Below are positions 1 through 64,000 of a stretch of DNA of 64,000 nt, piece after piece. Position 1 is the first letter of the stretch, and each line of letters opens with the position of its first letter. Made by a program: the position numbers and the translations under genes. Under the pieces are notes generated by a model. The model worked only from the letters and a program-made list of their open reading frames with translations. It ran no database searches and was not told where the DNA came from. This DNA is from Escherichia phage arall: the sequence record MN850584.1; one strand, given 5' to 3'.

Positions 1-89
1 TCGTTGTGTTTAGTGATGATCCAGAAGATTCTTTCCGTATTGTTCTGGAACCAACTATCACCAATGGTGCAACTTTGGCAAGTGTGTTT
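1..89 (+). CDS. 3' end of upstream gene (partial, frame 3; ...VVFSDDPEDSFRIVLEPTITNGATLASVF*)
   Basis: Open frame running into window start, TAA at 87-89, followed by rho-independent terminator at 111-133. Confidence 0.4.
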
Positions 90-110
90 TAAGTAAGCCA
101 GCAAATAAAA

Positions 111-133
111 ACCCGCTTCGGCGGGTTTTCTTG
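111..133 (+). terminator. Rho-independent terminator (ACCCGC-TTCG-GCGGGT + TTTCTT)
   Basis: GC stem with tetraloop followed by T-run; identical copy at 25028-25049. Confidence 0.75.
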
Positions 134-166
134 CATTAATGCCAGATTTAATAAGAGGAGTAGTAG

Positions 167-1360
167 ATGGCAGCACCAAAATCATGGGAACAATATAAAG
201 AAGAGTGTCAACCTATTGCGAATAATAAAGGGATTGAGATCCTAGGATATGTTGAACCGTTTATAGGTTGTGATACGAAAATGATTCTACGCTGTAGGCA
301 GGAACATGAATGGAAGACTTGTAGTATTAGTAATTTCAAGCACGGTAACAGTTGTCCTATCTGTTCTGGTAAGAAGCCGTTAACATGGGAAACAGAATTG
401 CCGATCTTGGAAGAGATAGCACAGAAGAAGGGGTATCAGGTGTTAGGGTACGTTGGAGAATGGAAAGGGAATAAAACAAAACTTGATTTGTTGTGCCATT
501 GTGGGAATAGATGGCAAAGTACAGCAATTCATCAATTTAAAGGCGGTCGAGGTTGTCCACAATGTAGGGGGGAGAATACAAGGAAGGCACTAACAATGTC
601 CGACGATCAACATATTGCAGATTTCTTTTCTACAGGGAAATTTAAGGAAGGCACTATCTTCACTAACACAGGAACACGGAGTAAAGGATGCAGGCATAGT
701 ATCTGGATGGTTGAATGTCCTGTTTGCTCTCATGATGAATATGTTCAAGCAGGTGTTTGTGATGGTAAATTTTACTCTGAAGGAAATAACCTTAAACGAG
801 GGTGCATTCCGTGTCGTTGTGGGAACTATCGGTATACAGAAGACCAGATCACCTATAGGGTAAAAAAGGAAGTAGAAGGGCAAGGGTATGTCTGGGTAGG
901 TTGGATCGGTAAACCGTCTAGAAGTCACGGTAAGTTTAAATATCTTTGTCTTGTGCATGGGGAACAGACAGGGAGGGCTAATAACTTATTAAGCCTCGGT
1001 CAAGGTTGTCCACAGTGTGCTGGTCATAATCAACAGCAATTATATATTAATATTGTTAAAGATAATGATATTATAGTGGCTCTTAAGTTTGGTATAGCTA
1101 AAGATAGTGATAGGCGATTAAATAGTCAAAATAGTTGTAATATGTTTTTTATGGAGCGTATTTGTTTATATGATTTTAGCACAGTGAAACAATGTAAGGC
1201 TGCTGAAAGAGCTATAAAGAAAAAATTAAAAACTGGTATTTTAACGGAAAGAGAGTTGAAAGACGGTTATACAGAAACAGTAAGTGTTTCTGATTTGGAA
1301 AATCTTCAAGAAATTATTACACAACATGGTGGCAAATTAGTATATAATAAGGAGATGTAA
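167..1360 (+). CDS. Cys-rich repeat protein with C-terminal T5orf172/GIY-YIG-like domain (putative homing-endonuclease-like)
   Basis: RBS AGGAG upstream; three ~55-aa modules each ending GCPQC/SCPIC with upstream CxC/CH pairs; C-terminal LYINIV...KFGIAKD...RRL pattern resembles T5orf172/MUG113 fold; motif recall only. Confidence 0.55.
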   Translation: MAAPKSWEQYKEECQPIANNKGIEILGYVEPFIGCDTKMILRCRQEHEWKTCSISNFKHGNSCPICSGKKPLTWETELPILEEIAQKKGYQVLGYVGEWKGNKTKLDLLCHCGNRWQSTAIHQFKGGRGCPQCRGENTRKALTMSDDQHIADFFSTGKFKEGTIFTNTGTRSKGCRHSIWMVECPVCSHDEYVQAGVCDGKFYSEGNNLKRGCIPCRCGNYRYTEDQITYRVKKEVEGQGYVWVGWIGKPSRSHGKFKYLCLVHGEQTGRANNLLSLGQGCPQCAGHNQQQLYINIVKDNDIIVALKFGIAKDSDRRLNSQNSCNMFFMERICLYDFSTVKQCKAAERAIKKKLKTGILTERELKDGYTETVSVSDLENLQEIITQHGGKLVYNKEM

Positions 1361-1912
1361 ATGCGGATTACTGATAAGTATGTGTTCTTCTTTTCGGCAA
1401 AAGATGAATTTAGCAACTGGTATCTATCATCTTTTATTGAACCTTTAGCTCCCAAGTATAATAATTCTATCACAAGTTCTGTCGAATTTACTTGTGTGGA
1501 ACAATATATGATGTGGAGAAAAGCATGTTTGTTTTATGATTACAATATTGCATCTTCTATTTTAACCGGAGATCTAAGATATACAGGAGAAAAAGAACAA
1601 GCATATTATAAGCGACTAGGTAGATTAGTTAAAGATTATGATGAAGACACCTGGACTTCTTTACGGGAGAAGATTGTCAAACGTGGTTTGTATCTTAAAT
1701 ACACACAAAATGAAGATCTCAAAAATAAACTTATTGCTTACGCAGATAAGGAGTTCGTAGAGGCAAGCCCTTATGATTCTATTTATGGTATCAAAATGGG
1801 GATGTGGGATCGGGACGTGGAAAATAAGGATTGTTGGAAAGGACAAAATCTTTTAGGAAAATGGCATACAGACCTTGCTGTTTATCTAAAAACACAATCT
1901 GATATTTCCTGA
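1361..1912 (+). CDS. NADAR (YbiA/DUF1768)-family protein, putative ADP-ribose-processing hydrolase
   Basis: Start overlaps previous stop (TAAATG); N-terminal FFFSAKDEFSNW and internal EQYMMWRKA, ASPYDSIYGIKMG, GQNLLGKWH match NADAR/YbiA conserved blocks. Confidence 0.7.
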   Translation: MRITDKYVFFFSAKDEFSNWYLSSFIEPLAPKYNNSITSSVEFTCVEQYMMWRKACLFYDYNIASSILTGDLRYTGEKEQAYYKRLGRLVKDYDEDTWTSLREKIVKRGLYLKYTQNEDLKNKLIAYADKEFVEASPYDSIYGIKMGMWDRDVENKDCWKGQNLLGKWHTDLAVYLKTQSDIS

Positions 1913-2130
1913 TATTTTGAAAATTTTTATTTTTATAAAAAGGGGTGTGGTTTCATGTACGGAAATCCACCCTCTGAATAATATATCCAGAGTAAATATT
2001 ATTCTGTACTCTGTTAATAAAGTATTTAATTTGTTTGTTGGACTATGGTATCTGATCTTTAAAAGGTATACTATCTCTTAACTACTACTTATAACAGAAC
2101 AGTAAAATCATTTTTATAAAAAGGATAAAA

Positions 2131-2327
2131 TTATTTAAAGTTTTTACAGATTTTTGGATACAAATTTTGAAAATGAAAAGTTCAAGTTTGGTCAAAATTA
2201 TTTAAAGTTTTTGTACGTATTTCTATCCAGATTTTGAAAATGAAAACTTCAATTTTTTAAAAATTCCCCAGTTTATTTAAAGTTTTTTTGCCTTTTTCCG
2301 TAGAAAAATCAAAAATGAAAAGTTCAA
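2131..2327. repeat. Three direct repeats (~55 bp units: TTATTTAAAGTTTTT...TTTTGAAAATGAAAAGTTCAA)
   Basis: Units start at 2131, 2208 and 2273; each ends with TTGAA-N9-TTCAA inverted motif. Confidence 0.8.
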
Positions 2328-2352
2328 TTTCGTGTTTTTATGGGTGTGCGGA

Positions 2353-2409
2353 TGATAATCATTCTCACTAAGAGAATGAGAATCATTAGCAAATGAGAAT
2401 TTTTCTCAT
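2353..2409. promoter_or_regulatory. Cluster of GATAAT/GAGAAT palindromes (TGATAATCATTCTC; GAGAATGAGAATCATT; ATGAGAA-TTT-TTCTCAT)
   Basis: Perfect 7-3-7 inverted repeat at 2393-2409 plus overlapping dyads; same TGATAATCATTCT motif recurs at 12237, 12295, 13148. Confidence 0.6.
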
Positions 2410-2672
2410 TTAGAGAATAACGCGCAGGGGTGGTGTTTGTCTCGCGCTCCCGTGTCCCCTCGCCATACAATAAGAATAGCATAACCAACAACAAAAGCAA
2501 GCGATTATTTTTATCTTTACATTTCTTTACAAATTTATTTTAGACGAGCTACCGGCGATCAACCTTCCAACCAGTGCCCCCTGGTATGTTAGCCCCGCCT
2601 TTACGCCGTGGGGGTGGCGTTTCCTCTTCTGTATGTAAAACAGTATAAGCCCGATCCCTGGGCTTGTCAAGA

Positions 2673-2939
2673 TTATTTTTTGTTTTCTTGCCAGGATAGG
2701 ACACCTAACCAAAAATACATGTCGCCCCGCGCCCCTGGCGGGATCTTGCTTTCCCCGCCGCCACTGCAAGCCCATAGATAACCATTTACGAACGTATCAA
2801 AGTGATCTATCTCTTCCACCTTATGATTGCCCAGGTTGAGAACGGTTTCAACCTTTAAGCCCGTTGCGCTTGCTACCTGGTGCACCGTGCCGCCTTGCCA
2901 GCCCAATGAGTGCATGAGGTGTAAAGTAGTATTTGTCAT
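2673..2939 (-). CDS. Hypothetical protein in GC-rich island
   Basis: 88-aa ORF (MTNTTLHLMHSLGWQGGTVHQV...) with upstream minus-strand promoter-like TTGCTA-17-TATTAT and AAAGGG RBS; local GC clearly higher than flanks. Confidence 0.4.
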   Translation of the reverse strand: MTNTTLHLMHSLGWQGGTVHQVASATGLKVETVLNLGNHKVEEIDHFDTFVNGYLWACSGGGESKIPPGARGDMYFWLGVLSWQENKK

Positions 2940-2985
2940 GGTATCGCCCTTTCTTTGATGTGCGCCCTGGTTGGCGCGGTAGAAA

Positions 2986-3015
2986 GATAATAGCCCTTTC
3001 CTTTATAGATAGCAA
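2986..3015 (-). promoter_or_regulatory. Sigma70-like promoter (TTGCTA-17-TATTAT) for 2673..2939
   Basis: Consensus-like hexamers on minus strand, divergent from + strand promoter at 3056. Confidence 0.4.
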
Positions 3016-3055
3016 GCAAAAAAAAAGAAATGAAAAAAAGATTAAAAAAAAGGGG

Positions 3056-3084
3056 TTGACGTTCCTCACCTGGTAGCGTATTAT
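3056..3084 (+). promoter_or_regulatory. Sigma70-like promoter (TTGACG-17-TATTAT)
   Basis: Hexamers with 17-nt spacer; divergent partner of minus promoter. Confidence 0.45.
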
Positions 3085-3211
3085 TCATCTTGTCGAGGGG
3101 GGCGAGGCACAACGACAATAAACAAAAGGAGGGCGCAATGTAGGACGGGCAAAGGTGAGGATCTCCATAATCCACCGTCACAATAACATTACTTATAAAA
3201 GGTTGATAACG

Positions 3212-3307
3212 ATGATCAAGAAAGAAAACAGCTTGACGGTTGGAACGATTAACGCTATCATTCTAGCCGTTCCATTTTGGGTTGTAGTAGCGGTTATTAT
3301 CTTTTAA
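3212..3307 (+). CDS. Small hydrophobic peptide (31 aa, MIKKENSLTVGTINAIILAVPFWVVVAVIIF)
   Basis: ATG with AAAGG upstream, single predicted TM helix. Confidence 0.3.
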   Translation: MIKKENSLTVGTINAIILAVPFWVVVAVIIF

Positions 3308-3315
3308 AAATATTC

Positions 3316-3371
3316 TTGACAACGTTTTTTAATCTGATAAGATGTATCACATAGGGCGGCAATAGTGCCGC
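3316..3371 (+). promoter_or_regulatory. Early promoter cassette: TTGACA-16-TAAGAT + 5' hairpin GCGGCA-ATAG-TGCCGC
   Basis: Conserved module CAC-ATAGGGCGG-hairpin then AACAGAAGAGA leader and ATG at 3396. Confidence 0.7.
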
Positions 3372-3395
3372 TCATAACAGAAGAGAGAAATAATC

Positions 3396-3668
3396 ATGGC
3401 ATCATATAGCGCATCAATGATCGTAATGGGTATCACTGGTAAACCTATGCGCGGTGGCGGATCTTTCGCTAACATCAATATTGATGGGCGTTTATCCCTG
3501 GATGCAGCGATCACCGTGGCACGGGAAACATTTAAAAAAGAATGTAATTTCAATAAACAAGATTATCTCGGTTTCGCTATTGAAAAAACCGCGCGCTTTG
3601 TTGATTATAAAAGCCCGAAAATGGTTGATACTACACTAAAAGCGCAAGATGTAGCATTTTTGCTTTAA
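3396..3668 (+). CDS. Hypothetical early protein (90 aa)
   Basis: ORF directly downstream of promoter-hairpin cassette with A/G-rich RBS. Confidence 0.6.
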   Translation: MASYSASMIVMGITGKPMRGGGSFANINIDGRLSLDAAITVARETFKKECNFNKQDYLGFAIEKTARFVDYKSPKMVDTTLKAQDVAFLL

Positions 3669-3671
3669 GGC

Positions 3672-3732
3672 TTGACACTGAAAAATAATTTGGTAATATA
3701 TACTACATAGGGCGGGGAAATGGTTTCCCGCC
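3672..3732 (+). promoter_or_regulatory. Early promoter cassette: TTGACA-16-TAATAT + hairpin GCGGGGAAA-TGG-TTTCCCGC
   Basis: Same module as 3316. Confidence 0.7.
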
Positions 3733-3754
3733 AAATCAAAGAAAGGGTAACACA

Positions 3755-4117
3755 ATGAGCAAGCAAATCAATACTATCATGTTAAACCTGGTATCTTTCC
3801 GCGACGACGTGAAAAATCTTCCACGTGATGCAGTGGATGCACGTATCGAAAGCTATCGCTCACAGATCGCAACGCTACCGCTAAAACGTGATCAACATGC
3901 CGCTAATATGATGCTTAATGCTATGCTTAAAAAGATGATTCAATGTGATCTTACCCTGGCTTATGAATATGCTGGCGATCTCTTTGTAACATATAGCAAG
4001 CCCGTACCAGGTATGAGCACAACCGAAGAATTGCATGCCTTAAATCTGCGACAAGATGCATGGGATAACATGCGCCGTGTTATGGTATGGGTAGAAAGCG
4101 GTAAAATTTACGAATAA
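3755..4117 (+). CDS. Hypothetical early protein (120 aa)
   Basis: ORF after cassette, RBS AAGGG. Confidence 0.6.
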   Translation: MSKQINTIMLNLVSFRDDVKNLPRDAVDARIESYRSQIATLPLKRDQHAANMMLNAMLKKMIQCDLTLAYEYAGDLFVTYSKPVPGMSTTEELHALNLRQDAWDNMRRVMVWVESGKIYE

Positions 4118-4123
4118 AAACGG

Positions 4124-4176
4124 TTGACATTGCACTAAAACCTGATAAGCTATCTTAAAGCGGGAATAGTTCCCGC
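4124..4176 (+). promoter_or_regulatory. Early promoter cassette: TTGACA-16-TAAGCT + hairpin GCGGGAA-TAG-TTCCCGC
   Basis: Module variant with compensatory stem. Confidence 0.65.
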
Positions 4177-4195
4177 TTACATAGGATAAAACTTT

Positions 4196-4342
4196 ATGAA
4201 ACAATATGTAATGAGTATTCACACCAAAAACGGCGCTACTGTTACGACTCCGGCACGGTTTGCACTTGTAAACCGTTGCAAGAGACTAAAACGAGAGCTA
4301 AAAAACAACCGTGCAACGGGCTTTAAACGCTGGGGAGGATAA
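4196..4342 (+). CDS. Small basic protein (48 aa)
   Basis: ATG 20 nt after hairpin; stop precedes GGAGG RBS of next ORF. Confidence 0.45.
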   Translation: MKQYVMSIHTKNGATVTTPARFALVNRCKRLKRELKNNRATGFKRWGG

Positions 4343-4344
4343 TC

Positions 4345-4605
4345 TTGTTTTTTCTAAAAGTTTTTGATAATGTGATCGCTTTTGAACATGCTGCAACGTT
4401 CAACCTGGCGAGATACGCTATCAGGTTTAAAGATAATGTTTATCCCCGTGCTGGTGGCGGTTACACTATCTTTAATCATCGTAACGCTCAATTAACGGAT
4501 ATAACGAATCCAGATCCTGGAGTGTATCGCATAGGTTGGCTACCGTCAAAAGACGCGGCAAGCATGTTTAAGGTATGTAAACTACTAACAGAAGAGGCAA
4601 ATTAG
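4345..4605 (+). CDS. Hypothetical protein (86 aa), probable TTG start
   Basis: GGAGGA 6 nt upstream of TTG at 4345; no in-frame ATG near RBS. Confidence 0.5.
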   Translation: MFFLKVFDNVIAFEHAATFNLARYAIRFKDNVYPRAGGGYTIFNHRNAQLTDITNPDPGVYRIGWLPSKDAASMFKVCKLLTEEAN

Positions 4606-4606
4606 C

Positions 4607-5161
4607 ATGGGGCGTGAGTATGTGATCCAGTCCTGGGTAAAGCATGACGCTAATGATCCGCGCATAATACCAGATGACATGATCGATCACATGGTAGGGT
4701 ATAGCGGGGAGCAGATAGGAAATCGAGCGGCAAAGAGCAACGGCAACACAAAGGCGCGATCCGTTCGCCCTGGTTGGCTGGCAAATGGTAACGCTGACAT
4801 TACAAGCGCCGCAGATCCAAGCGATGACGCTAAAAATAATCCCTTATACAGCATTGATCCGGCTTTTAAGGTGTTAGAAGAATATCCCGCTAAATTAGCC
4901 GCACTAGATAAAGCATACGAAGAAAAACGGGTGGCATGGACTGTATACAACACCGCTAAAATGGTGCTAGATGCAAAATTGATTAAAGCCCAGGAGAAGA
5001 TCAATAAACTTGTTACCATAGCGCAAGAGGAAGACCAGGACGACCAGGAGGAAGAGGAAGAAATCATGCCTATCCTGGAAGAGGAAGAGATCCAGCCATA
5101 CATGCCGACGGAAGAGGAAAAAAGACAAGCCTTAAAAAATTACGAAAATTGTATTGTGTAA
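4607..5161 (+). CDS. Hypothetical protein with strongly acidic C-terminal tail (EDQDDQEEEEEIMPILEEEEIQ)
   Basis: Start overlaps previous stop (TAGCATG); 184 aa. Confidence 0.6.
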   Translation: MGREYVIQSWVKHDANDPRIIPDDMIDHMVGYSGEQIGNRAAKSNGNTKARSVRPGWLANGNADITSAADPSDDAKNNPLYSIDPAFKVLEEYPAKLAALDKAYEEKRVAWTVYNTAKMVLDAKLIKAQEKINKLVTIAQEEDQDDQEEEEEIMPILEEEEIQPYMPTEEEKRQALKNYENCIV

Positions 5162-5164
5162 GGC

Positions 5165-5220
5165 TTGACATATGCAAACAAGCCCCGTAATATGTACCAC
5201 ATAAAGCGGGGCAACGCCCC
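5165..5220 (+). promoter_or_regulatory. Early promoter cassette: TTGACA-17-TAATAT + hairpin GGGGC-AAC-GCCCC
   Basis: Module variant. Confidence 0.6.
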
Positions 5221-5242
5221 ATAAGGTGAAATAAAAAATCAC

Positions 5243-5270
5243 TTGACACCTGAAATCAGTAAGCTATAAT
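5243..5270 (+). promoter_or_regulatory. Sigma70 consensus promoter TTGACA-16-TATAAT (no hairpin)
   Basis: Near-perfect hexamers upstream of 5308. Confidence 0.7.
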
Positions 5271-5307
5271 GCTTATATAAATTAAAGCGTTACTAAGGAA
5301 TAAAATC

Positions 5308-5673
5308 ATGGCTAAAAATATCAATGTTTCTGCTTATGCTACCCTGGCTAACACTGCTAAAATTGAACTATCCAGCATTGAAGCGGTACATATTAGCGCC
5401 CGTCGCTGGTTTCAAAAGTCTTATGGTAATACTTATTTCTCTTTGATGGTTGACGTTGAGATCGGCGGTAAATTGGTCGAAGTGGTTAACGTTCCGTTTC
5501 AATATGGTTATGGTGATCATTTTGATACCGTCGCCCTGGAAGAGTTTAGCAAGGTTATCAACCTGGAAGGTAAAGACTTTTCAAATTATGCTTACCTTTC
5601 CCGTTTTTGCCGTGACAATGGGATCGCTGTATACAGTCATGCAAGCGATGTTAAACGTAAAAAAGATTTATAA
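5308..5673 (+). CDS. Hypothetical early protein (121 aa)
   Basis: RBS AAGGAATAAAATC-ATG; downstream of tandem promoters. Confidence 0.6.
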   Translation: MAKNINVSAYATLANTAKIELSSIEAVHISARRWFQKSYGNTYFSLMVDVEIGGKLVEVVNVPFQYGYGDHFDTVALEEFSKVINLEGKDFSNYAYLSRFCRDNGIAVYSHASDVKRKKDL

Positions 5674-5679
5674 AAAGCA

Positions 5680-5737
5680 TTGACAGCACGAATAAAAAGC
5701 ATATAATACTTATATCGAGAGCGGGAATAGTTCCCGC
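5680..5737 (+). promoter_or_regulatory. Early promoter cassette: TTGACA-16-TATAAT + hairpin GCGGGAA-TAG-TTCCCGC
   Basis: Module. Confidence 0.7.
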
Positions 5738-5761
5738 CTCACTGAAAAAGAGATTAACATC

Positions 5762-6001
5762 ATGGCTAAATCTAAAATGTACAACGGTCACAAAAATAAA
5801 ACTCATTGGAATGTAAGCCTTTGGATCAACAACGATGAAGGTTTTTATAATCTTGCGCGTGAATTTATCGCAGCTAACACCAATAAGAATGACGCAGCGC
5901 GTGATATGATGTTATTTCTTGAAAGTATGGATCAAGATAAAACGCCAGACGGATTCAAGTTCAGTAAAACCGCGATCCGTGCCGCTATGGTTGGAATGTA
6001 A
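5762..6001 (+). CDS. Hypothetical early protein (79 aa)
   Basis: ORF after cassette. Confidence 0.6.
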   Translation: MAKSKMYNGHKNKTHWNVSLWINNDEGFYNLAREFIAANTNKNDAARDMMLFLESMDQDKTPDGFKFSKTAIRAAMVGM

Positions 6002-6096
6002 AGGAGACATAAAAATGAAACATCGTTCGACCTATCTCACAAAACGTTTTAGCTTAGATCATAAATTGGGCTACTACGGAAGAAATAGAAAATAAT

Positions 6097-6155
6097 TTGA
6101 CAACGTTTTAAATTAGTGTAAGATATATCACATAAGGCGGGAAATGGTTTCCCGC
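6097..6155 (+). promoter_or_regulatory. Early promoter cassette: TTGACA-16-TAAGAT + hairpin GCGGGAAA-TGG-TTTCCCGC
   Basis: Module. Confidence 0.7.
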
Positions 6156-6178
6156 CAAATCAAAGAAAGGTTATAATT

Positions 6179-6406
6179 ATGGCTATCGTTATTGTTCGCG
6201 TATCCGGTACGGTTGGAAGCTCCCAGGTAGTAGCAGTTATCACAGAGAAGAAAGGGGATGATCTTCACTCTTCCTTGAATAGCTGGGCGGTCGCTAATTT
6301 TGGTCAGTGGTCGAGCGTCGAGTATATCGAATCCTACCAGGTGCCAACGATTAGCCTGACCGATCTCAACGTTGATCGTCTGTTATGCCTGGATGAATTA
6401 ATCTGA
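6179..6406 (+). CDS. Hypothetical early protein (75 aa)
   Basis: ORF after cassette. Confidence 0.6.
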   Translation: MAIVIVRVSGTVGSSQVVAVITEKKGDDLHSSLNSWAVANFGQWSSVEYIESYQVPTISLTDLNVDRLLCLDELI

Positions 6407-6415
6407 AAAAGATTG

Positions 6416-6471
6416 TTGACACGGGAAAGAAAAAGAGTAAACTGTATTACATAGGGCGGCAATAGTGCCGC
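6416..6471 (+). promoter_or_regulatory. Early promoter cassette: TTGACA-16-TAAACT + hairpin GCGGCA-ATAG-TGCCGC
   Basis: Near-identical to cassette at 3316. Confidence 0.7.
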
Positions 6472-6496
6472 TCATAACAGAAGAGAGATTATCACG

Positions 6497-6712
6497 ATGG
6501 CTAATATCCGCACACTGTTAAAAAATGCAAAGCAAGTTTTATTTTCAGATGACGAATATTTTAATAAAGATATCACAGGCGTGAAAAATCTTAAAGATGT
6601 GAAAGATGTGATAGGTATTCGCGGATCTTTACGTAAAGGTGACACATACGGTAACAAGGTGCAATATAAGTTAGATCAGTTTTATGATTTTACTTTGACA
6701 ATTATTTCATAA
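6497..6712 (+). CDS. Hypothetical early protein (71 aa)
   Basis: ORF after cassette. Confidence 0.6.
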   Translation: MANIRTLLKNAKQVLFSDDEYFNKDITGVKNLKDVKDVIGIRGSLRKGDTYGNKVQYKLDQFYDFTLTIIS

Positions 6713-6718
6713 AACCGC

Positions 6719-6779
6719 TTGCAATCTTAATAAAATAAAGTAAACTAAATTCATCAAGGCGGTGGAATAGCCCACCGCC
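6719..6779 (+). promoter_or_regulatory. Early promoter cassette: TTGCAA-16-TAAACT + hairpin GGCGGTGG-AATAGC-CCACCGCC
   Basis: Module with different stem sequence (covariation). Confidence 0.6.
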
Positions 6780-6803
6780 TAACAAAGAGAAGAGGAAAAT
6801 ATC

Positions 6804-6974
6804 ATGATCACTTTCGCCACCCGTGAAGCCGCTCGCAACGTTGCACGTAAAGTTAACGCCGCCAACCTGGGCGCTACGCTTAAAGCCCCGGTGAAAGATG
6901 AATCAGGTAAATGGATCTTCCCTGGTCTGCGTCACGCTGATAAGCTGGGAACGTTAACGCTAAAAAATAAATAA
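6804..6974 (+). CDS. Small protein (56 aa, MITFATREAARNVARKVNAAN...)
   Basis: ATG 25 nt after hairpin with AGAGGAAAAT RBS; below ORF-track size cut-off. Confidence 0.5.
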   Translation: MITFATREAARNVARKVNAANLGATLKAPVKDESGKWIFPGLRHADKLGTLTLKNK

Positions 6975-6981
6975 GATCCGC

Positions 6982-7039
6982 TTGACAGTAGCATCATTTA
7001 TAAGTAAAGTAACAACAACGGCGGGAAATGGTTTCCCGC
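6982..7039 (+). promoter_or_regulatory. Early promoter cassette: TTGACA-17-TAAAGT + hairpin GCGGGAAA-TGG-TTTCCCGC
   Basis: Module. Confidence 0.7.
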
Positions 7040-7060
7040 CATCAATAAAGAGATAAAATC

Positions 7061-7420
7061 ATGAAATCAGTAAAAGCAATTAAAACCTACATTGTGTCGG
7101 CTATTTCTTTTGAAGGTACTACAACAGAAAAAGAAAAGATCACCGAACTGATGCGCCGTTTTAACTCTGAATACTGGTATCCCGATAATCAAAAACGTTA
7201 CAATTATAACGTGATCAAGGCGATAGCCTCATGGTTACAAGGTTTACCGTCAGACATTAACATCGCCTTTGATTATAACGAGATTGATCATTTATTAATT
7301 GAATGGAAGTACATAAAAGAAACAAGCAAAGAAACAACCGTTACCCGTGAGCGGGAAAATTATTGGTTATATATTGCAAGCATGATCGTAATCCTGGCAA
7401 AACAGCATAACGTGGCGTAA
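7061..7420 (+). CDS. Hypothetical early protein (119 aa)
   Basis: ORF after cassette. Confidence 0.6.
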   Translation: MKSVKAIKTYIVSAISFEGTTTEKEKITELMRRFNSEYWYPDNQKRYNYNVIKAIASWLQGLPSDINIAFDYNEIDHLLIEWKYIKETSKETTVTRERENYWLYIASMIVILAKQHNVA

Positions 7421-7435
7421 TTAAGAGGAAGAAAC

Positions 7436-7573
7436 ATGAACGCATCACAGCAGATCGAAAAATTCAACCGCAGCAAGGCGCGTAAAGATTGGAACGAAGA
7501 GATCACCAAAAAAGGCGACAAGCGGAACAAAACAAAGAGAGATCGCAGCACAAAAAGATACTGGAACGAATAA
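7436..7573 (+). CDS. Small lysine/arginine-rich protein (45 aa)
   Basis: AAGAGGAAGAAAC-ATG; ends just before terminator. Confidence 0.45.
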   Translation: MNASQQIEKFNRSKARKDWNEEITKKGDKRNKTKRDRSTKRYWNE

Positions 7574-7580
7574 CAAAAAA

Positions 7581-7603
7581 GGGCGCAATAAGCGCCCTTT
7601 TAG
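7581..7603 (+). terminator. Rho-independent terminator (GGGCGC-AATAA-GCGCCC + TTTT)
   Basis: GC stem + T-run. Confidence 0.7.
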
Positions 7604-7692
7604 CTTATATAGAGGCTTGTTACCCATAGGCAATGGTAACGCCAGGATAAGCCTATAAATCAACGTTAAACGGCTTTACAGGAGCTTTAAAA

Positions 7693-7875
7693 ATGAAATT
7701 AGACGAAATAAGCAAGGCACTAGCCCAGGGGCAAAGGTTATGCGCCCGATATCGTGATCAATATGGCTTCATAACTAGCGGCGTGATCCTGGGGATTGAA
7801 GGCAATAAGATTTTTATTGACACGTTGAAAAACGTTGTATATAGTGACAATATAATCTCAATAAAACATATATGA
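7693..7875 (+). CDS. Hypothetical protein (60 aa)
   Basis: ORF with RBS AGGAG. Confidence 0.5.
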   Translation: MKLDEISKALAQGQRLCARYRDQYGFITSGVILGIEGNKIFIDTLKNVVYSDNIISIKHI

Positions 7876-7883
7876 GGCAAGAA

Positions 7884-8285
7884 ATGAAAAAATTATTGAT
7901 CGCTGGTTTAATCTCTTTTGGCATGGTTGGAACATCTAGCGCGGCGATATCCTCCACAGTAGCAGAATTAAGCGCCGTTGATGCAATGGAAAACGTCATG
8001 CTTATTAATAATGCGATCCCCGATGAAATCATGGAGGATTCACACATGATCGCTTATGGTGCTGTTACACAACTAACGGCAAAAATAGATAAATCTATTG
8101 TTAACGGCTTAAATGAAGATGTGCCATGTGAAATTATTACCAGTGTGCTGACTACTCAAAATTTTACGCCGTGGTTAAAAAGTATTCAAAAAGTACACAG
8201 TACAGCCGCAGATCGTAGCAATGAAAAACTAGTGTCAGCACTTGCAACGTATACCCTAGCAAAATGCACCGAGATAAAAGATTGA
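7884..8285 (+). CDS. Secreted/periplasmic hypothetical protein (signal peptide MKKLLIAGLISFGMVGTSSA)
   Basis: Start moved to MKKLL (RBS GAGGCAAGAA); classic n-h-c signal peptide with AxA. Confidence 0.55.
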   Translation: MKKLLIAGLISFGMVGTSSAAISSTVAELSAVDAMENVMLINNAIPDEIMEDSHMIAYGAVTQLTAKIDKSIVNGLNEDVPCEIITSVLTTQNFTPWLKSIQKVHSTAADRSNEKLVSALATYTLAKCTEIKD

Positions 8286-8311
8286 CAACATAGAAAGCAC
8301 GTTATAAGATA
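8283..8311 (+). promoter_or_regulatory. Sigma70-like promoter TTGACA-17-TAAGAT
   Basis: Hexamers upstream of 8333. Confidence 0.5.
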
Positions 8312-8332
8312 CACACAACAAAGGAGAACTAC

Positions 8333-8635
8333 ATGAACGGCATAGCTAAAACGTTTTTTCTTTTTTCTGGTGTAAATGATCCATCAATAAAAGTCGATAG
8401 TGTAAAAGAAAACAATACTATCACCGCTAAATTGTTTCAAGATGAAACAAATAACGTGCTAATCATTAATCTTAAAGAAATAACGAAAGGTTATTATACT
8501 ATTGCTTACCATGCGATCTATCATGCGGGTACTAGTGAGGAAGTGCAAACAAGCAACAACGAAAGCGCGGCGCTACCTGGTGATCTGGTGCTGGGCGTTA
8601 TCAGTTTAATTGTCAATGATTTTTTTAAGGAGTAA
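8333..8635 (+). CDS. Hypothetical protein (100 aa), possible N-terminal signal sequence
   Basis: RBS AAGGAGAACTAC-ATG. Confidence 0.55.
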   Translation: MNGIAKTFFLFSGVNDPSIKVDSVKENNTITAKLFQDETNNVLIINLKEITKGYYTIAYHAIYHAGTSEEVQTSNNESAALPGDLVLGVISLIVNDFFKE

Positions 8636-8639
8636 AACC

Positions 8640-8735
8640 ATGCCCTATTTACATTTATTTTTCGGTATCTTATTGACAGGATCTTTTTTCTTCTGTATGC
8701 TTGTTTCTATTGTAAACCACGTTTTAAGACATTAA
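8640..8735 (+). CDS. Small membrane peptide (31 aa)
   Basis: RBS AAGGAG 8 nt upstream; one hydrophobic helix. Confidence 0.35.
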   Translation: MPYLHLFFGILLTGSFFFCMLVSIVNHVLRH

Positions 8736-8744
8736 GGAAACAGC

Positions 8745-8864
8745 ATGAAAATTATTCCCGTACAGTATAGCGTAATAAATCCAGCATATGAGGAAGGAAG
8801 GAAAACAAGCATGGCTTTATGTTGTATTGCTACTATAGCCATGTTGTTATATATTGTGTTTTAA
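8745..8864 (+). CDS. Small membrane peptide (39 aa)
   Basis: RBS AAGGAAACAGC-ATG; C-terminal hydrophobic segment. Confidence 0.35.
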   Translation: MKIIPVQYSVINPAYEEGRKTSMALCCIATIAMLLYIVF

Positions 8865-8893
8865 TAGGTTTTATAGTTGTACGCTTTAAAGGC

Positions 8894-8921
8894 TTGACAA
8901 TTTTTTGTTATGCTTTAAAAT
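8894..8921 (+). promoter_or_regulatory. Sigma70-like promoter TTGACA-16-TAAAAT
   Basis: Hexamers upstream of 8965. Confidence 0.5.
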
Positions 8922-8964
8922 ATATCTTGAAAACGGCAAAGGCCGCAAACAAAAGGGTAAAATT

Positions 8965-9288
8965 ATGAAATCTGTGATCGGTGTTTATTTGGATAACTCT
9001 GATTTTTTCTATCATCGCGCTCGTTTCCTTGATGCGATTGAAATGATAGAATCAGGCTTTAAAGAGTATCGCCTTGCACATGATGACCTAGAAGCATTAC
9101 AGGGCAATAGTGTTTTTACATTGCAAGCGAAAGCACTATGCAAAAGCCGGATCGACATTGCGAGCAAAAAGATAGAACGCGGCATGTCCTGGTTACGCAC
9201 CGCAGAAATCAACATGGGGCAATGGTACGGCGAAAACTTAGAAAATAAACGCACTTTTGTAAATGTAGAAAATCTTAAAGATTATTGA
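8965..9288 (+). CDS. Hypothetical protein (107 aa)
   Basis: Start set at MKSVIG with RBS AAAGGGTAAAATT. Confidence 0.55.
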   Translation: MKSVIGVYLDNSDFFYHRARFLDAIEMIESGFKEYRLAHDDLEALQGNSVFTLQAKALCKSRIDIASKKIERGMSWLRTAEINMGQWYGENLENKRTFVNVENLKDY

Positions 9289-9350
9289 TTGACAGCACAC
9301 CTAACAGATAGTATATTGTATCTCATAGAGCGGGGAAATGGTTTCCCCGC
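9289..9350 (+). promoter_or_regulatory. Early promoter cassette: TTGACA-17-TATATT + hairpin GCGGGGAAA-TGG-TTTCCCCGC
   Basis: Module. Confidence 0.7.
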
Positions 9351-9370
9351 CTTAACAGAAGAGATAAGCT

Positions 9371-9655
9371 ATGAAGATCACAAAAGCACTTTCCAACTAT
9401 GCAGCACGTCGCGGATTATGTTTAACCGTTGAAAATTTAGGGAAAGAAGATTTTTTGTGCTTTTGGGAGCTTGAGAATGATAATGAGTGGATCTTCTCTT
9501 ATTCTATCTGCGAAGATCAAAACGGTTGTTTATTAACCTGGCGCGGTAATATCTATCTACCGGAAGAAATCAAAGAAGAATTACCAGGCACGATCATGAC
9601 TGAGAAACAGCTTAAGGAAGTGATCAATTTTGTAGGGCAAAACATTAAAAAATAA
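9371..9655 (+). CDS. Hypothetical early protein (94 aa)
   Basis: ORF after cassette. Confidence 0.6.
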   Translation: MKITKALSNYAARRGLCLTVENLGKEDFLCFWELENDNEWIFSYSICEDQNGCLLTWRGNIYLPEEIKEELPGTIMTEKQLKEVINFVGQNIKK

Positions 9656-9656
9656 T

Positions 9657-9716
9657 TTGACACTAGGCAAACAACGTAGTAAAGTTTATCACATAGGGCG
9701 GGAAATGGTTTCCCGC
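9657..9716 (+). promoter_or_regulatory. Early promoter cassette: TTGACA-17-TAAAGT + hairpin GCGGGAAA-TGG-TTTCCCGC
   Basis: Module. Confidence 0.7.
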
Positions 9717-9739
9717 TCACAACAGAAGAGAAACAAATC

Positions 9740-9910
9740 ATGATCCCAACTATGTTTTATGTATCGCGCAAAGGTCACAATATTTTTTGGTCTGAAGATT
9801 TAAATGAAGCCATGACGTTTGCCCGTGATCGTGTTGCTATCGGTGGCGTTAACATTACTGTAACCGATGAAAACGGCATTGAATACTATAACGGCGACGA
9901 TGAAGAGTAA
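9740..9910 (+). CDS. Small protein (56 aa)
   Basis: ATG 24 nt after hairpin, RBS AGAGAAACAAATC. Confidence 0.5.
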   Translation: MIPTMFYVSRKGHNIFWSEDLNEAMTFARDRVAIGGVNITVTDENGIEYYNGDDEE

Positions 9911-9918
9911 TTAATGAG

Positions 9919-9939
9919 GCGGGGGGAGTATTCCCCGCC
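9919..9939 (+). promoter_or_regulatory. Conserved 5'-leader hairpin (GGCGGGG-GGAGTAT-TCCCCGCC) without clear -35
   Basis: Same flanking context (…GTCAATAAAGAGG…ATG) as other cassettes. Confidence 0.45.
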
Positions 9940-9958
9940 GTCAATAAAGAGGTAAATC

Positions 9959-10228
9959 ATGAAAATATCATTGGACGTTGCAATCAAGGCCATCGAATCC
10001 GGTTACACCCTGGTAAAAGATGATAAGGCTAAAATAGTGCATCATGTTAACAAGGAAACAGGCGAAAGCATGATCACATATAAAGCCGCCTACTTTCTCC
10101 AATCAGTAGCAGATCCGCGCGTACAACGCCAGGTTACAGCGGCTATTGCTAAAAAATTATGTGCTTTACAGGGCACAAGTTTTAACGAGATCGCCCCGTG
10201 TTTTGACTGGTCGAGCTTGAAAAAATAG
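9959..10228 (+). CDS. Hypothetical early protein (89 aa)
   Basis: ORF after hairpin. Confidence 0.6.
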   Translation: MKISLDVAIKAIESGYTLVKDDKAKIVHHVNKETGESMITYKAAYFLQSVADPRVQRQVTAAIAKKLCALQGTSFNEIAPCFDWSSLKK

Positions 10229-10229
10229 T

Positions 10230-10290
10230 TTGATAATATGCTGTTATCTGGTAAAGTGTACGACATAGGGCGAGGCAATAAGGCAACGCC
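10230..10290 (+). promoter_or_regulatory. Early promoter cassette: TTGATA-16-TAAAGT + hairpin GGGCG-N14-CGCCC
   Basis: Module variant. Confidence 0.5.
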
Positions 10291-10310
10291 CATTAATGAG
10301 GGGTAGAATC

Positions 10311-10415
10311 ATGTTAGAGAAAATTTTCACGGTTGTAATAGTGGGCCTGGCGTTATCGGTTGGATTGGTTGCAACTATGGCTAACATGATCCTATCTTCC
10401 CACGGTATCGGCTAA
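10311..10415 (+). CDS. Small membrane peptide (34 aa)
   Basis: RBS GAGGGGTAGAATC-ATG; hydrophobic. Confidence 0.35.
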   Translation: MLEKIFTVVIVGLALSVGLVATMANMILSSHGIG

Positions 10416-10429
10416 AAGAGAAACACAAC

Positions 10430-10594
10430 ATGAAAACAGAAATCATTATTGAAATCATCAACGGTTATAAAGAAGCCTTTATTTTTGCCGAACCAGCGAC
10501 GGATAACAATGGGGAATATATTGAGAATCTAGACGATTATGATTTTTCTCCTAGCGCCCTGAAATATACACTACTAACACCGCCAACCGTTTAA
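10430..10594 (+). CDS. Small acidic protein (54 aa)
   Basis: RBS AAGAGAAACACAAC-ATG. Confidence 0.4.
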   Translation: MKTEIIIEIINGYKEAFIFAEPATDNNGEYIENLDDYDFSPSALKYTLLTPPTV

Positions 10595-10672
10595 CTGATG
10601 CAGCTAAATTAATGCCATCGGTGCATGCTTACATTGGTGAAGATAATTTGATTTATATTGAATAAAAAGTAT

Positions 10673-10729
10673 TGACACCGATCCCCAATATGTTATTATT
10701 TACCACGTAAGCGGGAAATGGTTTCCCGC
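10673..10729 (+). promoter_or_regulatory. Early promoter cassette: TTGACA-16-TATTAT + hairpin GCGGGAAA-TGG-TTTCCCGC
   Basis: Module. Confidence 0.7.
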
Positions 10730-10753
10730 TAGGTAATCAAAAAGGTAAATACT

Positions 10754-11143
10754 ATGCGCAACCTGGTTTCTGTTTCTAACGTTGAAAAATTCCAATCTTT
10801 ACATGGTATCGTTAACAACGTGGCGCCTTTTTTAGTAAACGGCTTGATTGCAAAGATGAAAAATAAACATCATGCGGCATGGTCTGCTTACTGCTTTGAT
10901 AATGATGAAAAAGCGGCTGAAATGATGTTAAATATGCTGTTAGACAGTGTAGAATCATCTTTACCGGAAAACATCGCAGAAGAGATCACCTATCGTTATA
11001 ATATGGCGATCACTTACCAGGAGGTTGCGCAATTCAATATGATGGACGATGACGAACAACAGGATCAGGAAATGTTTTGGGAGTATGCAGATCGTAAATC
11101 GGCTTTTGATGAAAAGTTAGCGATGTATTATAACGAATATTAA
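10754..11143 (+). CDS. Hypothetical early protein (129 aa), acidic
   Basis: ORF after cassette. Confidence 0.6.
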   Translation: MRNLVSVSNVEKFQSLHGIVNNVAPFLVNGLIAKMKNKHHAAWSAYCFDNDEKAAEMMLNMLLDSVESSLPENIAEEITYRYNMAITYQEVAQFNMMDDDEQQDQEMFWEYADRKSAFDEKLAMYYNEY

Positions 11144-11159
11144 TACACGGTAAAAGAAA

Positions 11160-11184
11160 GGGGCGCACTAAGCGCCCTTTTTTG
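11160..11184 (+). terminator. Rho-independent terminator (GGGCGC-ACTAA-GCGCCC + TTTTTT)
   Basis: GC stem + T-run. Confidence 0.8.
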
Positions 11185-11528
11185 TATTCTTTTTTCACAA
11201 TGGAAGCGACACGTAAAGAATAGGCGTAAAGGTGGCGTAAAACCATCTAAAACCGACTGTAACCGCTTAAACAAGGTAGGAATGATTAATCACCTTACCA
11301 GGATGAAAAAGCTGTTATAAAGCTATCTAGGGCGTTTAAAGCACATAGGAAATAATTTGCTTTTTATCTTGCCTTTTATCCTGCTTTTGATTATTATTAT
11401 GGAACGGGCGGCACCTGGGGACAGGGGAAGATAATCACCGGAAGATCCCGCTATATATTAATAGCTAATACCTATTAAACAACAAAACATCAAAGGTATA
11501 AACTATCAAATCTTTACAATTCTACCTA

Positions 11529-11557
11529 TTGACACCGGATCACGCTTACACTATTAT
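11529..11557 (+). promoter_or_regulatory. Sigma70 promoter TTGACA-17-TATTAT
   Basis: Consensus hexamers; the ORF-track TTG 'start' at 11529 is the -35 element. Confidence 0.65.
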
Positions 11558-11603
11558 TTATCACGTAGGGCAAATCATTTTAAACGGTAAACGAGGAATC
11601 ACC

Positions 11604-11987
11604 ATGAGCAATATCATCAACCTGGCAGCGACTGTAAACGGTAAAGATTTTAACGGCGCTGTAGATCGTGATCCTATGTGGTGCTTATCAGTGTTTAAAG
11701 GCGATCTGGTTGAAGTTAGAACAACCGAAGGTTATAGCGACGATTATAAATGCGAGATCCATTTACATAACTGGTACACGGGTAAAACTTATGCGCTGAA
11801 TCATGCGTTTATCGGGAAAATTGAATATCGCGAGATGATCGACGAAGAAACCGGGCAAGATTTTAGCGAAAACGTTTATATTCGTTCAGAAACATTAGCC
11901 GAACGTTTGATCGAGAAAATGAAAGCAAAAAATAAAATTAATTTAACTCATTGGATTGATATAACAAACGATCCAGCTTATCAGTAA
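11604..11987 (+). CDS. Hypothetical protein (127 aa)
   Basis: ATG with RBS ACGAGGAATCACC; in frame with ORF-track entry. Confidence 0.6.
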   Translation: MSNIINLAATVNGKDFNGAVDRDPMWCLSVFKGDLVEVRTTEGYSDDYKCEIHLHNWYTGKTYALNHAFIGKIEYREMIDEETGQDFSENVYIRSETLAERLIEKMKAKNKINLTHWIDITNDPAYQ

Positions 11988-12003
11988 ATAACATTCCATA
12001 CAA

Positions 12004-12029
12004 GGGCGCACAAAGCGCCCTTTCTTTTT
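12004..12029 (+). terminator. Rho-independent terminator (GGGCGC-ACAAA-GCGCCC + TTTCTTTTT)
   Basis: GC stem + T-run. Confidence 0.8.
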
Positions 12030-12117
12030 ACCTCAATAAAGATGATAGCTTTTACCTATCAAAAACGTTCACCGAAAAAAGTGAATAGATCGCGGTATCG
12101 AGCTAATCAAGGAGCAG

Positions 12118-12258
12118 ATGAATAACCATACCATGAAGATCATAAGGCGCTTACAACGTGTTTTAGACCGCTTATTTTTAATTTCTTCATGCAACTATCT
12201 GGCAAAAACAGCCTTTTTCTTGTCTTTCCTCTTAAATGATAATCATTCTTATTTATAG
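12118..12258 (+). CDS. Possible small ORF (46 aa)
   Basis: Good RBS AAGGAGCAG-ATG but lies in otherwise non-coding AT-rich region. Confidence 0.3.
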   Translation: MNNHTMKIIRRLQRVLDRLFLISSCNYLAKTAFFLSFLLNDNHSYL

Positions 12259-12698
12259 CTGATTATTTATGCAATAAACTGCATAATTCAATAATGATAA
12301 TCATTCTTAACTTATGACCATCTAACCTATAAAATAATAAGTTATCTAACTAAATTAAAACTAATTATCTTACTTTTATTTATAACTTACTGTTACTATC
12401 TCATTGATAACCTTATATTAAACAACAATAACTAATATAAATCATTACTAAGCTAACTATAATCTATCTAACCCTTAAAACTACAACTATAATCTATCGA
12501 ATTGTTGCACAAAGTAACTATTAAATTGTTAGTAACATTGCTAAATAATTAATATCCTATCTATTTATGATCTAATCTTTACCTTCCTATTTATTACCTA
12601 ACTAATCATTTCATACAGTAATCATTGCATACAGTAACTATGACAAGAAATATAATTCGCAAGCGTATCATTAGCAGCCTATGCCGGACACATAGGCG

Positions 12699-12845
12699 GC
12701 TAATATTAACGCAACTACACACCCCACATAATAACCATCGGTGATGGTTATTATTTGTGTTTATGTAGCTTGCAACAATTGCAAGCGCAACAATATACAT
12801 GGTATATTGTATTCCCTTACATTGTTGCGGTGCGTTAATATTAGC
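12699..12845. repeat. Nested inverted-repeat complex
   Basis: Outer 15-bp IR GCTAATATTAACGCA (12699-12713) / TGCGTTAATATTAGC (12831-12845); inner perfect palindromes ATAACCATC-GGT-GATGGTTAT (12731-12751), CTTGCAA-CAA-TTGCAAG (12769-12785), CAATATAC-ATG-GTATATTG (12791-12809), IR CGCAACAAT/ATTGTTGCG. Confidence 0.85.
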
Positions 12846-13147
12846 TAATGTTTAGAACATTGGCTATAATATAAGCTGCATATAATAAGCTATACAATAA
12901 TAAACATGGTGAATAATGACCCTGATGATCATAATGCGCCACCCTCCAGGGGGCGCTATGTGTACACAAAAAATCTTTCTTGTCAAGAAAATATTAACAC
13001 TATTGCGCAAAATTATTTACAACTGAATAGATGATTTTTCATACTATTGCCCCTATAACATACCTCATTTGTTGAGCCTACTTTCTTAAAAGCGCAATAA
13101 ATCAGAATTATCTTGATTTTTAGGGCGTTTTATAGTATAGAAAATAT

Positions 13148-13166
13148 GCAAATGATAATCATTATC
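13148..13166. promoter_or_regulatory. Fur-box-like 19-mer GCAAATGATAATCATTATC
   Basis: 17/19 match to recalled E. coli Fur consensus GATAATGATAATCATTATC. Confidence 0.4.
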
Positions 13167-13332
13167 AGCTATCTTCCACGGGTGGCACTATTTCACGCCA
13201 GATCATTTCATTTGGCAAGGTGTATATAGATGTTTAGACTTGCCAAGCCATTGATTTACTTAGAATTTATCTGTTTTGTTGTGAGTAGTACCTTTCTTGC
13301 TTAGAAAATAATCAAAAGTCTTATAAGTCATT

Positions 13333-13365
13333 GAATGATAATGCAAATGATAATTATTCTCATTG
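13333..13365. promoter_or_regulatory. GATAAT-repeat element (GAATGATAATGCAAATGATAATTATTCTCATTG)
   Basis: Two GATAAT hexamers plus ATTCTCATT half-site shared with 2353-2409 cluster. Confidence 0.4.
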
Positions 13366-13809
13366 ATATTTGAGGGGGACGGTCGGCAGAAATCGGGGGG
13401 CGCTGAAAATCGCGTTAAGCACCTCTCGCAAGCGAGCAGTGTTTTGCGGCAAGTTATTGATATTATTGACTTTACGCTTATGAAAAGGGGGTGTGTCGAA
13501 ATAAATCGGGTATACCGGAAAATTTTTGTGGCATAGATATTTATTTGTCTATATTATGTACAAAGGGGTGTATTAAAAATAATAGGTATATATAGAATAA
13601 TTGATAGGGAAATCCTATACTAAATCCTTCATTAATGATGTTCCTATGTTGCTGTTCTTGTAACAGATGAAAAGACGCTATATGATGTGTGGCATGAGAC
13701 GTAAATTTATAAGATGCAAATAATGCTTGCATTGAATAGAAATGTCTATACACTGTGTTTCATAAGATATGCAATATCGCGCATAACAAACTACTAATGA
13801 GAGGTGTAA

Positions 13810-14127
13810 ATGAGAACCTTAGCTTTGTATATTGATCCTCACTCCATTCGAGAAATGCGAGATGTACAACAGGATTACGAATTCTACCCAGAAATTTGTG
13901 AACGCTATGAAACTATTCTTAGTTCTGTAGAAGATCCAGATACTAGTGAAACAGGTGCTTCCCACTTACTGTGGATGTTGAATGAAATTCAGGATGTGTG
14001 TAATGGTATGTCTGAAACCAAACACCATCGTTGGCTAGGCTATATTCAGGGTGTTATGGTTATGAAAAACCTTATTACAGTGAACGATGAACGTAATGCT
14101 ACACGCCCCGTCTTTAATGGAGCATAA
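13810..14127 (+). CDS. Hypothetical protein (105 aa)
   Basis: First ORF of co-directional array; RBS GAGG. Confidence 0.55.
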   Translation: MRTLALYIDPHSIREMRDVQQDYEFYPEICERYETILSSVEDPDTSETGASHLLWMLNEIQDVCNGMSETKHHRWLGYIQGVMVMKNLITVNDERNATRPVFNGA

Positions 14128-14128
14128 C

Positions 14129-14344
14129 ATGAAAAGCATTCAGGTGTGTATTGAAAATAATTGTGGTTATCTGGGATTGACACACGTTGCTTTCCCTCTT
14201 ATGTTAGATGCCGATATCGCTTACAGCGGAGTTGCTTATGTGTCATTCAAGACAATGAGCCAAGTACCTGGCTGGAAGTGGGGAGTAGTTGATGTTGTTG
14301 AAGGAGAAGATTATGTTTTCCTTCCACACGAATATACTGTTTAA
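14129..14344 (+). CDS. Hypothetical protein (71 aa)
   Basis: Start at MKSIQ with RBS GGAG; ORF-track upstream start overlaps previous gene. Confidence 0.5.
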   Translation: MKSIQVCIENNCGYLGLTHVAFPLMLDADIAYSGVAYVSFKTMSQVPGWKWGVVDVVEGEDYVFLPHEYTV

Positions 14345-14359
14345 AGAGAGGAAAAGAAG

Positions 14360-14530
14360 ATGGATAAACAAACTACTGTGTACTTAGTAACAAAGAATAC
14401 CCCAGGCTGGAGCCAATGCAGCACTGTCCCTTACAAGATCTGTGCAACACTAGCACAACGTGCAGAAGCAGAAGTGAATGCCATGCAATACAGCTATGGT
14501 GAGATCATTCCTTTTACTCTTGAACAATAA
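14360..14530 (+). CDS. Small protein (56 aa)
   Basis: RBS GAGAGGAAAAGAAG-ATG. Confidence 0.45.
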   Translation: MDKQTTVYLVTKNTPGWSQCSTVPYKICATLAQRAEAEVNAMQYSYGEIIPFTLEQ

Positions 14531-14541
14531 GGAGTTGTGTA

Positions 14542-14994
14542 ATGTTTGAAATTGGTAAAGTGTATCGTTTTAAGAACGCATCTTATATCCGTAAGTTTGC
14601 TAATGTGTCTGAGTGCAATAGCAGGATTGCTTCTTTCTTAGGTGATTCCTATTTTCGTGTATTAGATGTGGATGACTGGTATGGTGTCACTGCTTTGCAA
14701 TCCTTAGCAGGAGAACAAGAAATTATCGCTCAAAATGAAGGAGACTTTCTTCAGTGTTACACGTTACTTGCAAAAAGTGAGTTTGAGTATTTTGTAGAAG
14801 TCTTAGAGGAAGCACCAAAAAGTAAACACGAAGAGAAATACCTGCTTGTAGTGGATGGAGTTCCGATCATGGAAACCATCTCCCGTGAGGAAGTTGAAAA
14901 AGAGGCAAAACGTTACAAGCTGGATCGTACACAGAGTGTAGTTGAAGTCTATTCTCTTGTTGGTGTTGCAGATATTAATGTGACCATTGTATAA
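14542..14994 (+). CDS. Hypothetical protein (150 aa)
   Basis: RBS AAGGAG. Confidence 0.6.
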   Translation: MFEIGKVYRFKNASYIRKFANVSECNSRIASFLGDSYFRVLDVDDWYGVTALQSLAGEQEIIAQNEGDFLQCYTLLAKSEFEYFVEVLEEAPKSKHEEKYLLVVDGVPIMETISREEVEKEAKRYKLDRTQSVVEVYSLVGVADINVTIV

Positions 14995-14997
14995 TAT

Positions 14998-15210
14998 ATG
15001 TGTAATGACAGATACATTCTTCGTGTATCTGATAAGTCTCCTATGTTTGACTGGCGGGGCTGGTGGCTACTAGCTCCGATGCAAGGTCTGACAGACGTGG
15101 AAAAGGAGGCTTATGTGTATACAAAAGAAGAGATAGAAGATAACCTTTATTTGACAGATAACATTAAGAATGGTATCTTTGAGTGTAAATTGAAAGGAGA
15201 GGAAGAATGA
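14998..15210 (+). CDS. Hypothetical protein (70 aa)
   Basis: Tightly packed. Confidence 0.5.
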   Translation: MCNDRYILRVSDKSPMFDWRGWWLLAPMQGLTDVEKEAYVYTKEEIEDNLYLTDNIKNGIFECKLKGEEE

Positions 15211-15506
15211 CTATTACAGAAAAACTGCGCTGTATTGCAAAGCAAAGTGGAGAAGGTTTATGGTTTCCTATTGAGGAAATTATTCAGGACTGTTATGATC
15301 AGGCTAAGACTGGCAAATACTCCAAAGCATTTAAACCATCTGTTTTCGGTTTGGATGATTATCCAAAAAATAAACAAGCAAAGAAACGCCAAGTTGATTT
15401 GATTGATCTTGCTATGGAAGCACTACGAGAGCGTGGACTTAGTAAGGTGTATGCTTTAAACACCAAAGAGGGTTTTGTAGATTCAGTGATCGTAGATTGG
15501 CATTAA
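15207..15506 (+). CDS. Hypothetical protein (99 aa)
   Basis: Start overlaps stop (ATGA). Confidence 0.55.
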   Translation: MTITEKLRCIAKQSGEGLWFPIEEIIQDCYDQAKTGKYSKAFKPSVFGLDDYPKNKQAKKRQVDLIDLAMEALRERGLSKVYALNTKEGFVDSVIVDWH

Positions 15507-15515
15507 GGAGAAACC

Positions 15516-15884
15516 ATGCAAGAGAATAGTAAAGTGTGTAGCATGAAAAGCAGCCCCTATTTGCTACAATTTTATGAGTGGTGGTTAGAACAAGAAGATA
15601 CAAACTTTAGCAAAAAGCATTATGGTCTTTGCACGTGTCTTGTAGACTTTTTGTACAATATTGCTTGGATAAAAGATGTTGAGAATGTATCAAAGCTCCA
15701 ATCCTCTGTACGAGAGGAAATGAAGGAACAATTTAAGAAAGCGGGTTTGAACCATTTACATCCGTTTAATACGGATTTCTCGCACTACTTTACGGAAACA
15801 GAACTAGGCATTGCACACCTTAATAAAGAACGTGTACAATGGGTGATTGATCGTATTCGTGATATGGAGGAATACAATGGTTAA
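15516..15884 (+). CDS. Hypothetical protein, paralog family A (LLQFY...HPFN...HLNKERVQWV)
   Basis: RBS AAGGAG; shares blocks with 16794..17378. Confidence 0.6.
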   Translation: MQENSKVCSMKSSPYLLQFYEWWLEQEDTNFSKKHYGLCTCLVDFLYNIAWIKDVENVSKLQSSVREEMKEQFKKAGLNHLHPFNTDFSHYFTETELGIAHLNKERVQWVIDRIRDMEEYNG

Positions 15885-16086
15885 GTTTAAAACTTTCTGT
15901 GCAATCACTGTTTGTCTTATTCTTGCATACGTGTTATTCTCTAGTATCATTCGTTTAGGTGAGTATATGGCAAGAGAAGCTCGTGAAAGTGAAGCTAAAA
16001 AAGAACAGTGCATCGTGTTAAAGCACCAAAGGGATGCTGAAAAATTTCTTGAACAGGATTGTGGGCGCTATGTGAATTATAATTAG
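15877..16086 (+). CDS. Small membrane-anchored protein, paralog family B (…KEQCIVLKHQRDAEKFLEQDC)
   Basis: Start at MVKFKTF overlapping previous stop; similar to 20875..21099. Confidence 0.55.
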   Translation: MVKFKTFCAITVCLILAYVLFSSIIRLGEYMAREARESEAKKEQCIVLKHQRDAEKFLEQDCGRYVNYN

Positions 16087-16095
16087 GAGGGAAGT

Positions 16096-16344
16096 ATGTT
16101 AGATATTTTTACCTTTGATCGTGTTGGTACACCGATTACCGAAGAAGAACGTACCAAAATTGAACAAGAATTGGATGCTTTACGTGCGTCTCTTACAGAC
16201 ACAGCCTCACTACAACGTGAAGCTGCACATCTCACAGAGATCACTGGTATTCAGTGGAGCACGGAGTGGGTTGTAATTACAATTGAAGCGGATATTTGGG
16301 GACATGAAGAGACGCTACGTACCGGAGTAGTAACGGTTTGGTGA
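16096..16344 (+). CDS. Hypothetical protein (82 aa)
   Basis: RBS AGGAGGGAAGT. Confidence 0.55.
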   Translation: MLDIFTFDRVGTPITEEERTKIEQELDALRASLTDTASLQREAAHLTEITGIQWSTEWVVITIEADIWGHEETLRTGVVTVW

Positions 16345-16390
16345 TAGATGTTATTCTTTTGTGTTTCTTGATATATAAATAGGAGGGTTT

Positions 16391-16615
16391 ATGGTAAAAC
16401 GTCTGGAATGGGATGCGTGTACTGCTCACGCTTGCCACTGTGATATTGTTGAAGATCCTAATGGAGAGATGGTGTATTATGAAGATTACGAAGCATTGCA
16501 CAATGCTGTGATTGCTTTACTGGATGATATTAGCTCACGCTATCCAGGACAACAATTCACGTGTCCACATATCCAACTATTAGCCGAACTTACGGAGTAT
16601 CCAAGTGTTCCATAA
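16391..16615 (+). CDS. Hypothetical Cys-containing protein, paralog family C (CDIVxDPxGxxV..DY)
   Basis: RBS AGGAGGG; similar to 21760..22023. Confidence 0.55.
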   Translation: MVKRLEWDACTAHACHCDIVEDPNGEMVYYEDYEALHNAVIALLDDISSRYPGQQFTCPHIQLLAELTEYPSVP

Positions 16616-16616
16616 T

Positions 16617-16784
16617 ATGGGTGTCCCTGAACAACTGCTCTTTATTGTAGGATTAGTAGGCTTATTGGCGGCTGGCGCTAAAGCCGCTTCTCACACGCAT
16701 CACATAATGTTAAGATTTCTGTTCCTACTCCCTTCTATCCTTGTATTATTAGTCATATTGATTGATAACATTTTTCACAATTAA
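16617..16784 (+). CDS. Small membrane protein (55 aa)
   Basis: Start 1 nt after previous stop; two hydrophobic segments. Confidence 0.45.
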   Translation: MGVPEQLLFIVGLVGLLAAGAKAASHTHHIMLRFLFLLPSILVLLVILIDNIFHN

Positions 16785-16793
16785 GGAGAGGTT

Positions 16794-17378
16794 ATGAATA
16801 AAATTATACCAAGCAGTTATGAATTATTGCAGTTTTATGTATATTACTTAGACTGGGTTAATAGATCGAATGTTAAAGACAATGCGATGTTTAGTAAAAA
16901 CATCTGTTTAACAGAAAGTATCTTCCGTTATTGGCACACAGGTAGAAAGTGTACACACAGTGAAGCTATGCGCATTGTAGGAGAATATCTGGAGCAATTG
17001 CAAAAAGCAGAGCTACCTGTCCTTCACCCATTCAATGAATCTAAAGAAGAATTAGAACAAGAGTGTAGAGAAGGTAAGTGCCATTTGAATGAAAAACGTA
17101 TCGAATGGGTGAGGCAACGTTTAGCCGATGCAGGAAAGCCTCCTAGTGACTCTGACTATACGTGGTATGATGTAGAGGGTTTAGTTCAAGGTTTTGAGGC
17201 TTGTGCTATAGATAATACCAACTTTGCCAAAGTTTTATGTGAGGCTTATGATCTGGCAGATAAAATCCGAAATCACGGATGGAAACAAGAGCATAAAGAA
17301 TCATATGAACGCCTTGACAAGATTTTCAAACAGATCTATTCTAACCACAAGAAGATGTTCCAAATGGAGGATGTGTAA
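16794..17378 (+). CDS. Hypothetical protein, paralog family A (194 aa)
   Basis: RBS AAGGAGAGG; LLQFY/HPFN/HLNEKRIEWV blocks. Confidence 0.6.
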   Translation: MNKIIPSSYELLQFYVYYLDWVNRSNVKDNAMFSKNICLTESIFRYWHTGRKCTHSEAMRIVGEYLEQLQKAELPVLHPFNESKEELEQECREGKCHLNEKRIEWVRQRLADAGKPPSDSDYTWYDVEGLVQGFEACAIDNTNFAKVLCEAYDLADKIRNHGWKQEHKESYERLDKIFKQIYSNHKKMFQMEDV

Positions 17379-18064
17379 TGAAAGAGATTATGTTTGAAGG
17401 GCATTGTTACGAAGTTCCAGACAATGCAAATTTCATGGCTCGTGATATCACTGGAGATGTGTTCTGGTTTGAAGATGAACCTATGTTTTCTTCGAACAAA
17501 CACTGGTTTTCACAACAATCTTCTTCGGAAAATATGACTTTTGGCTACGTAGAGCCTAAAGTGCGCTGCAAAGCAGCTTCTTCTTTGGTAAAAATTTCCC
17601 AAGATGATCAAGAAAATACTCAAGATGTTGTTAGTGCGCTACTGAAGTACATTGCAGAACTTGAGAAGAAAATTAAAGAAGCAGAAACTAAGGTGAAAGC
17701 ACGATCAGCAATCATCGAAGCCATGTCTGAACGTATTTTAGAACTAGAAGATTTGTGTGGAGAGGCTTATCAAGTGGTTGGTGCGCTGGCTTGTGAAGCA
17801 CAAATGTTTGAAACTTCAGAACAAGTTTCACATATGTTAGATAATTTGAGTGAATGTAAAATGATTCATGATGATGTATTGCCATTTTGTTGCAATGTTA
17901 ACAAAACAGAGCAAACACAAGATTCAGAAACAGTTTATGTTCCGCTAATGTGTGTTCCAGATCATCTAAAAGGTGTATTCTCTTGTAAATGGTCGCTGTT
18001 GAGCGTTACTAATTGTGGTGAAAACTATTCTGCCAACATTGAATTGCTAAAACACGTTAAATAA
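17378..18064 (+). CDS. Hypothetical protein with central coiled-coil (228 aa)
   Basis: Overlapping stop/start; heptad-like segment LLKYIAELEKKIKEAETKVKA. Confidence 0.6.
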   Translation: MKEIMFEGHCYEVPDNANFMARDITGDVFWFEDEPMFSSNKHWFSQQSSSENMTFGYVEPKVRCKAASSLVKISQDDQENTQDVVSALLKYIAELEKKIKEAETKVKARSAIIEAMSERILELEDLCGEAYQVVGALACEAQMFETSEQVSHMLDNLSECKMIHDDVLPFCCNVNKTEQTQDSETVYVPLMCVPDHLKGVFSCKWSLLSVTNCGENYSANIELLKHVK

Positions 18065-18074
18065 GGAGAGTAAT

Positions 18075-18479
18075 ATGTGGTCTGTTAAAATCAAATATAA
18101 TGCGCAGTATTATGGTGGAAAGCCTTACGAAGTTGTTATTTGTGACTGTATCTCTAAAGAAGTTGCACAGCTTTGTGGCGCTGGTGTTAGTGAAGCTATG
18201 AACAAAATGCATAACTCTACTGTGCGTTACCTGGATCAAGATATTCCAGAAGATGTAAATGACTATGCTTACGAAATTATTTACAGTGAAGGTAAAAAGC
18301 TCTCTATTGAAGATGCACTTAAAGCACTACCTGCTATGTGCAACCCGACACCAGAAGCAGTTAAAGAGATTTTACCAGAATCCAACCCCGATGAATATGC
18401 CTCTATGGTTGCTTCAGATATGTGGAATCTCTGTCGAGAAACTATGATTAAAAATCTGGTGGAAATGGCGCATGAGTAA
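18075..18479 (+). CDS. Hypothetical protein (134 aa)
   Basis: RBS AAGGAGAG. Confidence 0.6.
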   Translation: MWSVKIKYNAQYYGGKPYEVVICDCISKEVAQLCGAGVSEAMNKMHNSTVRYLDQDIPEDVNDYAYEIIYSEGKKLSIEDALKALPAMCNPTPEAVKEILPESNPDEYASMVASDMWNLCRETMIKNLVEMAHE

Positions 18480-18690
18480 AACGCACTTTATACATCCGTT
18501 TGATCCAAAGAACAAGGCGGTTATACACCGCCGTTGGACTGAAACGCGCATTACAAAATGTCCTGTGCCAGCAGCACAGGAATATAACAAAACATATAAA
18601 GCAGAATTTGTGGAGTACACCTTTGTAAATAACAAAGGGAAGGAGGTTTATGTTCCAGAATACTGCCTTTGGATAAAATGGGAGGAATAA
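18472..18690 (+). CDS. Hypothetical protein (72 aa)
   Basis: Overlaps previous gene by 8 nt. Confidence 0.5.
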   Translation: MSKTHFIHPFDPKNKAVIHRRWTETRITKCPVPAAQEYNKTYKAEFVEYTFVNNKGKEVYVPEYCLWIKWEE

Positions 18691-18857
18691 TGCAAACATT
18701 TTTTATCGACAAGTTTAATAAAAATATGAACACGTGGATGGCAACATTCACTATGCAATTTGCGTCATTTAAAGAGGCTCAAGAATGGTGCGATCAGCAC
18801 AAGGATTTTGATTTTTACTATCAAATTAATACAAATCTTTCTCCAGAGGATAAATAA
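18690..18857 (+). CDS. Hypothetical protein (55 aa)
   Basis: Start at MQTFF, RBS GGGAGGAATA, TAATG overlap. Confidence 0.5.
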   Translation: MQTFFIDKFNKNMNTWMATFTMQFASFKEAQEWCDQHKDFDFYYQINTNLSPEDK

Positions 18858-18858
18858 T

Positions 18859-19203
18859 ATGTTGGCTGATATTGAAATCCTTATGTACCGCCAAGGTATG
18901 ATCAAAATGTGGCTGGATTCTTTTAGCAACATATACTGCACAGTGCGATCAGCAGAGGAGCGTAAAACGCTTATTTTATCTGCTATTGTTGATAAACAAC
19001 GTTTCTTCAAAGAAGTTTTGCAAACAGGCTTCTCCGATGCAGGAGTAGAGATTGCAACTCTTAGTCTTGGGGTGCTGTCTTACTTGGAATCCGTTGTTTT
19101 ATATGTCTTCTCTTTAGAAGAACACTTGCAATTTGAAGCATTAAAACTTATCTTAGACGCTGCAATTGACATAGAACAAAATCGAATTGATTCTTTTGAA
19201 TAA
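18859..19203 (+). CDS. Hypothetical protein (114 aa)
   Basis: Start at MLADIE (ORF-track upstream extension lacks RBS). Confidence 0.5.
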   Translation: MLADIEILMYRQGMIKMWLDSFSNIYCTVRSAEERKTLILSAIVDKQRFFKEVLQTGFSDAGVEIATLSLGVLSYLESVVLYVFSLEEHLQFEALKLILDAAIDIEQNRIDSFE

Positions 19204-19219
19204 AAATAAGGAGAAAACC

Positions 19220-19678
19220 ATGCAAGAGGTTAAACATTATCCACATGGTCGTAGTTTTGTAGCTGTATGGCATGTTCCTGCTCGTAATGAACTGTTTTGT
19301 GCATCTTTTCATTACAAAGATGGACAATATTTCACCTATGACGAGACGATGGATGATTTTATCCCAGAGTGCGATCATGGGTATACACCAATGTTCTTTA
19401 AACGTATGAAAGCTCGTTTCTTCGTTACAGATGTTGATGGTGAACCTACTTGGCACATCGAAGAAGATTGGCAAGATTCTGTGGATATTAAAGAAGCCCC
19501 AGAATGGGCTACACTACTGGTACACGTGAAAACCCCTACCCTTGACATTATGGCGTGGGTTAATCATGATGATACCCATTACCAATACATAAACAGTAGC
19601 ACAGAGATTTCTGGTGAGATTATTGGTCGTTGGAAGCCTACGAATCAGGTTGCTATTGTCGGATATAAGACAGTATAA
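19220..19678 (+). CDS. Hypothetical protein (152 aa)
   Basis: Start at MQEVKH with RBS AAGGAGAAAACC. Confidence 0.6.
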   Translation: MQEVKHYPHGRSFVAVWHVPARNELFCASFHYKDGQYFTYDETMDDFIPECDHGYTPMFFKRMKARFFVTDVDGEPTWHIEEDWQDSVDIKEAPEWATLLVHVKTPTLDIMAWVNHDDTHYQYINSSTEISGEIIGRWKPTNQVAIVGYKTV

Positions 19679-19679
19679 T

Positions 19680-19874
19680 ATGAAAAGTAGCGTAGATTGG
19701 GATGATTTATCCGCTTTTGAAAAATGGTTCTTAGGTAGTGGTTGTTATGCAGATGGGGATCTCGAAAGAGATCCTTCTGGAAACTACATTATGCCATTAA
19801 CCCAAGGTTTTTATGAGTGCTGGTGCGCAGCACAAAACAACGTACTGAATAAGGAGACAACACAATGCAATTAA
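19680..19874 (+). CDS. Hypothetical protein (64 aa)
   Basis: Start at MKSSVDW right after previous stop. Confidence 0.5.
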   Translation: MKSSVDWDDLSAFEKWFLGSGCYADGDLERDPSGNYIMPLTQGFYECWCAAQNNVLNKETTQCN

Positions 19875-20104
19875 ACATCGGACAACCAATTTTTGATGCA
19901 GATACTGGTCAATATGCAGTGATTGTTGCTCGTATGAGCGGTGATGACTTTATTGTTTCAGAACTACTGGAATCAGATCCGCAACTGCGTGTGGTTTGTG
20001 ACCTATATCTTCGAGACGAAAGTGATCGCATTGCACTGAAAGAAGATGGTATGCTTTACTACACCTGGACTAGAGATCCTGGTGTAAAGGAGGTAGAGGT
20101 ATAA
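19865..20104 (+). CDS. Hypothetical protein (79 aa)
   Basis: RBS AAGGAGACAACAC. Confidence 0.55.
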   Translation: MQLNIGQPIFDADTGQYAVIVARMSGDDFIVSELLESDPQLRVVCDLYLRDESDRIALKEDGMLYYTWTRDPGVKEVEV

Positions 20105-20403
20105 TGGTAAGGAATAGGGGTTTACATAAAAGAAGACACCTTACTTACTGGCATCGCAAAGTACATGAACCTGTATCAAAGAAAGAATGGCAATACCTTC
20201 CTTATGGAAAGGAGCGAAGGAAGTATTTGTTAGCTCATTTAAGGGTACATGGTTCGCTTCCTGTTAACAGTAAGTGGCAATTGCAAACAGCTTATGACGA
20301 AGATATGAAATATCTGTTAAAGAGAGGCATTATTTGCCTTGTTAAGATAGGACGATGGAAATCTCGTCAATCTTATATCGTACTTAAACAGGAGAAACGA
20401 TGA
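20104..20403 (+). CDS. Basic hypothetical protein (99 aa), possibly nucleic-acid binding
   Basis: RBS AAGGAGGTAGAGG; K/R-rich. Confidence 0.55.
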   Translation: MVRNRGLHKRRHLTYWHRKVHEPVSKKEWQYLPYGKERRKYLLAHLRVHGSLPVNSKWQLQTAYDEDMKYLLKRGIICLVKIGRWKSRQSYIVLKQEKR

Positions 20404-20651
20404 ATATCAAAGATGTTGTAGCATACGTAGAAGATGAAGTTAAAAACCATACAAGTTTACTGAAAGTAATGGTTGTGGTTAAAGATGGTATTGGACAAGT
20501 AAACGTACAACATGTCTTATCTGACACTGTATATAATGTGTTTGAATGTAAAGAAACACCTCATGGAGTACGTGTGGTTTATATTGATAACAATTTCAAA
20601 GAATGTGTGAGACATACCTTAGAAAATGAACTAAGGATCACAATCTTATGA
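20400..20651 (+). CDS. Hypothetical protein (83 aa)
   Basis: ATGA overlap. Confidence 0.55.
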   Translation: MNIKDVVAYVEDEVKNHTSLLKVMVVVKDGIGQVNVQHVLSDTVYNVFECKETPHGVRVVYIDNNFKECVRHTLENELRITIL

Positions 20652-20821
20652 GTTATTATGTTGTACCTTATGCCAATAAGTGGAGAGTAAGAGAAACTTG
20701 TTTTCTGTTCTCCTGGTGGGCTACATTCGGAGATGGCTGTGGAAATGATACAGGGAAGCCTGTAGAGTATGACACAAAAGAAGAATGTGAACAGTGGATA
20801 AAATTAACACAAAGATGTTGA
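20648..20821 (+). CDS. Small Cys/Trp-containing protein (57 aa)
   Basis: ATGA overlap with previous gene. Confidence 0.4.
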   Translation: MSYYVVPYANKWRVRETCFLFSWWATFGDGCGNDTGKPVEYDTKEECEQWIKLTQRC

Positions 20822-20846
20822 CACGATCTTAACTTCTTGTTAGTAT
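20818..20846 (+). promoter_or_regulatory. Sigma70-like promoter TTGACA-17-TAGTAT (internal to array)
   Basis: Hexamers upstream of 20875. Confidence 0.5.
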
Positions 20847-20874
20847 CAATGTGTACTAACGATAAGGAGGGTTT

Positions 20875-21099
20875 ATGAAGTCTGTAAACAAGTTGCAACA
20901 ATTTTTGTTATCAACAGCAATCTTTTTGCTTTTGTTAATTGGTATTCTGTATGGTGCATCTAACTTATACAATCTACATAATGATGTAGAACAGAATAAA
21001 GAGAAGTGCATCATTCTAAAACACAAGAAACAAGCAGAAGATTTCTTAAAGAATAAGTGTTACAACTACATTGATTATGAGGAGACAAACAATGATTAA
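20875..21099 (+). CDS. Small membrane-anchored protein, paralog family B
   Basis: RBS AAGGAGGG; N-terminal TM; KEKCIILKHKKQAEDFLKNKC block. Confidence 0.55.
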   Translation: MKSVNKLQQFLLSTAIFLLLLIGILYGASNLYNLHNDVEQNKEKCIILKHKKQAEDFLKNKCYNYIDYEETNND

Positions 21100-21334
21100 A
21101 GAATTAGGTATGCGAGTATACAGTGAGTGGACTCCAAGCAATGGCCCAGGAGTTGTTGCAGCTAAATGTATCAATGGTCGTATTGAGTACCTGGAAGGGT
21201 ATGAAGATAATGAAGAATTAGTAGATTATGCTAAATCTTTTATTGAAGATGATACAGACTTTATTGTATTATATGATACAGGAGAGTTAGAGTATGGATA
21301 TGATGGAGATGGGGATATCTTTGAACTTCAATAA
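21092..21334 (+). CDS. Acidic hypothetical protein (80 aa)
   Basis: Start at MIKELG with RBS GAGGAG. Confidence 0.5.
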   Translation: MIKELGMRVYSEWTPSNGPGVVAAKCINGRIEYLEGYEDNEELVDYAKSFIEDDTDFIVLYDTGELEYGYDGDGDIFELQ

Positions 21335-21541
21335 GAGTAGTAAGTAAGGTATAAAGAGTATATAGTTAGTTATAGAGTTAGTAACATTACATATACTCTT
21401 TCCATGTATAACATGGAATATTCTCTACCTCGCTATCGCTCGGTATATAAGATTAGGGTAGCATGTTTTTTACGAAAAGTAAAACTGTTTATACCGATTG
21501 ATAGCAGGTTTTTAATAGATTCTATCTGTGAGGAGTAGAAA

Positions 21542-21760
21542 GTGTACAAATTATATAAAGGAAAAGATAAGTTTACGGGTAATACATCTGGTTTCTATGT
21601 AACACCACGCGGCGTTGCCGTATTTGATTGGATTCCTGGTACTCCAGATCGTGAAATGATCTCTCTTGTAAAACTGTCGGAACAAGAGTACACTTACGGT
21701 GACATTACAACATTCTATTCTCGTGCAGAAAATCCAAAACTGATTGCGGAGTGGGAATAA
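21542..21760 (+). CDS. Hypothetical protein (72 aa), GTG start
   Basis: RBS GAGGAG 8 nt upstream of GTG. Confidence 0.5.
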   Translation: MYKLYKGKDKFTGNTSGFYVTPRGVAVFDWIPGTPDREMISLVKLSEQEYTYGDITTFYSRAENPKLIAEWE

Positions 21761-22023
21761 TGGTTACACGATATGATTTAGAGGTGTACAGCCAAGGTGC
21801 TGCTGGTCAATGTGATATTGTACCAGATCCAGAAGGAGACTATGTTCTTCTTGCTGATTACAACAAGCTAGAAGAAAGACTTCTGGCTGTGTATGCTAAA
21901 GAGAACAAAACAATCTGTCCTTATTGCAATGGAATGGGTTGGGTGGTTGCAGATGTTGGACAAATGTATGAGTGTGTACCTTGTAAAACCACAGGCTTTA
22001 TTGAAAAGGATACTGACAAATGA
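21760..22023 (+). CDS. Cys-rich hypothetical protein, paralog family C (CPYCNG...CVPC)
   Basis: TAATG overlap; CxxC pairs suggest Zn binding. Confidence 0.55.
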   Translation: MVTRYDLEVYSQGAAGQCDIVPDPEGDYVLLADYNKLEERLLAVYAKENKTICPYCNGMGWVVADVGQMYECVPCKTTGFIEKDTDK

Positions 22024-22268
22024 CTGTAGCAGATAAAATGAGAGAACTGGCAGAAAACGCAGAACTTAACAAAGCAAAGGAGAGTTTACAAAACATCTAC
22101 GCGTATATTGAAAGAGCAGCTAAAGATGGAGACAGAGAAGCCGCTATATACACGCTTTATCCAACTTTTGTAAAAGTTAGTTTGGATGCTGAAGGTTTTT
22201 CAACTTTTATTGATACAGAAACATCTCATTACGATGAAAACTTTACTCGAATAGTTATTCGATGGTAA
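22020..22268 (+). CDS. Hypothetical protein (82 aa)
   Basis: ATGA overlap. Confidence 0.55.
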   Translation: MTVADKMRELAENAELNKAKESLQNIYAYIERAAKDGDREAAIYTLYPTFVKVSLDAEGFSTFIDTETSHYDENFTRIVIRW

Positions 22269-22373
22269 ATTTCTGATATTTATGCGCCCTGGCTACCTGG
22301 GCGTAATAAATTCAGCTTATATTTGATCCGCGCCTTCGGCGCTTAGGCAAAGCCACGCCACATAGGAGAGTTT

Positions 22374-22784
22374 ATGTTCAAATGGTTAAAAGAGTTTCTA
22401 ACATCTTTGGCAGAACCTAAGCAAGATGTTATTAAAAGCTCTATCACAGGAAAACCGCTTGTTATAGTTACAGGCGTCTTTGGTCATGGGTTTTCTCTTA
22501 AACAAACAGACATAGGTTTACAGGGATGTTTGATTAGTTTTAGAATCACTCAATTAGGAGATAATAGACAAACAATCTTAGACCTTTTCAATGGGGAGTT
22601 TGATGATTATTTATCTAAGAGTGGTAAAGAACGTCTGATCGAACATATAAAACACCGCTATGAGCATGGTGGTTACTACTTAGATACAAAACGTAATGCA
22701 CAAGGTGATCTTGACATAGTTCGTATAGCGTGGGATAATGAATTTAAAACTAAACTTGGTAAACTTCTGGAGGAGTTGTGGTAA
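22374..22784 (+). CDS. Hypothetical protein (136 aa)
   Basis: RBS AGGAGAG. Confidence 0.55.
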   Translation: MFKWLKEFLTSLAEPKQDVIKSSITGKPLVIVTGVFGHGFSLKQTDIGLQGCLISFRITQLGDNRQTILDLFNGEFDDYLSKSGKERLIEHIKHRYEHGGYYLDTKRNAQGDLDIVRIAWDNEFKTKLGKLLEELW

Positions 22785-22960
22785 ATATTAAAACAGGTGA
22801 TATTGTACGTCTTGCCAGTGAAGAAATGTTAATGACTGTAATGGTATCTACCTATGATACTTGCGAAGTGGTATGGTTTGATGTTAATGAACAACTACAG
22901 AAAGCTACATTTGATAAACGTATGCTTCGTAAAGTTGAAGAAGTGAAGGAGGAAGAATAA
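22778..22960 (+). CDS. Hypothetical protein (60 aa)
   Basis: Overlaps previous gene. Confidence 0.5.
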   Translation: MVNIKTGDIVRLASEEMLMTVMVSTYDTCEVVWFDVNEQLQKATFDKRMLRKVEEVKEEE

Positions 22961-22961
22961 T

Positions 22962-23174
22962 ATGACAATGTTGCTTCGTATGTTTGTGTTTCTTATGTTC
23001 TGGATTATCGTTGGTAACGGTATTGTGTTTTTGATTTTTCCTGAAGTAATGACAGGTAATGAAAATAAGGCAGTGCCTTACATTATGCTTATCGGTTACG
23101 GTATTGGTACACTCGGATTACTGTTTGCTGACTGGTTAGTCAATACTTTGTTCTCTAAGTACAGGAACAACTAA
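22962..23174 (+). CDS. Membrane protein (70 aa, two TM segments)
   Basis: RBS AGGAGGAAGAATAAT. Confidence 0.55.
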   Translation: MTMLLRMFVFLMFWIIVGNGIVFLIFPEVMTGNENKAVPYIMLIGYGIGTLGLLFADWLVNTLFSKYRNN

Positions 23175-23175
23175 T

Positions 23176-23448
23176 ATGTCGGAAAAATTACCTAATGTTT
23201 TCTTTTGTTTTGTAGATTGTGTTACACAAGAAATTATAGTTGACGAAGAAGGTATGTTTACTTATTTTGCATCTGAAGAAGAGGCAAAACTGTCAGCTAT
23301 GAAATGTATAAGCCAATTGTCAGTACCTGCTGTCAACAGGTTCGGTATTGCACAGGTGTATAAAACAGTAACAGAGTTTACACCAGATCGAAAACTAACT
23401 TTTCTTAACGTTCACTTTGTTTGTAAGTTTAGTGAACTACGACATTAA
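23176..23448 (+). CDS. Hypothetical protein (90 aa)
   Basis: Start 2 nt after previous stop. Confidence 0.5.
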   Translation: MSEKLPNVFFCFVDCVTQEIIVDEEGMFTYFASEEEAKLSAMKCISQLSVPAVNRFGIAQVYKTVTEFTPDRKLTFLNVHFVCKFSELRH

Positions 23449-23461
23449 ATCAGGAGTGAAA

Positions 23462-24061
23462 ATGAAAGAATATTGGAGTGGTGAGAAGGGCTTACTAAAG
23501 CCAGGAATGCTTTTGCGAGTAAAGAACATGTTGATCACACAGGATTACATAATGCCTAATCCTGGGGCATTAGTAGAATTCCTTACTGCACGAGATCAAC
23601 CTGGGGTTGGTGAAATGTGGATTGTAACGTGGATATCTCTTGATGGTAAGTTGCGCGTTGCTCCTATCGACCCAAAACATTTGGAATCTCCTTACGCCAG
23701 CATTGATTCTCGGATCATAGATTTGGCTAGAGTTTATAAGGCTAGGACTGGTGTAGAATTAGATGTAGAAATTTTAAATCAATGTATTGACTTCTTACCT
23801 GAAAAAGTGCATAATGCACAACAAGAAGATAGCGGTTTAGAAGTTATTCTTCTGAATGATGGGATGTTCTCTGGTTTGGCATCTGTAGATTTTCCAATAA
23901 CATTAAGATTGTTACCTGGGGAATACGTACTGGATGAAACAACTATTGCTATATCCTCTAAAATTTTAGAACTCATTCCAGGTGCAAGGTGTGTTGGTGA
24001 TACCTCTTCCTTGCTGTTTACTCTGAATGAAGAAGCCATTATAGTTAAAAAGGAGAAGTAA
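23462..24061 (+). CDS. Hypothetical protein (199 aa)
   Basis: Start at MKEYW with RBS CAGGAGTGAAA. Confidence 0.6.
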   Translation: MKEYWSGEKGLLKPGMLLRVKNMLITQDYIMPNPGALVEFLTARDQPGVGEMWIVTWISLDGKLRVAPIDPKHLESPYASIDSRIIDLARVYKARTGVELDVEILNQCIDFLPEKVHNAQQEDSGLEVILLNDGMFSGLASVDFPITLRLLPGEYVLDETTIAISSKILELIPGARCVGDTSSLLFTLNEEAIIVKKEK

Positions 24062-24166
24062 ATGATGACGTTTATTGTTGGTGTTGTTGTTGGTTATTTT
24101 GGTCACAAGTACCAGGATGTTATCATCGCTAAAGTTGACGAAGTAATCGAAAAATTTAAACACTAA
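24062..24166 (+). CDS. Small membrane peptide (34 aa)
   Basis: TAAATG overlap; hydrophobic N-terminus. Confidence 0.35.
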   Translation: MMTFIVGVVVGYFGHKYQDVIIAKVDEVIEKFKH

Positions 24167-24217
24167 TTTTCTAAAAGGCTGTACTATTGTGCAGCCTATC
24201 TTTCAAAGGAGAGTAAA

Positions 24218-24391
24218 ATGTTCAAAGATACCAATTATAAATGTGTACATTGTGGTAAATCTTTTGGTGATCACCAAGCTAAAACATTCAATTGTCCACG
24301 AAAAGGGCGAGGTAGCTTTAAAGGTTTTAATCCATCCCACGTTTATTCTCCCAACTACGAGAAACCAGAAGAAGAAAAATTTGTAATCTGA
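24218..24391 (+). CDS. Small zinc-ribbon protein (57 aa; CVHCG...CPRKG)
   Basis: RBS AAGGAGAG; two CxxC-like pairs. Confidence 0.5.
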   Translation: MFKDTNYKCVHCGKSFGDHQAKTFNCPRKGRGSFKGFNPSHVYSPNYEKPEEEKFVI

Positions 24392-24400
24392 GGAGGCAAT

Positions 24401-24688
24401 ATGGAACTAGTACAAGAAGTTTATGAAAAACTAAAAGAAGAGAATCTTGATTGGCCTGAACATGCTCTTATTGTCGTCAAAGATACTAATGGTGAAATAA
24501 AATTCTCAAGTGTAAGTGAAGACGATGTTGTTTTAAGTCCTACAGGATATTATATGAGAGGTGTTACGTGCCTATTCAACACCAAAGTGTATCCTGAAGT
24601 TAAACTTAGTTACGGTGAACCTGATCATCCAGAAATCGTTACACGTAATGAATATGAAAATTATTATTTTGCTCGTGAAAGCAAATAA
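24401..24688 (+). CDS. Hypothetical protein (95 aa)
   Basis: RBS GAGGAGG. Confidence 0.6.
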   Translation: MELVQEVYEKLKEENLDWPEHALIVVKDTNGEIKFSSVSEDDVVLSPTGYYMRGVTCLFNTKVYPEVKLSYGEPDHPEIVTRNEYENYYFARESK

Positions 24689-24696
24689 GGAAAGCT

Positions 24697-25020
24697 ATGC
24701 AAAAAATAAACACTGGTTCTCGTCCTAAACAGAAGCAAACAAAAGCAAGGGTATCTTATGTTGACAACTCTTGTTATAATTTCAAAAATGTTAAAGAAGT
24801 TATCATTGATGAAAAAGAAGGTTTGATTCACATTTCATCTGAACGTTTGAAAGGTAGTGTTACTCTTCGTGAGAATGTATCTATACCTATGAAAGTTGTG
24901 GCTACACTCTGTGTTGATAAACCAGATGTTGTTAACTACTATGTGTTCCGTGATAGTTGTATTTCATTACATAATAAGATTTTTAAATCTTCGCACGTTA
25001 AAACAAAACACATTGTATAA
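24697..25020 (+). CDS. Hypothetical protein (107 aa)
   Basis: RBS AAGGAAAGCT. Confidence 0.6.
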   Translation: MQKINTGSRPKQKQTKARVSYVDNSCYNFKNVKEVIIDEKEGLIHISSERLKGSVTLRENVSIPMKVVATLCVDKPDVVNYYVFRDSCISLHNKIFKSSHVKTKHIV

Positions 25021-25027
25021 CACATAA

Positions 25028-25049
25028 ACCCGCTTCGGCGGGTTTTCTT
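25028..25049 (+). terminator. Rho-independent terminator, identical to 111-133
   Basis: ACCCGC-TTCG-GCGGGT + TTTCTTG. Confidence 0.75.
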
Positions 25050-25094
25050 GTATGTGTGTTTTTATTTGTCTTAGCATAAACAATAGGAGGTATT

Positions 25095-25316
25095 ATGTCT
25101 GTAGTTGTAGAAGGTAGTATTGGTTTCTTAGTAGATAACCCTCACCCTTTCGTGGTTAAGGTTCATATTCAAGAAAAGGTAAGCAACAATACGTGGTTGT
25201 GCTTGTTAGATAGTAAGATACACTCTTATACAGAGGTTTATCTTCACACTTGGCAAATTGGTACGATAACAGCAGAGGATGAATTGATAATTGAACTATA
25301 TGAACGAGATCTGTAG
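25095..25316 (+). CDS. Hypothetical protein (73 aa)
   Basis: RBS AGGAGGT. Confidence 0.55.
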   Translation: MSVVVEGSIGFLVDNPHPFVVKVHIQEKVSNNTWLCLLDSKIHSYTEVYLHTWQIGTITAEDELIIELYERDL

Positions 25317-25396
25317 ATGACTTTATTAGAGAGTATCGTAGTGTTAATCATCTTTATCATTGTTGTCATAGGATATTTTACAGAAGACTAAAATAA

Positions 25397-25429
25397 AGCC
25401 CCTAGAATCGCTTCTAGGGGCTTTTGTTT
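25397..25429. terminator. Bidirectional terminator hairpin (11-bp stem AGCCCCTAGAA/TTCTAGGGGCT) at convergence of + and - blocks
   Basis: Long perfect stem, T-runs on both sides. Confidence 0.7.
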
Positions 25430-25491
25430 GCATTAGATAGGGAAACGTATTACTAAAATAAAAAGTGCGTTAGAATGCGTTACAGGAGGTT

Positions 25492-25749
25492 TTAAGAATG
25501 CATAAAATCTTCTTCAGGGCAGGTTGAGAGATAAGAGATGCACGTTGGGACAACAACAACATTATCTTTAAGGTTTGCAACCAAGCCTTTTGTGATTCCA
25601 GCCACTGCCCCGTTAATATCTGCTTGACGGATACCAAAACCTTGTTGTGCGGATAGATAACAAAATCCCTCACCTTTCTGTTGATTATTATTGAAGTAAT
25701 AAACGTAGTGCATCATAAAATGGTCTTTAACGATTTGTTCTGTGGTCAT
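25492..25749 (-). CDS. Hypothetical protein (85 aa)
   Basis: RBS AGGAGA; last gene of minus block. Confidence 0.5.
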   Translation of the reverse strand: MTTEQIVKDHFMMHYVYYFNNNQQKGEGFCYLSAQQGFGIRQADINGAVAGITKGLVANLKDNVVVVPTCISYLSTCPEEDFMHS

Positions 25750-25760
25750 AATATTCTCCT

Positions 25761-25785
25761 ATAAGAAAAGGGGCTTTCGCCCCTT
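25761..25785 (-). terminator. Hairpin AAAGGGGC-TTTC-GCCCCTT, one of three identical copies
   Basis: GC stem with flanking T/A runs; same 20-mer at 37056 and 50147. Confidence 0.6.
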
Positions 25786-25792
25786 GGTCAAG

Positions 25793-26605
25793 TTACTTAG
25801 TCAAATGATCTTCTATCATTTTTATGAAAGCAGGATTGCTAAAAGCATCTGCTGCCTTTTCTCTGTAAACAAAGACTCCTCTATCTTCGTAAAGAAGAGT
25901 TTCTTCGTAATTAATTCCTGGGTTAACAACAATCATTTTTGTACCCATATTAAGTGCAGGGAATAATTCCCAATTAAAATTGATAACTTGGTTTGAACAT
26001 CCTACTACAACAACCAAATCTTGCATGGTCAAAGTATCAAACAAGTGAGCCATATCTGCATACAAAGGTGCAGCCTCACCAAAAAATACAACATTAGGCT
26101 TCACCCAGTTATAATCATCTATGTTTATACTATTGTAACCAATATCTACCAGTGTTTTGTAATCTCCAGGATGCATACGGTAAACTACTTCAGGAAGATA
26201 CCCGTGCACGTGAATAACAGAATCCCTGTCCACACCTGCTCGCTCTAGTAGATCATCAACGTTTGTTGTCAAGTTTACTACTTGGTTAGGATATTCCTTA
26301 AACCACTTTGCTATTTGAATATGTGCAGCATTAGGTTGTACATCTTTAAGCTCAACACGTCTTTTGTTATAAAATTCGTGTGTTTTGGCATACAAGTCCA
26401 TACCGTTCTCGTCTACACCACCGACCACTGGAAGATCTGGAGATGTTCTCACACGATAACCTGCTTGGAAAGCTCCAATATCGCAGACCTCTTCTAAGTC
26501 ATATTCTTCCCATAAGGCACGACCACTATCTGTGTCTGTTCGGAACGTTCGAATCCCACTGTCTGCACTTAAACCTGCGCCACTAACAAAAATTACTCTT
26601 CGCAT
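25793..26605 (-). CDS. Sir2 (sirtuin)-family protein, Zn-ribbon-less
   Basis: GAGLSADSGIRTFR (sirtuin GAGxSxxSGIPxFR), TTNVDDL (TQNID), HVHG catalytic His, VVFFGE; no Cys4 Zn module; RBS AAGAGGA. Confidence 0.8.
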   Translation of the reverse strand: MRRVIFVSGAGLSADSGIRTFRTDTDSGRALWEEYDLEEVCDIGAFQAGYRVRTSPDLPVVGGVDENGMDLYAKTHEFYNKRRVELKDVQPNAAHIQIAKWFKEYPNQVVNLTTNVDDLLERAGVDRDSVIHVHGYLPEVVYRMHPGDYKTLVDIGYNSINIDDYNWVKPNVVFFGEAAPLYADMAHLFDTLTMQDLVVVVGCSNQVINFNWELFPALNMGTKMIVVNPGINYEETLLYEDRGVFVYREKAADAFSNPAFIKMIEDHLTK

Positions 26606-26616
26606 TCAATATCCTC

Positions 26617-27162
26617 TTAGTAATCATCATCCCAAGAAGATGCGTCGTAACGCTCTTCCTCTTCGAAATCCCAATTAATTTCTACTCCAAAATCTAAAAA
26701 CAATTTAACAATGTTTTCTGTAGAGTAGTATTTATCATAAGCATTAGCTAGTTCCCAATACTTGTCACTCAATTTTTTATATTTAGGATCATTATAGTCA
26801 TAATCTACTTTATAACCATAATCATACATCTCTTGTTTAGCTTTAAGCATAGCTTCTGGTGTAAGAAGATTAGGGAACGGACGATTTCTTTCTTTTAACT
26901 TAGAAGCAATCCAGTTTGCAACATTCGCCACTTCACCATCTCGATTATCACCTAAACAACTTGCATAATCTCCATCTTCGTAAGTGCCTAAATCCCCACA
27001 GACCACATGTACAATACTTGAATACGATCCACACGTTTCACAATCTGAAAAAGTGTCTACTGTTGTAATATCAATAGATAAAACTGGTAAAGCCATAGCT
27101 TCTTTCACACAAGCCTCCTCATATAATAACATATCATCAAAACCCATATATCCTCCACACAA
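26617..27162 (-). CDS. Highly acidic, Tyr/Asp-rich hypothetical protein (181 aa)
   Basis: ORF in operon; composition only. Confidence 0.55.
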   Translation of the reverse strand: MCGGYMGFDDMLLYEEACVKEAMALPVLSIDITTVDTFSDCETCGSYSSIVHVVCGDLGTYEDGDYASCLGDNRDGEVANVANWIASKLKERNRPFPNLLTPEAMLKAKQEMYDYGYKVDYDYNDPKYKKLSDKYWELANAYDKYYSTENIVKLFLDFGVEINWDFEEEERYDASSWDDDY

Positions 27163-27164
27163 AT

Positions 27165-27185
27165 AAAGCCCCTGATTGGGGCTTT
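27165..27185 (-). terminator. Intergenic hairpin AAAGCCCC-TGATT-GGGGCTTT (weak terminator/attenuator)
   Basis: 8-bp GC stem; poor T-run. Confidence 0.4.
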
Positions 27186-27201
27186 GGTTAAGTTTTATGG
27201 A

Positions 27202-27813
27202 TTATACCAGACTTTTAAGGTACTTGTCAAGGGCTTCTTGATCACCTTGACAAACATAGCAACGGAAGTCTTGAGCAGAAGGTTCTTTGTCCTCGTCCCA
27301 ATCCCAATAAACAGTACCTTTATAACGTGAACCTGGGAACTCGAAATATGCCACATGAGTAATATGGTGTGGGCCACCCCAAAATTCTGTAAAAGTAAAT
27401 TGAGGATACGCTGCTTTAACTGTATTCTCAAACCAAGTTTTACGATCTAATGCTTCGTTTATAAAATAAGCATGGCGTTCCATTTCATCCCAATCTTTCC
27501 AAACGCATTTTTCATCCAGAGAAAAAACAAAATCTTCACTGTTAAAATCGTCTGTATCTGATTCCAAAATATCATAATCATGTGCACTAGGTATCCACCA
27601 TCCAGCTTCTAATAGTGCTTTTGCAGGTACAAAACCTTTTTCAGCATATTGATCAAATTCTTTTACTCTACGTACAGTGCAGTATTCATCTTCACCACCA
27701 ATGTCCAGCAGACAAGCACCTTTGCGTCTTGCTGCAAGACCATGTGTATCAAAAACTACAACACTACCTTCACCATCTTCACGATCTACTTGATATGCAA
27801 CTTTTTGAGTCAT
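27202..27813 (-). CDS. Hypothetical protein (203 aa)
   Basis: ORF with ATG; no recognised motifs. Confidence 0.55.
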   Translation of the reverse strand: MTQKVAYQVDREDGEGSVVVFDTHGLAARRKGACLLDIGGEDEYCTVRRVKEFDQYAEKGFVPAKALLEAGWWIPSAHDYDILESDTDDFNSEDFVFSLDEKCVWKDWDEMERHAYFINEALDRKTWFENTVKAAYPQFTFTEFWGGPHHITHVAYFEFPGSRYKGTVYWDWDEDKEPSAQDFRCYVCQGDQEALDKYLKSLV

Positions 27814-27814
27814 A

Positions 27815-27952
27815 TTACCCCCAATGTATATGGGAAATTAACCAAAAGATAAATTCCCAAAAACACCAACCAAGAAAAGTTAATGGAATTATAAAAGCTA
27901 TCAGAGCAGTCTTCCAGCCTTTCCACAATGTTTCCACTATTCCTCCATACAT
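27815..27952 (-). CDS. Possible small membrane protein (45 aa) filling Dcm-27813 gap
   Basis: Hydrophobic ORF exactly spanning intergenic gap; weak RBS. Confidence 0.3.
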   Translation of the reverse strand: MYGGIVETLWKGWKTALIAFIIPLTFLGWCFWEFIFWLISHIHWG

Positions 27953-28926
27953 TTAAGAATATGTGCAATGACAGGTATAGTCCAACCGTTGCCTAACATC
28001 TTATATGCTTGTGTGTTACTACTCACTTTAAAGTAATCATCTGGAACACCTTGTAAGCGGCAACACTCTTTAACCGTTAACTTTCTGTAATGTACGCCTT
28101 CACTCAATTTTTCAAAGGCATCTAGATATCTTCCAGGTGGAATGTAAGCTAATAGTACGTCTTTCGGCACAGTCGTGAGGCAACGAGTTTTTTCACTGTC
28201 CTGAACTTCCAAACAATGTACCAAACGATCAGTTTTAGATGTACTACGTTTGCCATTCTCATTAATTCTACGCCCATATATTGCTGCCGGATAAAAAACC
28301 AGTTGTCTGCGACTCTTTTCAAAATACTGTTCTATATTACCACCTTTGGCATAATTTGCATCTATGCAATAAGCCTTATCTCTGTCTACAATACTATCAT
28401 CTTCAATAATATCTTGCAACACTTCATTGGTAATCTCCCAGGGTTTTATTTCCCAGTTGCACCAGTATAAACGTTGTCTATTCTGTGCCGTGAAATCTGC
28501 GGAGTTAATGAATACGGGATCAACACCTAAGTAACTTGTGATCACGTTTTCCCACTCCACTTTCATCTTAACGTTTTCAAGCATGAACTTAACATTAGGA
28601 TTAAACTTTTTAATATGTTCAAGAATTTCAACATATTCGAAGAATAGCTTAGATCGCGGATCTTGAAAGTTCAAACCCTTACCAGAAGAAGAGAAGCCTT
28701 GACACGGACTACCACCTAACAAAAGATCAATTTCTCCCCACGGGATATCCCATTCTCTCCATTTTGTAACATCACCTAACTGAATAATATCTGGAAAATT
28801 TGCTTGGCTTTCAGCTATGGCAAATTTGTCTAATTCTGAAGCATAATATGTATCTACTTCAATACCTGCACTTTTTAGCGCAAGCATTCCTCCTGACATA
28901 CCATCAAAAAGACTTAAAACTTTCAT
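27937..28926 (-). CDS. DNA (cytosine-5)-methyltransferase
   Basis: Motif I LFDGMSGG, motif IV GSPCQGFS, motif VI ENV, C-terminal NGWTIPV-like block. Confidence 0.85.
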   Translation of the reverse strand: MKVLSLFDGMSGGMLALKSAGIEVDTYYASELDKFAIAESQANFPDIIQLGDVTKWREWDIPWGEIDLLLGGSPCQGFSSSGKGLNFQDPRSKLFFEYVEILEHIKKFNPNVKFMLENVKMKVEWENVITSYLGVDPVFINSADFTAQNRQRLYWCNWEIKPWEITNEVLQDIIEDDSIVDRDKAYCIDANYAKGGNIEQYFEKSRRQLVFYPAAIYGRRINENGKRSTSKTDRLVHCLEVQDSEKTRCLTTVPKDVLLAYIPPGRYLDAFEKLSEGVHYRKLTVKECCRLQGVPDDYFKVSSNTQAYKMLGNGWTIPVIAHILKCMEE

Positions 28927-28928
28927 TA

Positions 28929-29339
28929 TTACTTCTTCTCCTTAACACTAGCTGGTAATTCTGCCTTGAGGCAGAAGTTTAAACGGTAAGCCTCATTCTC
29001 ATTTAAAAGTACAGATTCACACGATAACCAGAACAAGAGATCCTCAATACCAGGGCTGTTAAGCCAACAGTGCAGAAGAGAATGTTGTTCTATATCAATG
29101 TAATTTAGTAACAAGGCTTGTAAGGCGTAACTAGTTCCTGTCGTTTTTGCTTTTTCAAGGATGATATTGTGTTTACTAACAACTTTCTTCTTAAGACCAA
29201 ACCATTTATTAACAACAACAGTCTCTTCTTGTAGTTGTTTTCTTATTTTCTCACATTCTTTAACTACAATCTGCATCTTATCCACTGCTGATTGAAGTTG
29301 TTCTTTTGTTGGGTTTACAAAATAGTCACTATAGTACAT
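28929..29339 (-). CDS. Hypothetical protein (136 aa)
   Basis: ORF in operon. Confidence 0.55.
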   Translation of the reverse strand: MYYSDYFVNPTKEQLQSAVDKMQIVVKECEKIRKQLQEETVVVNKWFGLKKKVVSKHNIILEKAKTTGTSYALQALLLNYIDIEQHSLLHCWLNSPGIEDLLFWLSCESVLLNENEAYRLNFCLKAELPASVKEKK

Positions 29340-29396
29340 GCTAATCTTCTCCTCTTCTGTTTTTCTGTAGTTTATTCGAAAAAACTGGTGTTGTCA

Positions 29397-29424
29397 ACAA
29401 AAAACCCGCCGAAGCGGGTTTATA
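29397..29424 (-). terminator. Terminator hairpin AACCCGC-CGAA-GCGGGTT with T-run on minus strand, followed by TTGACA
   Basis: Variant of 111-133 family; internal terminator/promoter junction in minus block. Confidence 0.6.
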
Positions 29425-29682
29425 TTATTCTACAGGAACTTCTTCACCAAGAGAAACTTCTAAACGGAATGCTTTACTTTCAATACACTCACTACCTTTT
29501 AGAAAATCAAATTGCACTATAGACTGACTTAATAGGATAGATAGAATCACATCACAATCTTCACTAGGAGCTAGATGTTTGTATTCTTCCTTCAAGGTAA
29601 CATCATAAAAACATAAATCCCCTACTCCTAGTTCATCCCATCCTTCCCACGCATCTACAAAGTTAAACTCTAAACCTTTCAT
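29425..29682 (-). CDS. Hypothetical protein (85 aa)
   Basis: ORF. Confidence 0.5.
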   Translation of the reverse strand: MKGLEFNFVDAWEGWDELGVGDLCFYDVTLKEEYKHLAPSEDCDVILSILLSQSIVQFDFLKGSECIESKAFRLEVSLGEEVPVE

Positions 29683-30203
29683 ACAACCTCCTCGTAGTTG
29701 TTATTGTGTTTTACTGTCTCAACATACAATAAAGATTCCATCTGTAATACATTACCAGAAATAATAAACCCGTAAGCCATTTCAGATGTGTCTATATCAT
29801 ATGCCCCGTCTTCCGGTTTAGCAAAGTGTAAAACTATTTCATCTGGGTTTTCTTCATCCCATAGTTTAGAAATTTTCCGAACCAGAATGTTAGCTAAAAT
29901 AGTTGACATTCGGGATAAAGCTGTATCCTCGTATCTTTTAAAACCTAACCAATAGAGGTTAAGAATTTCTACTTCTTCTTGTGTTAAGTTTTTGTCTAAA
30001 GTAATCAGATCTGTAGGATACATCGTTTTTGTTGAACCTACTGTTACAAAACCTGGAGTGTTATGAAAAACAATCTTAACTTTATCACGTATAAAGTTTA
30101 AACCTTGTGCCTCAACTATATATTGTATTGTAGGTACAATATCGTTTGTTACATCAATAAAACTATCTTTAATGACGCTTATATTATTTCTGGACAAGAC
30201 CAT
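29679..30203 (-). CDS. Hypothetical protein (174 aa)
   Basis: ORF, overlapping stop/start. Confidence 0.55.
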   Translation of the reverse strand: MVLSRNNISVIKDSFIDVTNDIVPTIQYIVEAQGLNFIRDKVKIVFHNTPGFVTVGSTKTMYPTDLITLDKNLTQEEVEILNLYWLGFKRYEDTALSRMSTILANILVRKISKLWDEENPDEIVLHFAKPEDGAYDIDTSEMAYGFIISGNVLQMESLLYVETVKHNNNYEEVV

Positions 30204-30762
30204 TCTCCTCTAAAATAGGCTTAATAAATTCGAAAATTTGTTTTTTACTTTTATCTCGAATATTAAAACAAGGAACATTAAACTTTTTAGCCAACATCCA
30301 AGCTGTTCTTGTACCACCTAAAGGATCTCCATTTTTATCTGTATTTGCACAAGCTAAAAGAAAACAAGATGGTTTTGGATTCTCAAGATCTCTTCCAAGA
30401 ACTTGGTGGATATTTCTTTGATGTAATTTTTTAGCACCTTGAGATAATCTGTCCCAAGCTGGATGCAATTCTTTTGCATATTGCAAGGTTAGAGCATAGT
30501 TTACACTATCTGGTCTGTCAAGAACAATAACCTCTCCCTCTATTTCATTACCTTTAAACGAGAGCCAAGGGATGTATATTTCTTTCTTTGTATTGTTCCC
30601 ACTATCATATACCCCGCATTCAAATGCGGAATCTGCACCTTCTGCTTTACCAGATCGCAAAATGAACCATGTAGATAACCATTTTGCAACAGATACCATA
30701 GTATCCCATTCTTCGTCTGTAATATCTCTGCTACCAACACCTGTGTAGAATAAATCGCTCAT
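30184..30762 (-). CDS. DprA/Smf-like Rossmann-fold (SLOG-superfamily) protein
   Basis: Start at MSDLFY (RBS AAGGAG); TGVGSR ... SGKAEGAD pattern typical of DprA/LOG/SLOG nucleotide-binding folds; motif recall only. Confidence 0.4.
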   Translation of the reverse strand: MSDLFYTGVGSRDITDEEWDTMVSVAKWLSTWFILRSGKAEGADSAFECGVYDSGNNTKKEIYIPWLSFKGNEIEGEVIVLDRPDSVNYALTLQYAKELHPAWDRLSQGAKKLHQRNIHQVLGRDLENPKPSCFLLACANTDKNGDPLGGTRTAWMLAKKFNVPCFNIRDKSKKQIFEFIKPILEENGLVQK

Positions 30763-30772
30763 GGTTTTCTCC

Positions 30773-31093
30773 TTAACAAGTAATATTGGGAGTAACAATT
30801 GGATTAACAATTGGAGTAATAGGGTACGTAAACCAAGGGCTTCCAATTTCCCAAGGATAATAAGGTCTACGAGGATCGTATGGAGGAGTTACTTCAGGCT
30901 TTTTCCAAATCTCCGCTAATTGTTTCTTCCATTTATCCCTTGCTGTCTCATTATCTTCATCCAACTGTTCATCATTATCTTTTATTTCTGGTTTTGGAAA
31001 TAAAAGCTCTTTGACTAATTCAACATCTTCCGTCTCAATAGTAGTTTCTTTCGTAAGTTCTCCTACTGTTTCTTTAATTGTGATTTTATACAT
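30773..31093 (-). CDS. Pro/Glu-rich hypothetical protein (106 aa)
   Basis: ORF. Confidence 0.5.
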   Translation of the reverse strand: MYKITIKETVGELTKETTIETEDVELVKELLFPKPEIKDNDEQLDEDNETARDKWKKQLAEIWKKPEVTPPYDPRRPYYPWEIGSPWFTYPITPIVNPIVTPNITC

Positions 31094-31839
31094 TAGTCCT
31101 CCTCTAAAGTAGAATAAAATTGTAACGTATTTGAATCATCAAAATATGCAAAGGTTAAATTACCATTGAAGCAAGATCCTGTGTCCATATATACCCTATT
31201 ACTGCTAATCACAGGTTTAGGAACATAAGAATGCCCGTGAAATACATAATCTACTCCTGAAACCCTAGGAAGAAGAATCCCTTCAAGTGCGCAATCTATC
31301 ATATCACGATCCCACATTAAAGATTCTGTGAATTGAGAAACTTGCTCTTTATTCATATTCAAACAAAATGGCAAAACTTCTGTCACTGGTAAATGTTCCA
31401 AAACTGAAGGATACCCACCGTGAATAAAGCCTAGTTTCATATTACGATAATTGACAACAAGTACAACAGGTAAATCTTCTAGCATCAAAGCAAGAGCAGT
31501 TGCACCCTCTTCTCCACACTCGTCTAGAACTGTATGGCCTCCGTTCTGAAACCAACATTCGTAATATCGTCTATCACCTTCTAACAACCCTTTAATCATC
31601 ATATCTTCATGATTTCCACGAATACCATAACGATTTAGCTTTCTGGTGAATTCAACAACACAACGAAAATTCTGCTTGCCGCGATCTGTAAGATCTCCTA
31701 AAGATACAACAACATCTTGATCTCGGATACCTAAAGTATTAACACCTTTCTGGTACAAATCAAAGCAACCATGTAAATCACCAATAATAAACAGGTCTTG
31801 ATCATCTTTTACACTAATTTCTTGATATACTAACATCAA
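31093..31839 (-). CDS. Calcineurin-like metallophosphatase (Ser/Thr protein phosphatase family)
   Basis: GDLHG, GDLTDRG, GNHE motifs. Confidence 0.8.
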   Translation of the reverse strand: MMLVYQEISVKDDQDLFIIGDLHGCFDLYQKGVNTLGIRDQDVVVSLGDLTDRGKQNFRCVVEFTRKLNRYGIRGNHEDMMIKGLLEGDRRYYECWFQNGGHTVLDECGEEGATALALMLEDLPVVLVVNYRNMKLGFIHGGYPSVLEHLPVTEVLPFCLNMNKEQVSQFTESLMWDRDMIDCALEGILLPRVSGVDYVFHGHSYVPKPVISSNRVYMDTGSCFNGNLTFAYFDDSNTLQFYSTLEED

Positions 31840-32162
31840 CTCTCCTCAAAATCCATAAGTATAAAGATATTAACTTTACCTTCTATATTATGTTCTACAA
31901 CAAGATCTGCAAATTCTTTGTAGGCTTTTTCTTCTATTTGTTCAATGTGAGACGCTACATCTTTGTATATAGCGTCACCATCTACTTTAACAAGGAGGAA
32001 TAGAGATCTTACTTCAATCTCTTTATTTTTACGGGGTAGAAAATCGACGGCTTCTTGTATACGCCAGCCGAGATACCCTGGAGTCCTTTGAATATCCTCC
32101 AAATGACTTTCTAAGATTTCCCTTCCTTTGTCTATTAAAGCCTGTTCTGTCGTTATTTTCAT
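31836..32162 (-). CDS. Hypothetical protein (108 aa)
   Basis: ORF. Confidence 0.5.
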   Translation of the reverse strand: MKITTEQALIDKGREILESHLEDIQRTPGYLGWRIQEAVDFLPRKNKEIEVRSLFLLVKVDGDAIYKDVASHIEQIEEKAYKEFADLVVEHNIEGKVNIFILMDFEES

Positions 32163-32172
32163 CCCCTTCTCC

Positions 32173-32745
32173 TTAATGTGTTAATGAAACTGCGTAGCTA
32201 AACACAGGTTCAGATATTACATCGGCTACAGTAATAAAAACGTCTTCGTCTTGAGTTGTTTCTACACGACATACAGTTACACCATTCACCACGAATTCAA
32301 CGCAATGTGGAATATCTTCACAAACGAAGGTAGTGTAAGTAACACCCAAAGCATCATACAAAGATTTAACAGTGTTTGCAAGTGCCGCAGTTTCTTCTTT
32401 TTCTGAGACAATGAATGCTGTAACAACAAGATTGTTTGCATAGTTTAGACTGTCCTCTATAGCCAATGATTTACAAGGTAGTAATGCAAAATATTTACCT
32501 GGTTTAATCAGACCTGCTTCCCATTGATTCAAAATTGCCTGGGATGGTTTAGTAATATAAAACAGATTTTCACTTGGGTTATCAATATTACTTCTGGCGA
32601 TACAACGTGAAGGATTATTATTATCAAATACATGATCAAAATCTACACAAACAGGTAAACTGAAAGGTGTGAATTTTTTACCTAATAATCCTATGGCTGA
32701 TAATATGTTTGCTGTGCTTATCTTCCCGTTAAAAGCTAAACGCAT
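32173..32745 (-). CDS. Hypothetical protein (190 aa)
   Basis: ORF. Confidence 0.55.
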   Translation of the reverse strand: MRLAFNGKISTANILSAIGLLGKKFTPFSLPVCVDFDHVFDNNNPSRCIARSNIDNPSENLFYITKPSQAILNQWEAGLIKPGKYFALLPCKSLAIEDSLNYANNLVVTAFIVSEKEETAALANTVKSLYDALGVTYTTFVCEDIPHCVEFVVNGVTVCRVETTQDEDVFITVADVISEPVFSYAVSLTH

Positions 32746-32756
32746 ATTTAACTCCT

Positions 32757-32960
32757 TTAACTAGCAACCGTAACTTCCGAACTTTCTTCTTTCGTACTGT
32801 CTACGATATGCCTGGTGGCAATATACGAGACTTGCCAGTTACCATCTGGTGTAGTCTCAATAAGTACCCTATCTACTTCGAGAAAATGCAAAAATTCAAC
32901 CATCGCTCGCTTCGATAGGAATTGTTTTTTAACAGTCTCCTCAAAAGATTGAACTGCCAT
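32757..32960 (-). CDS. Hypothetical protein (67 aa)
   Basis: ORF. Confidence 0.45.
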   Translation of the reverse strand: MAVQSFEETVKKQFLSKRAMVEFLHFLEVDRVLIETTPDGNWQVSYIATRHIVDSTKEESSEVTVAS

Positions 32961-32969
32961 GTTTCCTCC

Positions 32970-33632
32970 TTATTTAATATTCAATTTTGCACAAAGACGT
33001 TGTACCGCTTTGGCATCGAACAAACTCCCACGAATAGTTCTCTTTCCTGATTCATTCAGATGTTTTGCAATCGTCATATATGGCGTTTTACAAGCTCTGT
33101 ATGCAACTAAAGAATCTTTTAAAGAAAGCGCAAACTCTTTTGAGCGTTTTGCTTCTTCCGTTTTCGTATAATCTGTTCTTTTGTATTTAGGGTTTGCTGC
33201 ACCAAGAAGCGTTCCCTTCGCTTTTGCTACTTTAAGGCTCTTCTTAACACGATCAGATATTGCACGAGCCTCTTCTTCTGCCAGAACTGCTAAAATATTT
33301 ATTATCATATTTTCAGCGGAGGGCATAGTTGCTATTCGTACATTAATCATCTCTAACAAGGTTGCAACAGAAGCTGTGTTACGTCCAAGACGGTCAACCT
33401 TAGCAACAACAAGTGTAGCACCTGTTTCTTTGCAAAGATTAACAGCTTTTACAAGCTCTCTACGTTGCTTCCAATCGCCTTTACCCGAATAAAACTCTGC
33501 AAAGCTACCTACAATAGTATAATTTTCTTGTGAATCCAGGAAGCGTTGGATATCTGCTTCCTGTGATTCTATACCATACTGGTTGCCTTGTTGTTTCTTC
33601 TTAGAAAGTCGATGATACAGTACAAACTTCAT
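32970..33632 (-). CDS. Serine recombinase (resolvase/invertase family) with C-terminal HTH
   Basis: YHRLSKKKQ (catalytic Ser region), VAKVDRLGRN hallmark, ~220 aa. Confidence 0.8.
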   Translation of the reverse strand: MKFVLYHRLSKKKQQGNQYGIESQEADIQRFLDSQENYTIVGSFAEFYSGKGDWKQRRELVKAVNLCKETGATLVVAKVDRLGRNTASVATLLEMINVRIATMPSAENMIINILAVLAEEEARAISDRVKKSLKVAKAKGTLLGAANPKYKRTDYTKTEEAKRSKEFALSLKDSLVAYRACKTPYMTIAKHLNESGKRTIRGSLFDAKAVQRLCAKLNIK

Positions 33633-33689
33633 AATACCCTCCTGTTCTGTTACAGGAAGTATGCACTACCTTAACGTTAAAGTCAACAG

Positions 33690-33905
33690 TTAAGTAGTGG
33701 TAATATCATCTTCTTGAATATCAGGATCAACTTCTGCAAAGATAGCTTCTACAGGAATTTCTTCACCTGCTATTCTAGAAAGAAGCACTGAACCAATAGC
33801 TTTTGCGTGTTCTTCGGATTCCGCATAAACATTAGTCCCTGTGTCTTTTTTCTTAGTTTCGTTAAAATATACCAGATAGTAATTGTATGCCATTATTCTT
33901 CCCAA
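33690..33905 (-). CDS. Hypothetical protein (71 aa)
   Basis: ORF. Confidence 0.5.
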   Translation of the reverse strand: MGRIMAYNYYLVYFNETKKKDTGTNVYAESEEHAKAIGSVLLSRIAGEEIPVEAIFAEVDPDIQEDDITTT

Positions 33906-34144
33906 TCGTTGTTACGAGCATTTTCAAGAACCTTGACAACTTCTGCATACTCTACAGCTAAACCAGCACACACTTCAGCTTGTTTTGCAATTGCTTGTTT
34001 AAAGAACATAGCGATTGCAACACTCTGTGTTGTGTGAATGTTATCTGCTTTAGTTGATACGTGAAGATCAAAATCTTCTTCATCAAAGGTGAGTTCCATA
34101 GTAACAATAAATTTCTCGGTCATAAAAATGCTCCTCTTAAACAA
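33893..34144 (-). CDS. Hypothetical protein (83 aa)
   Basis: ORF. Confidence 0.5.
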   Translation of the reverse strand: MFKRSIFMTEKFIVTMELTFDEEDFDLHVSTKADNIHTTQSVAIAMFFKQAIAKQAEVCAGLAVEYAEVVKVLENARNNDWEE

Positions 34145-34646
34145 AATAGAAAGGTTGAGTTAAACCCAGCCTGTTTTTTGGGTCGTAGACGTACCAAGCA
34201 TATGCTGTCTTATCAGTACCACCTGCAACAAAAGATGGTCGTTCAGAAAGAACAATCAAATTTGTTGGTGGATTCTGTTTATGGAATTCCCTTCGTTTAA
34301 TAGACTCTAGGAAACCAAGACGCAACAAGTATATGCAAACGTCTGCTTCTTTTAAGCTCTTTTGCAAGAACTCAAGTGCAAGTTTGAATGGGGGATTTGT
34401 GATTATAATATCCGGCTTAGTATACCATTCATGGTTAAAATAATCTTTCCCTTCTTCTAACTCACAATATTCTGATCCTTCTGGAAAATGTTGATAAATT
34501 GCAGCAGCAGCGCCTTTACACGGTTCTGCAAAAATAAAACCTTCTTCTTTAAGGTTATTAAAATCTATTACACTAAATAATGCATTTATACATTTTTGTG
34601 GAGTAGGATAGTAATCAGTTGGTGGACGATCATACTTATTTGCCAC
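34137..34646 (-). CDS. Putative N6-adenine (amino-) DNA methyltransferase, small
   Basis: IIITNPPF (motif IV NPPF) preceded by AEPCKGAAA (AdoMet-binding-like). Confidence 0.6.
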   Translation of the reverse strand: MANKYDRPPTDYYPTPQKCINALFSVIDFNNLKEEGFIFAEPCKGAAAAIYQHFPEGSEYCELEEGKDYFNHEWYTKPDIIITNPPFKLALEFLQKSLKEADVCIYLLRLGFLESIKRREFHKQNPPTNLIVLSERPSFVAGGTDKTAYAWYVYDPKNRLGLTQPFYFV

Positions 34647-35064
34647 TACTTAAAATCTCCTCTTTTGTGATTTCAGGGTCTTCTTCAAAAACCATAATAT
34701 CTCTTAAGAACGTTAATTCTTCCATAGATACTGGTATTGTATCTTCTTCTGTTTTTCGTTTACATAAATCGTCAAGAAAGTTTTTAAAGTTTTCTGACAA
34801 ATCGTAAAATTTCAACAGTTGATAATCACAGGAGGAGATCCTATCTAGTTCTAACATTCTTTCTAAGATATTTTCTGTGTTGCCATACAGCACACGAACT
34901 TCTCCGAAAGGGTTGACTGAATATTGTGAAGTTCTGAACCATCCCTTTTTAGATACAGTGTAACGCTGTTCTGCTAAACTTTCAATAAAATTTTTAGCTC
35001 TTTTACAGTTTTGTTCTAAAGAGTAGTAGGCTTTTTCTACAAAGGTTACAGGTACTGGTAACAT
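34636..35064 (-). CDS. Hypothetical protein (142 aa)
   Basis: ORF. Confidence 0.5.
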   Translation of the reverse strand: MLPVPVTFVEKAYYSLEQNCKRAKNFIESLAEQRYTVSKKGWFRTSQYSVNPFGEVRVLYGNTENILERMLELDRISSCDYQLLKFYDLSENFKNFLDDLCKRKTEEDTIPVSMEELTFLRDIMVFEEDPEITKEEILSSGK

Positions 35065-35105
35065 ATCTCCTCCTAATAAACCCCCTTGAGGGGGTTTGTG
35101 TTAGA

Positions 35106-35759
35106 TTAATTATCAGAGGATACTTTATCAAGTTTTTCAGAGACTGTCAATACTTTTTCTTGTGATTCTTTCATTTCTGCTAAAATACTTTCAGCTTCAT
35201 CACTATCAGGATCACCAGTCAACAGCATACTAATTAGTTGCTCCTTGCTGAAGTTCAGAATATCTTCCGCTGTTAGTTCCAGTTGTTCTTCGATCTCTTC
35301 AATAAAAGTTTCACCACCGGAAAAAGCATCTCGTAGTTTTGCAACTTCCATCGCTTCTTCTGGAGTTGCCCCTGCATCTAAAGCTGCTAAAGCAAAATCT
35401 GCCCCACTACCAACAGCATAATAATCTTCAGTTAAAGGATATGCTCGCGTTGGATTATTACCCTCGTGCATATAAATTTTACCGTCTGGGTGAACAACCA
35501 ATGCCACAAACTCTTCATCTTCTTTATCAGGATCTGACTGGATCACCAAACCTGGGATTGTCTCTTGTGCTGCTTGGCATTGTAAGTTTTGTTCGAACCA
35601 AGAAAAGAAAGTCAGGATAGAAGACAGACGTCCTGCACCACCAACAAGGTAATCCCCAATTTTACGCACTTTCTTGAAATTTAAAGTGTCTACACGACTA
35701 CCTACTGTTACTTTACCATCAGATAGAATTTTGTTATGTGTTGCAATAATTGTTGTCAT
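35106..35759 (-). CDS. HslV-like N-terminal-nucleophile (proteasome beta-type) peptidase
   Basis: MTTII (Thr right after Met), SDGKVTVG, KKVRKI, GGAGRLSSILTFFSWFE, AVGSGADFALAA match recalled HslV blocks; acidic C-terminal extension. Confidence 0.7.
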   Translation of the reverse strand: MTTIIATHNKILSDGKVTVGSRVDTLNFKKVRKIGDYLVGGAGRLSSILTFFSWFEQNLQCQAAQETIPGLVIQSDPDKEDEEFVALVVHPDGKIYMHEGNNPTRAYPLTEDYYAVGSGADFALAALDAGATPEEAMEVAKLRDAFSGGETFIEEIEEQLELTAEDILNFSKEQLISMLLTGDPDSDEAESILAEMKESQEKVLTVSEKLDKVSSDN

Positions 35760-36250
35760 TGTACTTCCTCCTGTAGTGTTTTAAGGACTGCTTTACCACC
35801 GCTTACATATTTACGGAGGTAATCAATAGCTCTTAGTGTTTCTTTATCCACAAGAATTTTATTAGTTCTTGTCAATGGATGATTCAGTAAGTCACTGCAA
35901 TTTCTTACTAACATAGATTTCTTGTGAAAGATACTGCTAAGAAAAAGAAGTTTAGAATCTTCTTCATCAATCAGGAGTAATTCTGAATTAGACCCAGCTA
36001 CATTTATTATACACTCAAACAAGCCTTCTTGACTATCAGATAATTCCTGGTAATATTTAGTTAGCCAATCCTCTCCTTTTAACCAACTAAAAAACATCTG
36101 AACTTTTTGCAAAGTTGTCATGTTCTCTAAACGAAGAGATATTTCTTTTTCAATCTTGTCAATATAAATCTGTCTAAACTCATTCGGCTTAACTAAGCCA
36201 GCTTGATAGCATTCATCAATACCATTGCGATCAATCTCAATTAGCGTCAT
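35756..36250 (-). CDS. Hypothetical protein (164 aa)
   Basis: ORF; not HslU-like. Confidence 0.55.
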   Translation of the reverse strand: MTLIEIDRNGIDECYQAGLVKPNEFRQIYIDKIEKEISLRLENMTTLQKVQMFFSWLKGEDWLTKYYQELSDSQEGLFECIINVAGSNSELLLIDEEDSKLLFLSSIFHKKSMLVRNCSDLLNHPLTRTNKILVDKETLRAIDYLRKYVSGGKAVLKTLQEEVQ

Positions 36251-36286
36251 TTAACCTCCATAATAGGCATCCTTGCCTTGTAATTA

Positions 36287-37039
36287 TTAATATACTTCCG
36301 TGATGAACTGAGACAAACGGGAACGTTGGTTATCAGCAGTTGTCATTTCAACATAACCAATAAAATCTACAATAGCTTCCCTTTCTCCTTCTTCGTTAAT
36401 AGGAACAACACGATCTAACAAATCACCTAACCCGTTAGCTCTTCGTTTAATTGCATATGTTTGATTAACATCGCCCATAATGACAATACGTGTATTAAGA
36501 CCTGCTCGCTCAAGGAGAAGTTTTACTGTATTTGGTGACATAAGTTGAACTTCATCAATAAGAATAATACTGTTATCCCACGTAGCACCTAGTGCATAGT
36601 TTGGAATATTAAGTTCAATTTTGCCACTTGCAATATCGTTTTCCAATTTATTTGCAGTCATAAACTGTTGGAAAATTCTTTTAGTTGATTCGTAGTGTGC
36701 TGCTAGTTTATCAGTCTTATCTCCAGATAAGAAACCAATTTGATCATCACCTACTTCTGTCGGGTTTTTAAGGAAAATCAACTTTCTGAAATCACCAGCT
36801 TTAAGCATTTGCAATGCTTTCCATAGTGCTGTTGTCGTTTTTCCTGTTCCTGCTGGGGCATTAACAATGGTTAAATCATTCCAAACCATGCTTCTTACAA
36901 TAGCTTCTTGATTCCCAACAGGGGTAAATTCATCAAGACGGTAATCATCATTTCCTACTGCTTTAGCCGCATAACGACTGGCACGTTTGTCATCATTGGC
37001 TGCTGATTGACGACGAGCCTTTGCGGTTTTATTTCCCAT
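36287..37039 (-). CDS. phoH: PhoH-like ATPase
   Basis: Walker A VNAPAGTGKTT, Walker B ILIDEVQ, typical PhoH size. Confidence 0.85.
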   Translation of the reverse strand: MGNKTAKARRQSAANDDKRASRYAAKAVGNDDYRLDEFTPVGNQEAIVRSMVWNDLTIVNAPAGTGKTTTALWKALQMLKAGDFRKLIFLKNPTEVGDDQIGFLSGDKTDKLAAHYESTKRIFQQFMTANKLENDIASGKIELNIPNYALGATWDNSIILIDEVQLMSPNTVKLLLERAGLNTRIVIMGDVNQTYAIKRRANGLGDLLDRVVPINEEGEREAIVDFIGYVEMTTADNQRSRLSQFITEVY

Positions 37040-37055
37040 GTTTGCACTCCTTATA

Positions 37056-37078
37056 AAAGGGGCTTTCGCCCCTTTGTT
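37056..37078. terminator. Hairpin AAAGGGGC-TTTC-GCCCCTTT (copy 2 of 3), bidirectional-type
   Basis: Between lysozyme stop and phoH start. Confidence 0.6.
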
Positions 37079-37578
37079 TAGTTATAAGCGTCTAATGTTC
37101 CAGTTTTAAGTACCTGAATTACACGCTCTGCGCGATTAGGCGTTTGGCGATACCATTTACTTTTACGTAAATTTATAGAGGCTTGAGTATAATATGAATT
37201 ACTCACTAAAGTCAAGCTATTTTTGAAAGATTCTGCACCTTTCAATCCCATTTGAAATACCATATTGATAATAGCCATTTTACGATTAGGACTTACTTTA
37301 TCGTAAATAGGAGATAATATGGTACTTGAATGGATTTGTTGTATCGCTTTCTTTACGTCACTTTCAAAGATTCTTCTAGCTTCCGCTTCAGTAATAACTC
37401 CATTGGTTTTTCTACCTACTAAGTTATCAAGAATGCGTATAGCTTCTGCTTTATCTTTGCGTTTTGTCAGAAGGTGTCCAATACCAACTGTCCAATACCC
37501 TTCGGTATCAGGATATACAGTTAGCTTTAGTCCTTCATCAAAACGTAACATATCAAACACATCAACTACTTTAGCCAT
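37078..37578 (-). CDS. T4-type lysozyme (GH24 endolysin)
   Basis: DMLRFDEGLKLTVYPDTEGYWTVGIGHLLTK...WYRQTPNRAERV closely parallels recalled T4 gpe. Confidence 0.9.
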   Translation of the reverse strand: MAKVVDVFDMLRFDEGLKLTVYPDTEGYWTVGIGHLLTKRKDKAEAIRILDNLVGRKTNGVITEAEARRIFESDVKKAIQQIHSSTILSPIYDKVSPNRKMAIINMVFQMGLKGAESFKNSLTLVSNSYYTQASINLRKSKWYRQTPNRAERVIQVLKTGTLDAYN

Positions 37579-37590
37579 GTTTTCCTTATA

Positions 37591-37734
37591 TCAGTCGCCC
37601 TCCCCATGATCTAGCTCTTGAAACAGTAGGTGTTCAGGAGACATTTCACGTTTAGGCTTCGTCTTTTTAGTTTGGGACTTAAGCTCTGTTGCCAAAGCAC
37701 GAGAAAAGATCTTACGTTTCTGTTTACCTTTCAT
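37591..37734 (-). CDS. Possible small lysine-rich protein (47 aa)
   Basis: ORF in gap between glutaredoxin and lysozyme. Confidence 0.3.
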   Translation of the reverse strand: MKGKQKRKIFSRALATELKSQTKKTKPKREMSPEHLLFQELDHGEGD

Positions 37735-37738
37735 ATTG

Positions 37739-38005
37739 TTACTCCGCAATCTGAGCCATGAATTCACGTAGTTCAGAAAAACCTCCTACGTGGGTTAGCT
37801 GTTCACCATCTTCCACAAAAATCTGAGGAAATGTGCGTGGTAGAACACCTGTTTTCTCTAAAACCAGATTCTGAATCTGATCTAAAGAATAGTCTTCATC
37901 TAAGGTAAGATATTTAAAATCCTGTTCACGCTGTTCTAGTAGAATCTTAGCGTTAGTGCAGAAAGGACAATTTGGTTTACCGTAGATAATAAAATTCATT
38001 TTCAC
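37739..38005 (-). CDS. Glutaredoxin-like protein (CPFC active site)
   Basis: IIYGKPNCPFCTNAK, ~88 aa thioredoxin fold size. Confidence 0.8.
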   Translation of the reverse strand: MKMNFIIYGKPNCPFCTNAKILLEQREQDFKYLTLDEDYSLDQIQNLVLEKTGVLPRTFPQIFVEDGEQLTHVGGFSELREFMAQIAE

Positions 38006-38832
38006 TCCTTGTTTAAAAGTATAGTTAAAGTTCTTACAATACCGCTATCAACACTTCGCGGATTTAAAGTAGGATCTGTTTTTAAATAAGATGTTGCTGG
38101 TCTGACTGCTTTGGAATTATAGGTTGAAGCAGATACAGGATTAACTGTAACAGATAAATCTATAACAAGAAATATCTTTCGTGCAAAATCATACCAAGAA
38201 ATATAATCTGCACCTGCATAGTGTACAACTTTACTATTTACACCATCTTTTACAAGTTTAAAAATTGTTTCTGCAAGATCAGGTGCATAAGTAGGACATG
38301 ACAAATGATCACATACTACATTAAATTCTTTTTGACCACCGTTGTAGCGTTCCAACATAGTTTTCAAAAAGTTATGTCCAAATTCACTATAAACAGAAGC
38401 TGTTCTGATAATAAGTGCTGTAGGACAAACTGTTTGTACTAAAGTTTCACCTAATTGTTTACTGTAACCGTAGGTGTTCAAGGGGTTTGTTTTACTATCT
38501 TCTGTGCCAGCAACATGCCCATCAAAAACATAGTCTGTTGAAATATGTACAAACTGTATCAGTAAATCATTACATGCTTTGGCAATGTTTGTTGCACCGT
38601 ATGCATTAACATTTATACAGGTGTTAACATCTTCTTCAGCTTTATCTACTGCCGTGTAAGCCGCACAATTCACAACAACATCAGGCACGTGCTGTACAAG
38701 ACTATTCATAACATCTTTAAAGTTGGTAATGTCTATATCACTTGCTTCAATCAAAATAACATCTTCGGGCGCAACTTTTGCCAAAGACTGTCCTAATTGA
38801 CCTTTTGAACCAAAGATTAAAAATTTTGTCAA
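38002..38832 (-). CDS. rmlD: dTDP-4-dehydrorhamnose reductase
   Basis: N-terminal GxxGQLG Rossmann, HISTDYVFDG, YGYSK. Confidence 0.85.
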   Translation of the reverse strand: MTKFLIFGSKGQLGQSLAKVAPEDVILIEASDIDITNFKDVMNSLVQHVPDVVVNCAAYTAVDKAEEDVNTCINVNAYGATNIAKACNDLLIQFVHISTDYVFDGHVAGTEDSKTNPLNTYGYSKQLGETLVQTVCPTALIIRTASVYSEFGHNFLKTMLERYNGGQKEFNVVCDHLSCPTYAPDLAETIFKLVKDGVNSKVVHYAGADYISWYDFARKIFLVIDLSVTVNPVSASTYNSKAVRPATSYLKTDPTLNPRSVDSGIVRTLTILLNKE

Positions 38833-39383
38833 AATATGATCTCCTTTAGTGTTTTGGCTTGCTGATCTTTTTGTGACAAGATAGGTTTAAAATTAATATC
38901 ATTAAAGATTAAATCAAAACCCCAATCAATATTGATATCTGGATCATTCCACGCAAGACTACACTCTGAAGTCGGATCGTAATATTCTGTACATTTATAT
39001 TCAAAATCAGCAATGTCACTAATCACAACAAAGCCATGAGCGAAACCAGGAGGAATCCAAAATTGTGTTTTATTCTTTTCAGATAAGAGAACACCTACCC
39101 ATTCTCCAAATGTTGGACTACCAACCCTAATATCTACAGCAACATCATAAACTTCACCACGAACACAACGTACTAACTTCCCTTGTGGGTTTTTCTTTTG
39201 AAAATGAAGCCCACGTAGAACTCCTCGAATAGAACGTGAATGGTTATCTTGGACAAAGTTTTGTTTACCTATGTATTGATCATATAAAGCCTGATTAAAA
39301 CTTTCTAAGAAAAAACCACGTTCATCTCCGTAAACGTCAGGTTGAATGATCAACAAATCTTCGATTTTTGTTGCTTGAATCAT
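38829..39383 (-). CDS. rmlC: dTDP-4-dehydrorhamnose 3,5-epimerase
   Basis: GDERGFFLESF and cupin-like blocks, 184 aa. Confidence 0.85.
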   Translation of the reverse strand: MIQATKIEDLLIIQPDVYGDERGFFLESFNQALYDQYIGKQNFVQDNHSRSIRGVLRGLHFQKKNPQGKLVRCVRGEVYDVAVDIRVGSPTFGEWVGVLLSEKNKTQFWIPPGFAHGFVVISDIADFEYKCTEYYDPTSECSLAWNDPDINIDWGFDLIFNDINFKPILSQKDQQAKTLKEIIF

Positions 39384-39395
39384 TTAATTTCCCCT

Positions 39396-40265
39396 TTATT
39401 TTAATTTAAGTAAATACTTACCGTAGTCTGTTTTACTTAAAACCTCTCCAGAACTTTTTACAGAGTCTAAAGTAATCCATTCATTTTTAAAAGCAATCTC
39501 TTCCAGGCATGCAACCTTCATACCTTGTTGCTTTTCTATTGCATGAACAAATTGAGATGCTTCCATAAGACTTTCATGTGTTCCTGTATCCAGCCAAGTG
39601 AAACCTCTTCCTAGTTTACAGACACGTAAAGCCTTTTCTTTCCAGTACATCTCATTTATATCTGTAATCTCTAACTCCCCTCTAGCAGAAGGTTTAACGC
39701 TTTTAGCTTTCTGTACAACAGAATTATCGTAAAAGTACAAGCCTGTGATTGCATAGTTGCTTTTTGGTGCTTTTGGTTTTTCTTCAATACTCACCACTGT
39801 ACCTTCAGAATCAAACTCAACAACACCAAATCTTTCAGGATCATTTACGTGATACCCAAAAATATTAGCTCCACCATTCTTTTCAATATGTTCTTTAGCA
39901 GAATCTAAAATGCTACCAAAACTCTGACCAAAGAATAAATTATCACCTAGCACAAGTGCTACAGAATCTTCACCAATAAAGTTCTCACCAATAATAAACG
40001 CTTCTGCTAAACCTCTTGGGCTATCCTGTATTGCATACTGTAAGGAAATACCAAAAGAAGAACCATCACCTAGAAGATTTACAAAATTAATTTGATCTTC
40101 TGGTGTTGTAATTATTAGTATTTCCCTAATTCCAGAAAGCATTAGGACAGAGAGTGGATAATAAATCATAGGCTTATCATAAATTGGTAATAGTTGTTTA
40201 CTAACCCCTTTAGTAACTGGGTAAAGTCTTGTTCCACTACCACCTGCTAAGATAATACCTTTCAT
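39396..40265 (-). CDS. rmlA: Glucose-1-phosphate thymidylyltransferase
   Basis: [52 protein letters not shown] near-identical to recalled RmlA N-terminus. Confidence 0.92.
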
Positions 40266-40273
40266 ACTCCTCC

Positions 40274-41263
40274 TTAAACTTTATTTTCCCACCACTCTTT
40301 GTTATCTACATACCAATCAATGGTTGAATAAAGTTTTTCTTCAAATGTGCCTTTAGCTTTCCACCCTAATTCCTTTTCAATCTTATAAGGATTCACTTCG
40401 TATCTTAAATCATGTCCAGGTCTATCTGTAACCATTTCAATGAGGCTACAAGCATCTGTTTCAGATGGATACACCGCATCCATATAATCACAAATCATAT
40501 AGATTACATCAATATTAGTTCTAGGGTTTCTGCTCCCAATATTATATGTTTCTCCAGATTTGCCTTTAGTTACTACTAGGTGTAATGCTTCTGCGTGATC
40601 GTCAACGTATAACCAATCTCTTACTTGAAGACCATTGCCATAAACAGGGATTGGTTTATGCATCAAGATATTTGTTATCGTTTTAGGTATTAGTTTTTCT
40701 GGATGATGATATGCTCCAAAATTATTTGAACAATTTGTTATAACTGTCGGAATACCATAAGTACGATGCCATGCTCTTACCAAATGATCGCTTGCAGCTT
40801 TAGATGCAGCATATGGACTACTTGGTTTATAAGGATTCTGTTCTGTAAACGGATAATCCCCTTCTTCCATATCACCATACACTTCATCTGTTGAAATATG
40901 ATGGAACATTTTAAGATTTGATTTATCTCCCATTAAACGAACAGCTTCTAGAAGATTAAATGTTCCAACAATATTTGAATTTATAAAAACACTCGGTGAT
41001 GCTATTGAATTATCTACGTGACTCTCTGCTGCAAGATGCATTATATAATCTGGATTAACATCTGCCACAATCTTAGCAGTTAACTGCGCATTTGTCAAGT
41101 CAACACGACAAAACTTTACATTAGGTGTTTCTGATAAATTTCTAGGGTCTGAAGCGTAACCCCATTTATCTATAACGTAAATATCATTCTTAGTATTTTT
41201 AGCCAGGAAACGAACTACTGCACTTCCAATAAAGCCTAAACCACCTGTTACTAAGTATTTCAT
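40274..41263 (-). CDS. rmlB: dTDP-glucose 4,6-dehydratase
   Basis: [60 protein letters not shown]. Confidence 0.92.
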
Positions 41264-41457
41264 TTAGTCTCCTTCCAATTATTCCCTTCAGTAAAAATAA
41301 TACCTTCATAAAACAACCATCTGGAACCTTTTTCAACAGGAACAGGAATCTCTTCTTCAGTAAAGTTATAAACCTCTCTAGCATCTTCTAAAAGTGATGC
41401 AAATGTTTTTGGACTTACTGTTACGCGAGGAGCATTGATCAGTTGATCTAGCATCAT
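41260..41457 (-). CDS. Hypothetical protein (65 aa)
   Basis: Start at MMLDQ with RBS GGAGGA; stop overlaps rmlB start. Confidence 0.45.
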   Translation of the reverse strand: MMLDQLINAPRVTVSPKTFASLLEDAREVYNFTEEEIPVPVEKGSRWLFYEGIIFTEGNNWKETK

Positions 41458-41470
41458 TCTACTATCCTCC

Positions 41471-41797
41471 TTACCAAACGTGTTGAGAAATAATAGTTTC
41501 CGTTTCAATGTTATATTTTTCAAGAAGTTGTGCGTAGGCTTCTTTTGCATTCTTATTTAGTTGCTCAAGATCTACAGCTATACTTCCTTCGCCACCTTCT
41601 AAATAAATGCCATATATGCAATAAGATTCATCAGCATCATAGAAAGGAGAGATACGGCTTAAATCAAGACCTTCTTGTAAGAACCAATTAAAATCTCCAT
41701 CAAATTCTTCTTCAATTCTAGGATCTTCTCCTACAGCCTCTTCCCATTTATTAAAAGGTGCACCCTGTAACATACGCCATGCAATATCAACCCCCAC
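41471..41797 (-). CDS. Hypothetical protein (108 aa)
   Basis: ORF. Confidence 0.5.
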   Translation of the reverse strand: MGVDIAWRMLQGAPFNKWEEAVGEDPRIEEEFDGDFNWFLQEGLDLSRISPFYDADESYCIYGIYLEGGEGSIAVDLEQLNKNAKEAYAQLLEKYNIETETIISQHVW

Positions 41798-41933
41798 TAT
41801 CTTCCTCCTCTTCTTTTTCTTCTGTATGAACGAAACCTAAGCCGTTACAATTCCAACAAGGAATAAATTGTTCCATACTAACAATAAAATTCCCAGTGCC
41901 GCCGCAGATAGGACAAATACTTACATCGTCCAT
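41787..41933 (-). CDS. Possible small zinc-ribbon protein (48 aa; CPICGG...CWNCNG)
   Basis: Two CxxC pairs; fills gap, no strong RBS. Confidence 0.3.
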   Translation of the reverse strand: MDDVSICPICGGTGNFIVSMEQFIPCWNCNGLGFVHTEEKEEEEDSGG

Positions 41934-41935
41934 TA

Positions 41936-42118
41936 TTAAAGCTCCTCAATCTTTTCTAACATCTGTTTTAACTCATTCTCTGTTAACAGAATTTCTGTGA
42001 TACCATCATAAGTTTCTACCATCAGAGTAAAACATTTCTCTCCATCTGAACATACAAAAGCACCACCTTCATCTTCTGTTAAGTCAGAATTAATATCTAC
42101 ATCAACAAAATCAATCAT
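41936..42118 (-). CDS. Hypothetical acidic protein (60 aa)
   Basis: ATG with RBS AAGGAG. Confidence 0.45.
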   Translation of the reverse strand: MIDFVDVDINSDLTEDEGGAFVCSDGEKCFTLMVETYDGITEILLTENELKQMLEKIEEL

Positions 42119-42329
42119 CTTTTTCTCCTTTGATAATTTCAAACTTGGCTACACCATTAACTATAATATGACCGCAAGACAGAACTCCTAGCCAATGATC
42201 ACCATTCTTTTTTAAACGTTTACCGTAAACATCACAGAAACCATTCTGTAATTCGGAAGCCTCGTAAGAGGCTCCCTTTTCGAAAACGTCTTTGAAGTCA
42301 GAAATTAATCCAACACAAAGTAGTTTCAT
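42111..42329 (-). CDS. Hypothetical protein (72 aa)
   Basis: ORF. Confidence 0.5.
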   Translation of the reverse strand: MKLLCVGLISDFKDVFEKGASYEASELQNGFCDVYGKRLKKNGDHWLGVLSCGHIIVNGVAKFEIIKGEKDD

Positions 42330-43414
42330 TAAAAGTCTAACTCCTCGTCATCACTTACATCTTTATTTGCTGAATTCAGTTTGTAAGCTGTAATTTGGAT
42401 CTCTTGTGCTGCTGCTTGAATTTGATCTGGATTTAACCAAACATCCATCCAAGGCAGTGGACTTTTCTTCGGTGCACGGAATTTGTGTTTCATTTTCAGT
42501 CTGCGATAGATAGGCGCGGCATTGAAGTAAACCCAAAGTTTGAACAACTCTGCGTTACCACCAACGATAACCCTTCCTTCACTAAACAGATAGTCACACC
42601 AATCTTCCTCTTGTCCAACTACCGTATCAAGAATTTCTGTCAGAACGTCGATATTGTCTTCGTATACTTTTCTCCAAACAGGATCTTTCAGCAGTGCATC
42701 AATAATAGCATAATCCATTTTAACGTGCAATAGTTCATCCAACATAATTTTTTGAATGAGTTTAGCTGCACCTACAAACAATTGCTGCTCTGCTAAGGCA
42801 AATGTTGCAGCAAAAGAGGAGATGAACTGAATACCTTCCAGACCGATAAGTGCAATCATTCCTTTCAGGATCAGTAGACGAAGGTTATCATCCTTCTCAA
42901 TCAGACCTAGAGCATATTTATGTCCTGCCTCTGCCAGATCACTCATTATCTCTTCAACTATACCCATCCTCTGGAAGATTCTTTCATTCTCCATGATCTG
43001 ATCGATAACTTCATTCGGATTAGGGATACACTGACGAATAATTTCAGAATATGTCAAAGCGTGTAAAACTTCCATTTCTGATTGCTTCATCATCATTGCA
43101 CATGCTTCGTTGTTGCTTAAAAATGGTGCAAACAAAGTGATGATTGATTTAGCAAGTGAATCATTTTCCCATTGGAAAGATAGGTTTTTGATCATAACAT
43201 CATAGTTGCTTTTAGAACAAGCTACGAAATCTTTTCGTGTCTGATCTAAGTTTACTTCGTTTTCATCCCAATCTTGCTGTTTTTGTAGTTTGTACAGACG
43301 ATGCATTTCTGGGTATGTTACGTTAATAGAATCAAAAATACCTAACTGTTCTCCCAAAAATACAGGGTAGAAACCTTCTTTGTAAGTGTCGTTGTATAAA
43401 TTAATTGCTGCCAT
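42329..43414 (-). CDS. nrdB: Ribonucleotide reductase class Ia beta subunit
   Basis: Ferritin-like di-iron blocks and size as in NrdB. Confidence 0.88.
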   Translation of the reverse strand: MAAINLYNDTYKEGFYPVFLGEQLGIFDSINVTYPEMHRLYKLQKQQDWDENEVNLDQTRKDFVACSKSNYDVMIKNLSFQWENDSLAKSIITLFAPFLSNNEACAMMMKQSEMEVLHALTYSEIIRQCIPNPNEVIDQIMENERIFQRMGIVEEIMSDLAEAGHKYALGLIEKDDNLRLLILKGMIALIGLEGIQFISSFAATFALAEQQLFVGAAKLIQKIMLDELLHVKMDYAIIDALLKDPVWRKVYEDNIDVLTEILDTVVGQEEDWCDYLFSEGRVIVGGNAELFKLWVYFNAAPIYRRLKMKHKFRAPKKSPLPWMDVWLNPDQIQAAAQEIQITAYKLNSANKDVSDDEELDF

Positions 43415-43736
43415 TTAAATCCTCCACAATATCACACATTGCTTTTATTGTATCAATGTGTTCTCTCTCCATACCATTCTCTATGTAAGCCTTCTCTAAT
43501 GCGTTCCATACACTCTTTGTGAGTAGTACAGTAACTTCTCCCTCATATCTTGCCCTGGTTAAAGCATACCAGGTAGCTATGGGATCATTGGAAGCCCATA
43601 TTTCAACACTGGAAAATTGAAAACCTGCAATATAATGACAACACCAATCGAATGTAAAATCTTTACTCTCTACCAGTGTATAATTTCCCCAGCGTCTTTG
43701 TGGTGTTGCCCCAGGTAATACAACTAATGTAGGCAT
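43401..43736 (-). CDS. Hypothetical protein between nrdA and nrdB (111 aa)
   Basis: ORF. Confidence 0.5.
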   Translation of the reverse strand: MPTLVVLPGATPQRRWGNYTLVESKDFTFDWCCHYIAGFQFSSVEIWASNDPIATWYALTRARYEGEVTVLLTKSVWNALEKAYIENGMEREHIDTIKAMCDIVEDLNGSN

Positions 43737-43745
43737 ATTCCTCCT

Positions 43746-43769
43746 TAAGAAAGGGGGACAAAGCCCCCT
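43746..43769 (-). terminator. Hairpin AGGGGG-N6-CCCCCT + TTTCTT after nrdA
   Basis: GC stem, T-run on minus strand. Confidence 0.55.
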
Positions 43770-43776
43770 AGTTTCA

Positions 43777-46041
43777 TTACATTTTACAGGCGCTACACCC
43801 CTCGTCTTCAGAATCTTCTTGAGCGAGTGAGGATGCCGATTTTGTTCTGCTATTTAGATAGTACAAAGACTTACCACCAAGTTTTGCAAACTGAAGAATA
43901 TATTGCATTTCTGATTTAATGGATAAACGACCACCTTCCATCTTAGAATAGTCAATCCACTTATCACATGATGCACCTTGATCTAAGAATTTAGTCAACA
44001 GTCCATATGCTTCAGCCATATCTTTATCTGGTGTATCCCAAGCCGATTGGTAAATATCTTTTAGTTTATCGTAGTCTGGCACAATAAACAGAACATTACC
44101 CTTTTGGCTTTGTTTATAAACTATAGTATCACGTACAGGATACACAGAGTTAGTCGTATTACTTACAAGACTACTGGACTCATTCGGAGCAATAGCTGCT
44201 AATACACTATTTCGGATACCACCTTGTGCAATTATATCTTGTCGTAAACCTTCCCAATCCATTTTAAGTTTAAAATTGCCAATATCGTCTACAGCTTTAG
44301 CGTAGGTATCAATAGGCAACCATCCTTCAGGCCATTTGGTTTTATGCATCCATTCTGCATTACCTTTCTCTTTTGCCAAACGAAGAGAAGCTCTTGCTAA
44401 CCAATAATAATGTCTTTCTGCTAATTCGTGAATTAGTTTTTTGCCGTAAGGATCTGAATAAGTAACAAAATTACTTGCCAGATAATGTGCAAGGTTTGTA
44501 ATACCTACACCGATAGACCTACGTGCTTTAGCAGTGATTTCGTTATGTTTAAACGGATACTTCATTGTTTCAATAACATTATCAATAGTCAGAACGGTAT
44601 AATATGCAACATCTTCATATTCTTCTGGTGTAACACGACCAGCTACAATAGAAGACAGGAAGCATAATGCCAATTCTTGATCTTCTGTATTCTCACCTGT
44701 GAAAAGATCAGTCATATTGTGAAATGCTTTCGTAGGTAAGAAAATTTCTTGGCACAAGTTTGACTGGTAAATAACATCCTTAAACGGAGTATGCTTATTA
44801 GCATTATCCGCAAAGAACATATAAATACGTCCTGTCTCTGCTCTTTGTGTAATAATTTCTGCCAGAAGATCTCGTGCTTTTACAAACTTCTTCTTAATTC
44901 GTTTGCGACTAACTTTTTCATATACTTCTTCAAACTCTTCCTCGCTTTTATAAAGCGCCTCATAGAGTTCTGGTGCTTCGTCATAACTGACTAGCATCCA
45001 ATCTTTACCTTTTGCTGCACGGCGCAGGAAAGCATTGTTTACTACAATAGAGTAATCAAGTTTATCTACTCGTTTTTCACTAACAGTAGTTGGATTTTTC
45101 AAACGTACCAGATCTTCAAAATCAGGTTCTAGTATTGTAAACGTTACTGTTGCACTTCCACCACGACTTGCTTGTTTTGATGCTCCAACACTTGTCTCCA
45201 TCCATTTCAGATATGGTAAAAGACCACCGTGAACGATACGGTTGTTCTTAACACCTTGTCCTGTGGCACGGGTTTGAAGGTTAACACCAATACCTGCATT
45301 ATTCAATGTATATTCATGCGCAAGATAGTTAGCAATTGCTAAAGATTCTGCTGTATCGTCTGCTCTAAACAGACAACAAGAAGCACTACCTTTAATCTTA
45401 GTACGCAAAGTTGTTAAATAAGGCGATGGTAAATTAATCTTAAGATCACTTACGTAGGTATATAGACGTTTAATGTCTTCTACTCTGCGATCTTTTGGTT
45501 GAATTTCCATTACCTTCATTGCTACACCAATGAATAAAAACTGTGGTGATTCAAAAACAACATCATTGATCGCATCTTTCACAAGATACTTATCAACCAT
45601 CTGGCGCAGTACGGAATAACCATAAGTTAGGTTTTTATCGTGATTGACAATTTTACCAATCTCAATAATTTCTTCTTCTGTATAATCCATTTTTCCCCAA
45701 TAGCCTTTACTTACAGACATATTGTAGAAATCCAGGAGGGAGGGGATATTGTGATATCCCCCATGAGCCTGTTTATAAATCATACCAAGAAGTAACCGAC
45801 CTGCCATATCACTATATGCCTGATCTTTCTTATCAATACATGCTGCTATCATAGCTTTATGTAAATCACGAGTAGGCACACCGTCGTAACAACGTTTAAC
45901 AGCTTCGAGTTCAATTTCAGACCAATTTAATTTACCAGCAGCAAACTCTGACCATTTACGAAGTTTTTCTGGATTAAATTCTTCTTTCTTGCCGTTTGTT
46001 TTTGTTACATAACGGATAGATTTGCTTAGATACTGAGTCAC
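43777..46041 (-). CDS. nrdA: Ribonucleotide reductase class Ia alpha subunit
   Basis: N-terminal ATP-cone-like region; SNLCQEIFLPT, C-terminal EGCSACKM tail; co-linear with recalled E. coli NrdA. Confidence 0.93.
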   Translation of the reverse strand: MTQYLSKSIRYVTKTNGKKEEFNPEKLRKWSEFAAGKLNWSEIELEAVKRCYDGVPTRDLHKAMIAACIDKKDQAYSDMAGRLLLGMIYKQAHGGYHNIPSLLDFYNMSVSKGYWGKMDYTEEEIIEIGKIVNHDKNLTYGYSVLRQMVDKYLVKDAINDVVFESPQFLFIGVAMKVMEIQPKDRRVEDIKRLYTYVSDLKINLPSPYLTTLRTKIKGSASCCLFRADDTAESLAIANYLAHEYTLNNAGIGVNLQTRATGQGVKNNRIVHGGLLPYLKWMETSVGASKQASRGGSATVTFTILEPDFEDLVRLKNPTTVSEKRVDKLDYSIVVNNAFLRRAAKGKDWMLVSYDEAPELYEALYKSEEEFEEVYEKVSRKRIKKKFVKARDLLAEIITQRAETGRIYMFFADNANKHTPFKDVIYQSNLCQEIFLPTKAFHNMTDLFTGENTEDQELALCFLSSIVAGRVTPEEYEDVAYYTVLTIDNVIETMKYPFKHNEITAKARRSIGVGITNLAHYLASNFVTYSDPYGKKLIHELAERHYYWLARASLRLAKEKGNAEWMHKTKWPEGWLPIDTYAKAVDDIGNFKLKMDWEGLRQDIIAQGGIRNSVLAAIAPNESSSLVSNTTNSVYPVRDTIVYKQSQKGNVLFIVPDYDKLKDIYQSAWDTPDKDMAEAYGLLTKFLDQGASCDKWIDYSKMEGGRLSIKSEMQYILQFAKLGGKSLYYLNSRTKSASSLAQEDSEDEGCSACKM

Positions 46042-46052
46042 TTCCTCTCCTA

Positions 46053-46313
46053 TTAATTATGCATATTTAGAACATCTACATCATAACCGCCACGCATCTC
46101 ATTATATAAGCCATTTGCGTATAGAAAACCTTCAAAATGATCTATACCTTCAAAACCTTTTGCCTTTGCTTTGCGGTCTGCTTCTTGTCTTTTTGGGGAT
46201 AATCTTTTAGATGTATCAAGGATAACTGTTACATTGCAACCTAATGTTTCATCAAAATAGACTTCAATTTCACAGCCTTCATATTTATTACTTTCTGTCA
46301 TTTGGCCTCTCAA
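46053..46313 (-). CDS. Hypothetical protein (86 aa)
   Basis: ORF. Confidence 0.5.
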   Translation of the reverse strand: MRGQMTESNKYEGCEIEVYFDETLGCNVTVILDTSKRLSPKRQEADRKAKAKGFEGIDHFEGFLYANGLYNEMRGGYDVDVLNMHN

Positions 46314-46724
46314 TTAGAATTCAGAATCATCATCTCGTGATGGATCATGTTCATTTCCGAAGTCTTCCATTTTGATATGAGAGCTACCCCAACCTGTAAA
46401 ATCTTCTTCTCCAAAGTGCAAAATATCTACACCTTGATAGATTCGCTTATATTTATAGTCTTGTCGAACTGGGAAAGTATACAATGTAGTATTTGCAAAC
46501 ACCACACGTCGATTGTTGTTACTACGAATATTAACACCACGTTCTACTGTATAATGTCCATCGGTAGACATACCAAGCATTACTAATGCTGCTCGCAATG
46601 TAGTGTTATGATACTCGTGAGGAATTTTTCCTCCGTGTTTTTTAGCCATTTCTTTCCAGATCGGTGTAGCCTTAATGGTAGACATACTTACGGTCGCCCA
46701 AACGGTTGTATTAATTAGTGACAT
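46314..46724 (-). CDS. Hypothetical protein (136 aa)
   Basis: ORF. Confidence 0.5.
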   Translation of the reverse strand: MSLINTTVWATVSMSTIKATPIWKEMAKKHGGKIPHEYHNTTLRAALVMLGMSTDGHYTVERGVNIRSNNNRRVVFANTTLYTFPVRQDYKYKRIYQGVDILHFGEEDFTGWGSSHIKMEDFGNEHDPSRDDDSEF

Positions 46725-46822
46725 AAATTCTCCTTCTCTCTTTTTAAGGAGAGCTACGCTCTCCTAACGTTAGCCTATACTACACGAATCTCAATTAAAA
46801 GTCAACTATAATTTTAAGTTGA

Positions 46823-47794
46823 TCACCATTTTGTATGGTTAGTCAAAAGTTGACGATGTTGAATCCAAGCGCAGAAGTTTCCACTCCACAAACGATGTTT
46901 ACGATCCATATGTGTAATACCTTCTTCCCAAGAAGTAGGGAACGGAGGAATATTAATACCACCTTTCTGTTGTTTTAATCCTGACAAATCCATTTCTTTC
47001 ATTGGCGTTGCCTGGTGTTCAAACGGAGATGCATGTACCTTTTGTCCAGACAGCAAACGAGAATAGATATCCAATGCTTTATCTTTAGTATCATTCAACT
47101 TACGATAACTTACCTGAGCGCAACAAGAAGCTGAAATAGCTTTTGCTTCCTCTTCTGTCAACATTTTCTCGTTGGAGAAGGTTTCACCCAAGAAATAACG
47201 GATCATACCAGTTTCTGGATCTCGATCACGATTAACGTAAGGTGTATGCCATTCCCCTGGGAAAAGAAGATATGGTTCAGAAGATTCATACAGTTTTTTA
47301 ATTTCTTTAGCAAGAGCCTCAATAGTAGGATCTGCATCAGCATCTACACGCAACCACAAGAAGTTTTCTAGCTCTGTAGTGGTTACTACAGTCTTCATAC
47401 GCTGGAATGGTTCTAGTAGGCGGTTTGCAACCTGTTTATGATAACCAGCAAGGGCAAACTCTTCTGCAAAACGTGCAGCACTTAGTGCAGCCAAGTCCCA
47501 CCATTCTTTTGCAGTGTAACCTGCATCAATCAGGGCATCGTGATCTGTGCCTTTATCTTGCATACCTGGTTGGTTAGCACCAAAACGATAAGGACGTGCT
47601 GGAGATTGCCGTACCATTTCAATTAGAGTTTTAACAGGGATAGCTCGACTTGATGCAGCATTACGAGAAAACAAACGATGCGTCATCAATTCAGAGTGAA
47701 TGATTCGAGGATATTCAAGTTCAAAGGTAACAATATCCTTACCTTCAGATGTTTGAGAGTGTGCAATAATTTTTGCTGAAATAGAATCTGTCAT
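46823..47794 (-). CDS. thyX: Flavin-dependent thymidylate synthase
   Basis: ThyX signature region MTHRLFSRNAASSRAIP (RHRxxxxxS). Confidence 0.82.
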   Translation of the reverse strand: MTDSISAKIIAHSQTSEGKDIVTFELEYPRIIHSELMTHRLFSRNAASSRAIPVKTLIEMVRQSPARPYRFGANQPGMQDKGTDHDALIDAGYTAKEWWDLAALSAARFAEEFALAGYHKQVANRLLEPFQRMKTVVTTTELENFLWLRVDADADPTIEALAKEIKKLYESSEPYLLFPGEWHTPYVNRDRDPETGMIRYFLGETFSNEKMLTEEEAKAISASCCAQVSYRKLNDTKDKALDIYSRLLSGQKVHASPFEHQATPMKEMDLSGLKQQKGGINIPPFPTSWEEGITHMDRKHRLWSGNFCAWIQHRQLLTNHTKW

Positions 47795-47803
47795 TATTTC
47801 TCC

Positions 47804-48394
47804 TTAAGGTAGTAAAATACTTTCAATTTCTTCCCACTGATTATCTAAACCAGTGATAATTACATTAGGAAGTTTCTTTAACTCTTCCAAGTACGGATCT
47901 TCATAAATAGTGTTGAAATATATTTTCAACGTTTCATCTGGGAATAGGACAAGATTTTCAGCCCTATCATCAATAGTTACGTCGCAAGGCAATAAGTATT
48001 TTTCTTTTGTTGCGAAAAAACCATTACCAGATGTTCTACTAAAATCCACTTTATCTAAAGATCGTGTTACGTGTCTATATTTAGAACTAAGGTGTCCACC
48101 CTTAGTGTGGCTTGCTATAGATATATTAGCTCCATTTGCAATTATACGATGAACAACATCTGTACTATTAGGTACTACTCCCATAGTATCATATAGATGT
48201 TGGTTATCCCAAAAAGAGTAAGGATCTACACCAAATTGCTTTTTAAAATCAGGAAAATATTTCGTAATATCATAATGCACAGTCTTTTGTGTCTTATCAA
48301 ACTTGATATTAGATCTACTTACCGCATTTAACCAACTCAACCATTCTATATCGGCAGGAGCTATTACTAAATCCCAATCACATACTAGACGCAT
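47804..48394 (-). CDS. Putative HAD-family 5'(3')-deoxyribonucleotidase
   Basis: Start at MRLVCDWDLV (HAD motif I DxD near N-terminus, RBS AGGAG); C-terminal TIDDRAEN; motif recall only. Confidence 0.45.
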   Translation of the reverse strand: MRLVCDWDLVIAPADIEWLSWLNAVSRSNIKFDKTQKTVHYDITKYFPDFKKQFGVDPYSFWDNQHLYDTMGVVPNSTDVVHRIIANGANISIASHTKGGHLSSKYRHVTRSLDKVDFSRTSGNGFFATKEKYLLPCDVTIDDRAENLVLFPDETLKIYFNTIYEDPYLEELKKLPNVIITGLDNQWEEIESILLP

Positions 48395-48941
48395 TATTTC
48401 TCCTGTTATAACATTTTCTACACATTGTTTCGTAAATGTCTTCTCCTCCAATAACAATCTGTTCTTTAGAGTCGATAAGTCTAGCATTGAAAATAGCTTT
48501 TCTTCCACATTTACAAATGCTTTTCAATTCTGTAATTGAATCTGCTATGGCTAATAACCGTTCAGAACCTTCAAACAATTCTGTAGCAAAATCTGTTTTA
48601 AGTCCATAGCAGAATACAGGAATATCGTAATTATCTACCACATCTCCAAGAATGTCAACCATATCTTTAGTTAGGAATTGTGATTCGTCCACAAATACTG
48701 CATCTACTGGATTTTCTTTAAGCTGTGTATAAATTTCCAGCATATCTTCTTTTGTTTTAACTGGTTTTGCTTCCTCTTTAATACCTATCCTAGAAGCAAT
48801 AGCACAACCAGATCTGGTATCTAAAGCTGAAGTTAAAAGAAGAACTTTCATATTTCTTTCTTTATAGTTCCAAGCTGTTTGTAGCAGATGTGTGCTTTTA
48901 CCACTGTTCATTGGACTATATCGGAAATAAAGTTTAGCCAT
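48378..48941 (-). CDS. tdk: Thymidine kinase
   Basis: P-loop SPMNSGKST, C-terminal Zn-ribbon CKCGRKA; typical Tdk size. Confidence 0.85.
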   Translation of the reverse strand: MAKLYFRYSPMNSGKSTHLLQTAWNYKERNMKVLLLTSALDTRSGCAIASRIGIKEEAKPVKTKEDMLEIYTQLKENPVDAVFVDESQFLTKDMVDILGDVVDNYDIPVFCYGLKTDFATELFEGSERLLAIADSITELKSICKCGRKAIFNARLIDSKEQIVIGGEDIYETMCRKCYNRRNNASSM

Positions 48942-48983
48942 ATTTTCTCCTCTAACGCTCCCATTTGTGGGAGCGATAATACT

Positions 48984-49562
48984 TTATTTTTTCTCTTCGT
49001 CAAGAAGAATTTTTACTATTTGTTTTCTTCGCTTACTTACTGTACTTTCTGGTGAAATTCCGCGCTTCGTTAGCCAATTTTTATCCTTTTTAGACTGGCA
49101 TAAAGCTATCGCTTCTTTCTCCGCTTTTGCTTCCCTGAATGTCATATCGTGCTTGTCAGCATAAGCCAGGATAGCGTTACACTGCTTACAAACTACACGC
49201 AGGTCGTCTTCTGTTACGTACAATAGGCGTGAAACAAAACTTGGGATATCTTCATAACAGGTTAATGTACCTGCTGCATTAATATGGTCTACTTGAAAGT
49301 CTTTCATACCTCCTGTATGTCCACACAATTCACATTTACAATTCCAAACCTGTTTCGGTTTGCCTGTTTTCTTATCTAAAACTATATTTCCATCTTTATC
49401 CAACCTATCCGCTTTAAATCGTACAGATTGGATCTTTTTTATCTTATTCGGGTGTCTCACCCATGCTTTCCTTAAGCAACCCCTTAAATATGTATAAAAG
49501 GCTGCTTGAGTTTTCCAAGGTGTTCCATCTCCCCAAATAACTTTAGGTTCTTTATTTTCCAA
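48984..49562 (-). CDS. HNH endonuclease
   Basis: CELCGH...QVDHINAAG...CKQCN HNH motif. Confidence 0.7.
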   Translation of the reverse strand: MENKEPKVIWGDGTPWKTQAAFYTYLRGCLRKAWVRHPNKIKKIQSVRFKADRLDKDGNIVLDKKTGKPKQVWNCKCELCGHTGGMKDFQVDHINAAGTLTCYEDIPSFVSRLLYVTEDDLRVVCKQCNAILAYADKHDMTFREAKAEKEAIALCQSKKDKNWLTKRGISPESTVSKRRKQIVKILLDEEKK

Positions 49563-49746
49563 TAGTGCTCACCTTTTTAGCTACATAATCTCCAGGTGGA
49601 ATGTTATATTTAAAGAAAAGCATACGGTCTAAACCAGCTTTACACATGTTTTCTGGGATTGTGATTGTATATAGGAGTTTATCTCCACGTTTATTGTATA
49701 TTTTATATACTTCACCCTCTCCGTATTGTTTACCGTGAGAAGCCAT
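49552..49746 (-). CDS. Hypothetical protein (64 aa)
   Basis: ORF. Confidence 0.45.
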   Translation of the reverse strand: MASHGKQYGEGEVYKIYNKRGDKLLYTITIPENMCKAGLDRMLFFKYNIPPGDYVAKKVSTIGK

Positions 49747-50131
49747 CTACGCTCTCCTTCAATGTTTCAATAGCATCTGCTGCTTCAATATACTTACCTT
49801 TGTACATTGCTTTTAAAGCCTTACGAACAAGATCATCGTCTGTGTATAAATCAATTAGCTGATTAGCTAACTCAATTTTTACAGGATTTTTTAAGTTAGG
49901 GTAGGCTTCATACAACATATTGTAATACTTATCACTTAATTCTTTTTCAATATGAATAACGTGAATCGCTTTGTTTAGGTTGATCACACGATCACCTTTG
50001 TTTCGACAAGCATACTTAGCTAACTTAGTGAAACAAGGAGTTGCACCAATTAGATATGCAAGTTCCAAAGGTTGCATACGCATACGTTTGTAGTGATCAC
50101 CATCAATTTGAATATCCAGTGCTGTAGTCAT
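49730..50131 (-). CDS. Hypothetical protein (133 aa)
   Basis: ORF. Confidence 0.5.
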   Translation of the reverse strand: MTTALDIQIDGDHYKRMRMQPLELAYLIGATPCFTKLAKYACRNKGDRVINLNKAIHVIHIEKELSDKYYNMLYEAYPNLKNPVKIELANQLIDLYTDDDLVRKALKAMYKGKYIEAADAIETLKESVDGFSR

Positions 50132-50146
50132 AAATCCTCCAAAAAT

Positions 50147-50170
50147 AAAGGGGCTTTCGCCCCTTTTTAT
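50147..50170. terminator. Hairpin AAAGGGGC-TTTC-GCCCCTTTTT (copy 3 of 3), bidirectional-type
   Basis: GC stem flanked by T/A runs on both strands. Confidence 0.6.
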
Positions 50171-51132
50171 TAAATTCCAATAACAGTGTTTACACGCTTC
50201 TCTTTGCTACGCAAATTAACACGTCCACGAGACAGGCTATTACATGATGTGCATCTTAGCACTTGGAATGTACTAACCGCTGTTGTGTAAACCTTACCAG
50301 GAACAACTTCAAGGTGCTCTTTACCGCAACGAGGACAACGAAGTTTTTCATCGTCATAGAATGCAGATACGTTAGGATGTTGTGGAATCCATGCACGAAG
50401 TTTGATGTAAAGATCTCTAAGAGAAACAACATCACCATCATTGTATGTTTGCATACGGAAGAAGGCATGTCTATCTCCTTCACAACATGCTTTCCACAAA
50501 GGAAAACCTTCATTATCAAGTTTAAAGTTTTCTGTATCAAAATACAAACACATTTCTTTAAGCGCATTAGAAGGTAGTGCAAACTGCTTCTTAGCTGCCT
50601 TGAGTGTATCAATTACAACATAATGTGATGGTGGCTCCATACCGTGAAAAGCAAAACGTTGGTTAATATAAGCCTTATCAAACTTAATACCATTGTGCGC
50701 GATCACAATATCTGCATCGTCAAGTAAGTGCCAGAGATCTTGACATAATTCCCAATCATCTGTATGATCTATGTCAAACAAAGGGTAATTGCTAAGGTTC
50801 TTACCTTCTACTTCCCCTGTTTCTAAATCAGCAGATGAATAGGAAAGCAAGTAACCTCGACGAATAACTTGTTCAGGTGCAATAAAGGCTTTGAAACGTG
50901 AGAAGCTATACACAATCTCCGGTGCTGTCTCTACGTCAATAATTTTAATTACTGGCCCACCTTTATCTTGCGGAGCACCGCGATGTGGTGAATTTACACG
51001 AGCTAAGTAATCATTTACTGTGCTCTTCTTAGTAGAACTTCCCAACACCTCTTGTGCAATCTTACGCGAAGAATAACCTTGTGCTTTCATAGATACAATC
51101 AAGGCTTTCTGTTCGTCTGTTAATTTACTCAA
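50170..51132 (-). CDS. DEDD-type 3'-5' exonuclease with N-terminal HTH and C-terminal Zn-ribbon
   Basis: IIDVETAP (Exo I), IAHNGIKFD (Exo II), CPRCG...CTSCN. Confidence 0.6.
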   Translation of the reverse strand: MSKLTDEQKALIVSMKAQGYSSRKIAQEVLGSSTKKSTVNDYLARVNSPHRGAPQDKGGPVIKIIDVETAPEIVYSFSRFKAFIAPEQVIRRGYLLSYSSADLETGEVEGKNLSNYPLFDIDHTDDWELCQDLWHLLDDADIVIAHNGIKFDKAYINQRFAFHGMEPPSHYVVIDTLKAAKKQFALPSNALKEMCLYFDTENFKLDNEGFPLWKACCEGDRHAFFRMQTYNDGDVVSLRDLYIKLRAWIPQHPNVSAFYDDEKLRCPRCGKEHLEVVPGKVYTTAVSTFQVLRCTSCNSLSRGRVNLRSKEKRVNTVIGI

Positions 51133-52163
51133 TGTTCCTCCTGCTCTGAAATATATGCTTGTAGCATACTTTCAAAAGTTGTTTCATCATTCGCCCAACG
51201 TTTCATATATACCAACTGAAAAATTGTCTCTATCCATTCGTCAGTTGTCATCTCTACTTCTTCACCATCCCAAGAAGTAAATTTAACGCCATCTGGGAAC
51301 CATTCATAATACTGATCTTTAACTGTCTGAAAAAGTTCAGCCTGTGTTTTACATTTGGAAATAAGATTAAAGCAAGTAATATCTCCAAACTTAACATCGA
51401 AATCTTGGTAAGGTCGAATACTATCTGTCTTATCGCCCATTAGCATTTGATAAGCTAACCAGTAACTACCCCAACCCTTAACTTCTTTTTTCTTACCTTT
51501 TTCTACGATCCAGATATCACCAATAGATTCATCAATCAGAATAACACAAGGATTTTTATAAACACCATCCTCTTTATAAAAGTTAAAGAGTAAACTTGGT
51601 GTGTGTAAGCTATCTTTGTCGATAGATGCTACAATATGAGAAAACTTACCAGTTTCCTTGTAGGCTTTATACCCTGCATATCCATAGATTTCTAAAGCAT
51701 CATCTGCCTCAATACCAGTAACAACGTCACCGTTATGTTTTTCAACTAGATAATCTTTAGTATCTGATAATTGGATTGGTCTTAAATCTGATCGCTCTGA
51801 TTTATATTCTTTTGGCATTTTGAAAGAATGCCGGAAGGTTTTTCCTACCCCGATGACACCGCAATACTTTTGAAGTTTTAGGTGATCCACCATCTGGGTT
51901 ATTTTTGTCTTTGCAGCTTGAAACGTAAAAGAAATATTCTCTGGGACTATTTGAACATCTTTTATTTCAAAATCTTCTTTGGAGAACAACTTCTTACCAG
52001 CAGCTTCGCGTTGCGCGTTAAGTGCTCCTAACCATCCTCCAATATTTTTTGAAGATTTACCCCAAAAATCTGTTCTTGTTTCAAACTCTTTTACATTACC
52101 GGAAGCCTTGTGTACAGCGTGGATTTTTCTTTGTTCTAAAGCTGAAGACGCTTGGAACGCCAC
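51129..52163 (-). CDS. FEN-type 5'-3' exonuclease/flap endonuclease
   Basis: GIEADDALEIYGY (GxEADD), LMGDKTDSIRP (H3TH-like). Confidence 0.65.
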   Translation of the reverse strand: MAFQASSALEQRKIHAVHKASGNVKEFETRTDFWGKSSKNIGGWLGALNAQREAAGKKLFSKEDFEIKDVQIVPENISFTFQAAKTKITQMVDHLKLQKYCGVIGVGKTFRHSFKMPKEYKSERSDLRPIQLSDTKDYLVEKHNGDVVTGIEADDALEIYGYAGYKAYKETGKFSHIVASIDKDSLHTPSLLFNFYKEDGVYKNPCVILIDESIGDIWIVEKGKKKEVKGWGSYWLAYQMLMGDKTDSIRPYQDFDVKFGDITCFNLISKCKTQAELFQTVKDQYYEWFPDGVKFTSWDGEEVEMTTDEWIETIFQLVYMKRWANDETTFESMLQAYISEQEEH

Positions 52164-52255
52164 TTGATCGTAGTCTATTGCAAGAATTGTGTTCTCGTCA
52201 ACATATTTGTGCAGGTCTTCCGGTTGGATTAAAATGTAACCGCTAATATTACCTC

Positions 52256-52468
52256 CTATTCATCATCTGAACTCTCTGTTGAGAATGTTCGTGTGTAGGG
52301 ACACTGACGACTTGCAGAAACCTCTATAACCTTGTCGTACATACCGTTAGAGTAAAAACAGTATTTTGTACTTCCAGAAACTTGTTCTCCAGAATTAATT
52401 AAAGTTATTTGACCAGCATAAGAATAAGAACTGATTACTAAAAGTAAACCGACAAGAAGTTTTTTCAT
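52256..52468 (-). CDS. Small secreted protein (signal peptide MKKLLVGLLLVISSYSYA)
   Basis: n-h-c signal peptide, 70 aa. Confidence 0.55.
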   Translation of the reverse strand: MKKLLVGLLLVISSYSYAGQITLINSGEQVSGSTKYCFYSNGMYDKVIEVSASRQCPYTRTFSTESSDDE

Positions 52469-52543
52469 TGGTGTGTCTCCTTAAAAGCCCACCTAACTAA
52501 GTAGGTAGGCATATTAACACATATTAAATTAGTAAGTCAAGTA

Positions 52544-53428
52544 TTATTTTTGAATAGTTGACTTAATAAGGTCTTGCATAATACCACGGATTTCATTAAA
52601 GCACAGAAGGACAGATGCTTCAAAAGATCCTTCTTCATCGTTAAAGTATTTAGGGAATTTAATACCACTCAACTTAAATTCTTTATCAACAATAAAGTTA
52701 ACGAAACCGTCATATTCCAGGCCAATGGCAACAACGTGCTTACCATCTTCCATAAGTTCTACTGCACGAGATTCATAAAGGGATTCTTTACTCCATACAA
52801 CCACACCTTCAGAATCTTCAAGTTTAATATAATTACCAAGGGTCAGTCGTTCAGCCTCATGTTCTTCTAAGATGGTATCAAAACCTTTAATAATGGCTTC
52901 TTCGTGTACACTAAACGGCAGAACTGGGAAAGTACCCAACACCTCACGAAGAAACACAGCAATATCTTCACTAATTTTCTTAGTACCATTAAGAACGTAG
53001 GTAATACTGTTCTCAGTGTCTACAACAACATAGTTATAGAAATCATCTGCCTCTGTTTCTGGGAGCAGAGAAAACACGATATCAGCCTCAATTGCTTTTT
53101 TACTTTCTTTATCCAAGAAGAATTCTTTAGTAGGATTTGCAGCAATAAACTCTTGTTCCATCTCTTGGAGTTTTTCATTAAGAATGCGTTTAACTTTTTT
53201 CTTGTTAACTTTCTTAACAGATTGCCCTACTTTAATAACCTCTAAACCAGAGAACACTTTTACATAGGAACCATCATCTTCAAAACGAACAAGACCAATG
53301 GTATGTGCTTGTTGACCCTGTGCCACAACAAAATCCAGCGGTTTGTCTGTTACTGTGTTCAGTGCGGAAATAGACAGACCATCACCAGAAATCAGGGTTA
53401 CGCAAGATTTGAAATTTTTAGCAAACAT
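52544..53428 (-). CDS. RdgC-like recombination-associated protein
   Basis: LGTFPVLPFS vs recalled RdgC LGSLPVVPLS, SLLP block, C-terminal similarity; ~300 aa. Confidence 0.5.
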   Translation of the reverse strand: MFAKNFKSCVTLISGDGLSISALNTVTDKPLDFVVAQGQQAHTIGLVRFEDDGSYVKVFSGLEVIKVGQSVKKVNKKKVKRILNEKLQEMEQEFIAANPTKEFFLDKESKKAIEADIVFSLLPETEADDFYNYVVVDTENSITYVLNGTKKISEDIAVFLREVLGTFPVLPFSVHEEAIIKGFDTILEEHEAERLTLGNYIKLEDSEGVVVWSKESLYESRAVELMEDGKHVVAIGLEYDGFVNFIVDKEFKLSGIKFPKYFNDEEGSFEASVLLCFNEIRGIMQDLIKSTIQK

Positions 53429-53438
53429 AGTTTTCTCC

Positions 53439-53717
53439 TCAAATAATAACTACAAAATATTTTACACCATCATATTCGACAATATGATCAGGATATTTAA
53501 ATCCTTTATAAGATTTACCAAACAGACTAACAGCCTCATTAGCTTTGTTTTGCGGATTACTCAGCCACTGTTCTTCTGTGTAAAACTTAAACTCTGTTCT
53601 CTTACCTTCTTTTTCTAAACCAACAATTTCCTGTGTGATATCTTCAATACCTGCATTCTTCAAGGATTTGATTACCTGACGCAAACCGTGTTTAAAGATA
53701 TCTTCTGCTGTTAACAT
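53439..53717 (-). CDS. Hypothetical protein (92 aa)
   Basis: ORF. Confidence 0.5.
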   Translation of the reverse strand: MLTAEDIFKHGLRQVIKSLKNAGIEDITQEIVGLEKEGKRTEFKFYTEEQWLSNPQNKANEAVSLFGKSYKGFKYPDHIVEYDGVKYFVVII

Positions 53718-53730
53718 AATACCTCCAATA

Positions 53731-53754
53731 AGCCCCCGAAGGGGCTTTATTTCT
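53731..53754. terminator. Hairpin AGCCCC-CGAA-GGGGCT + TTATTTCTT
   Basis: GC stem; T-run is on + strand though flanking genes are on -. Confidence 0.45.
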
Positions 53755-54476
53755 TAAGCAATGATTGCTGCGATATTAGGTTTAACAAAGGTAGATGGTT
53801 TCATAATTTTACCTTTGTCATCAAAGAATACGTACACCTTTTGAACTTCGTTATATACAGCATGTACCCCAGTATAAGAACCTTCTGCACGATCTTTGCT
53901 TCGCATCTCGATAGCATCGCACTCTTTTTCAAGAGCTTCAATAATATCCTTAGTTTCCCAAATAGCCAGGAGTTGCTTCTTGGTAGGATACTTGGACTCA
54001 TTGCTATTCAACACTTCACGCATAACCTTCTTCTCGTTATAAACAGAACGCACCAAAGTATCTCGTGCCATACGGGTAAGTGTAAGAGACATTAAGGCAA
54101 ATTGCAAGTCATTTTCTACCATTTTATCAAATTCAATGATAACATCGTAAATGTTTTCTGCCAGAACATCTCCTGTCGGCATTTCCAGAGCTTTATCAAC
54201 ACCTTCTTTACCAAAGAACATAAATGCCAGGTAGGATGCTACCACAAAAATATCTGCTGCTGCATCAAGTAATTCAACGTGATCATTTTCCTGTGCTGCT
54301 GCTTGAAACTCTTTAAGTTCTTCTCGTACAAAAGAAAGTTGAGCTTCAAACATCTCTTGAGTAAATTCTGGAGTTACTCCACCGCGTGCCTTAGCATTCC
54401 AAGCAACAATTTGATCGGCAGCTTTGATAAAGAAGCTATTGTCCACTTTTACTTGTTTGAAAAAATTCTCGATCAT
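53754..54476 (-). CDS. Hypothetical protein, possibly all-alpha NTP pyrophosphohydrolase (MazG-like)
   Basis: Spaced acidic residues in helices (ELKEF...ELLDAAADI); weak. Confidence 0.3.
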   Translation of the reverse strand: MIENFFKQVKVDNSFFIKAADQIVAWNAKARGGVTPEFTQEMFEAQLSFVREELKEFQAAAQENDHVELLDAAADIFVVASYLAFMFFGKEGVDKALEMPTGDVLAENIYDVIIEFDKMVENDLQFALMSLTLTRMARDTLVRSVYNEKKVMREVLNSNESKYPTKKQLLAIWETKDIIEALEKECDAIEMRSKDRAEGSYTGVHAVYNEVQKVYVFFDDKGKIMKPSTFVKPNIAAIIA

Positions 54477-54485
54477 TGTTTCTCC

Positions 54486-54665
54486 TTATTTAAAATATTG
54501 TTCTAACAAAACACTAATGCGAACTACCGATTCGCCCATATACGCCCCAGCACAGAGGAAAACAACAAATCTACAAAAATTGCAGTACCATTTGTCCACT
54601 GGAAACGAGGCTAACATTATAATTGCAATAGCAATTAACATCATAAGAACTGTTACTAATACCAT
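54486..54665 (-). CDS. Small membrane protein (59 aa)
   Basis: RBS AAGAGG, two hydrophobic segments; fills 200-bp gap. Confidence 0.5.
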   Translation of the reverse strand: MVLVTVLMMLIAIAIIMLASFPVDKWYCNFCRFVVFLCAGAYMGESVVRISVLLEQYFK

Positions 54666-54673
54666 ATTACCTC

Positions 54674-55789
54674 TTACTCTGCTGGTTCCCAAGTACCTGG
54701 AATCATCTTACGTAAACGGACACCTGTTGGTTTCGTAGGTATTCCACCATCGGAAAACTCTTCATACTCAATCTCAACAAATTTACCAATTAACATTTCA
54801 GCATTTTCTGCTTTACGATAGTTAATAGTTTCGTCTGAATCCTTACGCATCAGGAATTCGACTACTTTACCATTTTCCATCTCTCCTGTCAATACCCCGT
54901 CACCATTTTTATCACGCTTTGCACTTACCACTTTAACTTCAAGCGTCTGGCGTGGTTTACGTTTAATAACATCATAAGAACGTTTATCAAATTCGTAAAC
55001 ACCTTTTGCATTACGATACACCACACCTTCCGCTTTCTCACGTAGAGCTTTTGCATAGAAAGCATCAAACTGTTCTTGGTTTTCAATGTACTCTGTATGT
55101 ACTACACAAATAAGTTCATCTAAACCTTTGTCTTCAACAACTTCTTTTAGAGCAGCCAAAACTTGAACCCTCTTCTCAAATGGTACAGATGCCACAGGAA
55201 CATCATATACATAGTATTTAAGAAGTGGTGTGTTAGCATTATGCTTTTTCCACGCACTATTAATTTGTTGAAGGCTAAGAACACCCAAGCCAGCAAAAAC
55301 TTCACCGTCAAGAGGATGACCAACTACTTCTTTAATAAAGGTTGGAATTTCTTCCCAGTGAGGTGGAAGTTTATATACCTCCCCAGCTTTAGATAAACAT
55401 TCACCTTGCATGTTAATCATTGAACGTAGACCATTCAATTTATATTGTGCATAACCTGGGAACAAAACACGGTCAGCATAATCTTTATAATCCTGACATT
55501 TCATGGGTGTGGAAGGAACATGGTTTTCAGCTTCCTCTTTTGTTTTATAGTACCCATTCTTAAGTTGCTTTGTCCATTTGGCAAGAGCTTCTATTTCAGC
55601 TTGTTCTTCTGCTGTTGTTTCATTTGAGCGACCAATATTTTTAGGTTCTGCCGTATAAGATTTGCTAGTGATCTTTCCACCTAATTGACCATGAGCAACA
55701 GTTACAACACTACCTTCGGTATAGACTGACCACTGTCTAATTTTACCTGTAGAAGTTTTACCATATAATGTAGGATTAGTTTGTTTCAT
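54674..55789 (-). CDS. ATP-dependent DNA ligase-like nucleotidyltransferase
   Basis: Start at MKQTNP (RBS GGAGG); KLNGLR (motif I variant), LDGEVF (III), EGVVYR (IV), VIKRK (V), C-terminal OB-like region. Confidence 0.6.
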   Translation of the reverse strand: MKQTNPTLYGKTSTGKIRQWSVYTEGSVVTVAHGQLGGKITSKSYTAEPKNIGRSNETTAEEQAEIEALAKWTKQLKNGYYKTKEEAENHVPSTPMKCQDYKDYADRVLFPGYAQYKLNGLRSMINMQGECLSKAGEVYKLPPHWEEIPTFIKEVVGHPLDGEVFAGLGVLSLQQINSAWKKHNANTPLLKYYVYDVPVASVPFEKRVQVLAALKEVVEDKGLDELICVVHTEYIENQEQFDAFYAKALREKAEGVVYRNAKGVYEFDKRSYDVIKRKPRQTLEVKVVSAKRDKNGDGVLTGEMENGKVVEFLMRKDSDETINYRKAENAEMLIGKFVEIEYEEFSDGGIPTKPTGVRLRKMIPGTWEPAE

Positions 55790-55979
55790 CTTTAACCTCC
55801 AGTTGCGAAAGAACCCATTTAGCCATTTCAATTTCACCGTGTAGTCTGCCTAGTTCATAGGCATCATCAATATTACCACCAGTGTAATCATCCACCATAA
55901 AGTAAGGATCTTCACTACTGTTAGGCGCGTTTGCAATTCTCGTTAGTTCTTCAATAAATGTCATAGTTAACCTTACCAA
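55776..55979 (-). CDS. Hypothetical protein (67 aa)
   Basis: ORF. Confidence 0.5.
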   Translation of the reverse strand: MVRLTMTFIEELTRIANAPNSSEDPYFMVDDYTGGNIDDAYELGRLHGEIEMAKWVLSQLEVKDETN

Positions 55980-56197
55980 TTATACACAAGAGTTTGAATT
56001 TGTTCCATCAAATCTTCAAGATCTGTATCAACATATTCAGAAGATGTTGCCATAAAGTATGTAATCATTGTGAACCCTTCCGAAGAAAGGGCATCAAGGA
56101 TATCATTAAACATATCTTCCATTTCAGTATTCTCACCAAATGAGAATAACATTTGTTGATCTTCGCTTACACCTTTAACATAGATAGCTGTACTCAT
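55973..56197 (-). CDS. Hypothetical acidic protein (74 aa)
   Basis: ORF. Confidence 0.5.
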   Translation of the reverse strand: MSTAIYVKGVSEDQQMLFSFGENTEMEDMFNDILDALSSEGFTMITYFMATSSEYVDTDLEDLMEQIQTLVYNW

Positions 56198-56200
56198 ATA

Positions 56201-56521
56201 TTAATCCTTAAGACGTTCATTTAAATCTGCAATAACATCACCTAAATCTTCACATTCCAGCGTTAACTCTGAAACTTGTCCACTCAAATAAGAAACTTCT
56301 TCGTTTAGATCTGAAATAATGTTTTCTAATGAATCTACTTGGTCATCATATGCACGTTTTGTTTCTTCAAGTTCTTCCGTAAGATCATTAATCAAACGGA
56401 GCAAAGATAAGATATAGCCGTCTCCTGTCTCGTTCCTCCACTCACTTCCATAGCGATAAATAATAATTTTACCATCATCGACTACTGTAAAATACTTACC
56501 TTTACCAGAATAAATTTCCAT
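56201..56521 (-). CDS. Coiled-coil hypothetical protein (106 aa)
   Basis: ORF. Confidence 0.5.
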   Translation of the reverse strand: MEIYSGKGKYFTVVDDGKIIIYRYGSEWRNETGDGYILSLLRLINDLTEELEETKRAYDDQVDSLENIISDLNEEVSYLSGQVSELTLECEDLGDVIADLNERLKD

Positions 56522-56530
56522 AAATTCTCC

Positions 56531-56935
56531 TTATTGTAGCTTAAGTGAACTGCGAAGACGTTTCTCTTGCTGATCACGAATATGTTGTGGAACCTCATGA
56601 ATTGAGTCGTTACCGTGCCTATTTTCAACAACTAAAGAGATAACTTGATAACCAAACTCTTCAGCAAGAGTTAAATAAGGTTTAAGTTCTTTCTCTGTGG
56701 TTGAAGTGTTAGAGACAATAATCTTTTTAATATTAGATGCCATAGCATCACGAACAATACTCTGACACCATGCGTGGGCTTTACCTACATTTTCTGGCTT
56801 CCAATCGTAAACACCCCTTTCTGTGTAATGGTATTGATCTGCCTCACAGATAGGCCAATAACCTTCAGAAATAATTTCTGCTACTGTAGATTTACCTGCA
56901 CCTGAAACACCACGTAAAATGATAAGTTGTTTCAT
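56531..56935 (-). CDS. P-loop polynucleotide kinase (Pnk kinase-domain-like)
   Basis: IILRGVSGAGKST (Walker A), IIVSNT; parallels recalled T4 Pnk kinase domain. Confidence 0.65.
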   Translation of the reverse strand: MKQLIILRGVSGAGKSTVAEIISEGYWPICEADQYHYTERGVYDWKPENVGKAHAWCQSIVRDAMASNIKKIIVSNTSTTEKELKPYLTLAEEFGYQVISLVVENRHGNDSIHEVPQHIRDQQEKRLRSSLKLQ

Positions 56936-57868
56936 TTAGCCTCCAAAGAAGTTTTCTATTTCTTTACGTCGCTCTTGTGGAGCTAGAGCAGCCCATTGAA
57001 CCTTCGTAAAATTATTTCGAAGCCATTCTATCAAAGTATAATATTCTTCGTCAACAATTTGTTTAGCATTATTTGGGTTGTCCCAAATCATATCCCACTT
57101 CTTATTACCACCACGCATAAGGAACTTCTTAGCAAGATAGTATGGTGACTTAATTTTTAAGAGTAAGTTAAACGGGTAGTTTGTTTCACGAACAACAAAG
57201 CCTTCGTGTCTACAATGTTTAGACATTTCAACAACATCTGAAAATTTAATCATCGGATAAACTTCAGGACGTTTAAATTTTGTAATAGATGCAATCCCAT
57301 CAAGAACACCTTCAGGTAACATGAAACTTGTCCCATCAAGATTTTGAATTCTTGCTCCAATTAAGTATGCGCCTGGTTCTTCTTCGACAATATGTGGATC
57401 AGAAGGATCACAGATTTCAAAAAGGAAAGTTGCTTTTGCACTTTCTGTCCACTTAATGAAATACTCTATGTCATCACACTCGGAAACAATACGGTTCTTG
57501 GCAATAGTTGCAAAGTCTGACTCTAGGCTCCCTGTTGTTGATACAACAAGTTTCCCTTTGTACACACCTACAGATGCCATAAAACCGTTTACTTTACGGA
57601 CAGCATCTACAAATTCATCTCCTGGAAGATCTGTACCATTCTCAAAACGATTAAAGATTTTAGTAAAAGGCCAAATAACAATATTATCTTCTGAGTCAAC
57701 AACCAACCCACGACAATCTAAAAGTCGTTTGTCAACGTTCCACAAGTTATCCCAGAATACATTGTTTTTGTATTTAAGTACAGCAAGACCAGCATACTCT
57801 CCAGATTTAACTTCTTTTTTATGCACTAAACCTTTTGCAATCAGGTCATCACAATTGAACTTAGCCAC
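56936..57868 (-). CDS. RNA ligase-like nucleotidyltransferase (GTG start)
   Basis: RKVNGFMA (motif I KxNG), HEGFVVRE (motif IV), LLLKIKSPYY (motif V); RBS AAGGAG. Confidence 0.55.
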   Translation of the reverse strand: MAKFNCDDLIAKGLVHKKEVKSGEYAGLAVLKYKNNVFWDNLWNVDKRLLDCRGLVVDSEDNIVIWPFTKIFNRFENGTDLPGDEFVDAVRKVNGFMASVGVYKGKLVVSTTGSLESDFATIAKNRIVSECDDIEYFIKWTESAKATFLFEICDPSDPHIVEEEPGAYLIGARIQNLDGTSFMLPEGVLDGIASITKFKRPEVYPMIKFSDVVEMSKHCRHEGFVVRETNYPFNLLLKIKSPYYLAKKFLMRGGNKKWDMIWDNPNNAKQIVDEEYYTLIEWLRNNFTKVQWAALAPQERRKEIENFFGG

Positions 57869-57869
57869 C

Positions 57870-58421
57870 TTAATCTCCTTTGATTATCTTATGATGGTCT
57901 ACAACAATAATATCACGCTTATCCATAATAGAGATGATTTCGTCAAAATGCAAGATTTTCCCGTGTGCATCCCAACCAACATCCAACATTTTCCCATACA
58001 AATGATCAGGGAATGATCCGTGAGAGTGTCCGTGTAGCATGATTGATCCATGCCCTTGTTTATTCCAGGCAGCCATAGGGTAATGACTTAAGACGAAGAA
58101 CAATTTCTGATATTTCACTTCGTCATAATACACAACTTCTCCATACTCTGCAAGCACTTTTCTGTGTTTACTGTAATCATGGTTCCCAACACAGTAAGTA
58201 ATATCCCCTTGGAGACGGGAAGCAATCTTACGGGTATCTTCTTCAGTCCCGAAACAGAAGTCCCCAAGATGGTACATCTTTACTCCTGGTGTTGTGGCAC
58301 ATTTATTCCATGCTTCGATCAGTGCTTCTGTCATATGCTCCATATCTTCCCACGGGCGATATTCAGGAGCAAACTCTCGGATACGTTTGTGCATAAAATG
58401 CAAATCACTTGTAATAAACAT
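57870..58421 (-). CDS. Calcineurin-like metallophosphoesterase (putative RNA 3'-end healing phosphatase)
   Basis: DLHFMH, GDFCFG, GNHD, HGHSHG motifs. Confidence 0.75.
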   Translation of the reverse strand: MFITSDLHFMHKRIREFAPEYRPWEDMEHMTEALIEAWNKCATTPGVKMYHLGDFCFGTEEDTRKIASRLQGDITYCVGNHDYSKHRKVLAEYGEVVYYDEVKYQKLFFVLSHYPMAAWNKQGHGSIMLHGHSHGSFPDHLYGKMLDVGWDAHGKILHFDEIISIMDKRDIIVVDHHKIIKGD

Positions 58422-58783
58422 TAGTATAATCCCTCGCTGAATAGTTCACTGTTGTGACCATTTCTTTCGTAGTTAATTTGTTTGGCGTTATCTGCAATGA
58501 CATAAGCATCTTTGCGACTCCACCAGTTATAATACTGATCAATAAACCCTTGATTATCAGGTAAGCAAAACAGTTTATCGATCAATCCTGCATCTTTTAA
58601 AACATTAAGTTGTGCAGATAGTACAGGATTTGCATGCCTAACACAAGGAATAATTAACTCTTCACCATTGTTAAGAATATACTTGTTCGCAGCGCAGACT
58701 ATAACACGTTGAGCATAGTGATCCTCACCAATCCAAGTGAGAGGTTGGTAACAAATATCATGTTGATTAGTAGCGCACATCAA
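58421..58783 (-). CDS. Hypothetical protein (120 aa)
   Basis: ORF. Confidence 0.5.
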   Translation of the reverse strand: MMCATNQHDICYQPLTWIGEDHYAQRVIVCAANKYILNNGEELIIPCVRHANPVLSAQLNVLKDAGLIDKLFCLPDNQGFIDQYYNWWSRKDAYVIADNAKQINYERNGHNSELFSEGLY

Positions 58784-58938
58784 TTTTCTCCATACTCTTT
58801 TAGTCTATCAGCTAAAAAACTGTAATCAGGAAGTAAAAGATCATTACTCGTATCGCTCCAATTTTCTTCCTCTCTATAGATAAAATGCCCTTCATCCTCT
58901 TCTTGCTCTGACCAGACTGAGTAATGCATAACACCTAC

Positions 58939-59313
58939 TTAATAGTTAACACGTTTAATTTCAACACCATAGGATGCAATAAAATTTTCCTTAGCTAACA
59001 TATATTTACCAGCAGCAGAAGGATTTGATGTATGAACATAGATAGTTTTAAGAGCATCCCATTCACCTGCGTACAACATACATTCTACGTCTAAGAACGC
59101 ATGATATCCTTCTTGATCTTCTCCAAGATCATTATCGAAGTGTATCTCTGAAATATTATTGAAATTATCTTCATCTGAAACAAAAGATGACCAATCCCCA
59201 AAAGATTTTAACCAAATGGCATCCTCATAACCATAATCTTTAGGATCTCTTAAATCGTCTAACCAAAGAATTTTAGCCACTATCAACCCCCTTCCTGTTT
59301 CTCTTCTTTCCAA
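58939..59313 (-). CDS. Hypothetical protein (124 aa)
   Basis: ORF. Confidence 0.5.
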   Translation of the reverse strand: MERRETGRGLIVAKILWLDDLRDPKDYGYEDAIWLKSFGDWSSFVSDEDNFNNISEIHFDNDLGEDQEGYHAFLDVECMLYAGEWDALKTIYVHTSNPSAAGKYMLAKENFIASYGVEIKRVNY

Positions 59314-59474
59314 GTTTTACCTTTATCTACCAATTGCTTAGAAACAGCAAATCTTTCTCCATTGACATAAAACAGATAAAGAATAAAGGATTTTCCTATA
59401 GTTACAGTATCTACTACTTCTGCACGCTTTACACCTTGCATGTATTTGGCTTTACCTGAATAAATAAGGAACAT
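59283..59474 (-). CDS. Hypothetical protein (63 aa)
   Basis: ORF. Confidence 0.45.
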   Translation of the reverse strand: MFLIYSGKAKYMQGVKRAEVVDTVTIGKSFILYLFYVNGERFAVSKQLVDKGKTWKEEKQEGG

Positions 59475-59752
59475 TATTTATTCCTTTTGTTGTTGATCAC
59501 ATCTAAAGCTGTGTAAGGTTTGTTTGTACCACTGTATTCAAGAATAATTGGTGCATGTTCATAGACAAACTCAAAAGTACCATACACAGAATCTGCAACT
59601 GAAATAAGCATTTCAGTGCCTTCATCGTTCTTAATTAATGAAAACCTTGCCCCTGGTTTATTGAGCACTTCATATTTCTTACCTACTGTCAGCAAACCTG
59701 AATACCATTCATTTTGCACAACAGACAAACACTTCAGGTAGGTTTTTCTCAT
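59474..59752 (-). CDS. Hypothetical protein (92 aa)
   Basis: ORF. Confidence 0.5.
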   Translation of the reverse strand: MRKTYLKCLSVVQNEWYSGLLTVGKKYEVLNKPGARFSLIKNDEGTEMLISVADSVYGTFEFVYEHAPIILEYSGTNKPYTALDVINNKRNK

Positions 59753-60090
59753 TTCTTTTTGCTCCTTCTTTTAGGCTTCTCATATAAACCTAACACAGCC
59801 GACTCTTTTGCACAAATAGGAACTGATTTCATTCCTCGTTTTTTAGCTTCTGGTAGATTCAAAACCCACCAGCCAAACCAATACAATTCATCTTCTGTGA
59901 AAGGATCTGCCATAGGATCTGCTTCACGTTCTTCAAATTTAGCAAGAGCTTCTTCTATCTTTTCTATTGGAGTATCAAAGACAAAAGCCTCTGTGTCAAA
60001 TTTTTGTTTCTTAGGAGCGGCCTTTGCCGCCCCATCTTTAGATGCGTGCTTTGTTACGGATCGCTTCTTCGGTGTTTTCGCCATCAACAA
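59749..60090 (-). CDS. Hypothetical protein with basic termini (113 aa)
   Basis: ORF. Confidence 0.5.
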   Translation of the reverse strand: MLMAKTPKKRSVTKHASKDGAAKAAPKKQKFDTEAFVFDTPIEKIEEALAKFEEREADPMADPFTEDELYWFGWWVLNLPEAKKRGMKSVPICAKESAVLGLYEKPKRRSKKK

Positions 60091-60277
60091 CCTCCATACG
60101 GTGTAAGAAATCTTGCTGGAATCGCCAATACTGTTGACCAGTCCTTACATCTTCGTAGATCACAACAGGATCAAATACTTTAGATACACCCGCTGGTTTA
60201 GGAAAGCCAACTACACGATATAAACCACCTTTGCTAATACAAGAATATGTTACATCAGTTAAAATTTCTTTTTTCAT
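60038..60277 (-). CDS. Hypothetical protein (79 aa)
   Basis: ORF. Confidence 0.5.
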   Translation of the reverse strand: MKKEILTDVTYSCISKGGLYRVVGFPKPAGVSKVFDPVVIYEDVRTGQQYWRFQQDFLHRMEVVDGENTEEAIRNKARI

Positions 60278-60471
60278 TTTTTAATAAACTCCAAAACAGG
60301 TACGTGATCAGCAGTCAAAGTTACACAATTGTAACTTACCTTTTCAACTTCAGAGAATGCTTCAACCCAAAGTAAGAAATTCTCTTTAGCTTCTTCATAA
60401 TTCAATGTTGACTTAACAACATGGAACTCACCAAGAATTACTCTATAGATTGTTTGCATAGTTTGATTCAT
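60274..60471 (-). CDS. Hypothetical protein (65 aa)
   Basis: ORF. Confidence 0.5.
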   Translation of the reverse strand: MNQTMQTIYRVILGEFHVVKSTLNYEEAKENFLLWVEAFSEVEKVSYNCVTLTADHVPVLEFIKK

Positions 60472-60537
60472 TTATTTTTCCTTTGTTTAGAATGTGTTAA
60501 ACAATCGCAAATGCTTGTGACGCACTTTGTGATCCCA

Positions 60538-60906
60538 CTAATTAACGTCAGCACTATGATTGTTGAGAGTATAGGATACTCCATCGCCCAAGTCAACATG
60601 AATCTCAACTCCTAACTGTCTTTCTAATGGTAAACGTTTTGAGAATTGATAATTACAAAGTTTGCAATCTAAGTCAAGCAACTCATGTTTGCTTAAGCCT
60701 GGAATGATAACTTTGCTTCCCACTGTCCACTCAATACCTTCAAAGTTATCTCTTCTTTTCAAAATGTCAAGTAAGAAGATGATTTGTTGCCATTCCGTAG
60801 ACAAGTCTTCTTCATAGAACGCAGAACAAAAAGTTTTATCATCGTAGAAAGCATACATTATGCTTCCATCTATTGTTTCACTTCTAACGTAGCGTGTGAC
60901 CCTCAT
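60538..60906 (-). CDS. Hypothetical protein, first gene of minus-strand block (122 aa)
   Basis: RBS AGGAGGGAAT; upstream divergent promoter region. Confidence 0.55.
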   Translation of the reverse strand: MRVTRYVRSETIDGSIMYAFYDDKTFCSAFYEEDLSTEWQQIIFLLDILKRRDNFEGIEWTVGSKVIIPGLSKHELLDLDCKLCNYQFSKRLPLERQLGVEIHVDLGDGVSYTLNNHSADVN

Positions 60907-61247
60907 TATTCCCTCCTATACGGCTCTGTAACGAGCTAATGGCCTTTAAGATATGCAATCACCTTACCTCACAGTAAAACTCGTTACAATCGTTTTTAGG
61001 AGGTTTAGGTTGTACTTAAAAATAATCTAAAAAGGTGTTGACAAACGCAAAAAAGTATGCTACCCTAACCCCCGAAAAACGCCGAGCGCAGCGAGGGGGT
61101 GTTATCTAATCTTGTGATACATGATCTAACAGACAACTGAGTAGTCTACATATAGCACTATGTTATGTCTATAATACTAACATACATGCTCTATACTAAC
61201 AATAGATTCTTTATTAATTTTATTATTAATTAAATAATAAATATCTA

Positions 61248-61276
61248 TTGACTTTAGATCTATCTGTATGTAGAGT
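61248..61276 (+). promoter_or_regulatory. Sigma70-like promoter TTGACT-17-TAGAGT
   Basis: Hexamers 40 nt upstream of 61316, RBS AAGGAG. Confidence 0.55.
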
Positions 61277-61315
61277 AGAAAACATAAAGTCCGAACTCAA
61301 CTAAGGAGATAAACA

Positions 61316-62209
61316 ATGAAAGTTAGTATTCTACATGGTGTTGACTGTTATGTTACTGATGTAGACGTTAAAGTCTTTACATTCTCTGGTGGAGAACAAC
61401 ATGTTCAACTAGATACGAATCTATCAGGTTTCAATCATGCTACAGACAGAATCTTACTCTCTTTAGAAGTAAGATCTGCTAAAGACTTGATGACTTTGGT
61501 TATGACTAAGAATGCATTGGACAATATGCTATATCATAAACCATATTGTGTTGATTTGCTCATGTTGTATGTGCCATATGCACGACAAGACAGAGTGTGT
61601 GAACCTGGGGAAGCATTCGGAGTTAAAGCATTTGCTTCTATAATTAATTCATTAAATTTCTCACGTGTTATCGTTGCTGATCCACATAGTGATGTTACTC
61701 CAGCGGTGTTTGACAGACTCTGTGTAATACCTCAAGAAGAGATTGCTTACGAAACTTTAAAGTGGAAGTTACGTATGGAGAATTTTGCTCTTGTTAGTCC
61801 TGATGGTGGTGCTCTTAAGAAAATATTTAAATTATCTAAGAAAATGTCTTTAGATGTGTTCTGTGCAGAGAAGGTTAGAGATACTGCAACAGGTGCTATT
61901 GTTCGTACAGACATTTCTGTACAGGATTTCAATAAGCGTAACCTGATGATCGTAGATGATATCTGTGACGGCGGTAGAACTTTTATTGAATTGGCTAAAG
62001 TGCTACGTGCTCGTAACGCAGGTAAGATTGAGTTATATGTTACACACGGTATCTTTTCTAAAGGTCTTAAAGAGTTAAGTGAGCACTTTGACTGCATTCA
62101 TTCTCTTAATGTGTGGGAAGATAACATCCAAGAAGATTCCGGTGTTCTTGTTAAGAATCAGTCAGATTTGCAACAACAAATTGTATCTCCATACGTGTGG
62201 AATTTTTAA
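61316..62209 (+). CDS. Ribose-phosphate pyrophosphokinase (Prs)-family protein; candidate ADP-ribose pyrophosphokinase of NARP1-type pathway
   Basis: VPYARQDRV, ADPHS, VSPDGGA, MIVDDICDGGRTFIEL...YVTHGIFSKG parallel recalled Prs; adjacent to NAMPT-like gene. Confidence 0.8.
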   Translation: MKVSILHGVDCYVTDVDVKVFTFSGGEQHVQLDTNLSGFNHATDRILLSLEVRSAKDLMTLVMTKNALDNMLYHKPYCVDLLMLYVPYARQDRVCEPGEAFGVKAFASIINSLNFSRVIVADPHSDVTPAVFDRLCVIPQEEIAYETLKWKLRMENFALVSPDGGALKKIFKLSKKMSLDVFCAEKVRDTATGAIVRTDISVQDFNKRNLMIVDDICDGGRTFIELAKVLRARNAGKIELYVTHGIFSKGLKELSEHFDCIHSLNVWEDNIQEDSGVLVKNQSDLQQQIVSPYVWNF

Positions 62210-62219
62210 ATAATAAGTG

Positions 62220-62254
62220 TTGACAATAGGGAGTATGCTTAGTAAGATACTCCC
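62220..62254 (+). promoter_or_regulatory. Sigma70-like promoter TTGACA-17-TAAGAT overlapped by palindrome GGGAGTAT-N10-ATACTCCC
   Basis: 8-bp inverted repeat spans spacer and -10. Confidence 0.55.
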
Positions 62255-62280
62255 ACACTAACAAACAAGGAGACATAACT

Positions 62281-64000
62281 ATGAATATTTTTGCACCTTT
62301 TGCTACTGATTGGTATAAACCTGGTCACAAGCAGATGTACAACCAAAATACAAAACTCATTTTCTCTAATTTAACTCCTCGTAATGATAAAAACTTTGCA
62401 CACTATGCAGATCGTGAAGCACGTGGTGTAATTGTTTTAGGTATTCGTCGAGCAGTTACTGATGCTCTTGTAACTATGTGGGATAGCTTCTTTAAAATGT
62501 CTCGTAGTGCAGCAGTAAATAAGTTTTATCGTATGTCTAAAAATGCATTAGGTGCTTCTTCTCCTTCTGCTGAATGTTGGGGAGAATTGCACGATTTAGG
62601 TTATCTTCCGCTGGAAGTTCGATCTCTGCCAGAAGGTGTTTTGTGTCCTATTGGTGTTCCTGTGTTTACTGTGCATAATACTTTAGAAAAATTCTTTTGG
62701 TTAACTAACTATGTGGAAACACTATTGTCAGATGAAACTTGGAAGACAATGACTAATGCTACAGCAGCTTTTCAGTATAAGCGTATTGCTATGGCATATG
62801 CGATGGCAACGTGTGATAATATTGATCACGTTAACTTCCAGTGTCATGATTTTAGCCTACGTGGTTTAAGTAATATTGAAGATGGTTATAAGAGTGGTAT
62901 CGCTCATTTGGCATCGTTCACAGGCACAGATAATATTCTGGCTATTGAAACTGTGCATGATTATTATGGTATTGATTATGATCAGTTTGTTGCAGGTTCT
63001 ATTCCGGCAACAGAACATTCAGTAGCAACGACTAACATTGGAGCTATTGTTGAAGATCTGAAGAAACATTTCCCACATCTTAAAGATGATGTTGATGGGC
63101 TTCGTTATGTAGCAGAGAAAGAGTTTCTTCGCCGCTATATTGAAGAAATTGTTCCAGAAGGTTTTTGTTCATATGTAGCAGATTCTTATGATTACTGGGC
63201 TGTCTTGACTCGCATTCTGGTAGAATTGAAAGAGTCCATTATGTCACGAAATGGTCGTCTTGTTATTCGTCCAGATTCAGGAGATCCGGTTAAAGTTGTT
63301 GCAGGATACAATGTTGAATCTTTTGCTAACTATGAAGACCTTTTAAATAATGGTATTGCTACAGCCACTGAAGTAGTTCATTTGGCTGATGTTAATAAGT
63401 ATTACAATGTTCTTCAGGATTGCAGTGTTGCTGATTGTATTGATGAAACTTATGAGATTCCTTATTGTGAAGCAGTAGGTTCTATTCAAATCCTTTGGGA
63501 AGTGTTTGGTGGTACTATCAACCGAAAAGGCTACAAGGTTCTTGATCAGCACATCGGTATGATTTATGGTGATTCTATTACTGTTGAACGAGAACACGAG
63601 ATCTTACGCCGACTGAAGAAGAAAGGTTTTGCAGCTTCCAATATTGTATTTGGTGTTGGTAGTTATACTTATCAGTTCAATACACGAGATACTTTTGGTT
63701 TTGCTGTTAAAGCAACAGGTAGTATCATCGGTGAACACGAAATTTTGGTAAGTAAGGAGCCTAAAACTGATCCTGGTAAACGCTCTGCAAAAGGTTTTAT
63801 TAAGGTTGTTAAGGATACAAATGGTAAACTTTCTCTTGTGGATAATCTTTCTTTTAAAGATATTCAAGATGAAGACAATGAGTTAAAAGTTATCTTCAGG
63901 GATGGTACGGTTATTACACCACAAGTAGAAGGACGTGATGAAACATTTACTGATATCCGCAACCGTGTTGATGTAGAGGTTCTTCGTACTATGGGAACCA
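62281..64000 (+). CDS. Nicotinamide phosphoribosyltransferase (NAMPT/NadV)-family protein, 3'-truncated by window; candidate nicotinamide ADP-ribose transferase
   Basis: TDWYKPGH (TDSYK), CHDFSLRG, GTDN, VIRPDSGDP, GMIYGDSIT, FGVGS. Confidence 0.8.
   Translation, partial: MNIFAPFATDWYKPGHKQMYNQNTKLIFSNLTPRNDKNFAHYADREARGVIVLGIRRAVTDALVTMWDSFFKMSRSAAVNKFYRMSKNALGASSPSAECWGELHDLGYLPLEVRSLPEGVLCPIGVPVFTVHNTLEKFFWLTNYVETLLSDETWKTMTNATAAFQYKRIAMAYAMATCDNIDHVNFQCHDFSLRGLSNIEDGYKSGIAHLASFTGTDNILAIETVHDYYGIDYDQFVAGSIPATEHSVATTNIGAIVEDLKKHFPHLKDDVDGLRYVAEKEFLRRYIEEIVPEGFCSYVADSYDYWAVLTRILVELKESIMSRNGRLVIRPDSGDPVKVVAGYNVESFANYEDLLNNGIATATEVVHLADVNKYYNVLQDCSVADCIDETYEIPYCEAVGSIQILWEVFGGTINRKGYKVLDQHIGMIYGDSITVEREHEILRRLKKKGFAASNIVFGVGSYTYQFNTRDTFGFAVKATGSIIGEHEILVSKEPKTDPGKRSAKGFIKVVKDTNGKLSLVDNLSFKDIQDEDNELKVIFRDGTVITPQVEGRDETFTDIRNRVDVEVLRTMGT

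What the first reader, a model, noticed from the sequence alone, without database searches (positions are those of the whole stretch)
35106..35759. Orphan HslV-like proteasome-type peptidase
The protein has the N-terminal Thr nucleophile right after Met (MTTII) and HslV-like blocks (GDG-like, KKVRKI, GSG), plus a long acidic C-terminal extension. No HslU-like ATPase is adjacent. A phage HslV homolog could pair with the host HslU to redirect proteolysis, or act alone.
Basis: partly seen in the sequence, partly recalled or inferred. Interest (0 to 1): 0.6.

Follow-up and report, generated by a model that had tools for sequence, protein, structure and literature searches.

The report
Known phage proteasome-homologue (PPH-type) peptidase
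This gene of a phi92-like E. coli phage encodes a small proteasome-like threonine peptidase with an intact active site; it is already annotated in public phage genomes, belongs to a described but biochemically unstudied phage family, and is not a true HslV.

Summary
The ORF is real: 35106-35759, minus strand, 217 aa, starting MTTII. The window is a phi92-like Escherichia myophage (99.9% identical to phage inny). The gene is Phi92_gp058, already labelled "peptidase HslV family / putative 20S proteasome".

All proteasome/HslV catalytic residues align and are 91-100% invariant in 204 relatives: Thr1, Asp17, Lys33, the oxyanion Gly, and Ser129/Asp166/Ser169.

It is not an HslV orthologue. NCBIfam HslV models score 31-33 bits against cut-offs of 137-158. 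A confident AlphaFold model (pLDDT 90.9) lacks helix H2, which carries part of the HslU-tail pocket. An acidic loop replaces H2, and a conserved acidic helical tail follows the core. These are the hallmarks of the H2-less PPH/RPC branch of proteasome homologues (Fuchs, Alva and Lupas 2021), which corresponds to PHROG 1040.

No HslU or ClpX gene exists in the phage. No partner is conserved beyond close relatives. Two classic-clade AAA paralogues elsewhere in the genome are not specifically linked to it.

A natural 1,130-bp deletion in phage VEcB removes the catalytic N-terminus, so the gene looks dispensable in the laboratory.

The most likely function is an accessory, HslU-independent threonine peptidase. 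This is inferred, not shown. The finding is ordinary as a discovery; the family's function remains open.

The parts
35106..35759 (-). CDS of the proteasome-homologue peptidase (Phi92_gp058-type, 217 aa; phrog_1040; PPH/RPC branch)
35286..35759 (-). Catalytic Ntn core, residues 1-158. Thr2 is the nucleophile after Met removal. Other active-site residues: Asp14, Lys30, Gly43, Ser118, Asp144, Ser147. Predicted secondary structure: strands 3-43, H1 45-67, strands 84-117, H3 120-128, H4 133-143, strand 151-155.
   Evidence: alignment with E. coli HslV and 204 relatives; AF2 model pLDDT 90.9; Foldseek hits to HslV/ClpQ, archaeal 20S beta and BPH at E about 1e-9; residue roles from PMC4792962
35511..35558 (-). 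Acidic coil, residues 68-83 (IPGLVIQSDPDKEDEE, net charge -5), in the place of helix H2 and the pore-loop position of HslV and the proteasome
   Evidence: DSSP on the AF2 model shows no helix at 68-83; pairwise alignment leaves HslV residues about 66-90 unmatched; 'PPH/RPC lacks H2' in PMC8665760
35109..35285 (-). Acidic helical C-terminal extension, residues 159-217 (helices 164-169, 172-181, 188-214; net charge -10). The first module, ELT-x-ED-x-L-x-FSKEQL-x-x-LL-x-G, is conserved.
   Evidence: the motif occurs at a fixed position in 123/161 long relatives and 0/71 short ones, and 99% of tails are net acidic
35767..35772 (-). Shine-Dalgarno AGGAGG 7 nt upstream of the ATG, lying inside the 3' end of the upstream gene. 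The ATG overlaps that gene's TGA (ATGA), so translational coupling is likely.
   Evidence: sequence read directly; RBS annotated in phi92
35756..36250 (-). Upstream coupled gene (Phi92_gp059-type, 164 aa, phrog_14834, function unknown). It is a confident all-alpha fold with no informative structural neighbour.
35081..35093 (-). Terminator-like hairpin CCCCTCAAGGGGG followed by TTTATT, 13 nt after the stop codon. It is the probable 3' end of the gp059-gp058 transcription unit.
36287..37039 (-). PhoH-like P-loop NTPase, the syntenic upstream neighbour. It is not an AAA+ unfoldase.
   Evidence: Pfam PF02562 E=1.4e-35; found upstream of the peptidase gene in almost all long-form loci, including Vibrio and Aeromonas phages
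35575..36695 (-). Approximate segment missing in phage VEcB (NC_052663.1). The 1,130-bp in-frame deletion lies between two AGCAGCACA 9-mers, at 36696-36704 and 35566-35574; one copy is retained at the junction.

Best explanation
What it is. The gene encodes a member of the phage proteasome-homologue family. This family is PHROG 1040, the H2-less PPH/RPC branch of group-I proteasome homologues. The protein is not an HslV orthologue.

Likely catalytic mechanism (inferred from residue conservation):
- Host methionine aminopeptidase removes Met1. Thr is a permitted second residue, and E. coli HslV also begins MTT (established knowledge).
- Thr2 then acts as the N-terminal nucleophile.
- Lys30 and Asp14 deprotonate its hydroxyl.
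- Gly43 forms the oxyanion hole.
- Ser118, Asp144 and Ser147 hold and protonate the free amino group, as in 20S beta subunits.

Likely assembly (inferred, not shown). The well-conserved H3/H4 face is the ring-to-ring contact in proteasomes. This suggests stacked rings.

Why HslU is probably not involved. The apical face, where HslU docks on HslV, is rebuilt. H2 is replaced by an acidic 16-residue coil. A 59-residue acidic helical tail follows the core. I therefore think the protein works without HslU, as an ATP-independent peptidase on peptides or unfolded/disordered proteins. The acidic loop and tail would serve as gate or docking handle.

Expression and importance. It is co-expressed with the unknown gp059-like protein from a small unit that ends at a terminator. 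This unit sits in the early/middle nucleotide-metabolism region. It is an accessory gene, dispensable in the laboratory.
For: Family and fold:
- phrog_1040 E=9e-62; Pfam PF00227 above its gathering score.
- Foldseek hits to HslV/ClpQ, archaeal 20S beta and BPH, all at E about 1e-9.
- AF2 model pLDDT 90.9, with no H2 helix.

Active site:
- Catalytic residues are 91-100% invariant over 204 relatives; 189/226 relatives start MTT.
- The RD-x-x-SGG motif matches the proteasome Asp166/Ser169 spacing.

Not HslV:
- NCBIfam HslV equivalogs score 31-33 bits against cut-offs of 137-158.
- The HslU-tail pocket needs H2 residues 79/80, and H2 is absent here.

No ATPase partner:
- No HslU or ClpX gene in the whole genome of a 99.2% relative.
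- No AAA gene within 10 kb in 24 loci.
- Fuchs et al. also found no co-occurring AAA+ for these families.

Tail is under selection: the motif is present in 123/161 long members and 99% of tails are acidic.

Evolutionary rate is comparable to the neighbouring enzymes: at one divergence level the peptidase is 63-64% identical, PhoH 62-65% and lysozyme 61-64%.

Accessory status:
- The VEcB deletion removes Thr1 to Gly43.
- gp58 is absent from the phi92 whole-virion structure paper.
- The subfamily is essentially absent from 185,579 bacterial and archaeal species genomes, with a single hit on a 425-bp contig.
Against: - No biochemical, genetic or expression data exist for any member.
- HslU independence rests on a monomer model and on sequence. 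I could not dock or co-fold with HslU.
- Part of the H1 side of the pocket is retained (F52 aligns with HslV Phe57). All known hosts of the long subfamily possess HslU.
- The oligomeric state is unknown. Fuchs et al. warn that some homologues may not form rings.
- The VEcB deletion could be an assembly artefact or come from a mixed stock.
- No substrate is known, so 'peptides/unfolded proteins' is an argument by analogy with uncapped 20S, BPH and free HslV.
Confidence: 0.6

Rival explanations
1. The phage peptidase docks onto the host HslU hexamer, replacing or competing with host HslV, and so redirects ATP-dependent proteolysis during infection.
For: Cellular HslV is the closest named cellular relative by sequence. 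The N-terminus is of the same MTT type. H1 is retained, and F52 aligns with pocket residue Phe57 of HslV. The hosts (E. coli, Klebsiella, Vibrio, Aeromonas) have HslU (general knowledge).
Against: - H2, which contributes pocket residues 79/80, is missing and replaced by an acidic coil.
- HslV Lys28, which I recall as the partner of the HslU C-terminal carboxylate, aligns with the non-conserved T25 (the role is from memory).
- The protein fails the HslV equivalog models by more than 100 bits.
- By fold it is as close to archaeal 20S beta and BPH as to HslV.
- The 2021 survey lists the related PPH cluster in Actinobacteria as well, a phylum its table shows without HslV.
Confidence: 0.15
2. The peptidase is the proteolytic core of a phage-encoded AAA-protease. 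Its unfoldase would be one or both of the two paralogous classic-clade AAA ATPases (phrog_2376, 375 and 386 aa) encoded elsewhere in the genome.
For: - Both ATPases hit Pfam AAA PF00004.
- They are weakly related to p97/Cdc48, spastin and fidgetin. Proteasomal ATPases belong to the same classic clade (general knowledge).
- The 386-aa paralogue keeps a pore-loop-like AFNGEG.
- Every Escherichia phage carrying the peptidase appears to carry the ATPases too: 106 Escherichia records in each search.
Against: - The ATPase family occurs in 302 phage records. These include Lactococcus, Lactobacillus, Bacillus, Staphylococcus, crAss-like and jumbo phages, which are not in the peptidase list. At least 136 ATPase records therefore lack the peptidase.
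- At least 5 of the 12 Vibrio phages with the peptidase lack the ATPase at E<=1e-5.
- The genes lie roughly 40-55 kb apart in VivaForever. They are never within 10 kb of each other in 24 loci.
- The C-termini (…GGRSY and …LASVF) are not HbYX or HslU-like.
Confidence: 0.07
3. The protein is an active Ntn enzyme but not a general peptidase. It might be a sequence-specific processing enzyme, a transpeptidase/ligase (as connectase is), or an amidohydrolase acting on one phage or host target. gp059 might deliver that target.
For: - Connectase shows that proteasome homologues can be ligases.
- The conserved tail and the coupled gp059 gene suggest specific interactions.
- Loss of H2 changes the surroundings of the active-site cleft.
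Against: - The full proteasome double triad is present.
- Connectase lacks both H1 and H2 and carries a two-helix S3/S4 insertion over the active site; the query keeps H1 and shows no such insertion.
- gp059 is not conserved across the family.
- Short family members have no tail at all.
Confidence: 0.1
4. It is a catalytically silent decoy or structural protein, or the prohead maturation protease.
For: None specific. Proteases in phage genomes are often morphogenetic.
Against: - Invariance of every catalytic residue argues against a pseudoenzyme.
- The gene lies far from the head module, which has its own portal-to-major-capsid block.
- It is not mentioned in the phi92 virion structure paper.
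- A viable phage record lacks its catalytic half.
- Vibrio phage VnaP has a separate S49 head protease.
Confidence: 0.03

Closest known systems
[quoted passage not shown]
   Same: - H2-less proteasome-like fold with Thr1, Asp17, Lys33 and Gly47, and no propeptide.
- Carried by tailed phages of Proteobacteria.
- No linked AAA+ gene.
- A C-terminal extension, as described for RPC.
- Short relatives of about 140-155 aa are found at E=1e-10 to 1e-15 and fall in the same PHROG.
   Different: - PPH is described as about 140 residues; this protein has 217.
- RPC is listed for Proteobacteria only, not for phages.
- I could not place the protein on the authors' cluster map, so which of the two named clusters holds it is undetermined.
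- This long subfamily is virtually absent from bacterial genomes, whereas PPH is frequent in prophages.
HslV (ClpQ), proteolytic core of HslUV
   Same: The Ntn fold, an MTT N-terminus without propeptide, the catalytic residues, and a GSG motif. It is the best PDB sequence hit (E=9e-8).
   Different: - 31-33 bits against equivalog cut-offs of 137-158.
- A shorter first hairpin.
- No H2, so part of the HslU-tail pocket is missing.
- RD-x-x-SGG in place of HslV's LDIAGD.
- Net charge -23 against -3.
- A 59-residue tail.
- No hslU neighbour.
BPH (beta-proteobacterial proteasome homologue)
   Same: A group-I homologue with no known unfoldase. It has a long acidic segment at the pore-loop position. 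The Foldseek E-value is similar to that for HslV.
   Different: BPH keeps H2, forms heptameric double rings, is chromosomal and has no C-terminal tail. TM-scores to BPH are lower (0.48) than to HslV or 20S beta (0.52-0.57).
Archaeal and eukaryotic 20S proteasome beta subunits
   Same: Both triads, including the Asp166-x-x-Ser169-Gly-Gly motif. TM-scores reach 0.57-0.70 to S. acidocaldarius beta.
   Different: No propeptide, no alpha-ring partner, no H2, and no H5.

Membership tests
Proteasome-like Ntn hydrolases (Pfam PF00227 superfamily) | N-terminal Thr (or Ser) nucleophile exposed at residue 1 of the mature chain | tested here: met
   The sequence begins M-T2. T2 is present in 204/204 aligned relatives, and 189/226 start MTT. 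Met removal itself is inferred.
Proteasome-like Ntn hydrolases (Pfam PF00227 superfamily) | Asp/Glu17, Lys33 and the oxyanion Gly47 | tested here: met
   D14 203/204, K30 203/204 and G43 203/204. These align with HslV D17, K33 and the AGG glycine.
Proteasome-like Ntn hydrolases (Pfam PF00227 superfamily) | Second triad: Ser129, Asp166, Ser169 | tested here: met
   S118 is 185 Ser plus 15 Thr, D144 is 192/204, and S147 is 145 Ser plus 48 Thr, with D-x-x-S-G-G spacing. Residue roles are from PMC4792962.
Proteasome-like Ntn hydrolases (Pfam PF00227 superfamily) | Alpha-beta-beta-alpha sandwich fold, and a profile score above the curated threshold | tested here: met
   AF2 pLDDT 90.9. Foldseek probability 1.00 to HslV, 20S beta and BPH. 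PF00227 scores 25.0 bits against a gathering score of 22.4.
HslV (ClpQ) proper | Scores above the curated equivalog cut-offs (TIGR03692, NF003964) | tested here: not met
   31.1 bits against 157.75, and 33.3 bits against 137.
HslV (ClpQ) proper | Helices H1 and H2 forming the inter-subunit pocket for the HslU C-terminus (residues 54, 57, 79/80, 114) | tested here: not met
   H2 is absent in the model; residues 68-83 are coil. Pocket residues are from PMC6429459. Only the H1 part is alignable.
HslV (ClpQ) proper | Operon or genomic partnership with hslU | tested here: not met
   No HslU or ClpX-type gene is adjacent or anywhere in the 99.2% relative's genome.
HslV (ClpQ) proper | Double-hexamer assembly and activation by HslU plus ATP | not testable with these tools
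   Only monomer prediction was available, and foreign sequences could not be submitted.
PPH/RPC branch (Fuchs et al. 2021) / PHROG 1040 | Proteasome-like core lacking helix H2 | tested here: met
   compared with the description.
PPH/RPC branch (Fuchs et al. 2021) / PHROG 1040 | Encoded by tailed phages or prophages of Proteobacteria | tested here: met
   166 phage records, 19 IMG/VR loci, and phage-like contexts for short members.
PPH/RPC branch (Fuchs et al. 2021) / PHROG 1040 | Length of about 140 residues (PPH), or an additional C-terminal extension (RPC) | tested here: inconclusive
   217 aa with a 59-residue tail fits the RPC description. Phage carriage fits PPH. Short relatives of 130-160 aa are significant hits.
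PPH/RPC branch (Fuchs et al. 2021) / PHROG 1040 | Membership of the authors' CLANS cluster, or direct similarity to their representatives WP_042125023.1 and WP_140207863 | not testable with these tools
   Accessions cannot be fetched, and the supplement holds no sequence lists. As a surrogate, phrog_1040 matches the query (E=9e-62), a short member (E=2.8e-28) and the second VnaP paralogue (E=7e-22).

The most novel reading that the evidence does not exclude
The acidic tail, and/or the acidic loop that replaces H2, acts in cis or on a neighbouring subunit. It would do the job that H2 and the inserted HslU C-termini do in HslVU. That would make this a self-activated, unfoldase-independent mini-proteasome. 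Virulent phages would use it during takeover, for example to clear disordered host or defence proteins or to recycle peptides. The tail's conserved ELT..SKEELL..L module would be the handle that recruits substrates or a partner.
Probability: 0.12. Interest if true: 0.7.

Novelty: already known. Interest (0 to 1): 0.3.

Why it matters
As a discovery it adds little. The gene is annotated in dozens of phi92-like and phAPEC8-like genomes, and its family was catalogued in 2021.

What remains open, and is of real interest, is function. No phage proteasome homologue has been characterised. The family is large, with about 2,000 representative clusters. Its active site is under strict conservation. It shows no ATPase partner.

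This phi92-type protein would be a convenient entry point. It comes from a well-studied E. coli phage, it yields a high-confidence model, and a natural deletion variant (VEcB) is available for phenotype comparison.

Annotation pipelines also label it 'HslV family', or in some records 'ATP-dependent protease subunit'. That overstates what is known and implies an HslU dependence the sequence does not support.

Tried and rejected
1. Conserved adjacent partner. The gp059-like gene is linked only among relatives at 34% identity or more. BLASTP and hhalign find nothing in Vibrio or Aeromonas phages. Its predicted fold has no informative neighbour.
2. Named domain in the tail. The two tail motifs looked HeH/SAP-like by eye, but Pfam gives no support. 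I dropped this as a claim.
3. Phage AAA ATPases as unfoldase. The phyletic patterns do not match.
4. Defence or anti-defence link. There are no PADLOC hits for the peptidase or either flanking protein.
5. Virion or morphogenetic role. There is no mention in the phi92 whole-virion paper, and the gene lies outside the head module.
6. Bacterial or prophage copies of the long subfamily. One 425-bp contig was the only hit among 185,579 species. Alignments A1 and A2 were too diverse for that tool.
7. The AFDB fold library was unavailable.
8. Placing the protein in PPH versus RPC through the paper's supplement: no sequence lists are held.
9. Ramachandran 2002, on HslV-HslU interface mutants, is not held.
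10. Promoter scan: not above shuffled expectation, 27 found against 20 +/- 4.5.
11. Literature: ten searches found no functional study.

Full report
**Observation.** The window holds an ORF at 35106..35759 on the minus strand. It encodes 217 aa beginning MTTIIATHNKILSDGK. An AGGAGG ribosome-binding site lies 7 nt upstream of the ATG. The ATG overlaps the stop codon of the upstream 164-aa ORF (ATGA). A terminator-like hairpin, CCCCTCAAGGGGG followed by a T-rich run, lies 13 nt after the stop codon. So is the acidic tail, residues 159-217, with net charge -10; the whole protein has net charge -23 and pI 4.3. The plus-strand ORFs that overlap the gene are shadow ORFs.

**Source of the window.** The 4-kb neighbourhood is 99.9% identical to Escherichia phage inny and 98.8% identical to phi92 (genus Justusliebigvirus, subfamily Stephanstirmvirinae). 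The gene is Phi92_gp058. The phi92 record annotates it as 'putative 20S proteasome'. RefSeq and many newer records call it 'peptidase HslV family', and a few say 'ATP-dependent protease subunit'. The object is therefore not new.

**Is it more than chance, and is the Thr1 context real?**
- PHROG phrog_1040 'peptidase HslV family', E=9e-62.
- Pfam Proteasome PF00227, 25 bits against a gathering score of 22.4.
- Best PDB sequence hit is T. maritima HslV, E=9e-8.
- An exhaustive phmmer search over 1.84 billion representatives gave 1993 clusters at E<=1e-3. Nearly all align from residue 1.
- 189 of 226 retrieved proteins begin MTT.

I aligned the query with 203 family members and added E. coli HslV as a reference. 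Counts over the 204 query-family sequences:

| Query residue | HslV / proteasome equivalent | Conservation |
|---|---|---|
| T2 | Thr1 | 204/204 |
| D14 | Asp17 | 203/204 |
| K30 | Lys33 | 203/204 |
| G43 | oxyanion-hole glycine | 203/204 |
| G117-S118-G119 | G-S-G (Ser129) | 204 / 185 Ser + 15 Thr / 203 |
| D144 | Asp166 | 192/204 |
| S147 | Ser169 | 145 Ser + 48 Thr |

- The last two residues, followed by G148-G149, form RD-x-x-SGG. This is the Asp166-x-x-Ser169 arrangement that, with Ser129, makes up the second proteasomal triad (PMC4792962).

**It is not an HslV.**
- NCBIfam's two HslV equivalog models score 31 and 33 bits against cut-offs of 158 and 137.
- An AlphaFold2 model built on a 70-sequence alignment is confident (pLDDT 90.9, pTM 0.75). 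It shows the beta-sandwich with H1 (residues 45-67), H3 and H4. It has no H2: residues 68-83 (IPGLVIQSDPDKEDEE, net charge -5) are coil. Three extra helices follow the core, at 164-169, 172-181 and 188-214.
- Foldseek against the PDB returns HslV/ClpQ, S. acidocaldarius 20S beta and BPH at indistinguishable E-values of about 1e-9, with TM-scores of 0.48-0.57 normalised to the query. No closer solved structure exists.

**Family assignment.**
- Fuchs, Alva and Lupas (2021, PMC8665760) catalogued exactly such proteins. [quoted passage not shown] They state that PPH/RPC are the homologues that lack H2.
- The query's distant relatives include many proteins of 130-160 aa that sit in phage-like contigs.
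- phrog_1040 matches the query, a 153-aa member and a second paralogue in Vibrio phage VnaP.
- I therefore file the protein in the PPH/RPC branch. I could not decide which of the two named clusters holds it.

**Partners.**
- No HslU or ClpX-type gene is adjacent. None is annotated in the complete genome of the 99.2%-identical phage VivaForever.
- The upstream, translationally coupled gp059-like gene (phrog_14834) stays next to the peptidase gene in relatives down to 34-38% identity. It is adjacent in 18 of 19 IMG/VR loci.
- In Vibrio and Aeromonas phages, unrelated ORFs of 155-183 aa occupy that position.
- PhoH lies upstream in almost every long-form locus. It is a P-loop NTPase, not an unfoldase. 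The whole RNR-glutaredoxin-lysozyme-PhoH block is a conserved backbone, so this linkage carries little information.
- The genome also encodes two paralogous classic-clade AAA ATPases, outside the window (PF00004; phrog_2376; weakly p97/spastin-like). One has a pore-loop-like AFNGEG. That family occurs in 302 phage records of very different lineages, whereas the peptidase occurs in 166. At least five Vibrio phages with the peptidase lack the ATPase, and the genes are never neighbours. I rate this pairing as unlikely.

**HslU pairing.**
- The HslU C-terminus inserts into a pocket between HslV subunits. That pocket is lined by residues 54 and 57 (H1), 79/80 (H2) and 114 (PMC6429459).
- H2 does not exist here. 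The region around residue 114 is not alignable, and only the H1 part persists.
- H1/H2 form the apical face of proteasome-type rings, while H3/H4 make the ring-to-ring contact. The H3/H4 residues A123, A126, G130, A136 and A140 are 94-99% conserved.
- I infer that ring stacking may be kept while the apical docking surface has been rebuilt. Fuchs et al. note that BPH, which has no known unfoldase, carries a long acidic loop at the same position. This is inference from a monomer model and not a test.

**The tail.**
- 123 of 161 relatives of 180 aa or more carry the module [ST]-K-E-E-L-L-x-x-L at residues 167-177. None of 71 short relatives does.
- 99% of tails are net acidic, with a mean of -0.16 charge per residue.
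- Beyond that module the tails vary widely, reaching a total protein length of about 380 aa. A subset ends in a second motif, LGIKY-x-HNIG-x-EKL.
- No Pfam family matches any tail.
- Acidity and the first two helices are therefore selected features. Their role as gate, cis-activator or docking handle is unknown.

**Dispensability.**
- Protein P0043 from phage VEcB consists of PhoH residues 1-113 fused to residues 64-217 of the peptidase.
- At the DNA level, NC_052663.1 lacks 1,130 bp relative to the window. The junction falls at a 9-bp direct repeat, AGCAGCACA, present in both genes, and the fusion is in frame.
- The deletion removes half of PhoH, all of gp059, and Thr1, Asp14, Lys30 and Gly43 of the peptidase.
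- Another VEcB record, OZ035773.1, has the region intact.
- Unless this is an assembly artefact, the three genes are not needed for propagation in the laboratory. This fits an accessory role and excludes a morphogenetic one.
- The long subfamily is also essentially absent from bacterial genomes: one 425-bp contig among 185,579 species.

**Most likely mechanism (confidence about 0.6).**
- Met1 is removed by host methionine aminopeptidase.
- Thr2 attacks the scissile bond, assisted by Lys30/Asp14, Gly43 and Ser118/Asp144/Ser147.
- The enzyme probably self-assembles and acts without ATP or HslU on peptides or unfolded/disordered proteins during the early/middle phase of infection.
- The acidic loop and tail would control access or recruit partners.
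- Shown: the fold, the residue conservation, the absence of H2, the absence of an unfoldase gene next to it, the family distribution and the deletion variant.
- Inferred: catalysis, assembly, HslU independence and substrate class.

**Verdict.** Novelty is 'already known', and interest is about 0.3. The remaining value is that the function of phage proteasome homologues is completely open. No functional study was found in ten literature searches. This E. coli phage protein would be a practical model for addressing it.

Noticed in passing
window 35566-36704 (minus strand); NC_052663.1 21495-22298 (L016:1501-2304): The phage VEcB RefSeq record carries a 1,130-bp in-frame deletion between two AGCAGCACA 9-mers. 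It fuses PhoH residues 1-113 to residues 64-217 of the peptidase and deletes gp059. This is a natural triple knockout in a deposited, propagating phage. Another VEcB record (OZ035773.1) is intact. RefSeq still names the fusion 'peptidase HslV family'.
   Followed up: yes
outside the window; VivaForever PP925843.1 101622-102749 (-) and 116729-117889 (+) (L014:1622-2749, L014:16729-17889): Two paralogous classic-clade AAA ATPases (375 and 386 aa, PF00004, phrog_2376), each with a C-terminal region of about 190 residues that has no Pfam match. One has a pore-loop-like AFNGEG and the other a degenerate AYSDAN. The family is spread over 302 phage records, from coliphages to Lactococcus, Bacillus, Staphylococcus, crAss-like and jumbo phages. 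Function unknown.
   Followed up: partly
L036:240-2417, L036:26210-26755, L004:5001-5834, L004:9869-10465 (Vibrio phage VnaP, ON212104.1): One Vibrio phage carries two phrog_1040 proteasome-homologue paralogues (181 and 277 aa), a 725-aa ClpA/B-like ATPase (phrog_4871), a ClpP-like subunit and an S49 head protease. This is an unusually rich set of proteolysis genes for a phage.
   Followed up: partly
[not shown]
   Followed up: partly
window 38002-41263 (-): Four consecutive genes resemble the dTDP-L-rhamnose pathway (RmlD-, RmlC-, RmlA- and RmlB-like, according to the phi92 and VivaForever annotation). They lie just upstream of the glutaredoxin-lysozyme-PhoH block.
   Followed up: no
window 25793-26605 (-): A Sir2-like NAD-dependent deacetylase homologue (phi92 gp038). 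The genome also encodes NAMPT and PRPP synthetase, which suggests NAD+ salvage. This may be relevant to NAD-depleting defence systems.
   Followed up: no
window 37056-37075 and 36265-36278: GC-rich hairpins lie in the short intergenic gaps between lysozyme and PhoH and between PhoH and gp059. The first is AAAGGGGC-TTTC-GCCCCTTT. They are possible attenuators or processing sites that subdivide the leftward gene array.
   Followed up: no
MG065645.1 (Campylobacter phage A145) and four other 'Campylobacter' records: Records labelled as Campylobacter jejuni phages are about 99% identical to these E. coli phi92-like phages across the region. The host assignment looks doubtful.
   Followed up: no
L015 (JAPMLR010000072.1, 425 bp, Lysobacteraceae bacterium assembly): The only bacterial-genome hit to the long subfamily is a 425-bp contig at 75% identity. 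It is most likely phage contamination of the assembly rather than a chromosomal gene.
   Followed up: no
NC_052654.1 (Escherichia phage vB_EcoM-Ro121c4YLVW), protein P0072: The homologue is annotated from an internal Met (159 aa, lacking Thr1), although tblastn shows the full-length ORF intact (query residues 1-202 in one piece). This is a start-site mis-annotation.
   Followed up: partly

Follow-up and report, generated by a model that had tools for sequence, protein, structure and literature searches.

A complete dTDP-L-rhamnose operon in a phi92-like coliphage and a distant block of candidate partner glycosyltransferases

The rml operon and its surroundings

The DNA analysed here (the window, 64,000 nucleotides of Escherichia phage arall, record MN850584.1) derives from a phi92/phAPEC8-like myovirus of the Stephanstirmvirinae and is 99.7% identical to phage inny. 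Its rml genes are surrounded by nrdAB, thyX and tk, and the features that matter for the following discussion are these:

27937-28926, minus strand: C5-cytosine DNA methyltransferase (PF00145, 146.5 bits)
37078-37578, minus strand: T4-type (GH24) lysozyme (PF00959, 42.2 bits against a cut-off of 22.3, E 1e-10)
37739-38005, minus strand: glutaredoxin (NrdC-like) with a CPFC motif (Grx family matches at E 3e-14, below the equivalog cut-off)
38002-38832, minus strand: rmlD, dTDP-4-dehydrorhamnose reductase (276 aa; TIGR01214)
38829-39383, minus strand: rmlC, dTDP-4-dehydrorhamnose 3,5-epimerase (184 aa; TIGR01221)
39396-40265, minus strand: rmlA, glucose-1-phosphate thymidylyltransferase (289 aa; TIGR01207)
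40274-41263, minus strand: rmlB, dTDP-glucose 4,6-dehydratase (329 aa; TIGR01181)
41260-41797, minus strand: two small conserved ORFs (about 65 aa and 108 aa; inny_43 and inny_44), directly upstream of rmlB and translationally coupled to it
42329-43414, minus strand: nrdB (ORF, and annotation in inny, phAPEC8 and KP13-26)
43777-46041, minus strand: nrdA (ORF, and annotation in inny, phAPEC8 and KP13-26)
46823-47794, minus strand: ThyX-type thymidylate synthase (PF02511 Thy1, 34 bits against a cut-off of 24.8)

A sequence-only reading of the window had described a complete, contiguous and co-oriented rmlB-rmlA-rmlC-rmlD set, and this description holds, as the four ORFs lie where it placed them and their products all exceed the curated cut-offs of the corresponding NCBIfam equivalog models: 441.7 bits for RmlB (TIGR01181, cut-off 365.1), 473.2 for RmlA (TIGR01207, 360.65), 260.4 for RmlC (TIGR01221, 155.75) and 253.8 for RmlD (TIGR01214, 224.05, with the match spanning 251 of the 276 residues). 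With scores so far above chance, the four ORFs are assigned as the enzymes of a complete dTDP-L-rhamnose pathway. RmlB, which is 52% identical to E. coli K-12 RfbB and 62.5% identical to its phAPEC8 counterpart, keeps GGLGFIG (the SDR GxxGxxG NAD site), TDE at residues 125-127 and Y151xxxK, while in RmlA (64% identity to K-12 RfbA over 287 aa) the nucleotide-binding loop GGSGTRL is intact at residues 8-14. RmlC shares 57% identity with K-12 RfbC; the catalytic His/Lys/Tyr/Asp positions align, and RGLHFQ, GKLVRC, FEYKCTEYY and SQKD have counterparts in the alignment with the E. coli protein. RmlD is only 35% identical to K-12 RfbD and has a shorter C-terminus; it retains STDYVF and Y121GYSK (the SDR Thr and YxxxK triad), and its gene begins with a TTG codon preceded by an AGGAG Shine-Dalgarno sequence. 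Judged from these features, the pathway is very probably functional in the phage.

The genes are transcribed in the order B-A-C-D. Between rmlB and rmlA there are 8 bp and between rmlA and rmlC 12 bp, and rmlC with rmlD, rmlD with the glutaredoxin gene of the same transcription unit, and the upstream ORF with rmlB each overlap by 4 bp. Together with nrdB and the glutaredoxin gene, the tightly packed rml genes look like one transcription unit. A terminator-like hairpin (43768-43754) separates nrdA from the next gene, and another hairpin (37056-37075) directly follows the lysozyme gene. The two small upstream ORFs yielded no family match in a profile search; the 108-aa one is 94% identical in phAPEC8 and adjoins the operon in all genomes examined, even those devoid of rmlB and rmlA. 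Glutaredoxin, labelled glutaredoxin 1 in related records, keeps its position in phAPEC8, ESCO37 and KP13-26. It had also been proposed that the rml genes are followed by glutaredoxin and an endolysin. A glutaredoxin gene and a lysozyme gene do follow, the lysozyme being one candidate for the endolysin, given that the genome also encodes a secreted SleB-like hydrolase. The annotation of the lysozyme gene varies between records, as either lysozyme or baseplate hub.

The complete rml pathway of this phage group is already known and is not a fresh finding, as the sequence-only reading might suggest; it has been annotated since phAPEC8 and phi92, and Olsen et al. 2020 (PMC7552041) gave an explicit account of it. 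What is added here is the location of a candidate partner glycosyltransferase block, a minimal conserved core, and gene content that argues against bulk DNA hypermodification.

Conservation of the pathway and the glycosyltransferase block

The rml genes are long-resident, intact and under strong purifying selection. Comparisons within genera, with 82 synonymous against 15 non-synonymous differences, give a pooled dN/dS of 0.049, and their GC3 of about 0.21 is phage-like, compared to 0.28-0.38 for the K-12 rfb genes. Their products are 35-64% identical to the K-12 host enzymes and 54-72% identical between phage genera, in which the synteny is the same. The chance that these are inactive or newly captured host copies, useless to the phage, is practically negligible. 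Such an idea could draw on the absence of rmlA and rmlB from ESCO37, from the Klebsiella relatives and from some 17 further E. coli phage records, and on the annotation of ECGD1 rmlA as truncated, but it is contradicted by the intact frames and motifs, the low dN/dS, the phage-like codon composition, the distance from the K-12 enzymes and the synteny kept across genera. Inactive pseudo-copies, a possibility that the sequence-only reading had allowed for, are effectively excluded by the selection and conservation data.

A copy of rmlC at 60% identity or more is found in 131 phage records, and the gene is kept in all seven Stephanstirmvirinae genomes examined individually (inny, ECGD1, PD06, ESCO9, phAPEC8, ESCO37 and KP13-26); among Escherichia-named phage records, rmlA occurs in 88 compared to 105 with rmlC. 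In ESCO37, rmlB and rmlA are cleanly gone, and rmlC, rmlD and the glycosyltransferases are kept. Klebsiella phage KP13-26 has lost rmlA, rmlB and two of the glycosyltransferases, and has kept rmlC, rmlD and the orthologs of inny_133 (65%) and inny_135 (75%). Because of these losses, the conserved core is taken to consist of RmlC, RmlD, one GT-B and one small glycosyltransferase.

Apart from the rml genes, nrdA and nrdB, the Pfam scan of the window took in 57 ORFs of 100 aa or longer, picked greedily so as not to overlap, and at Pfam sensitivity no glycosyltransferase was found among them, as the sequence-only reading had noted. Its further suggestion, that the pathway implies something to be glycosylated and that the rest of the genome be searched for transferases, holds: four adjacent glycosyltransferase genes, which co-occur with rmlC across the subfamily, lie at 91381-94557 of inny, outside the window and about 70 kb from the rml operon, where they adjoin the primase/helicase and DNA polymerase genes. 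All four match PHROG 'glycosyltransferase' families (268-496 bits). The block comprises two GT4-like GT-B paralogs (inny_132 and inny_133) and two small GT-A-like proteins, one a minimal GT-A and the other a small DxD protein with weak GT2-like features. The assignment of inny_132 and inny_133 as GT4-like GT-B enzymes is supported by both sequence and predicted structure: inny_132 passes the Pfam gathering score of PF13524 Glyco_trans_1_2 (26.9 bits against 25), and the AlphaFold model of a GT-B family representative (pLDDT 94.7) adopts a GT4-like two-Rossmann GT-B fold that Foldseek relates to GT4 enzymes at E of about 1e-9 and TM 0.55-0.65, with MshA, BshA, PglA, SdgB and WaaG among the matches. 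K228, S229, K232 and E235 are invariant in 39 GT-B sequences, in a region resembling the C-terminal E-x7-E motif. The model of a GT-A family representative (pLDDT 89.6) has a GT-A fold, and its DDD motif is invariant.

A tblastn search of 50,697 phage records indicates that the glycosyltransferase genes are found in essentially the same phages as rmlC. The counts of RmlC, GT-A and GT-B are 105, 106 and 106 for Escherichia-named records, 5/5/5 for Campylobacter, 3/3/3 for Justusliebigvirus, 3/3/3 for Phapecoctavirus and 8/9/10 for Klebsiella. Since no glycosyltransferase adjoins the rml operon in any genome examined, the link between the two relies on co-occurrence in one clade, and shared ancestry alone could yield the same pattern. 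The rml pathway probably supplies the glycosyltransferase block; both the use of dTDP-rhamnose by these enzymes and the nature of the acceptor are inferred. GT4 enzymes are typically retaining and their donors are mostly UDP- or GDP-sugars, a preference that counts against the use of dTDP-rhamnose by the GT4-like pair.

Candidate acceptors of the rhamnose

The best explanation, to which we assign a probability of about 40% as a whole, is that the operon and the glycosyltransferase block place a rhamnose-containing glycan on an acceptor other than DNA. During infection, the rml enzymes would convert glucose-1-phosphate and dTTP into dTDP-L-rhamnose, which would be consumed by the four soluble phage glycosyltransferases, jointly assembling a short glycan. 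Enterobacterial hosts make dTDP-4-keto-6-deoxyglucose via RffH and RffG of the ECA pathway, therefore RmlC and RmlD would be the indispensable phage share, and RmlA and RmlB would only raise the supply and could be lost in some lineages.

The retention pattern of the rml genes also permits a reading in which no glycan is made. RmlC and RmlD might draw the host's dTDP-4-keto-6-deoxyglucose into dTDP-L-rhamnose, which feedback-inhibits RmlA-type thymidylyltransferases (established biochemistry for RmlA), so that the host dTDP-sugar drain towards ECA and O-antigen is stopped and dTTP is spared for replication, the glycosyltransferase block being unrelated. The position of the rml genes inside a dNTP-supply module and the universal retention of RmlC and RmlD beside dispensable RmlA and RmlB fit this idea. 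However, in most genomes rmlA and rmlB persist as well, also subject to strong purifying selection, and these enzymes use up dTTP; the co-conservation of four glycosyltransferases in the same clade would be left unexplained. We know of no precedent for metabolic control of this kind and regard it as very improbable.

DNA was the first acceptor listed in the sequence-only reading, and glycosylation of DNA is also the published hypothesis, proposed by Olsen 2020 (PMC7552041) and repeated in PMC10844046. Rhamnose would be attached to a modified base, either globally or at sparse motif-specific sites, for example oxidised C5-methylase sites. The rml operon sits amid nrdAB, thyX and tk, the glycosyltransferase block lies beside the primase and DNA polymerase genes, and the phage has a C5-methylase. 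Furthermore, TAGT, the family of TET-associated DNA glycosyltransferases, is matched by inny_134 and by 16 of 18 members of the inny_134 family, and the T-even beta-glucosyl-HMC-alpha-glucosyltransferase PHROG is matched weakly. TAGT is the best Pfam match of inny_134, but at 24.1 bits it stays below the gathering score (27.5), is confined to the DxD half and is equalled by similarly weak GT2/GT7C matches in the family. None of the inny glycosyltransferases matches the T4 AGT or BGT families, and no T-even DNA glycosyltransferase is among the top structural neighbours. A Pfam scan of almost every ORF of 100 aa or longer in the window and the rest of inny (leaving aside seven large genes with confident annotations and five tail-fibre/tape-measure ORFs) found no ThyA-family dCMP/dUMP hydroxymethylase, no TET/JBP protein and no other source of a hydroxyl acceptor, and the sole thymidylate synthase is ThyX. 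In addition, Justusliebigvirus and its relatives are 'exceptionally susceptible' to type I, II and III restriction-modification systems (Maffei 2021, PMC8594841), and the phage encodes its own C5 and N6 DNA methylases, the former implying that the cytosine of the phage DNA is ordinary. Restriction sensitivity, ThyX, the lack of hydroxymethylase and TET matches in the scanned ORFs, and the phage's own methylases together argue against bulk DNA hypermodification, which makes the first-listed candidate the least supported. Sparse motif-specific rhamnosylation may occur without a ThyA-type hydroxymethylase or TET chemistry; nevertheless, DNA glycosylation in either form appears quite unlikely, and the acceptor is most likely not DNA.

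The host envelope would be a different target. On the cytoplasmic side of the inner membrane, soluble glycosyltransferases might act on undecaprenyl-linked or lipid A-core acceptors, adding rhamnose to, or diverting, O-antigen, ECA or LPS-core intermediates, which could for instance hide receptors on debris and infected cells or tie up undecaprenyl phosphate. GT4 and GT2-like enzymes are standard families in cell-surface glycan assembly, named bacterial GT-B homologs carry the label 'glycosyltransferase involved in cell wall biosynthesis', and PglA, WaaG and TarM appear as structural neighbours. ECA synthesis has the dTDP-4-keto-6-deoxyglucose branch point in common, as is well established. 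LPS core and surface glycans are also required for the entry of these phages (PMC8594841; PMC11990801). Against this, the phage is apparently strictly virulent (an integrase was not found in the Pfam scans, only a 220-aa resolvase-type recombinase), and within a short cycle fresh LPS cannot replace the LPS already on the surface. Known seroconversion phages are temperate and use membrane GtrA/GtrB/GtrC proteins or acetyltransferases, of which none appeared in the Pfam scans of almost every ORF of 100 aa or longer, and the phage has no gene for a flippase, a polymerase or an initiating phosphoglycosyltransferase. Envelope remodelling is rather unlikely on this balance.

Within the preferred reading of a rhamnose glycan on a non-DNA acceptor, a phage or virion protein is the foremost guess, by analogy with mycobacteriophages and giant viruses, and it is a tentative one that falls short of even odds. 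The more specific proposal, that the operon and the four-gene block put a rhamnose glycan on the virion itself (capsid, sheath or fibres), is more doubtful still. The one candidate acceptor tail, a Ser-rich stretch at the C-terminus of the sheath protein, is not conserved in Phapecoctavirus, and our literature search returned no report of glycosylated virions for Gram-negative phages.

The question matters since the broad-host-range coliphages of the Stephanstirmvirinae (phi92, phAPEC8, the BASEL phages Bas60-62) are frequently proposed for therapy and biocontrol. They spend about 7 kb of genome on a sugar pathway and four glycosyltransferases, and the popular explanation of DNA modification is at odds with their restriction sensitivity and gene content. 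With the glycosyltransferases located and a core of RmlC, RmlD, one GT-B and one small glycosyltransferase, the problem is reduced to a small question that lends itself to direct tests in a phage amenable to genetics. If the virion were the target, particle glycosylation would extend from actinobacteriophages to coliphages, and this would be, to our knowledge, the first glycosylated coliphage particle. A glycan coat could then plausibly affect gut survival, immune recognition and mucus binding, all relevant to phage therapy.

Comparison with known systems

The phage enzymes resemble bacterial RmlABCD (RfbABCD) in belonging to the same four families above equivalog cut-offs, in sharing the same motifs and in their predicted product, dTDP-beta-L-rhamnose. 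They differ in gene order (B-A-C-D in the phage, B-D-A-C in E. coli) and in setting, as they are found in a virulent phage, in a nucleotide-metabolism operon instead of a polysaccharide cluster, and with no adjacent rhamnosyltransferase.

The analogy drawn in the literature is with the hydroxymethylcytosine glycosylation of T-even phages (alpha- and beta-glucosyltransferases; arabinosyl-hmC in RB69), which are likewise virulent E. coli myoviruses with soluble glycosyltransferases near DNA-metabolism genes. T-even phages, however, use host UDP-glucose and need a dCMP hydroxymethylase, whereas this phage has ThyX, no hydroxymethylase was found in it, it is hypersensitive to restriction, and its glycosyltransferases fall outside the T4 AGT/BGT families. 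Seroconversion by temperate phages (GtrABC, Oac) is similar in that phage genes would alter host surface glycans, but GtrABC combines a membrane flippase, a bactoprenol glycosyltransferase and a serotype-specific glycosyltransferase with host UDP-glucose as donor, and these families were not found in the present, apparently virulent phage.

Virion glycosylation by phage glycosyltransferases is described for the mycobacteriophages Che8 (gp108-110), Corndog (gp38) and Myrna (summarised in PMC12363180 and PMC11256854), whose soluble cassettes also lie outside the structural module. Those cassettes decorate capsid and tail proteins. A BLASTP comparison of the four inny glycosyltransferases with Che8 gp108-110 gave nothing better than E = 0.4, and no conserved Ser/Thr-rich acceptor tail was found; inny_134 weakly resembles (25-27% identity, E of about 1e-7) glycosyltransferases of another cassette, at the equivalent locus of other cluster-F phages. 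Unlike this phage, the mycobacteriophages have no nucleotide-sugar pathway of their own.

Such a pathway is found in giant viruses, where Mimivirus makes UDP-L-rhamnose for its fibril glycans and chloroviruses carry capsid glycans. Although their hosts are eukaryotic and their route leads to UDP-rhamnose (UGD and a bifunctional epimerase/reductase, not RmlABCD), the structural neighbours of the GT-A model include giant-virus glycosyltransferases, and in both cases rhamnose nucleotide-sugar synthesis and glycosyltransferases are virus-encoded, serving in giant viruses to glycosylate the virus's own virion.

The rhamnose operon and its history

The four genes of the dTDP-L-rhamnose pathway follow one another in the same direction on the minus strand, either spaced by 8 and 12 bp or overlapping by 4 bp, and rmlD starts with a TTG codon preceded by an AGGAG Shine-Dalgarno sequence. 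Each of the encoded proteins scores above the cut-off of its NCBIfam equivalog model and retains its characteristic motifs.

Genes of the rml operon and those downstream of it (coordinates in the window)
40274-41263, minus strand: rmlB; 441.7 bits against a cut-off of 365; GGLGFIG, TDE and YxxxK intact
39396-40265, minus strand: rmlA; 473.2 bits against 361; GGSGTRL intact
38829-39383, minus strand: rmlC; 260.4 bits against 156; RGLHFQ and the conserved Lys, Tyr and Asp intact
38002-38832, minus strand: rmlD; 253.8 bits against 224; STDYVF and YGYSK intact
37739-38005: glutaredoxin
37078-37578: GH24 lysozyme

Open reading frames, equivalog scores and motifs thus agree with the sequence-only reading, which had described four contiguous, co-oriented enzymes; it had also placed glutaredoxin and an endolysin behind them, where a glutaredoxin and, for the endolysin, a GH24 lysozyme are in place. 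With nrdB, nrdA and the ThyX thymidylate synthase gene upstream, the arrangement resembles a single long transcription unit devoted to nucleotide metabolism. A scan for consensus promoters and terminators yielded nothing above chance (39 promoter-like sites, 41.6 expected).

The 5-kb stretch around the operon shares 99.7% identity with Escherichia phage inny (MN850601.1), a close relative. In inny coordinates the window runs from ~124054 to the genome end and continues from 1 to ~42675. The same stretch matches 55 records of phi92-like phages (Justusliebigvirus, Stephanstirmvirinae) at 95% identity or more, and phAPEC8-like Phapecoctavirus records at lower identity. The operon of this phage group is already known: dozens of GenBank entries list its genes, and it has been discussed as 'peculiar' (Olsen et al. 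2020, PMC7552041). While its existence is no surprise to specialists, its function is a well-defined question for which the BASEL phages are suited.

Comparison with three other Justusliebigvirus genomes and inny revealed 82 synonymous and 15 non-synonymous differences in the four genes (pooled dN/dS 0.049) and no internal stops, which argues against the possibility, raised earlier, that these are inactive pseudo-copies. Gene order and flanking genes are the same in phAPEC8, where identity to the window's proteins is 54-72% for the Rml enzymes, 84% for the flanking NrdB and 94% for an upstream 108-aa ORF. The Rml proteins share only 35-64% identity with the E. coli K-12 counterparts RfbBDAC, and GC3 is ~0.21 in the phage genes as compared to 0.28-0.38 in those of K-12. 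Recent capture from the host is ruled out by this identity range, the GC3 values and the synteny, and the sequence comparisons identify a long-resident phage operon that is under purifying selection. In the related phage ECGD1 (KU522583.1 36036-36782), rmlA is annotated with 747 bp only and the 5-kb locus exceeds that of its relatives by 4 bases, reflecting either a frameshift in the gene or a sequencing error.

Partner glycosyltransferases and their co-distribution

Glycosyltransferases (GTs) were sought by a Pfam scan of non-overlapping ORFs of at least 100 aa, concatenated to pseudo-proteins no longer than 1000 aa; the window scan covered the ORFs besides the four rml genes, nrdA and nrdB, which had been identified already. 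No GT was detected among these ORFs, in line with the sequence-only reading. Its suggestion to search the rest of the genome proved productive, since the same procedure applied to the remaining inny genome revealed four adjacent GT genes outside the window, at inny 91381-94557.

GT genes of inny (all minus strand)
inny_132, 314 aa: above the Pfam gathering score for Glyco_trans_1_2
inny_133, 324 aa: paralog of inny_132 (41% identity)
inny_134, 228 aa: invariant DDD motif; sub-threshold TAGT match
inny_135, 187 aa: invariant DxD motif; no Pfam match itself, a few family members weakly GT2-like

To one side of the block lie a SleB-type hydrolase gene and a Ter-gene cluster, to the other primase/helicase and DNA polymerase genes. 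Each of the four proteins matches PHROG families named glycosyltransferase (268-496 bits), and several GenBank records already carry this label. No other GT and no TET/JBP dioxygenase was found among the ORFs scanned, which comprise nearly all those of at least 100 aa besides five tail-fibre/tape-measure ORFs and seven large genes with confident annotations (terminase, major head, DNA polymerase, primase/helicase, NrdD, NrdG and UvrD). The sequences of inny_132 and inny_134 and the family profile of inny_135 had no significant match among PDB chains, and a profile-profile comparison of the inny_135 and inny_134 families was not significant (probability 1.6%).

AlphaFold models were made from alignments of database homologs, using proxies that share 77% and 99% identity with the inny proteins. 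Both models are confident. That of the inny_134 family (pLDDT 89.6) adopts a minimal GT-A fold with the viral GT A197 of STIV as its best PDB neighbour, while the inny_132 family model (pLDDT 94.7) has a GT4-like GT-B fold with MshA, BshA, PglA, SdgB, GtfC and WaaG as neighbours (E ~1e-9). The fold searches returned generic GT-A and GT4 neighbours only, and because small-molecule, lipid-linked and protein GTs are mixed among them, the acceptor cannot be read from the folds.

The rml and GT blocks are never adjacent in the genomes examined, including Klebsiella phage KP13-26, and the 20-kb loci examined in distant metagenomic relatives contain no rml genes; the evidence linking them is therefore comparative. 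Co-occurrence was assessed by tblastn against 50,697 phage records, counted by organism name.

Records matched, by name (GT-A, inny_134; GT-B, inny_132)
Escherichia: RmlC 105, GT-A 106, GT-B 106
Campylobacter: RmlC 5, GT-A 5, GT-B 5
Justusliebigvirus: RmlC 3, GT-A 3, GT-B 3
Phapecoctavirus: RmlC 3, GT-A 3, GT-B 3
Klebsiella: RmlC 8, GT-A 9, GT-B 10

The host-name profiles of RmlC, GT-A and GT-B are nearly identical. The rV5-like Vequintavirinae evidently lack both blocks, because the many E. coli records of such phages would otherwise raise the Escherichia counts far beyond 105-106; the sheath protein of one rV5-like phage shows no more than 28.6% identity. In metagenomic relatives with GTs of 47-63% identity, the order of Ter cluster, SleB, four GTs, primase and polymerase is kept. 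Shared ancestry alone could yield this co-occurrence, as all genomes belong to one clade. The five Campylobacter-named records (MG065639, MG065645, MG065656, MG065689 and one more) name Campylobacter jejuni as host. Across the 5-kb query they share 98.7% identity with this E. coli phage group, and they have the same rml and GT genes; their host label appears doubtful.

Natural reductions of the system are also informative. Among Escherichia-named records RmlA is found in only 88, as compared to 105 for RmlC, and phage ESCO37 has cleanly lost rmlB and rmlA with rmlC and rmlD intact, a loss also reported previously (PMC10269720). KP13-26 carries only rmlC and rmlD at the conserved rml locus and, at the position of the four inny GTs, retains just the orthologs of inny_135 (75%) and inny_133 (65%). 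These reductions leave RmlC, RmlD, one GT-B and one small GT as the conserved core. Enterobacteria produce dTDP-4-keto-6-deoxyglucose themselves, with RffH/RffG, on the way to enterobacterial common antigen, so the host can supply the precursor and only the rhamnose-specific steps are needed from the phage. The pattern of gene loss indicates that the required product would be dTDP-L-rhamnose and no earlier intermediate.

In the literature searched, the GT genes are listed in genome annotations only, and no connection to the rml genes was found. New in the present work are where the partner GTs lie and how they fold, their co-distribution with rmlC, the minimal core that natural deletions reveal, and arguments from gene content that speak against DNA as the acceptor.

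Other genes of the genome

A PRPP-synthetase-like gene (window 61316-62209, plus strand; Pribosyltran, Pribosyl_synth and Pribosyltran_N matches) is followed by a nicotinate/nicotinamide phosphoribosyltransferase-like gene (~62290-64000, plus strand, cut by the window end; annotation from inny_82), a pair presumably similar to NARP1, the NAD+ reconstitution pathway with which phages counteract defence systems that deplete NAD. The window also holds a SIR2-family gene (25793-26605, minus strand) and a NADAR gene (1361-1912, plus strand). Outside it, directly upstream of the four GT genes, inny 95306-105905 contains a tellurite-resistance-type cluster (TerD, vWA-TerF-like, TelA, TerC) with a ComF-like PRTase, a HAD hydrolase and a Macro-domain protein, and the order TerC-TelA-vWA-TerF-TerD-hydrolase-GT is kept in the metagenomic relatives whose GTs are only 47-63% identical.

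A minus-strand block at 56531-59313 encodes an AAA_33 kinase, a protein whose inny counterpart is labelled RNA ligase, a metallophosphoesterase and a protein with a cREC_REC domain (cyclic-phosphate processing receiver). This RNA-repair-like set suggests a means of restoring tRNAs cleaved by anticodon nucleases. A 220-aa resolvase-type serine recombinase (32970-33632, minus strand; PF00239, 75 bits) is present in an otherwise virulent-looking genome. In addition, an HslV/proteasome-like protease subunit (35106-35759, minus strand) has a weak Pfam Proteasome match and orthologs annotated HslV in ESCO37 and KP13-26, and a 397-aa protein (167-1360, plus strand) combines four CapR-homology zinc-ribbon repeats (126 bits) with a T5orf172 (GIY-YIG-like) domain.

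Candidate acceptors of rhamnose

DNA glycosylation was hypothesized by Olsen et al. 2020 (PMC7552041) and repeated elsewhere (PMC10844046), and DNA hypermodification was also among the targets named in the sequence-only reading. In its bulk form it runs counter to the exceptional restriction-modification susceptibility of these phages, noted despite their putative dTDP glycosylation machinery (Maffei et al., PMC8594841). Furthermore, the thymidylate synthase is ThyX, and neither a ThyA-type hydroxymethylase nor a TET/JBP enzyme to make an acceptor hydroxyl occurs among the ORFs scanned. Like phages with ordinary bases, this one encodes DNA methylases of its own, of the C5-cytosine and N6/N4 types.

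Methylase genes, one of them putative
Window 27937-28926, minus strand: C5-cytosine methylase (PF00145, 146 bits)
Window 34137-34646, minus strand: small putative methylase with an NPPF motif, no Pfam match
inny 83320-84051, outside the window: N6/N4 methylase

The sub-threshold TAGT match of inny_134 covers the DxD half only and does not exceed GT2/GT7C matches across the family, and T-even DNA glucosyltransferases are absent among the structural neighbours of the modelled GTs. A sparse, motif-limited modification may be compatible with this evidence, and DNA is on balance an improbable acceptor. LC-MS of DNA, glycoprotein staining and restriction digests were not found in the literature searched, and the Durham-collection DNA-modification papers include no Justusliebigvirus members.

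Remodelling of the host envelope fits the enzyme families of the GTs, but it suits a virulent life cycle poorly, and no Gtr-type, flippase or initiating transferase gene occurs among the ORFs scanned; it is ranked second, as a possible though rather unlikely role. A purely metabolic role, in which dTDP-rhamnose would serve as a feedback inhibitor sparing dTTP, is considered the least probable of the four, and the remaining probability is assigned to other acceptors.

A phage or virion protein is ranked first, tentatively, with a probability of roughly 0.35, though the leads followed in this genome yielded no positive evidence for it. The Justusliebigvirus tail sheath (inny 57493-58899) ends in an 11-residue Ser/Asn-rich extension, SQNSNSSTVSS; the rV5 sheath C-terminus differs, and the extension was dropped as a candidate acceptor tail, since it is missing from the Phapecoctavirus SKA64 ortholog and hence does not track the system. 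A lead from mycobacteriophage genes was likewise dropped because none of the four GTs resembles Che8 gp108-110; the mycobacteriophage matches of inny_134 are weak and lie in a different cluster-F cassette (Bobi gp102). Giant viruses that make their own rhamnose are a clear precedent for the glycosylation of virion proteins. For a phage or virion protein as the acceptor, the precedent among phages is the glycosylation of such proteins in the mycobacteriophages Che8, Corndog and Myrna (PMC12363180, PMC11256854).
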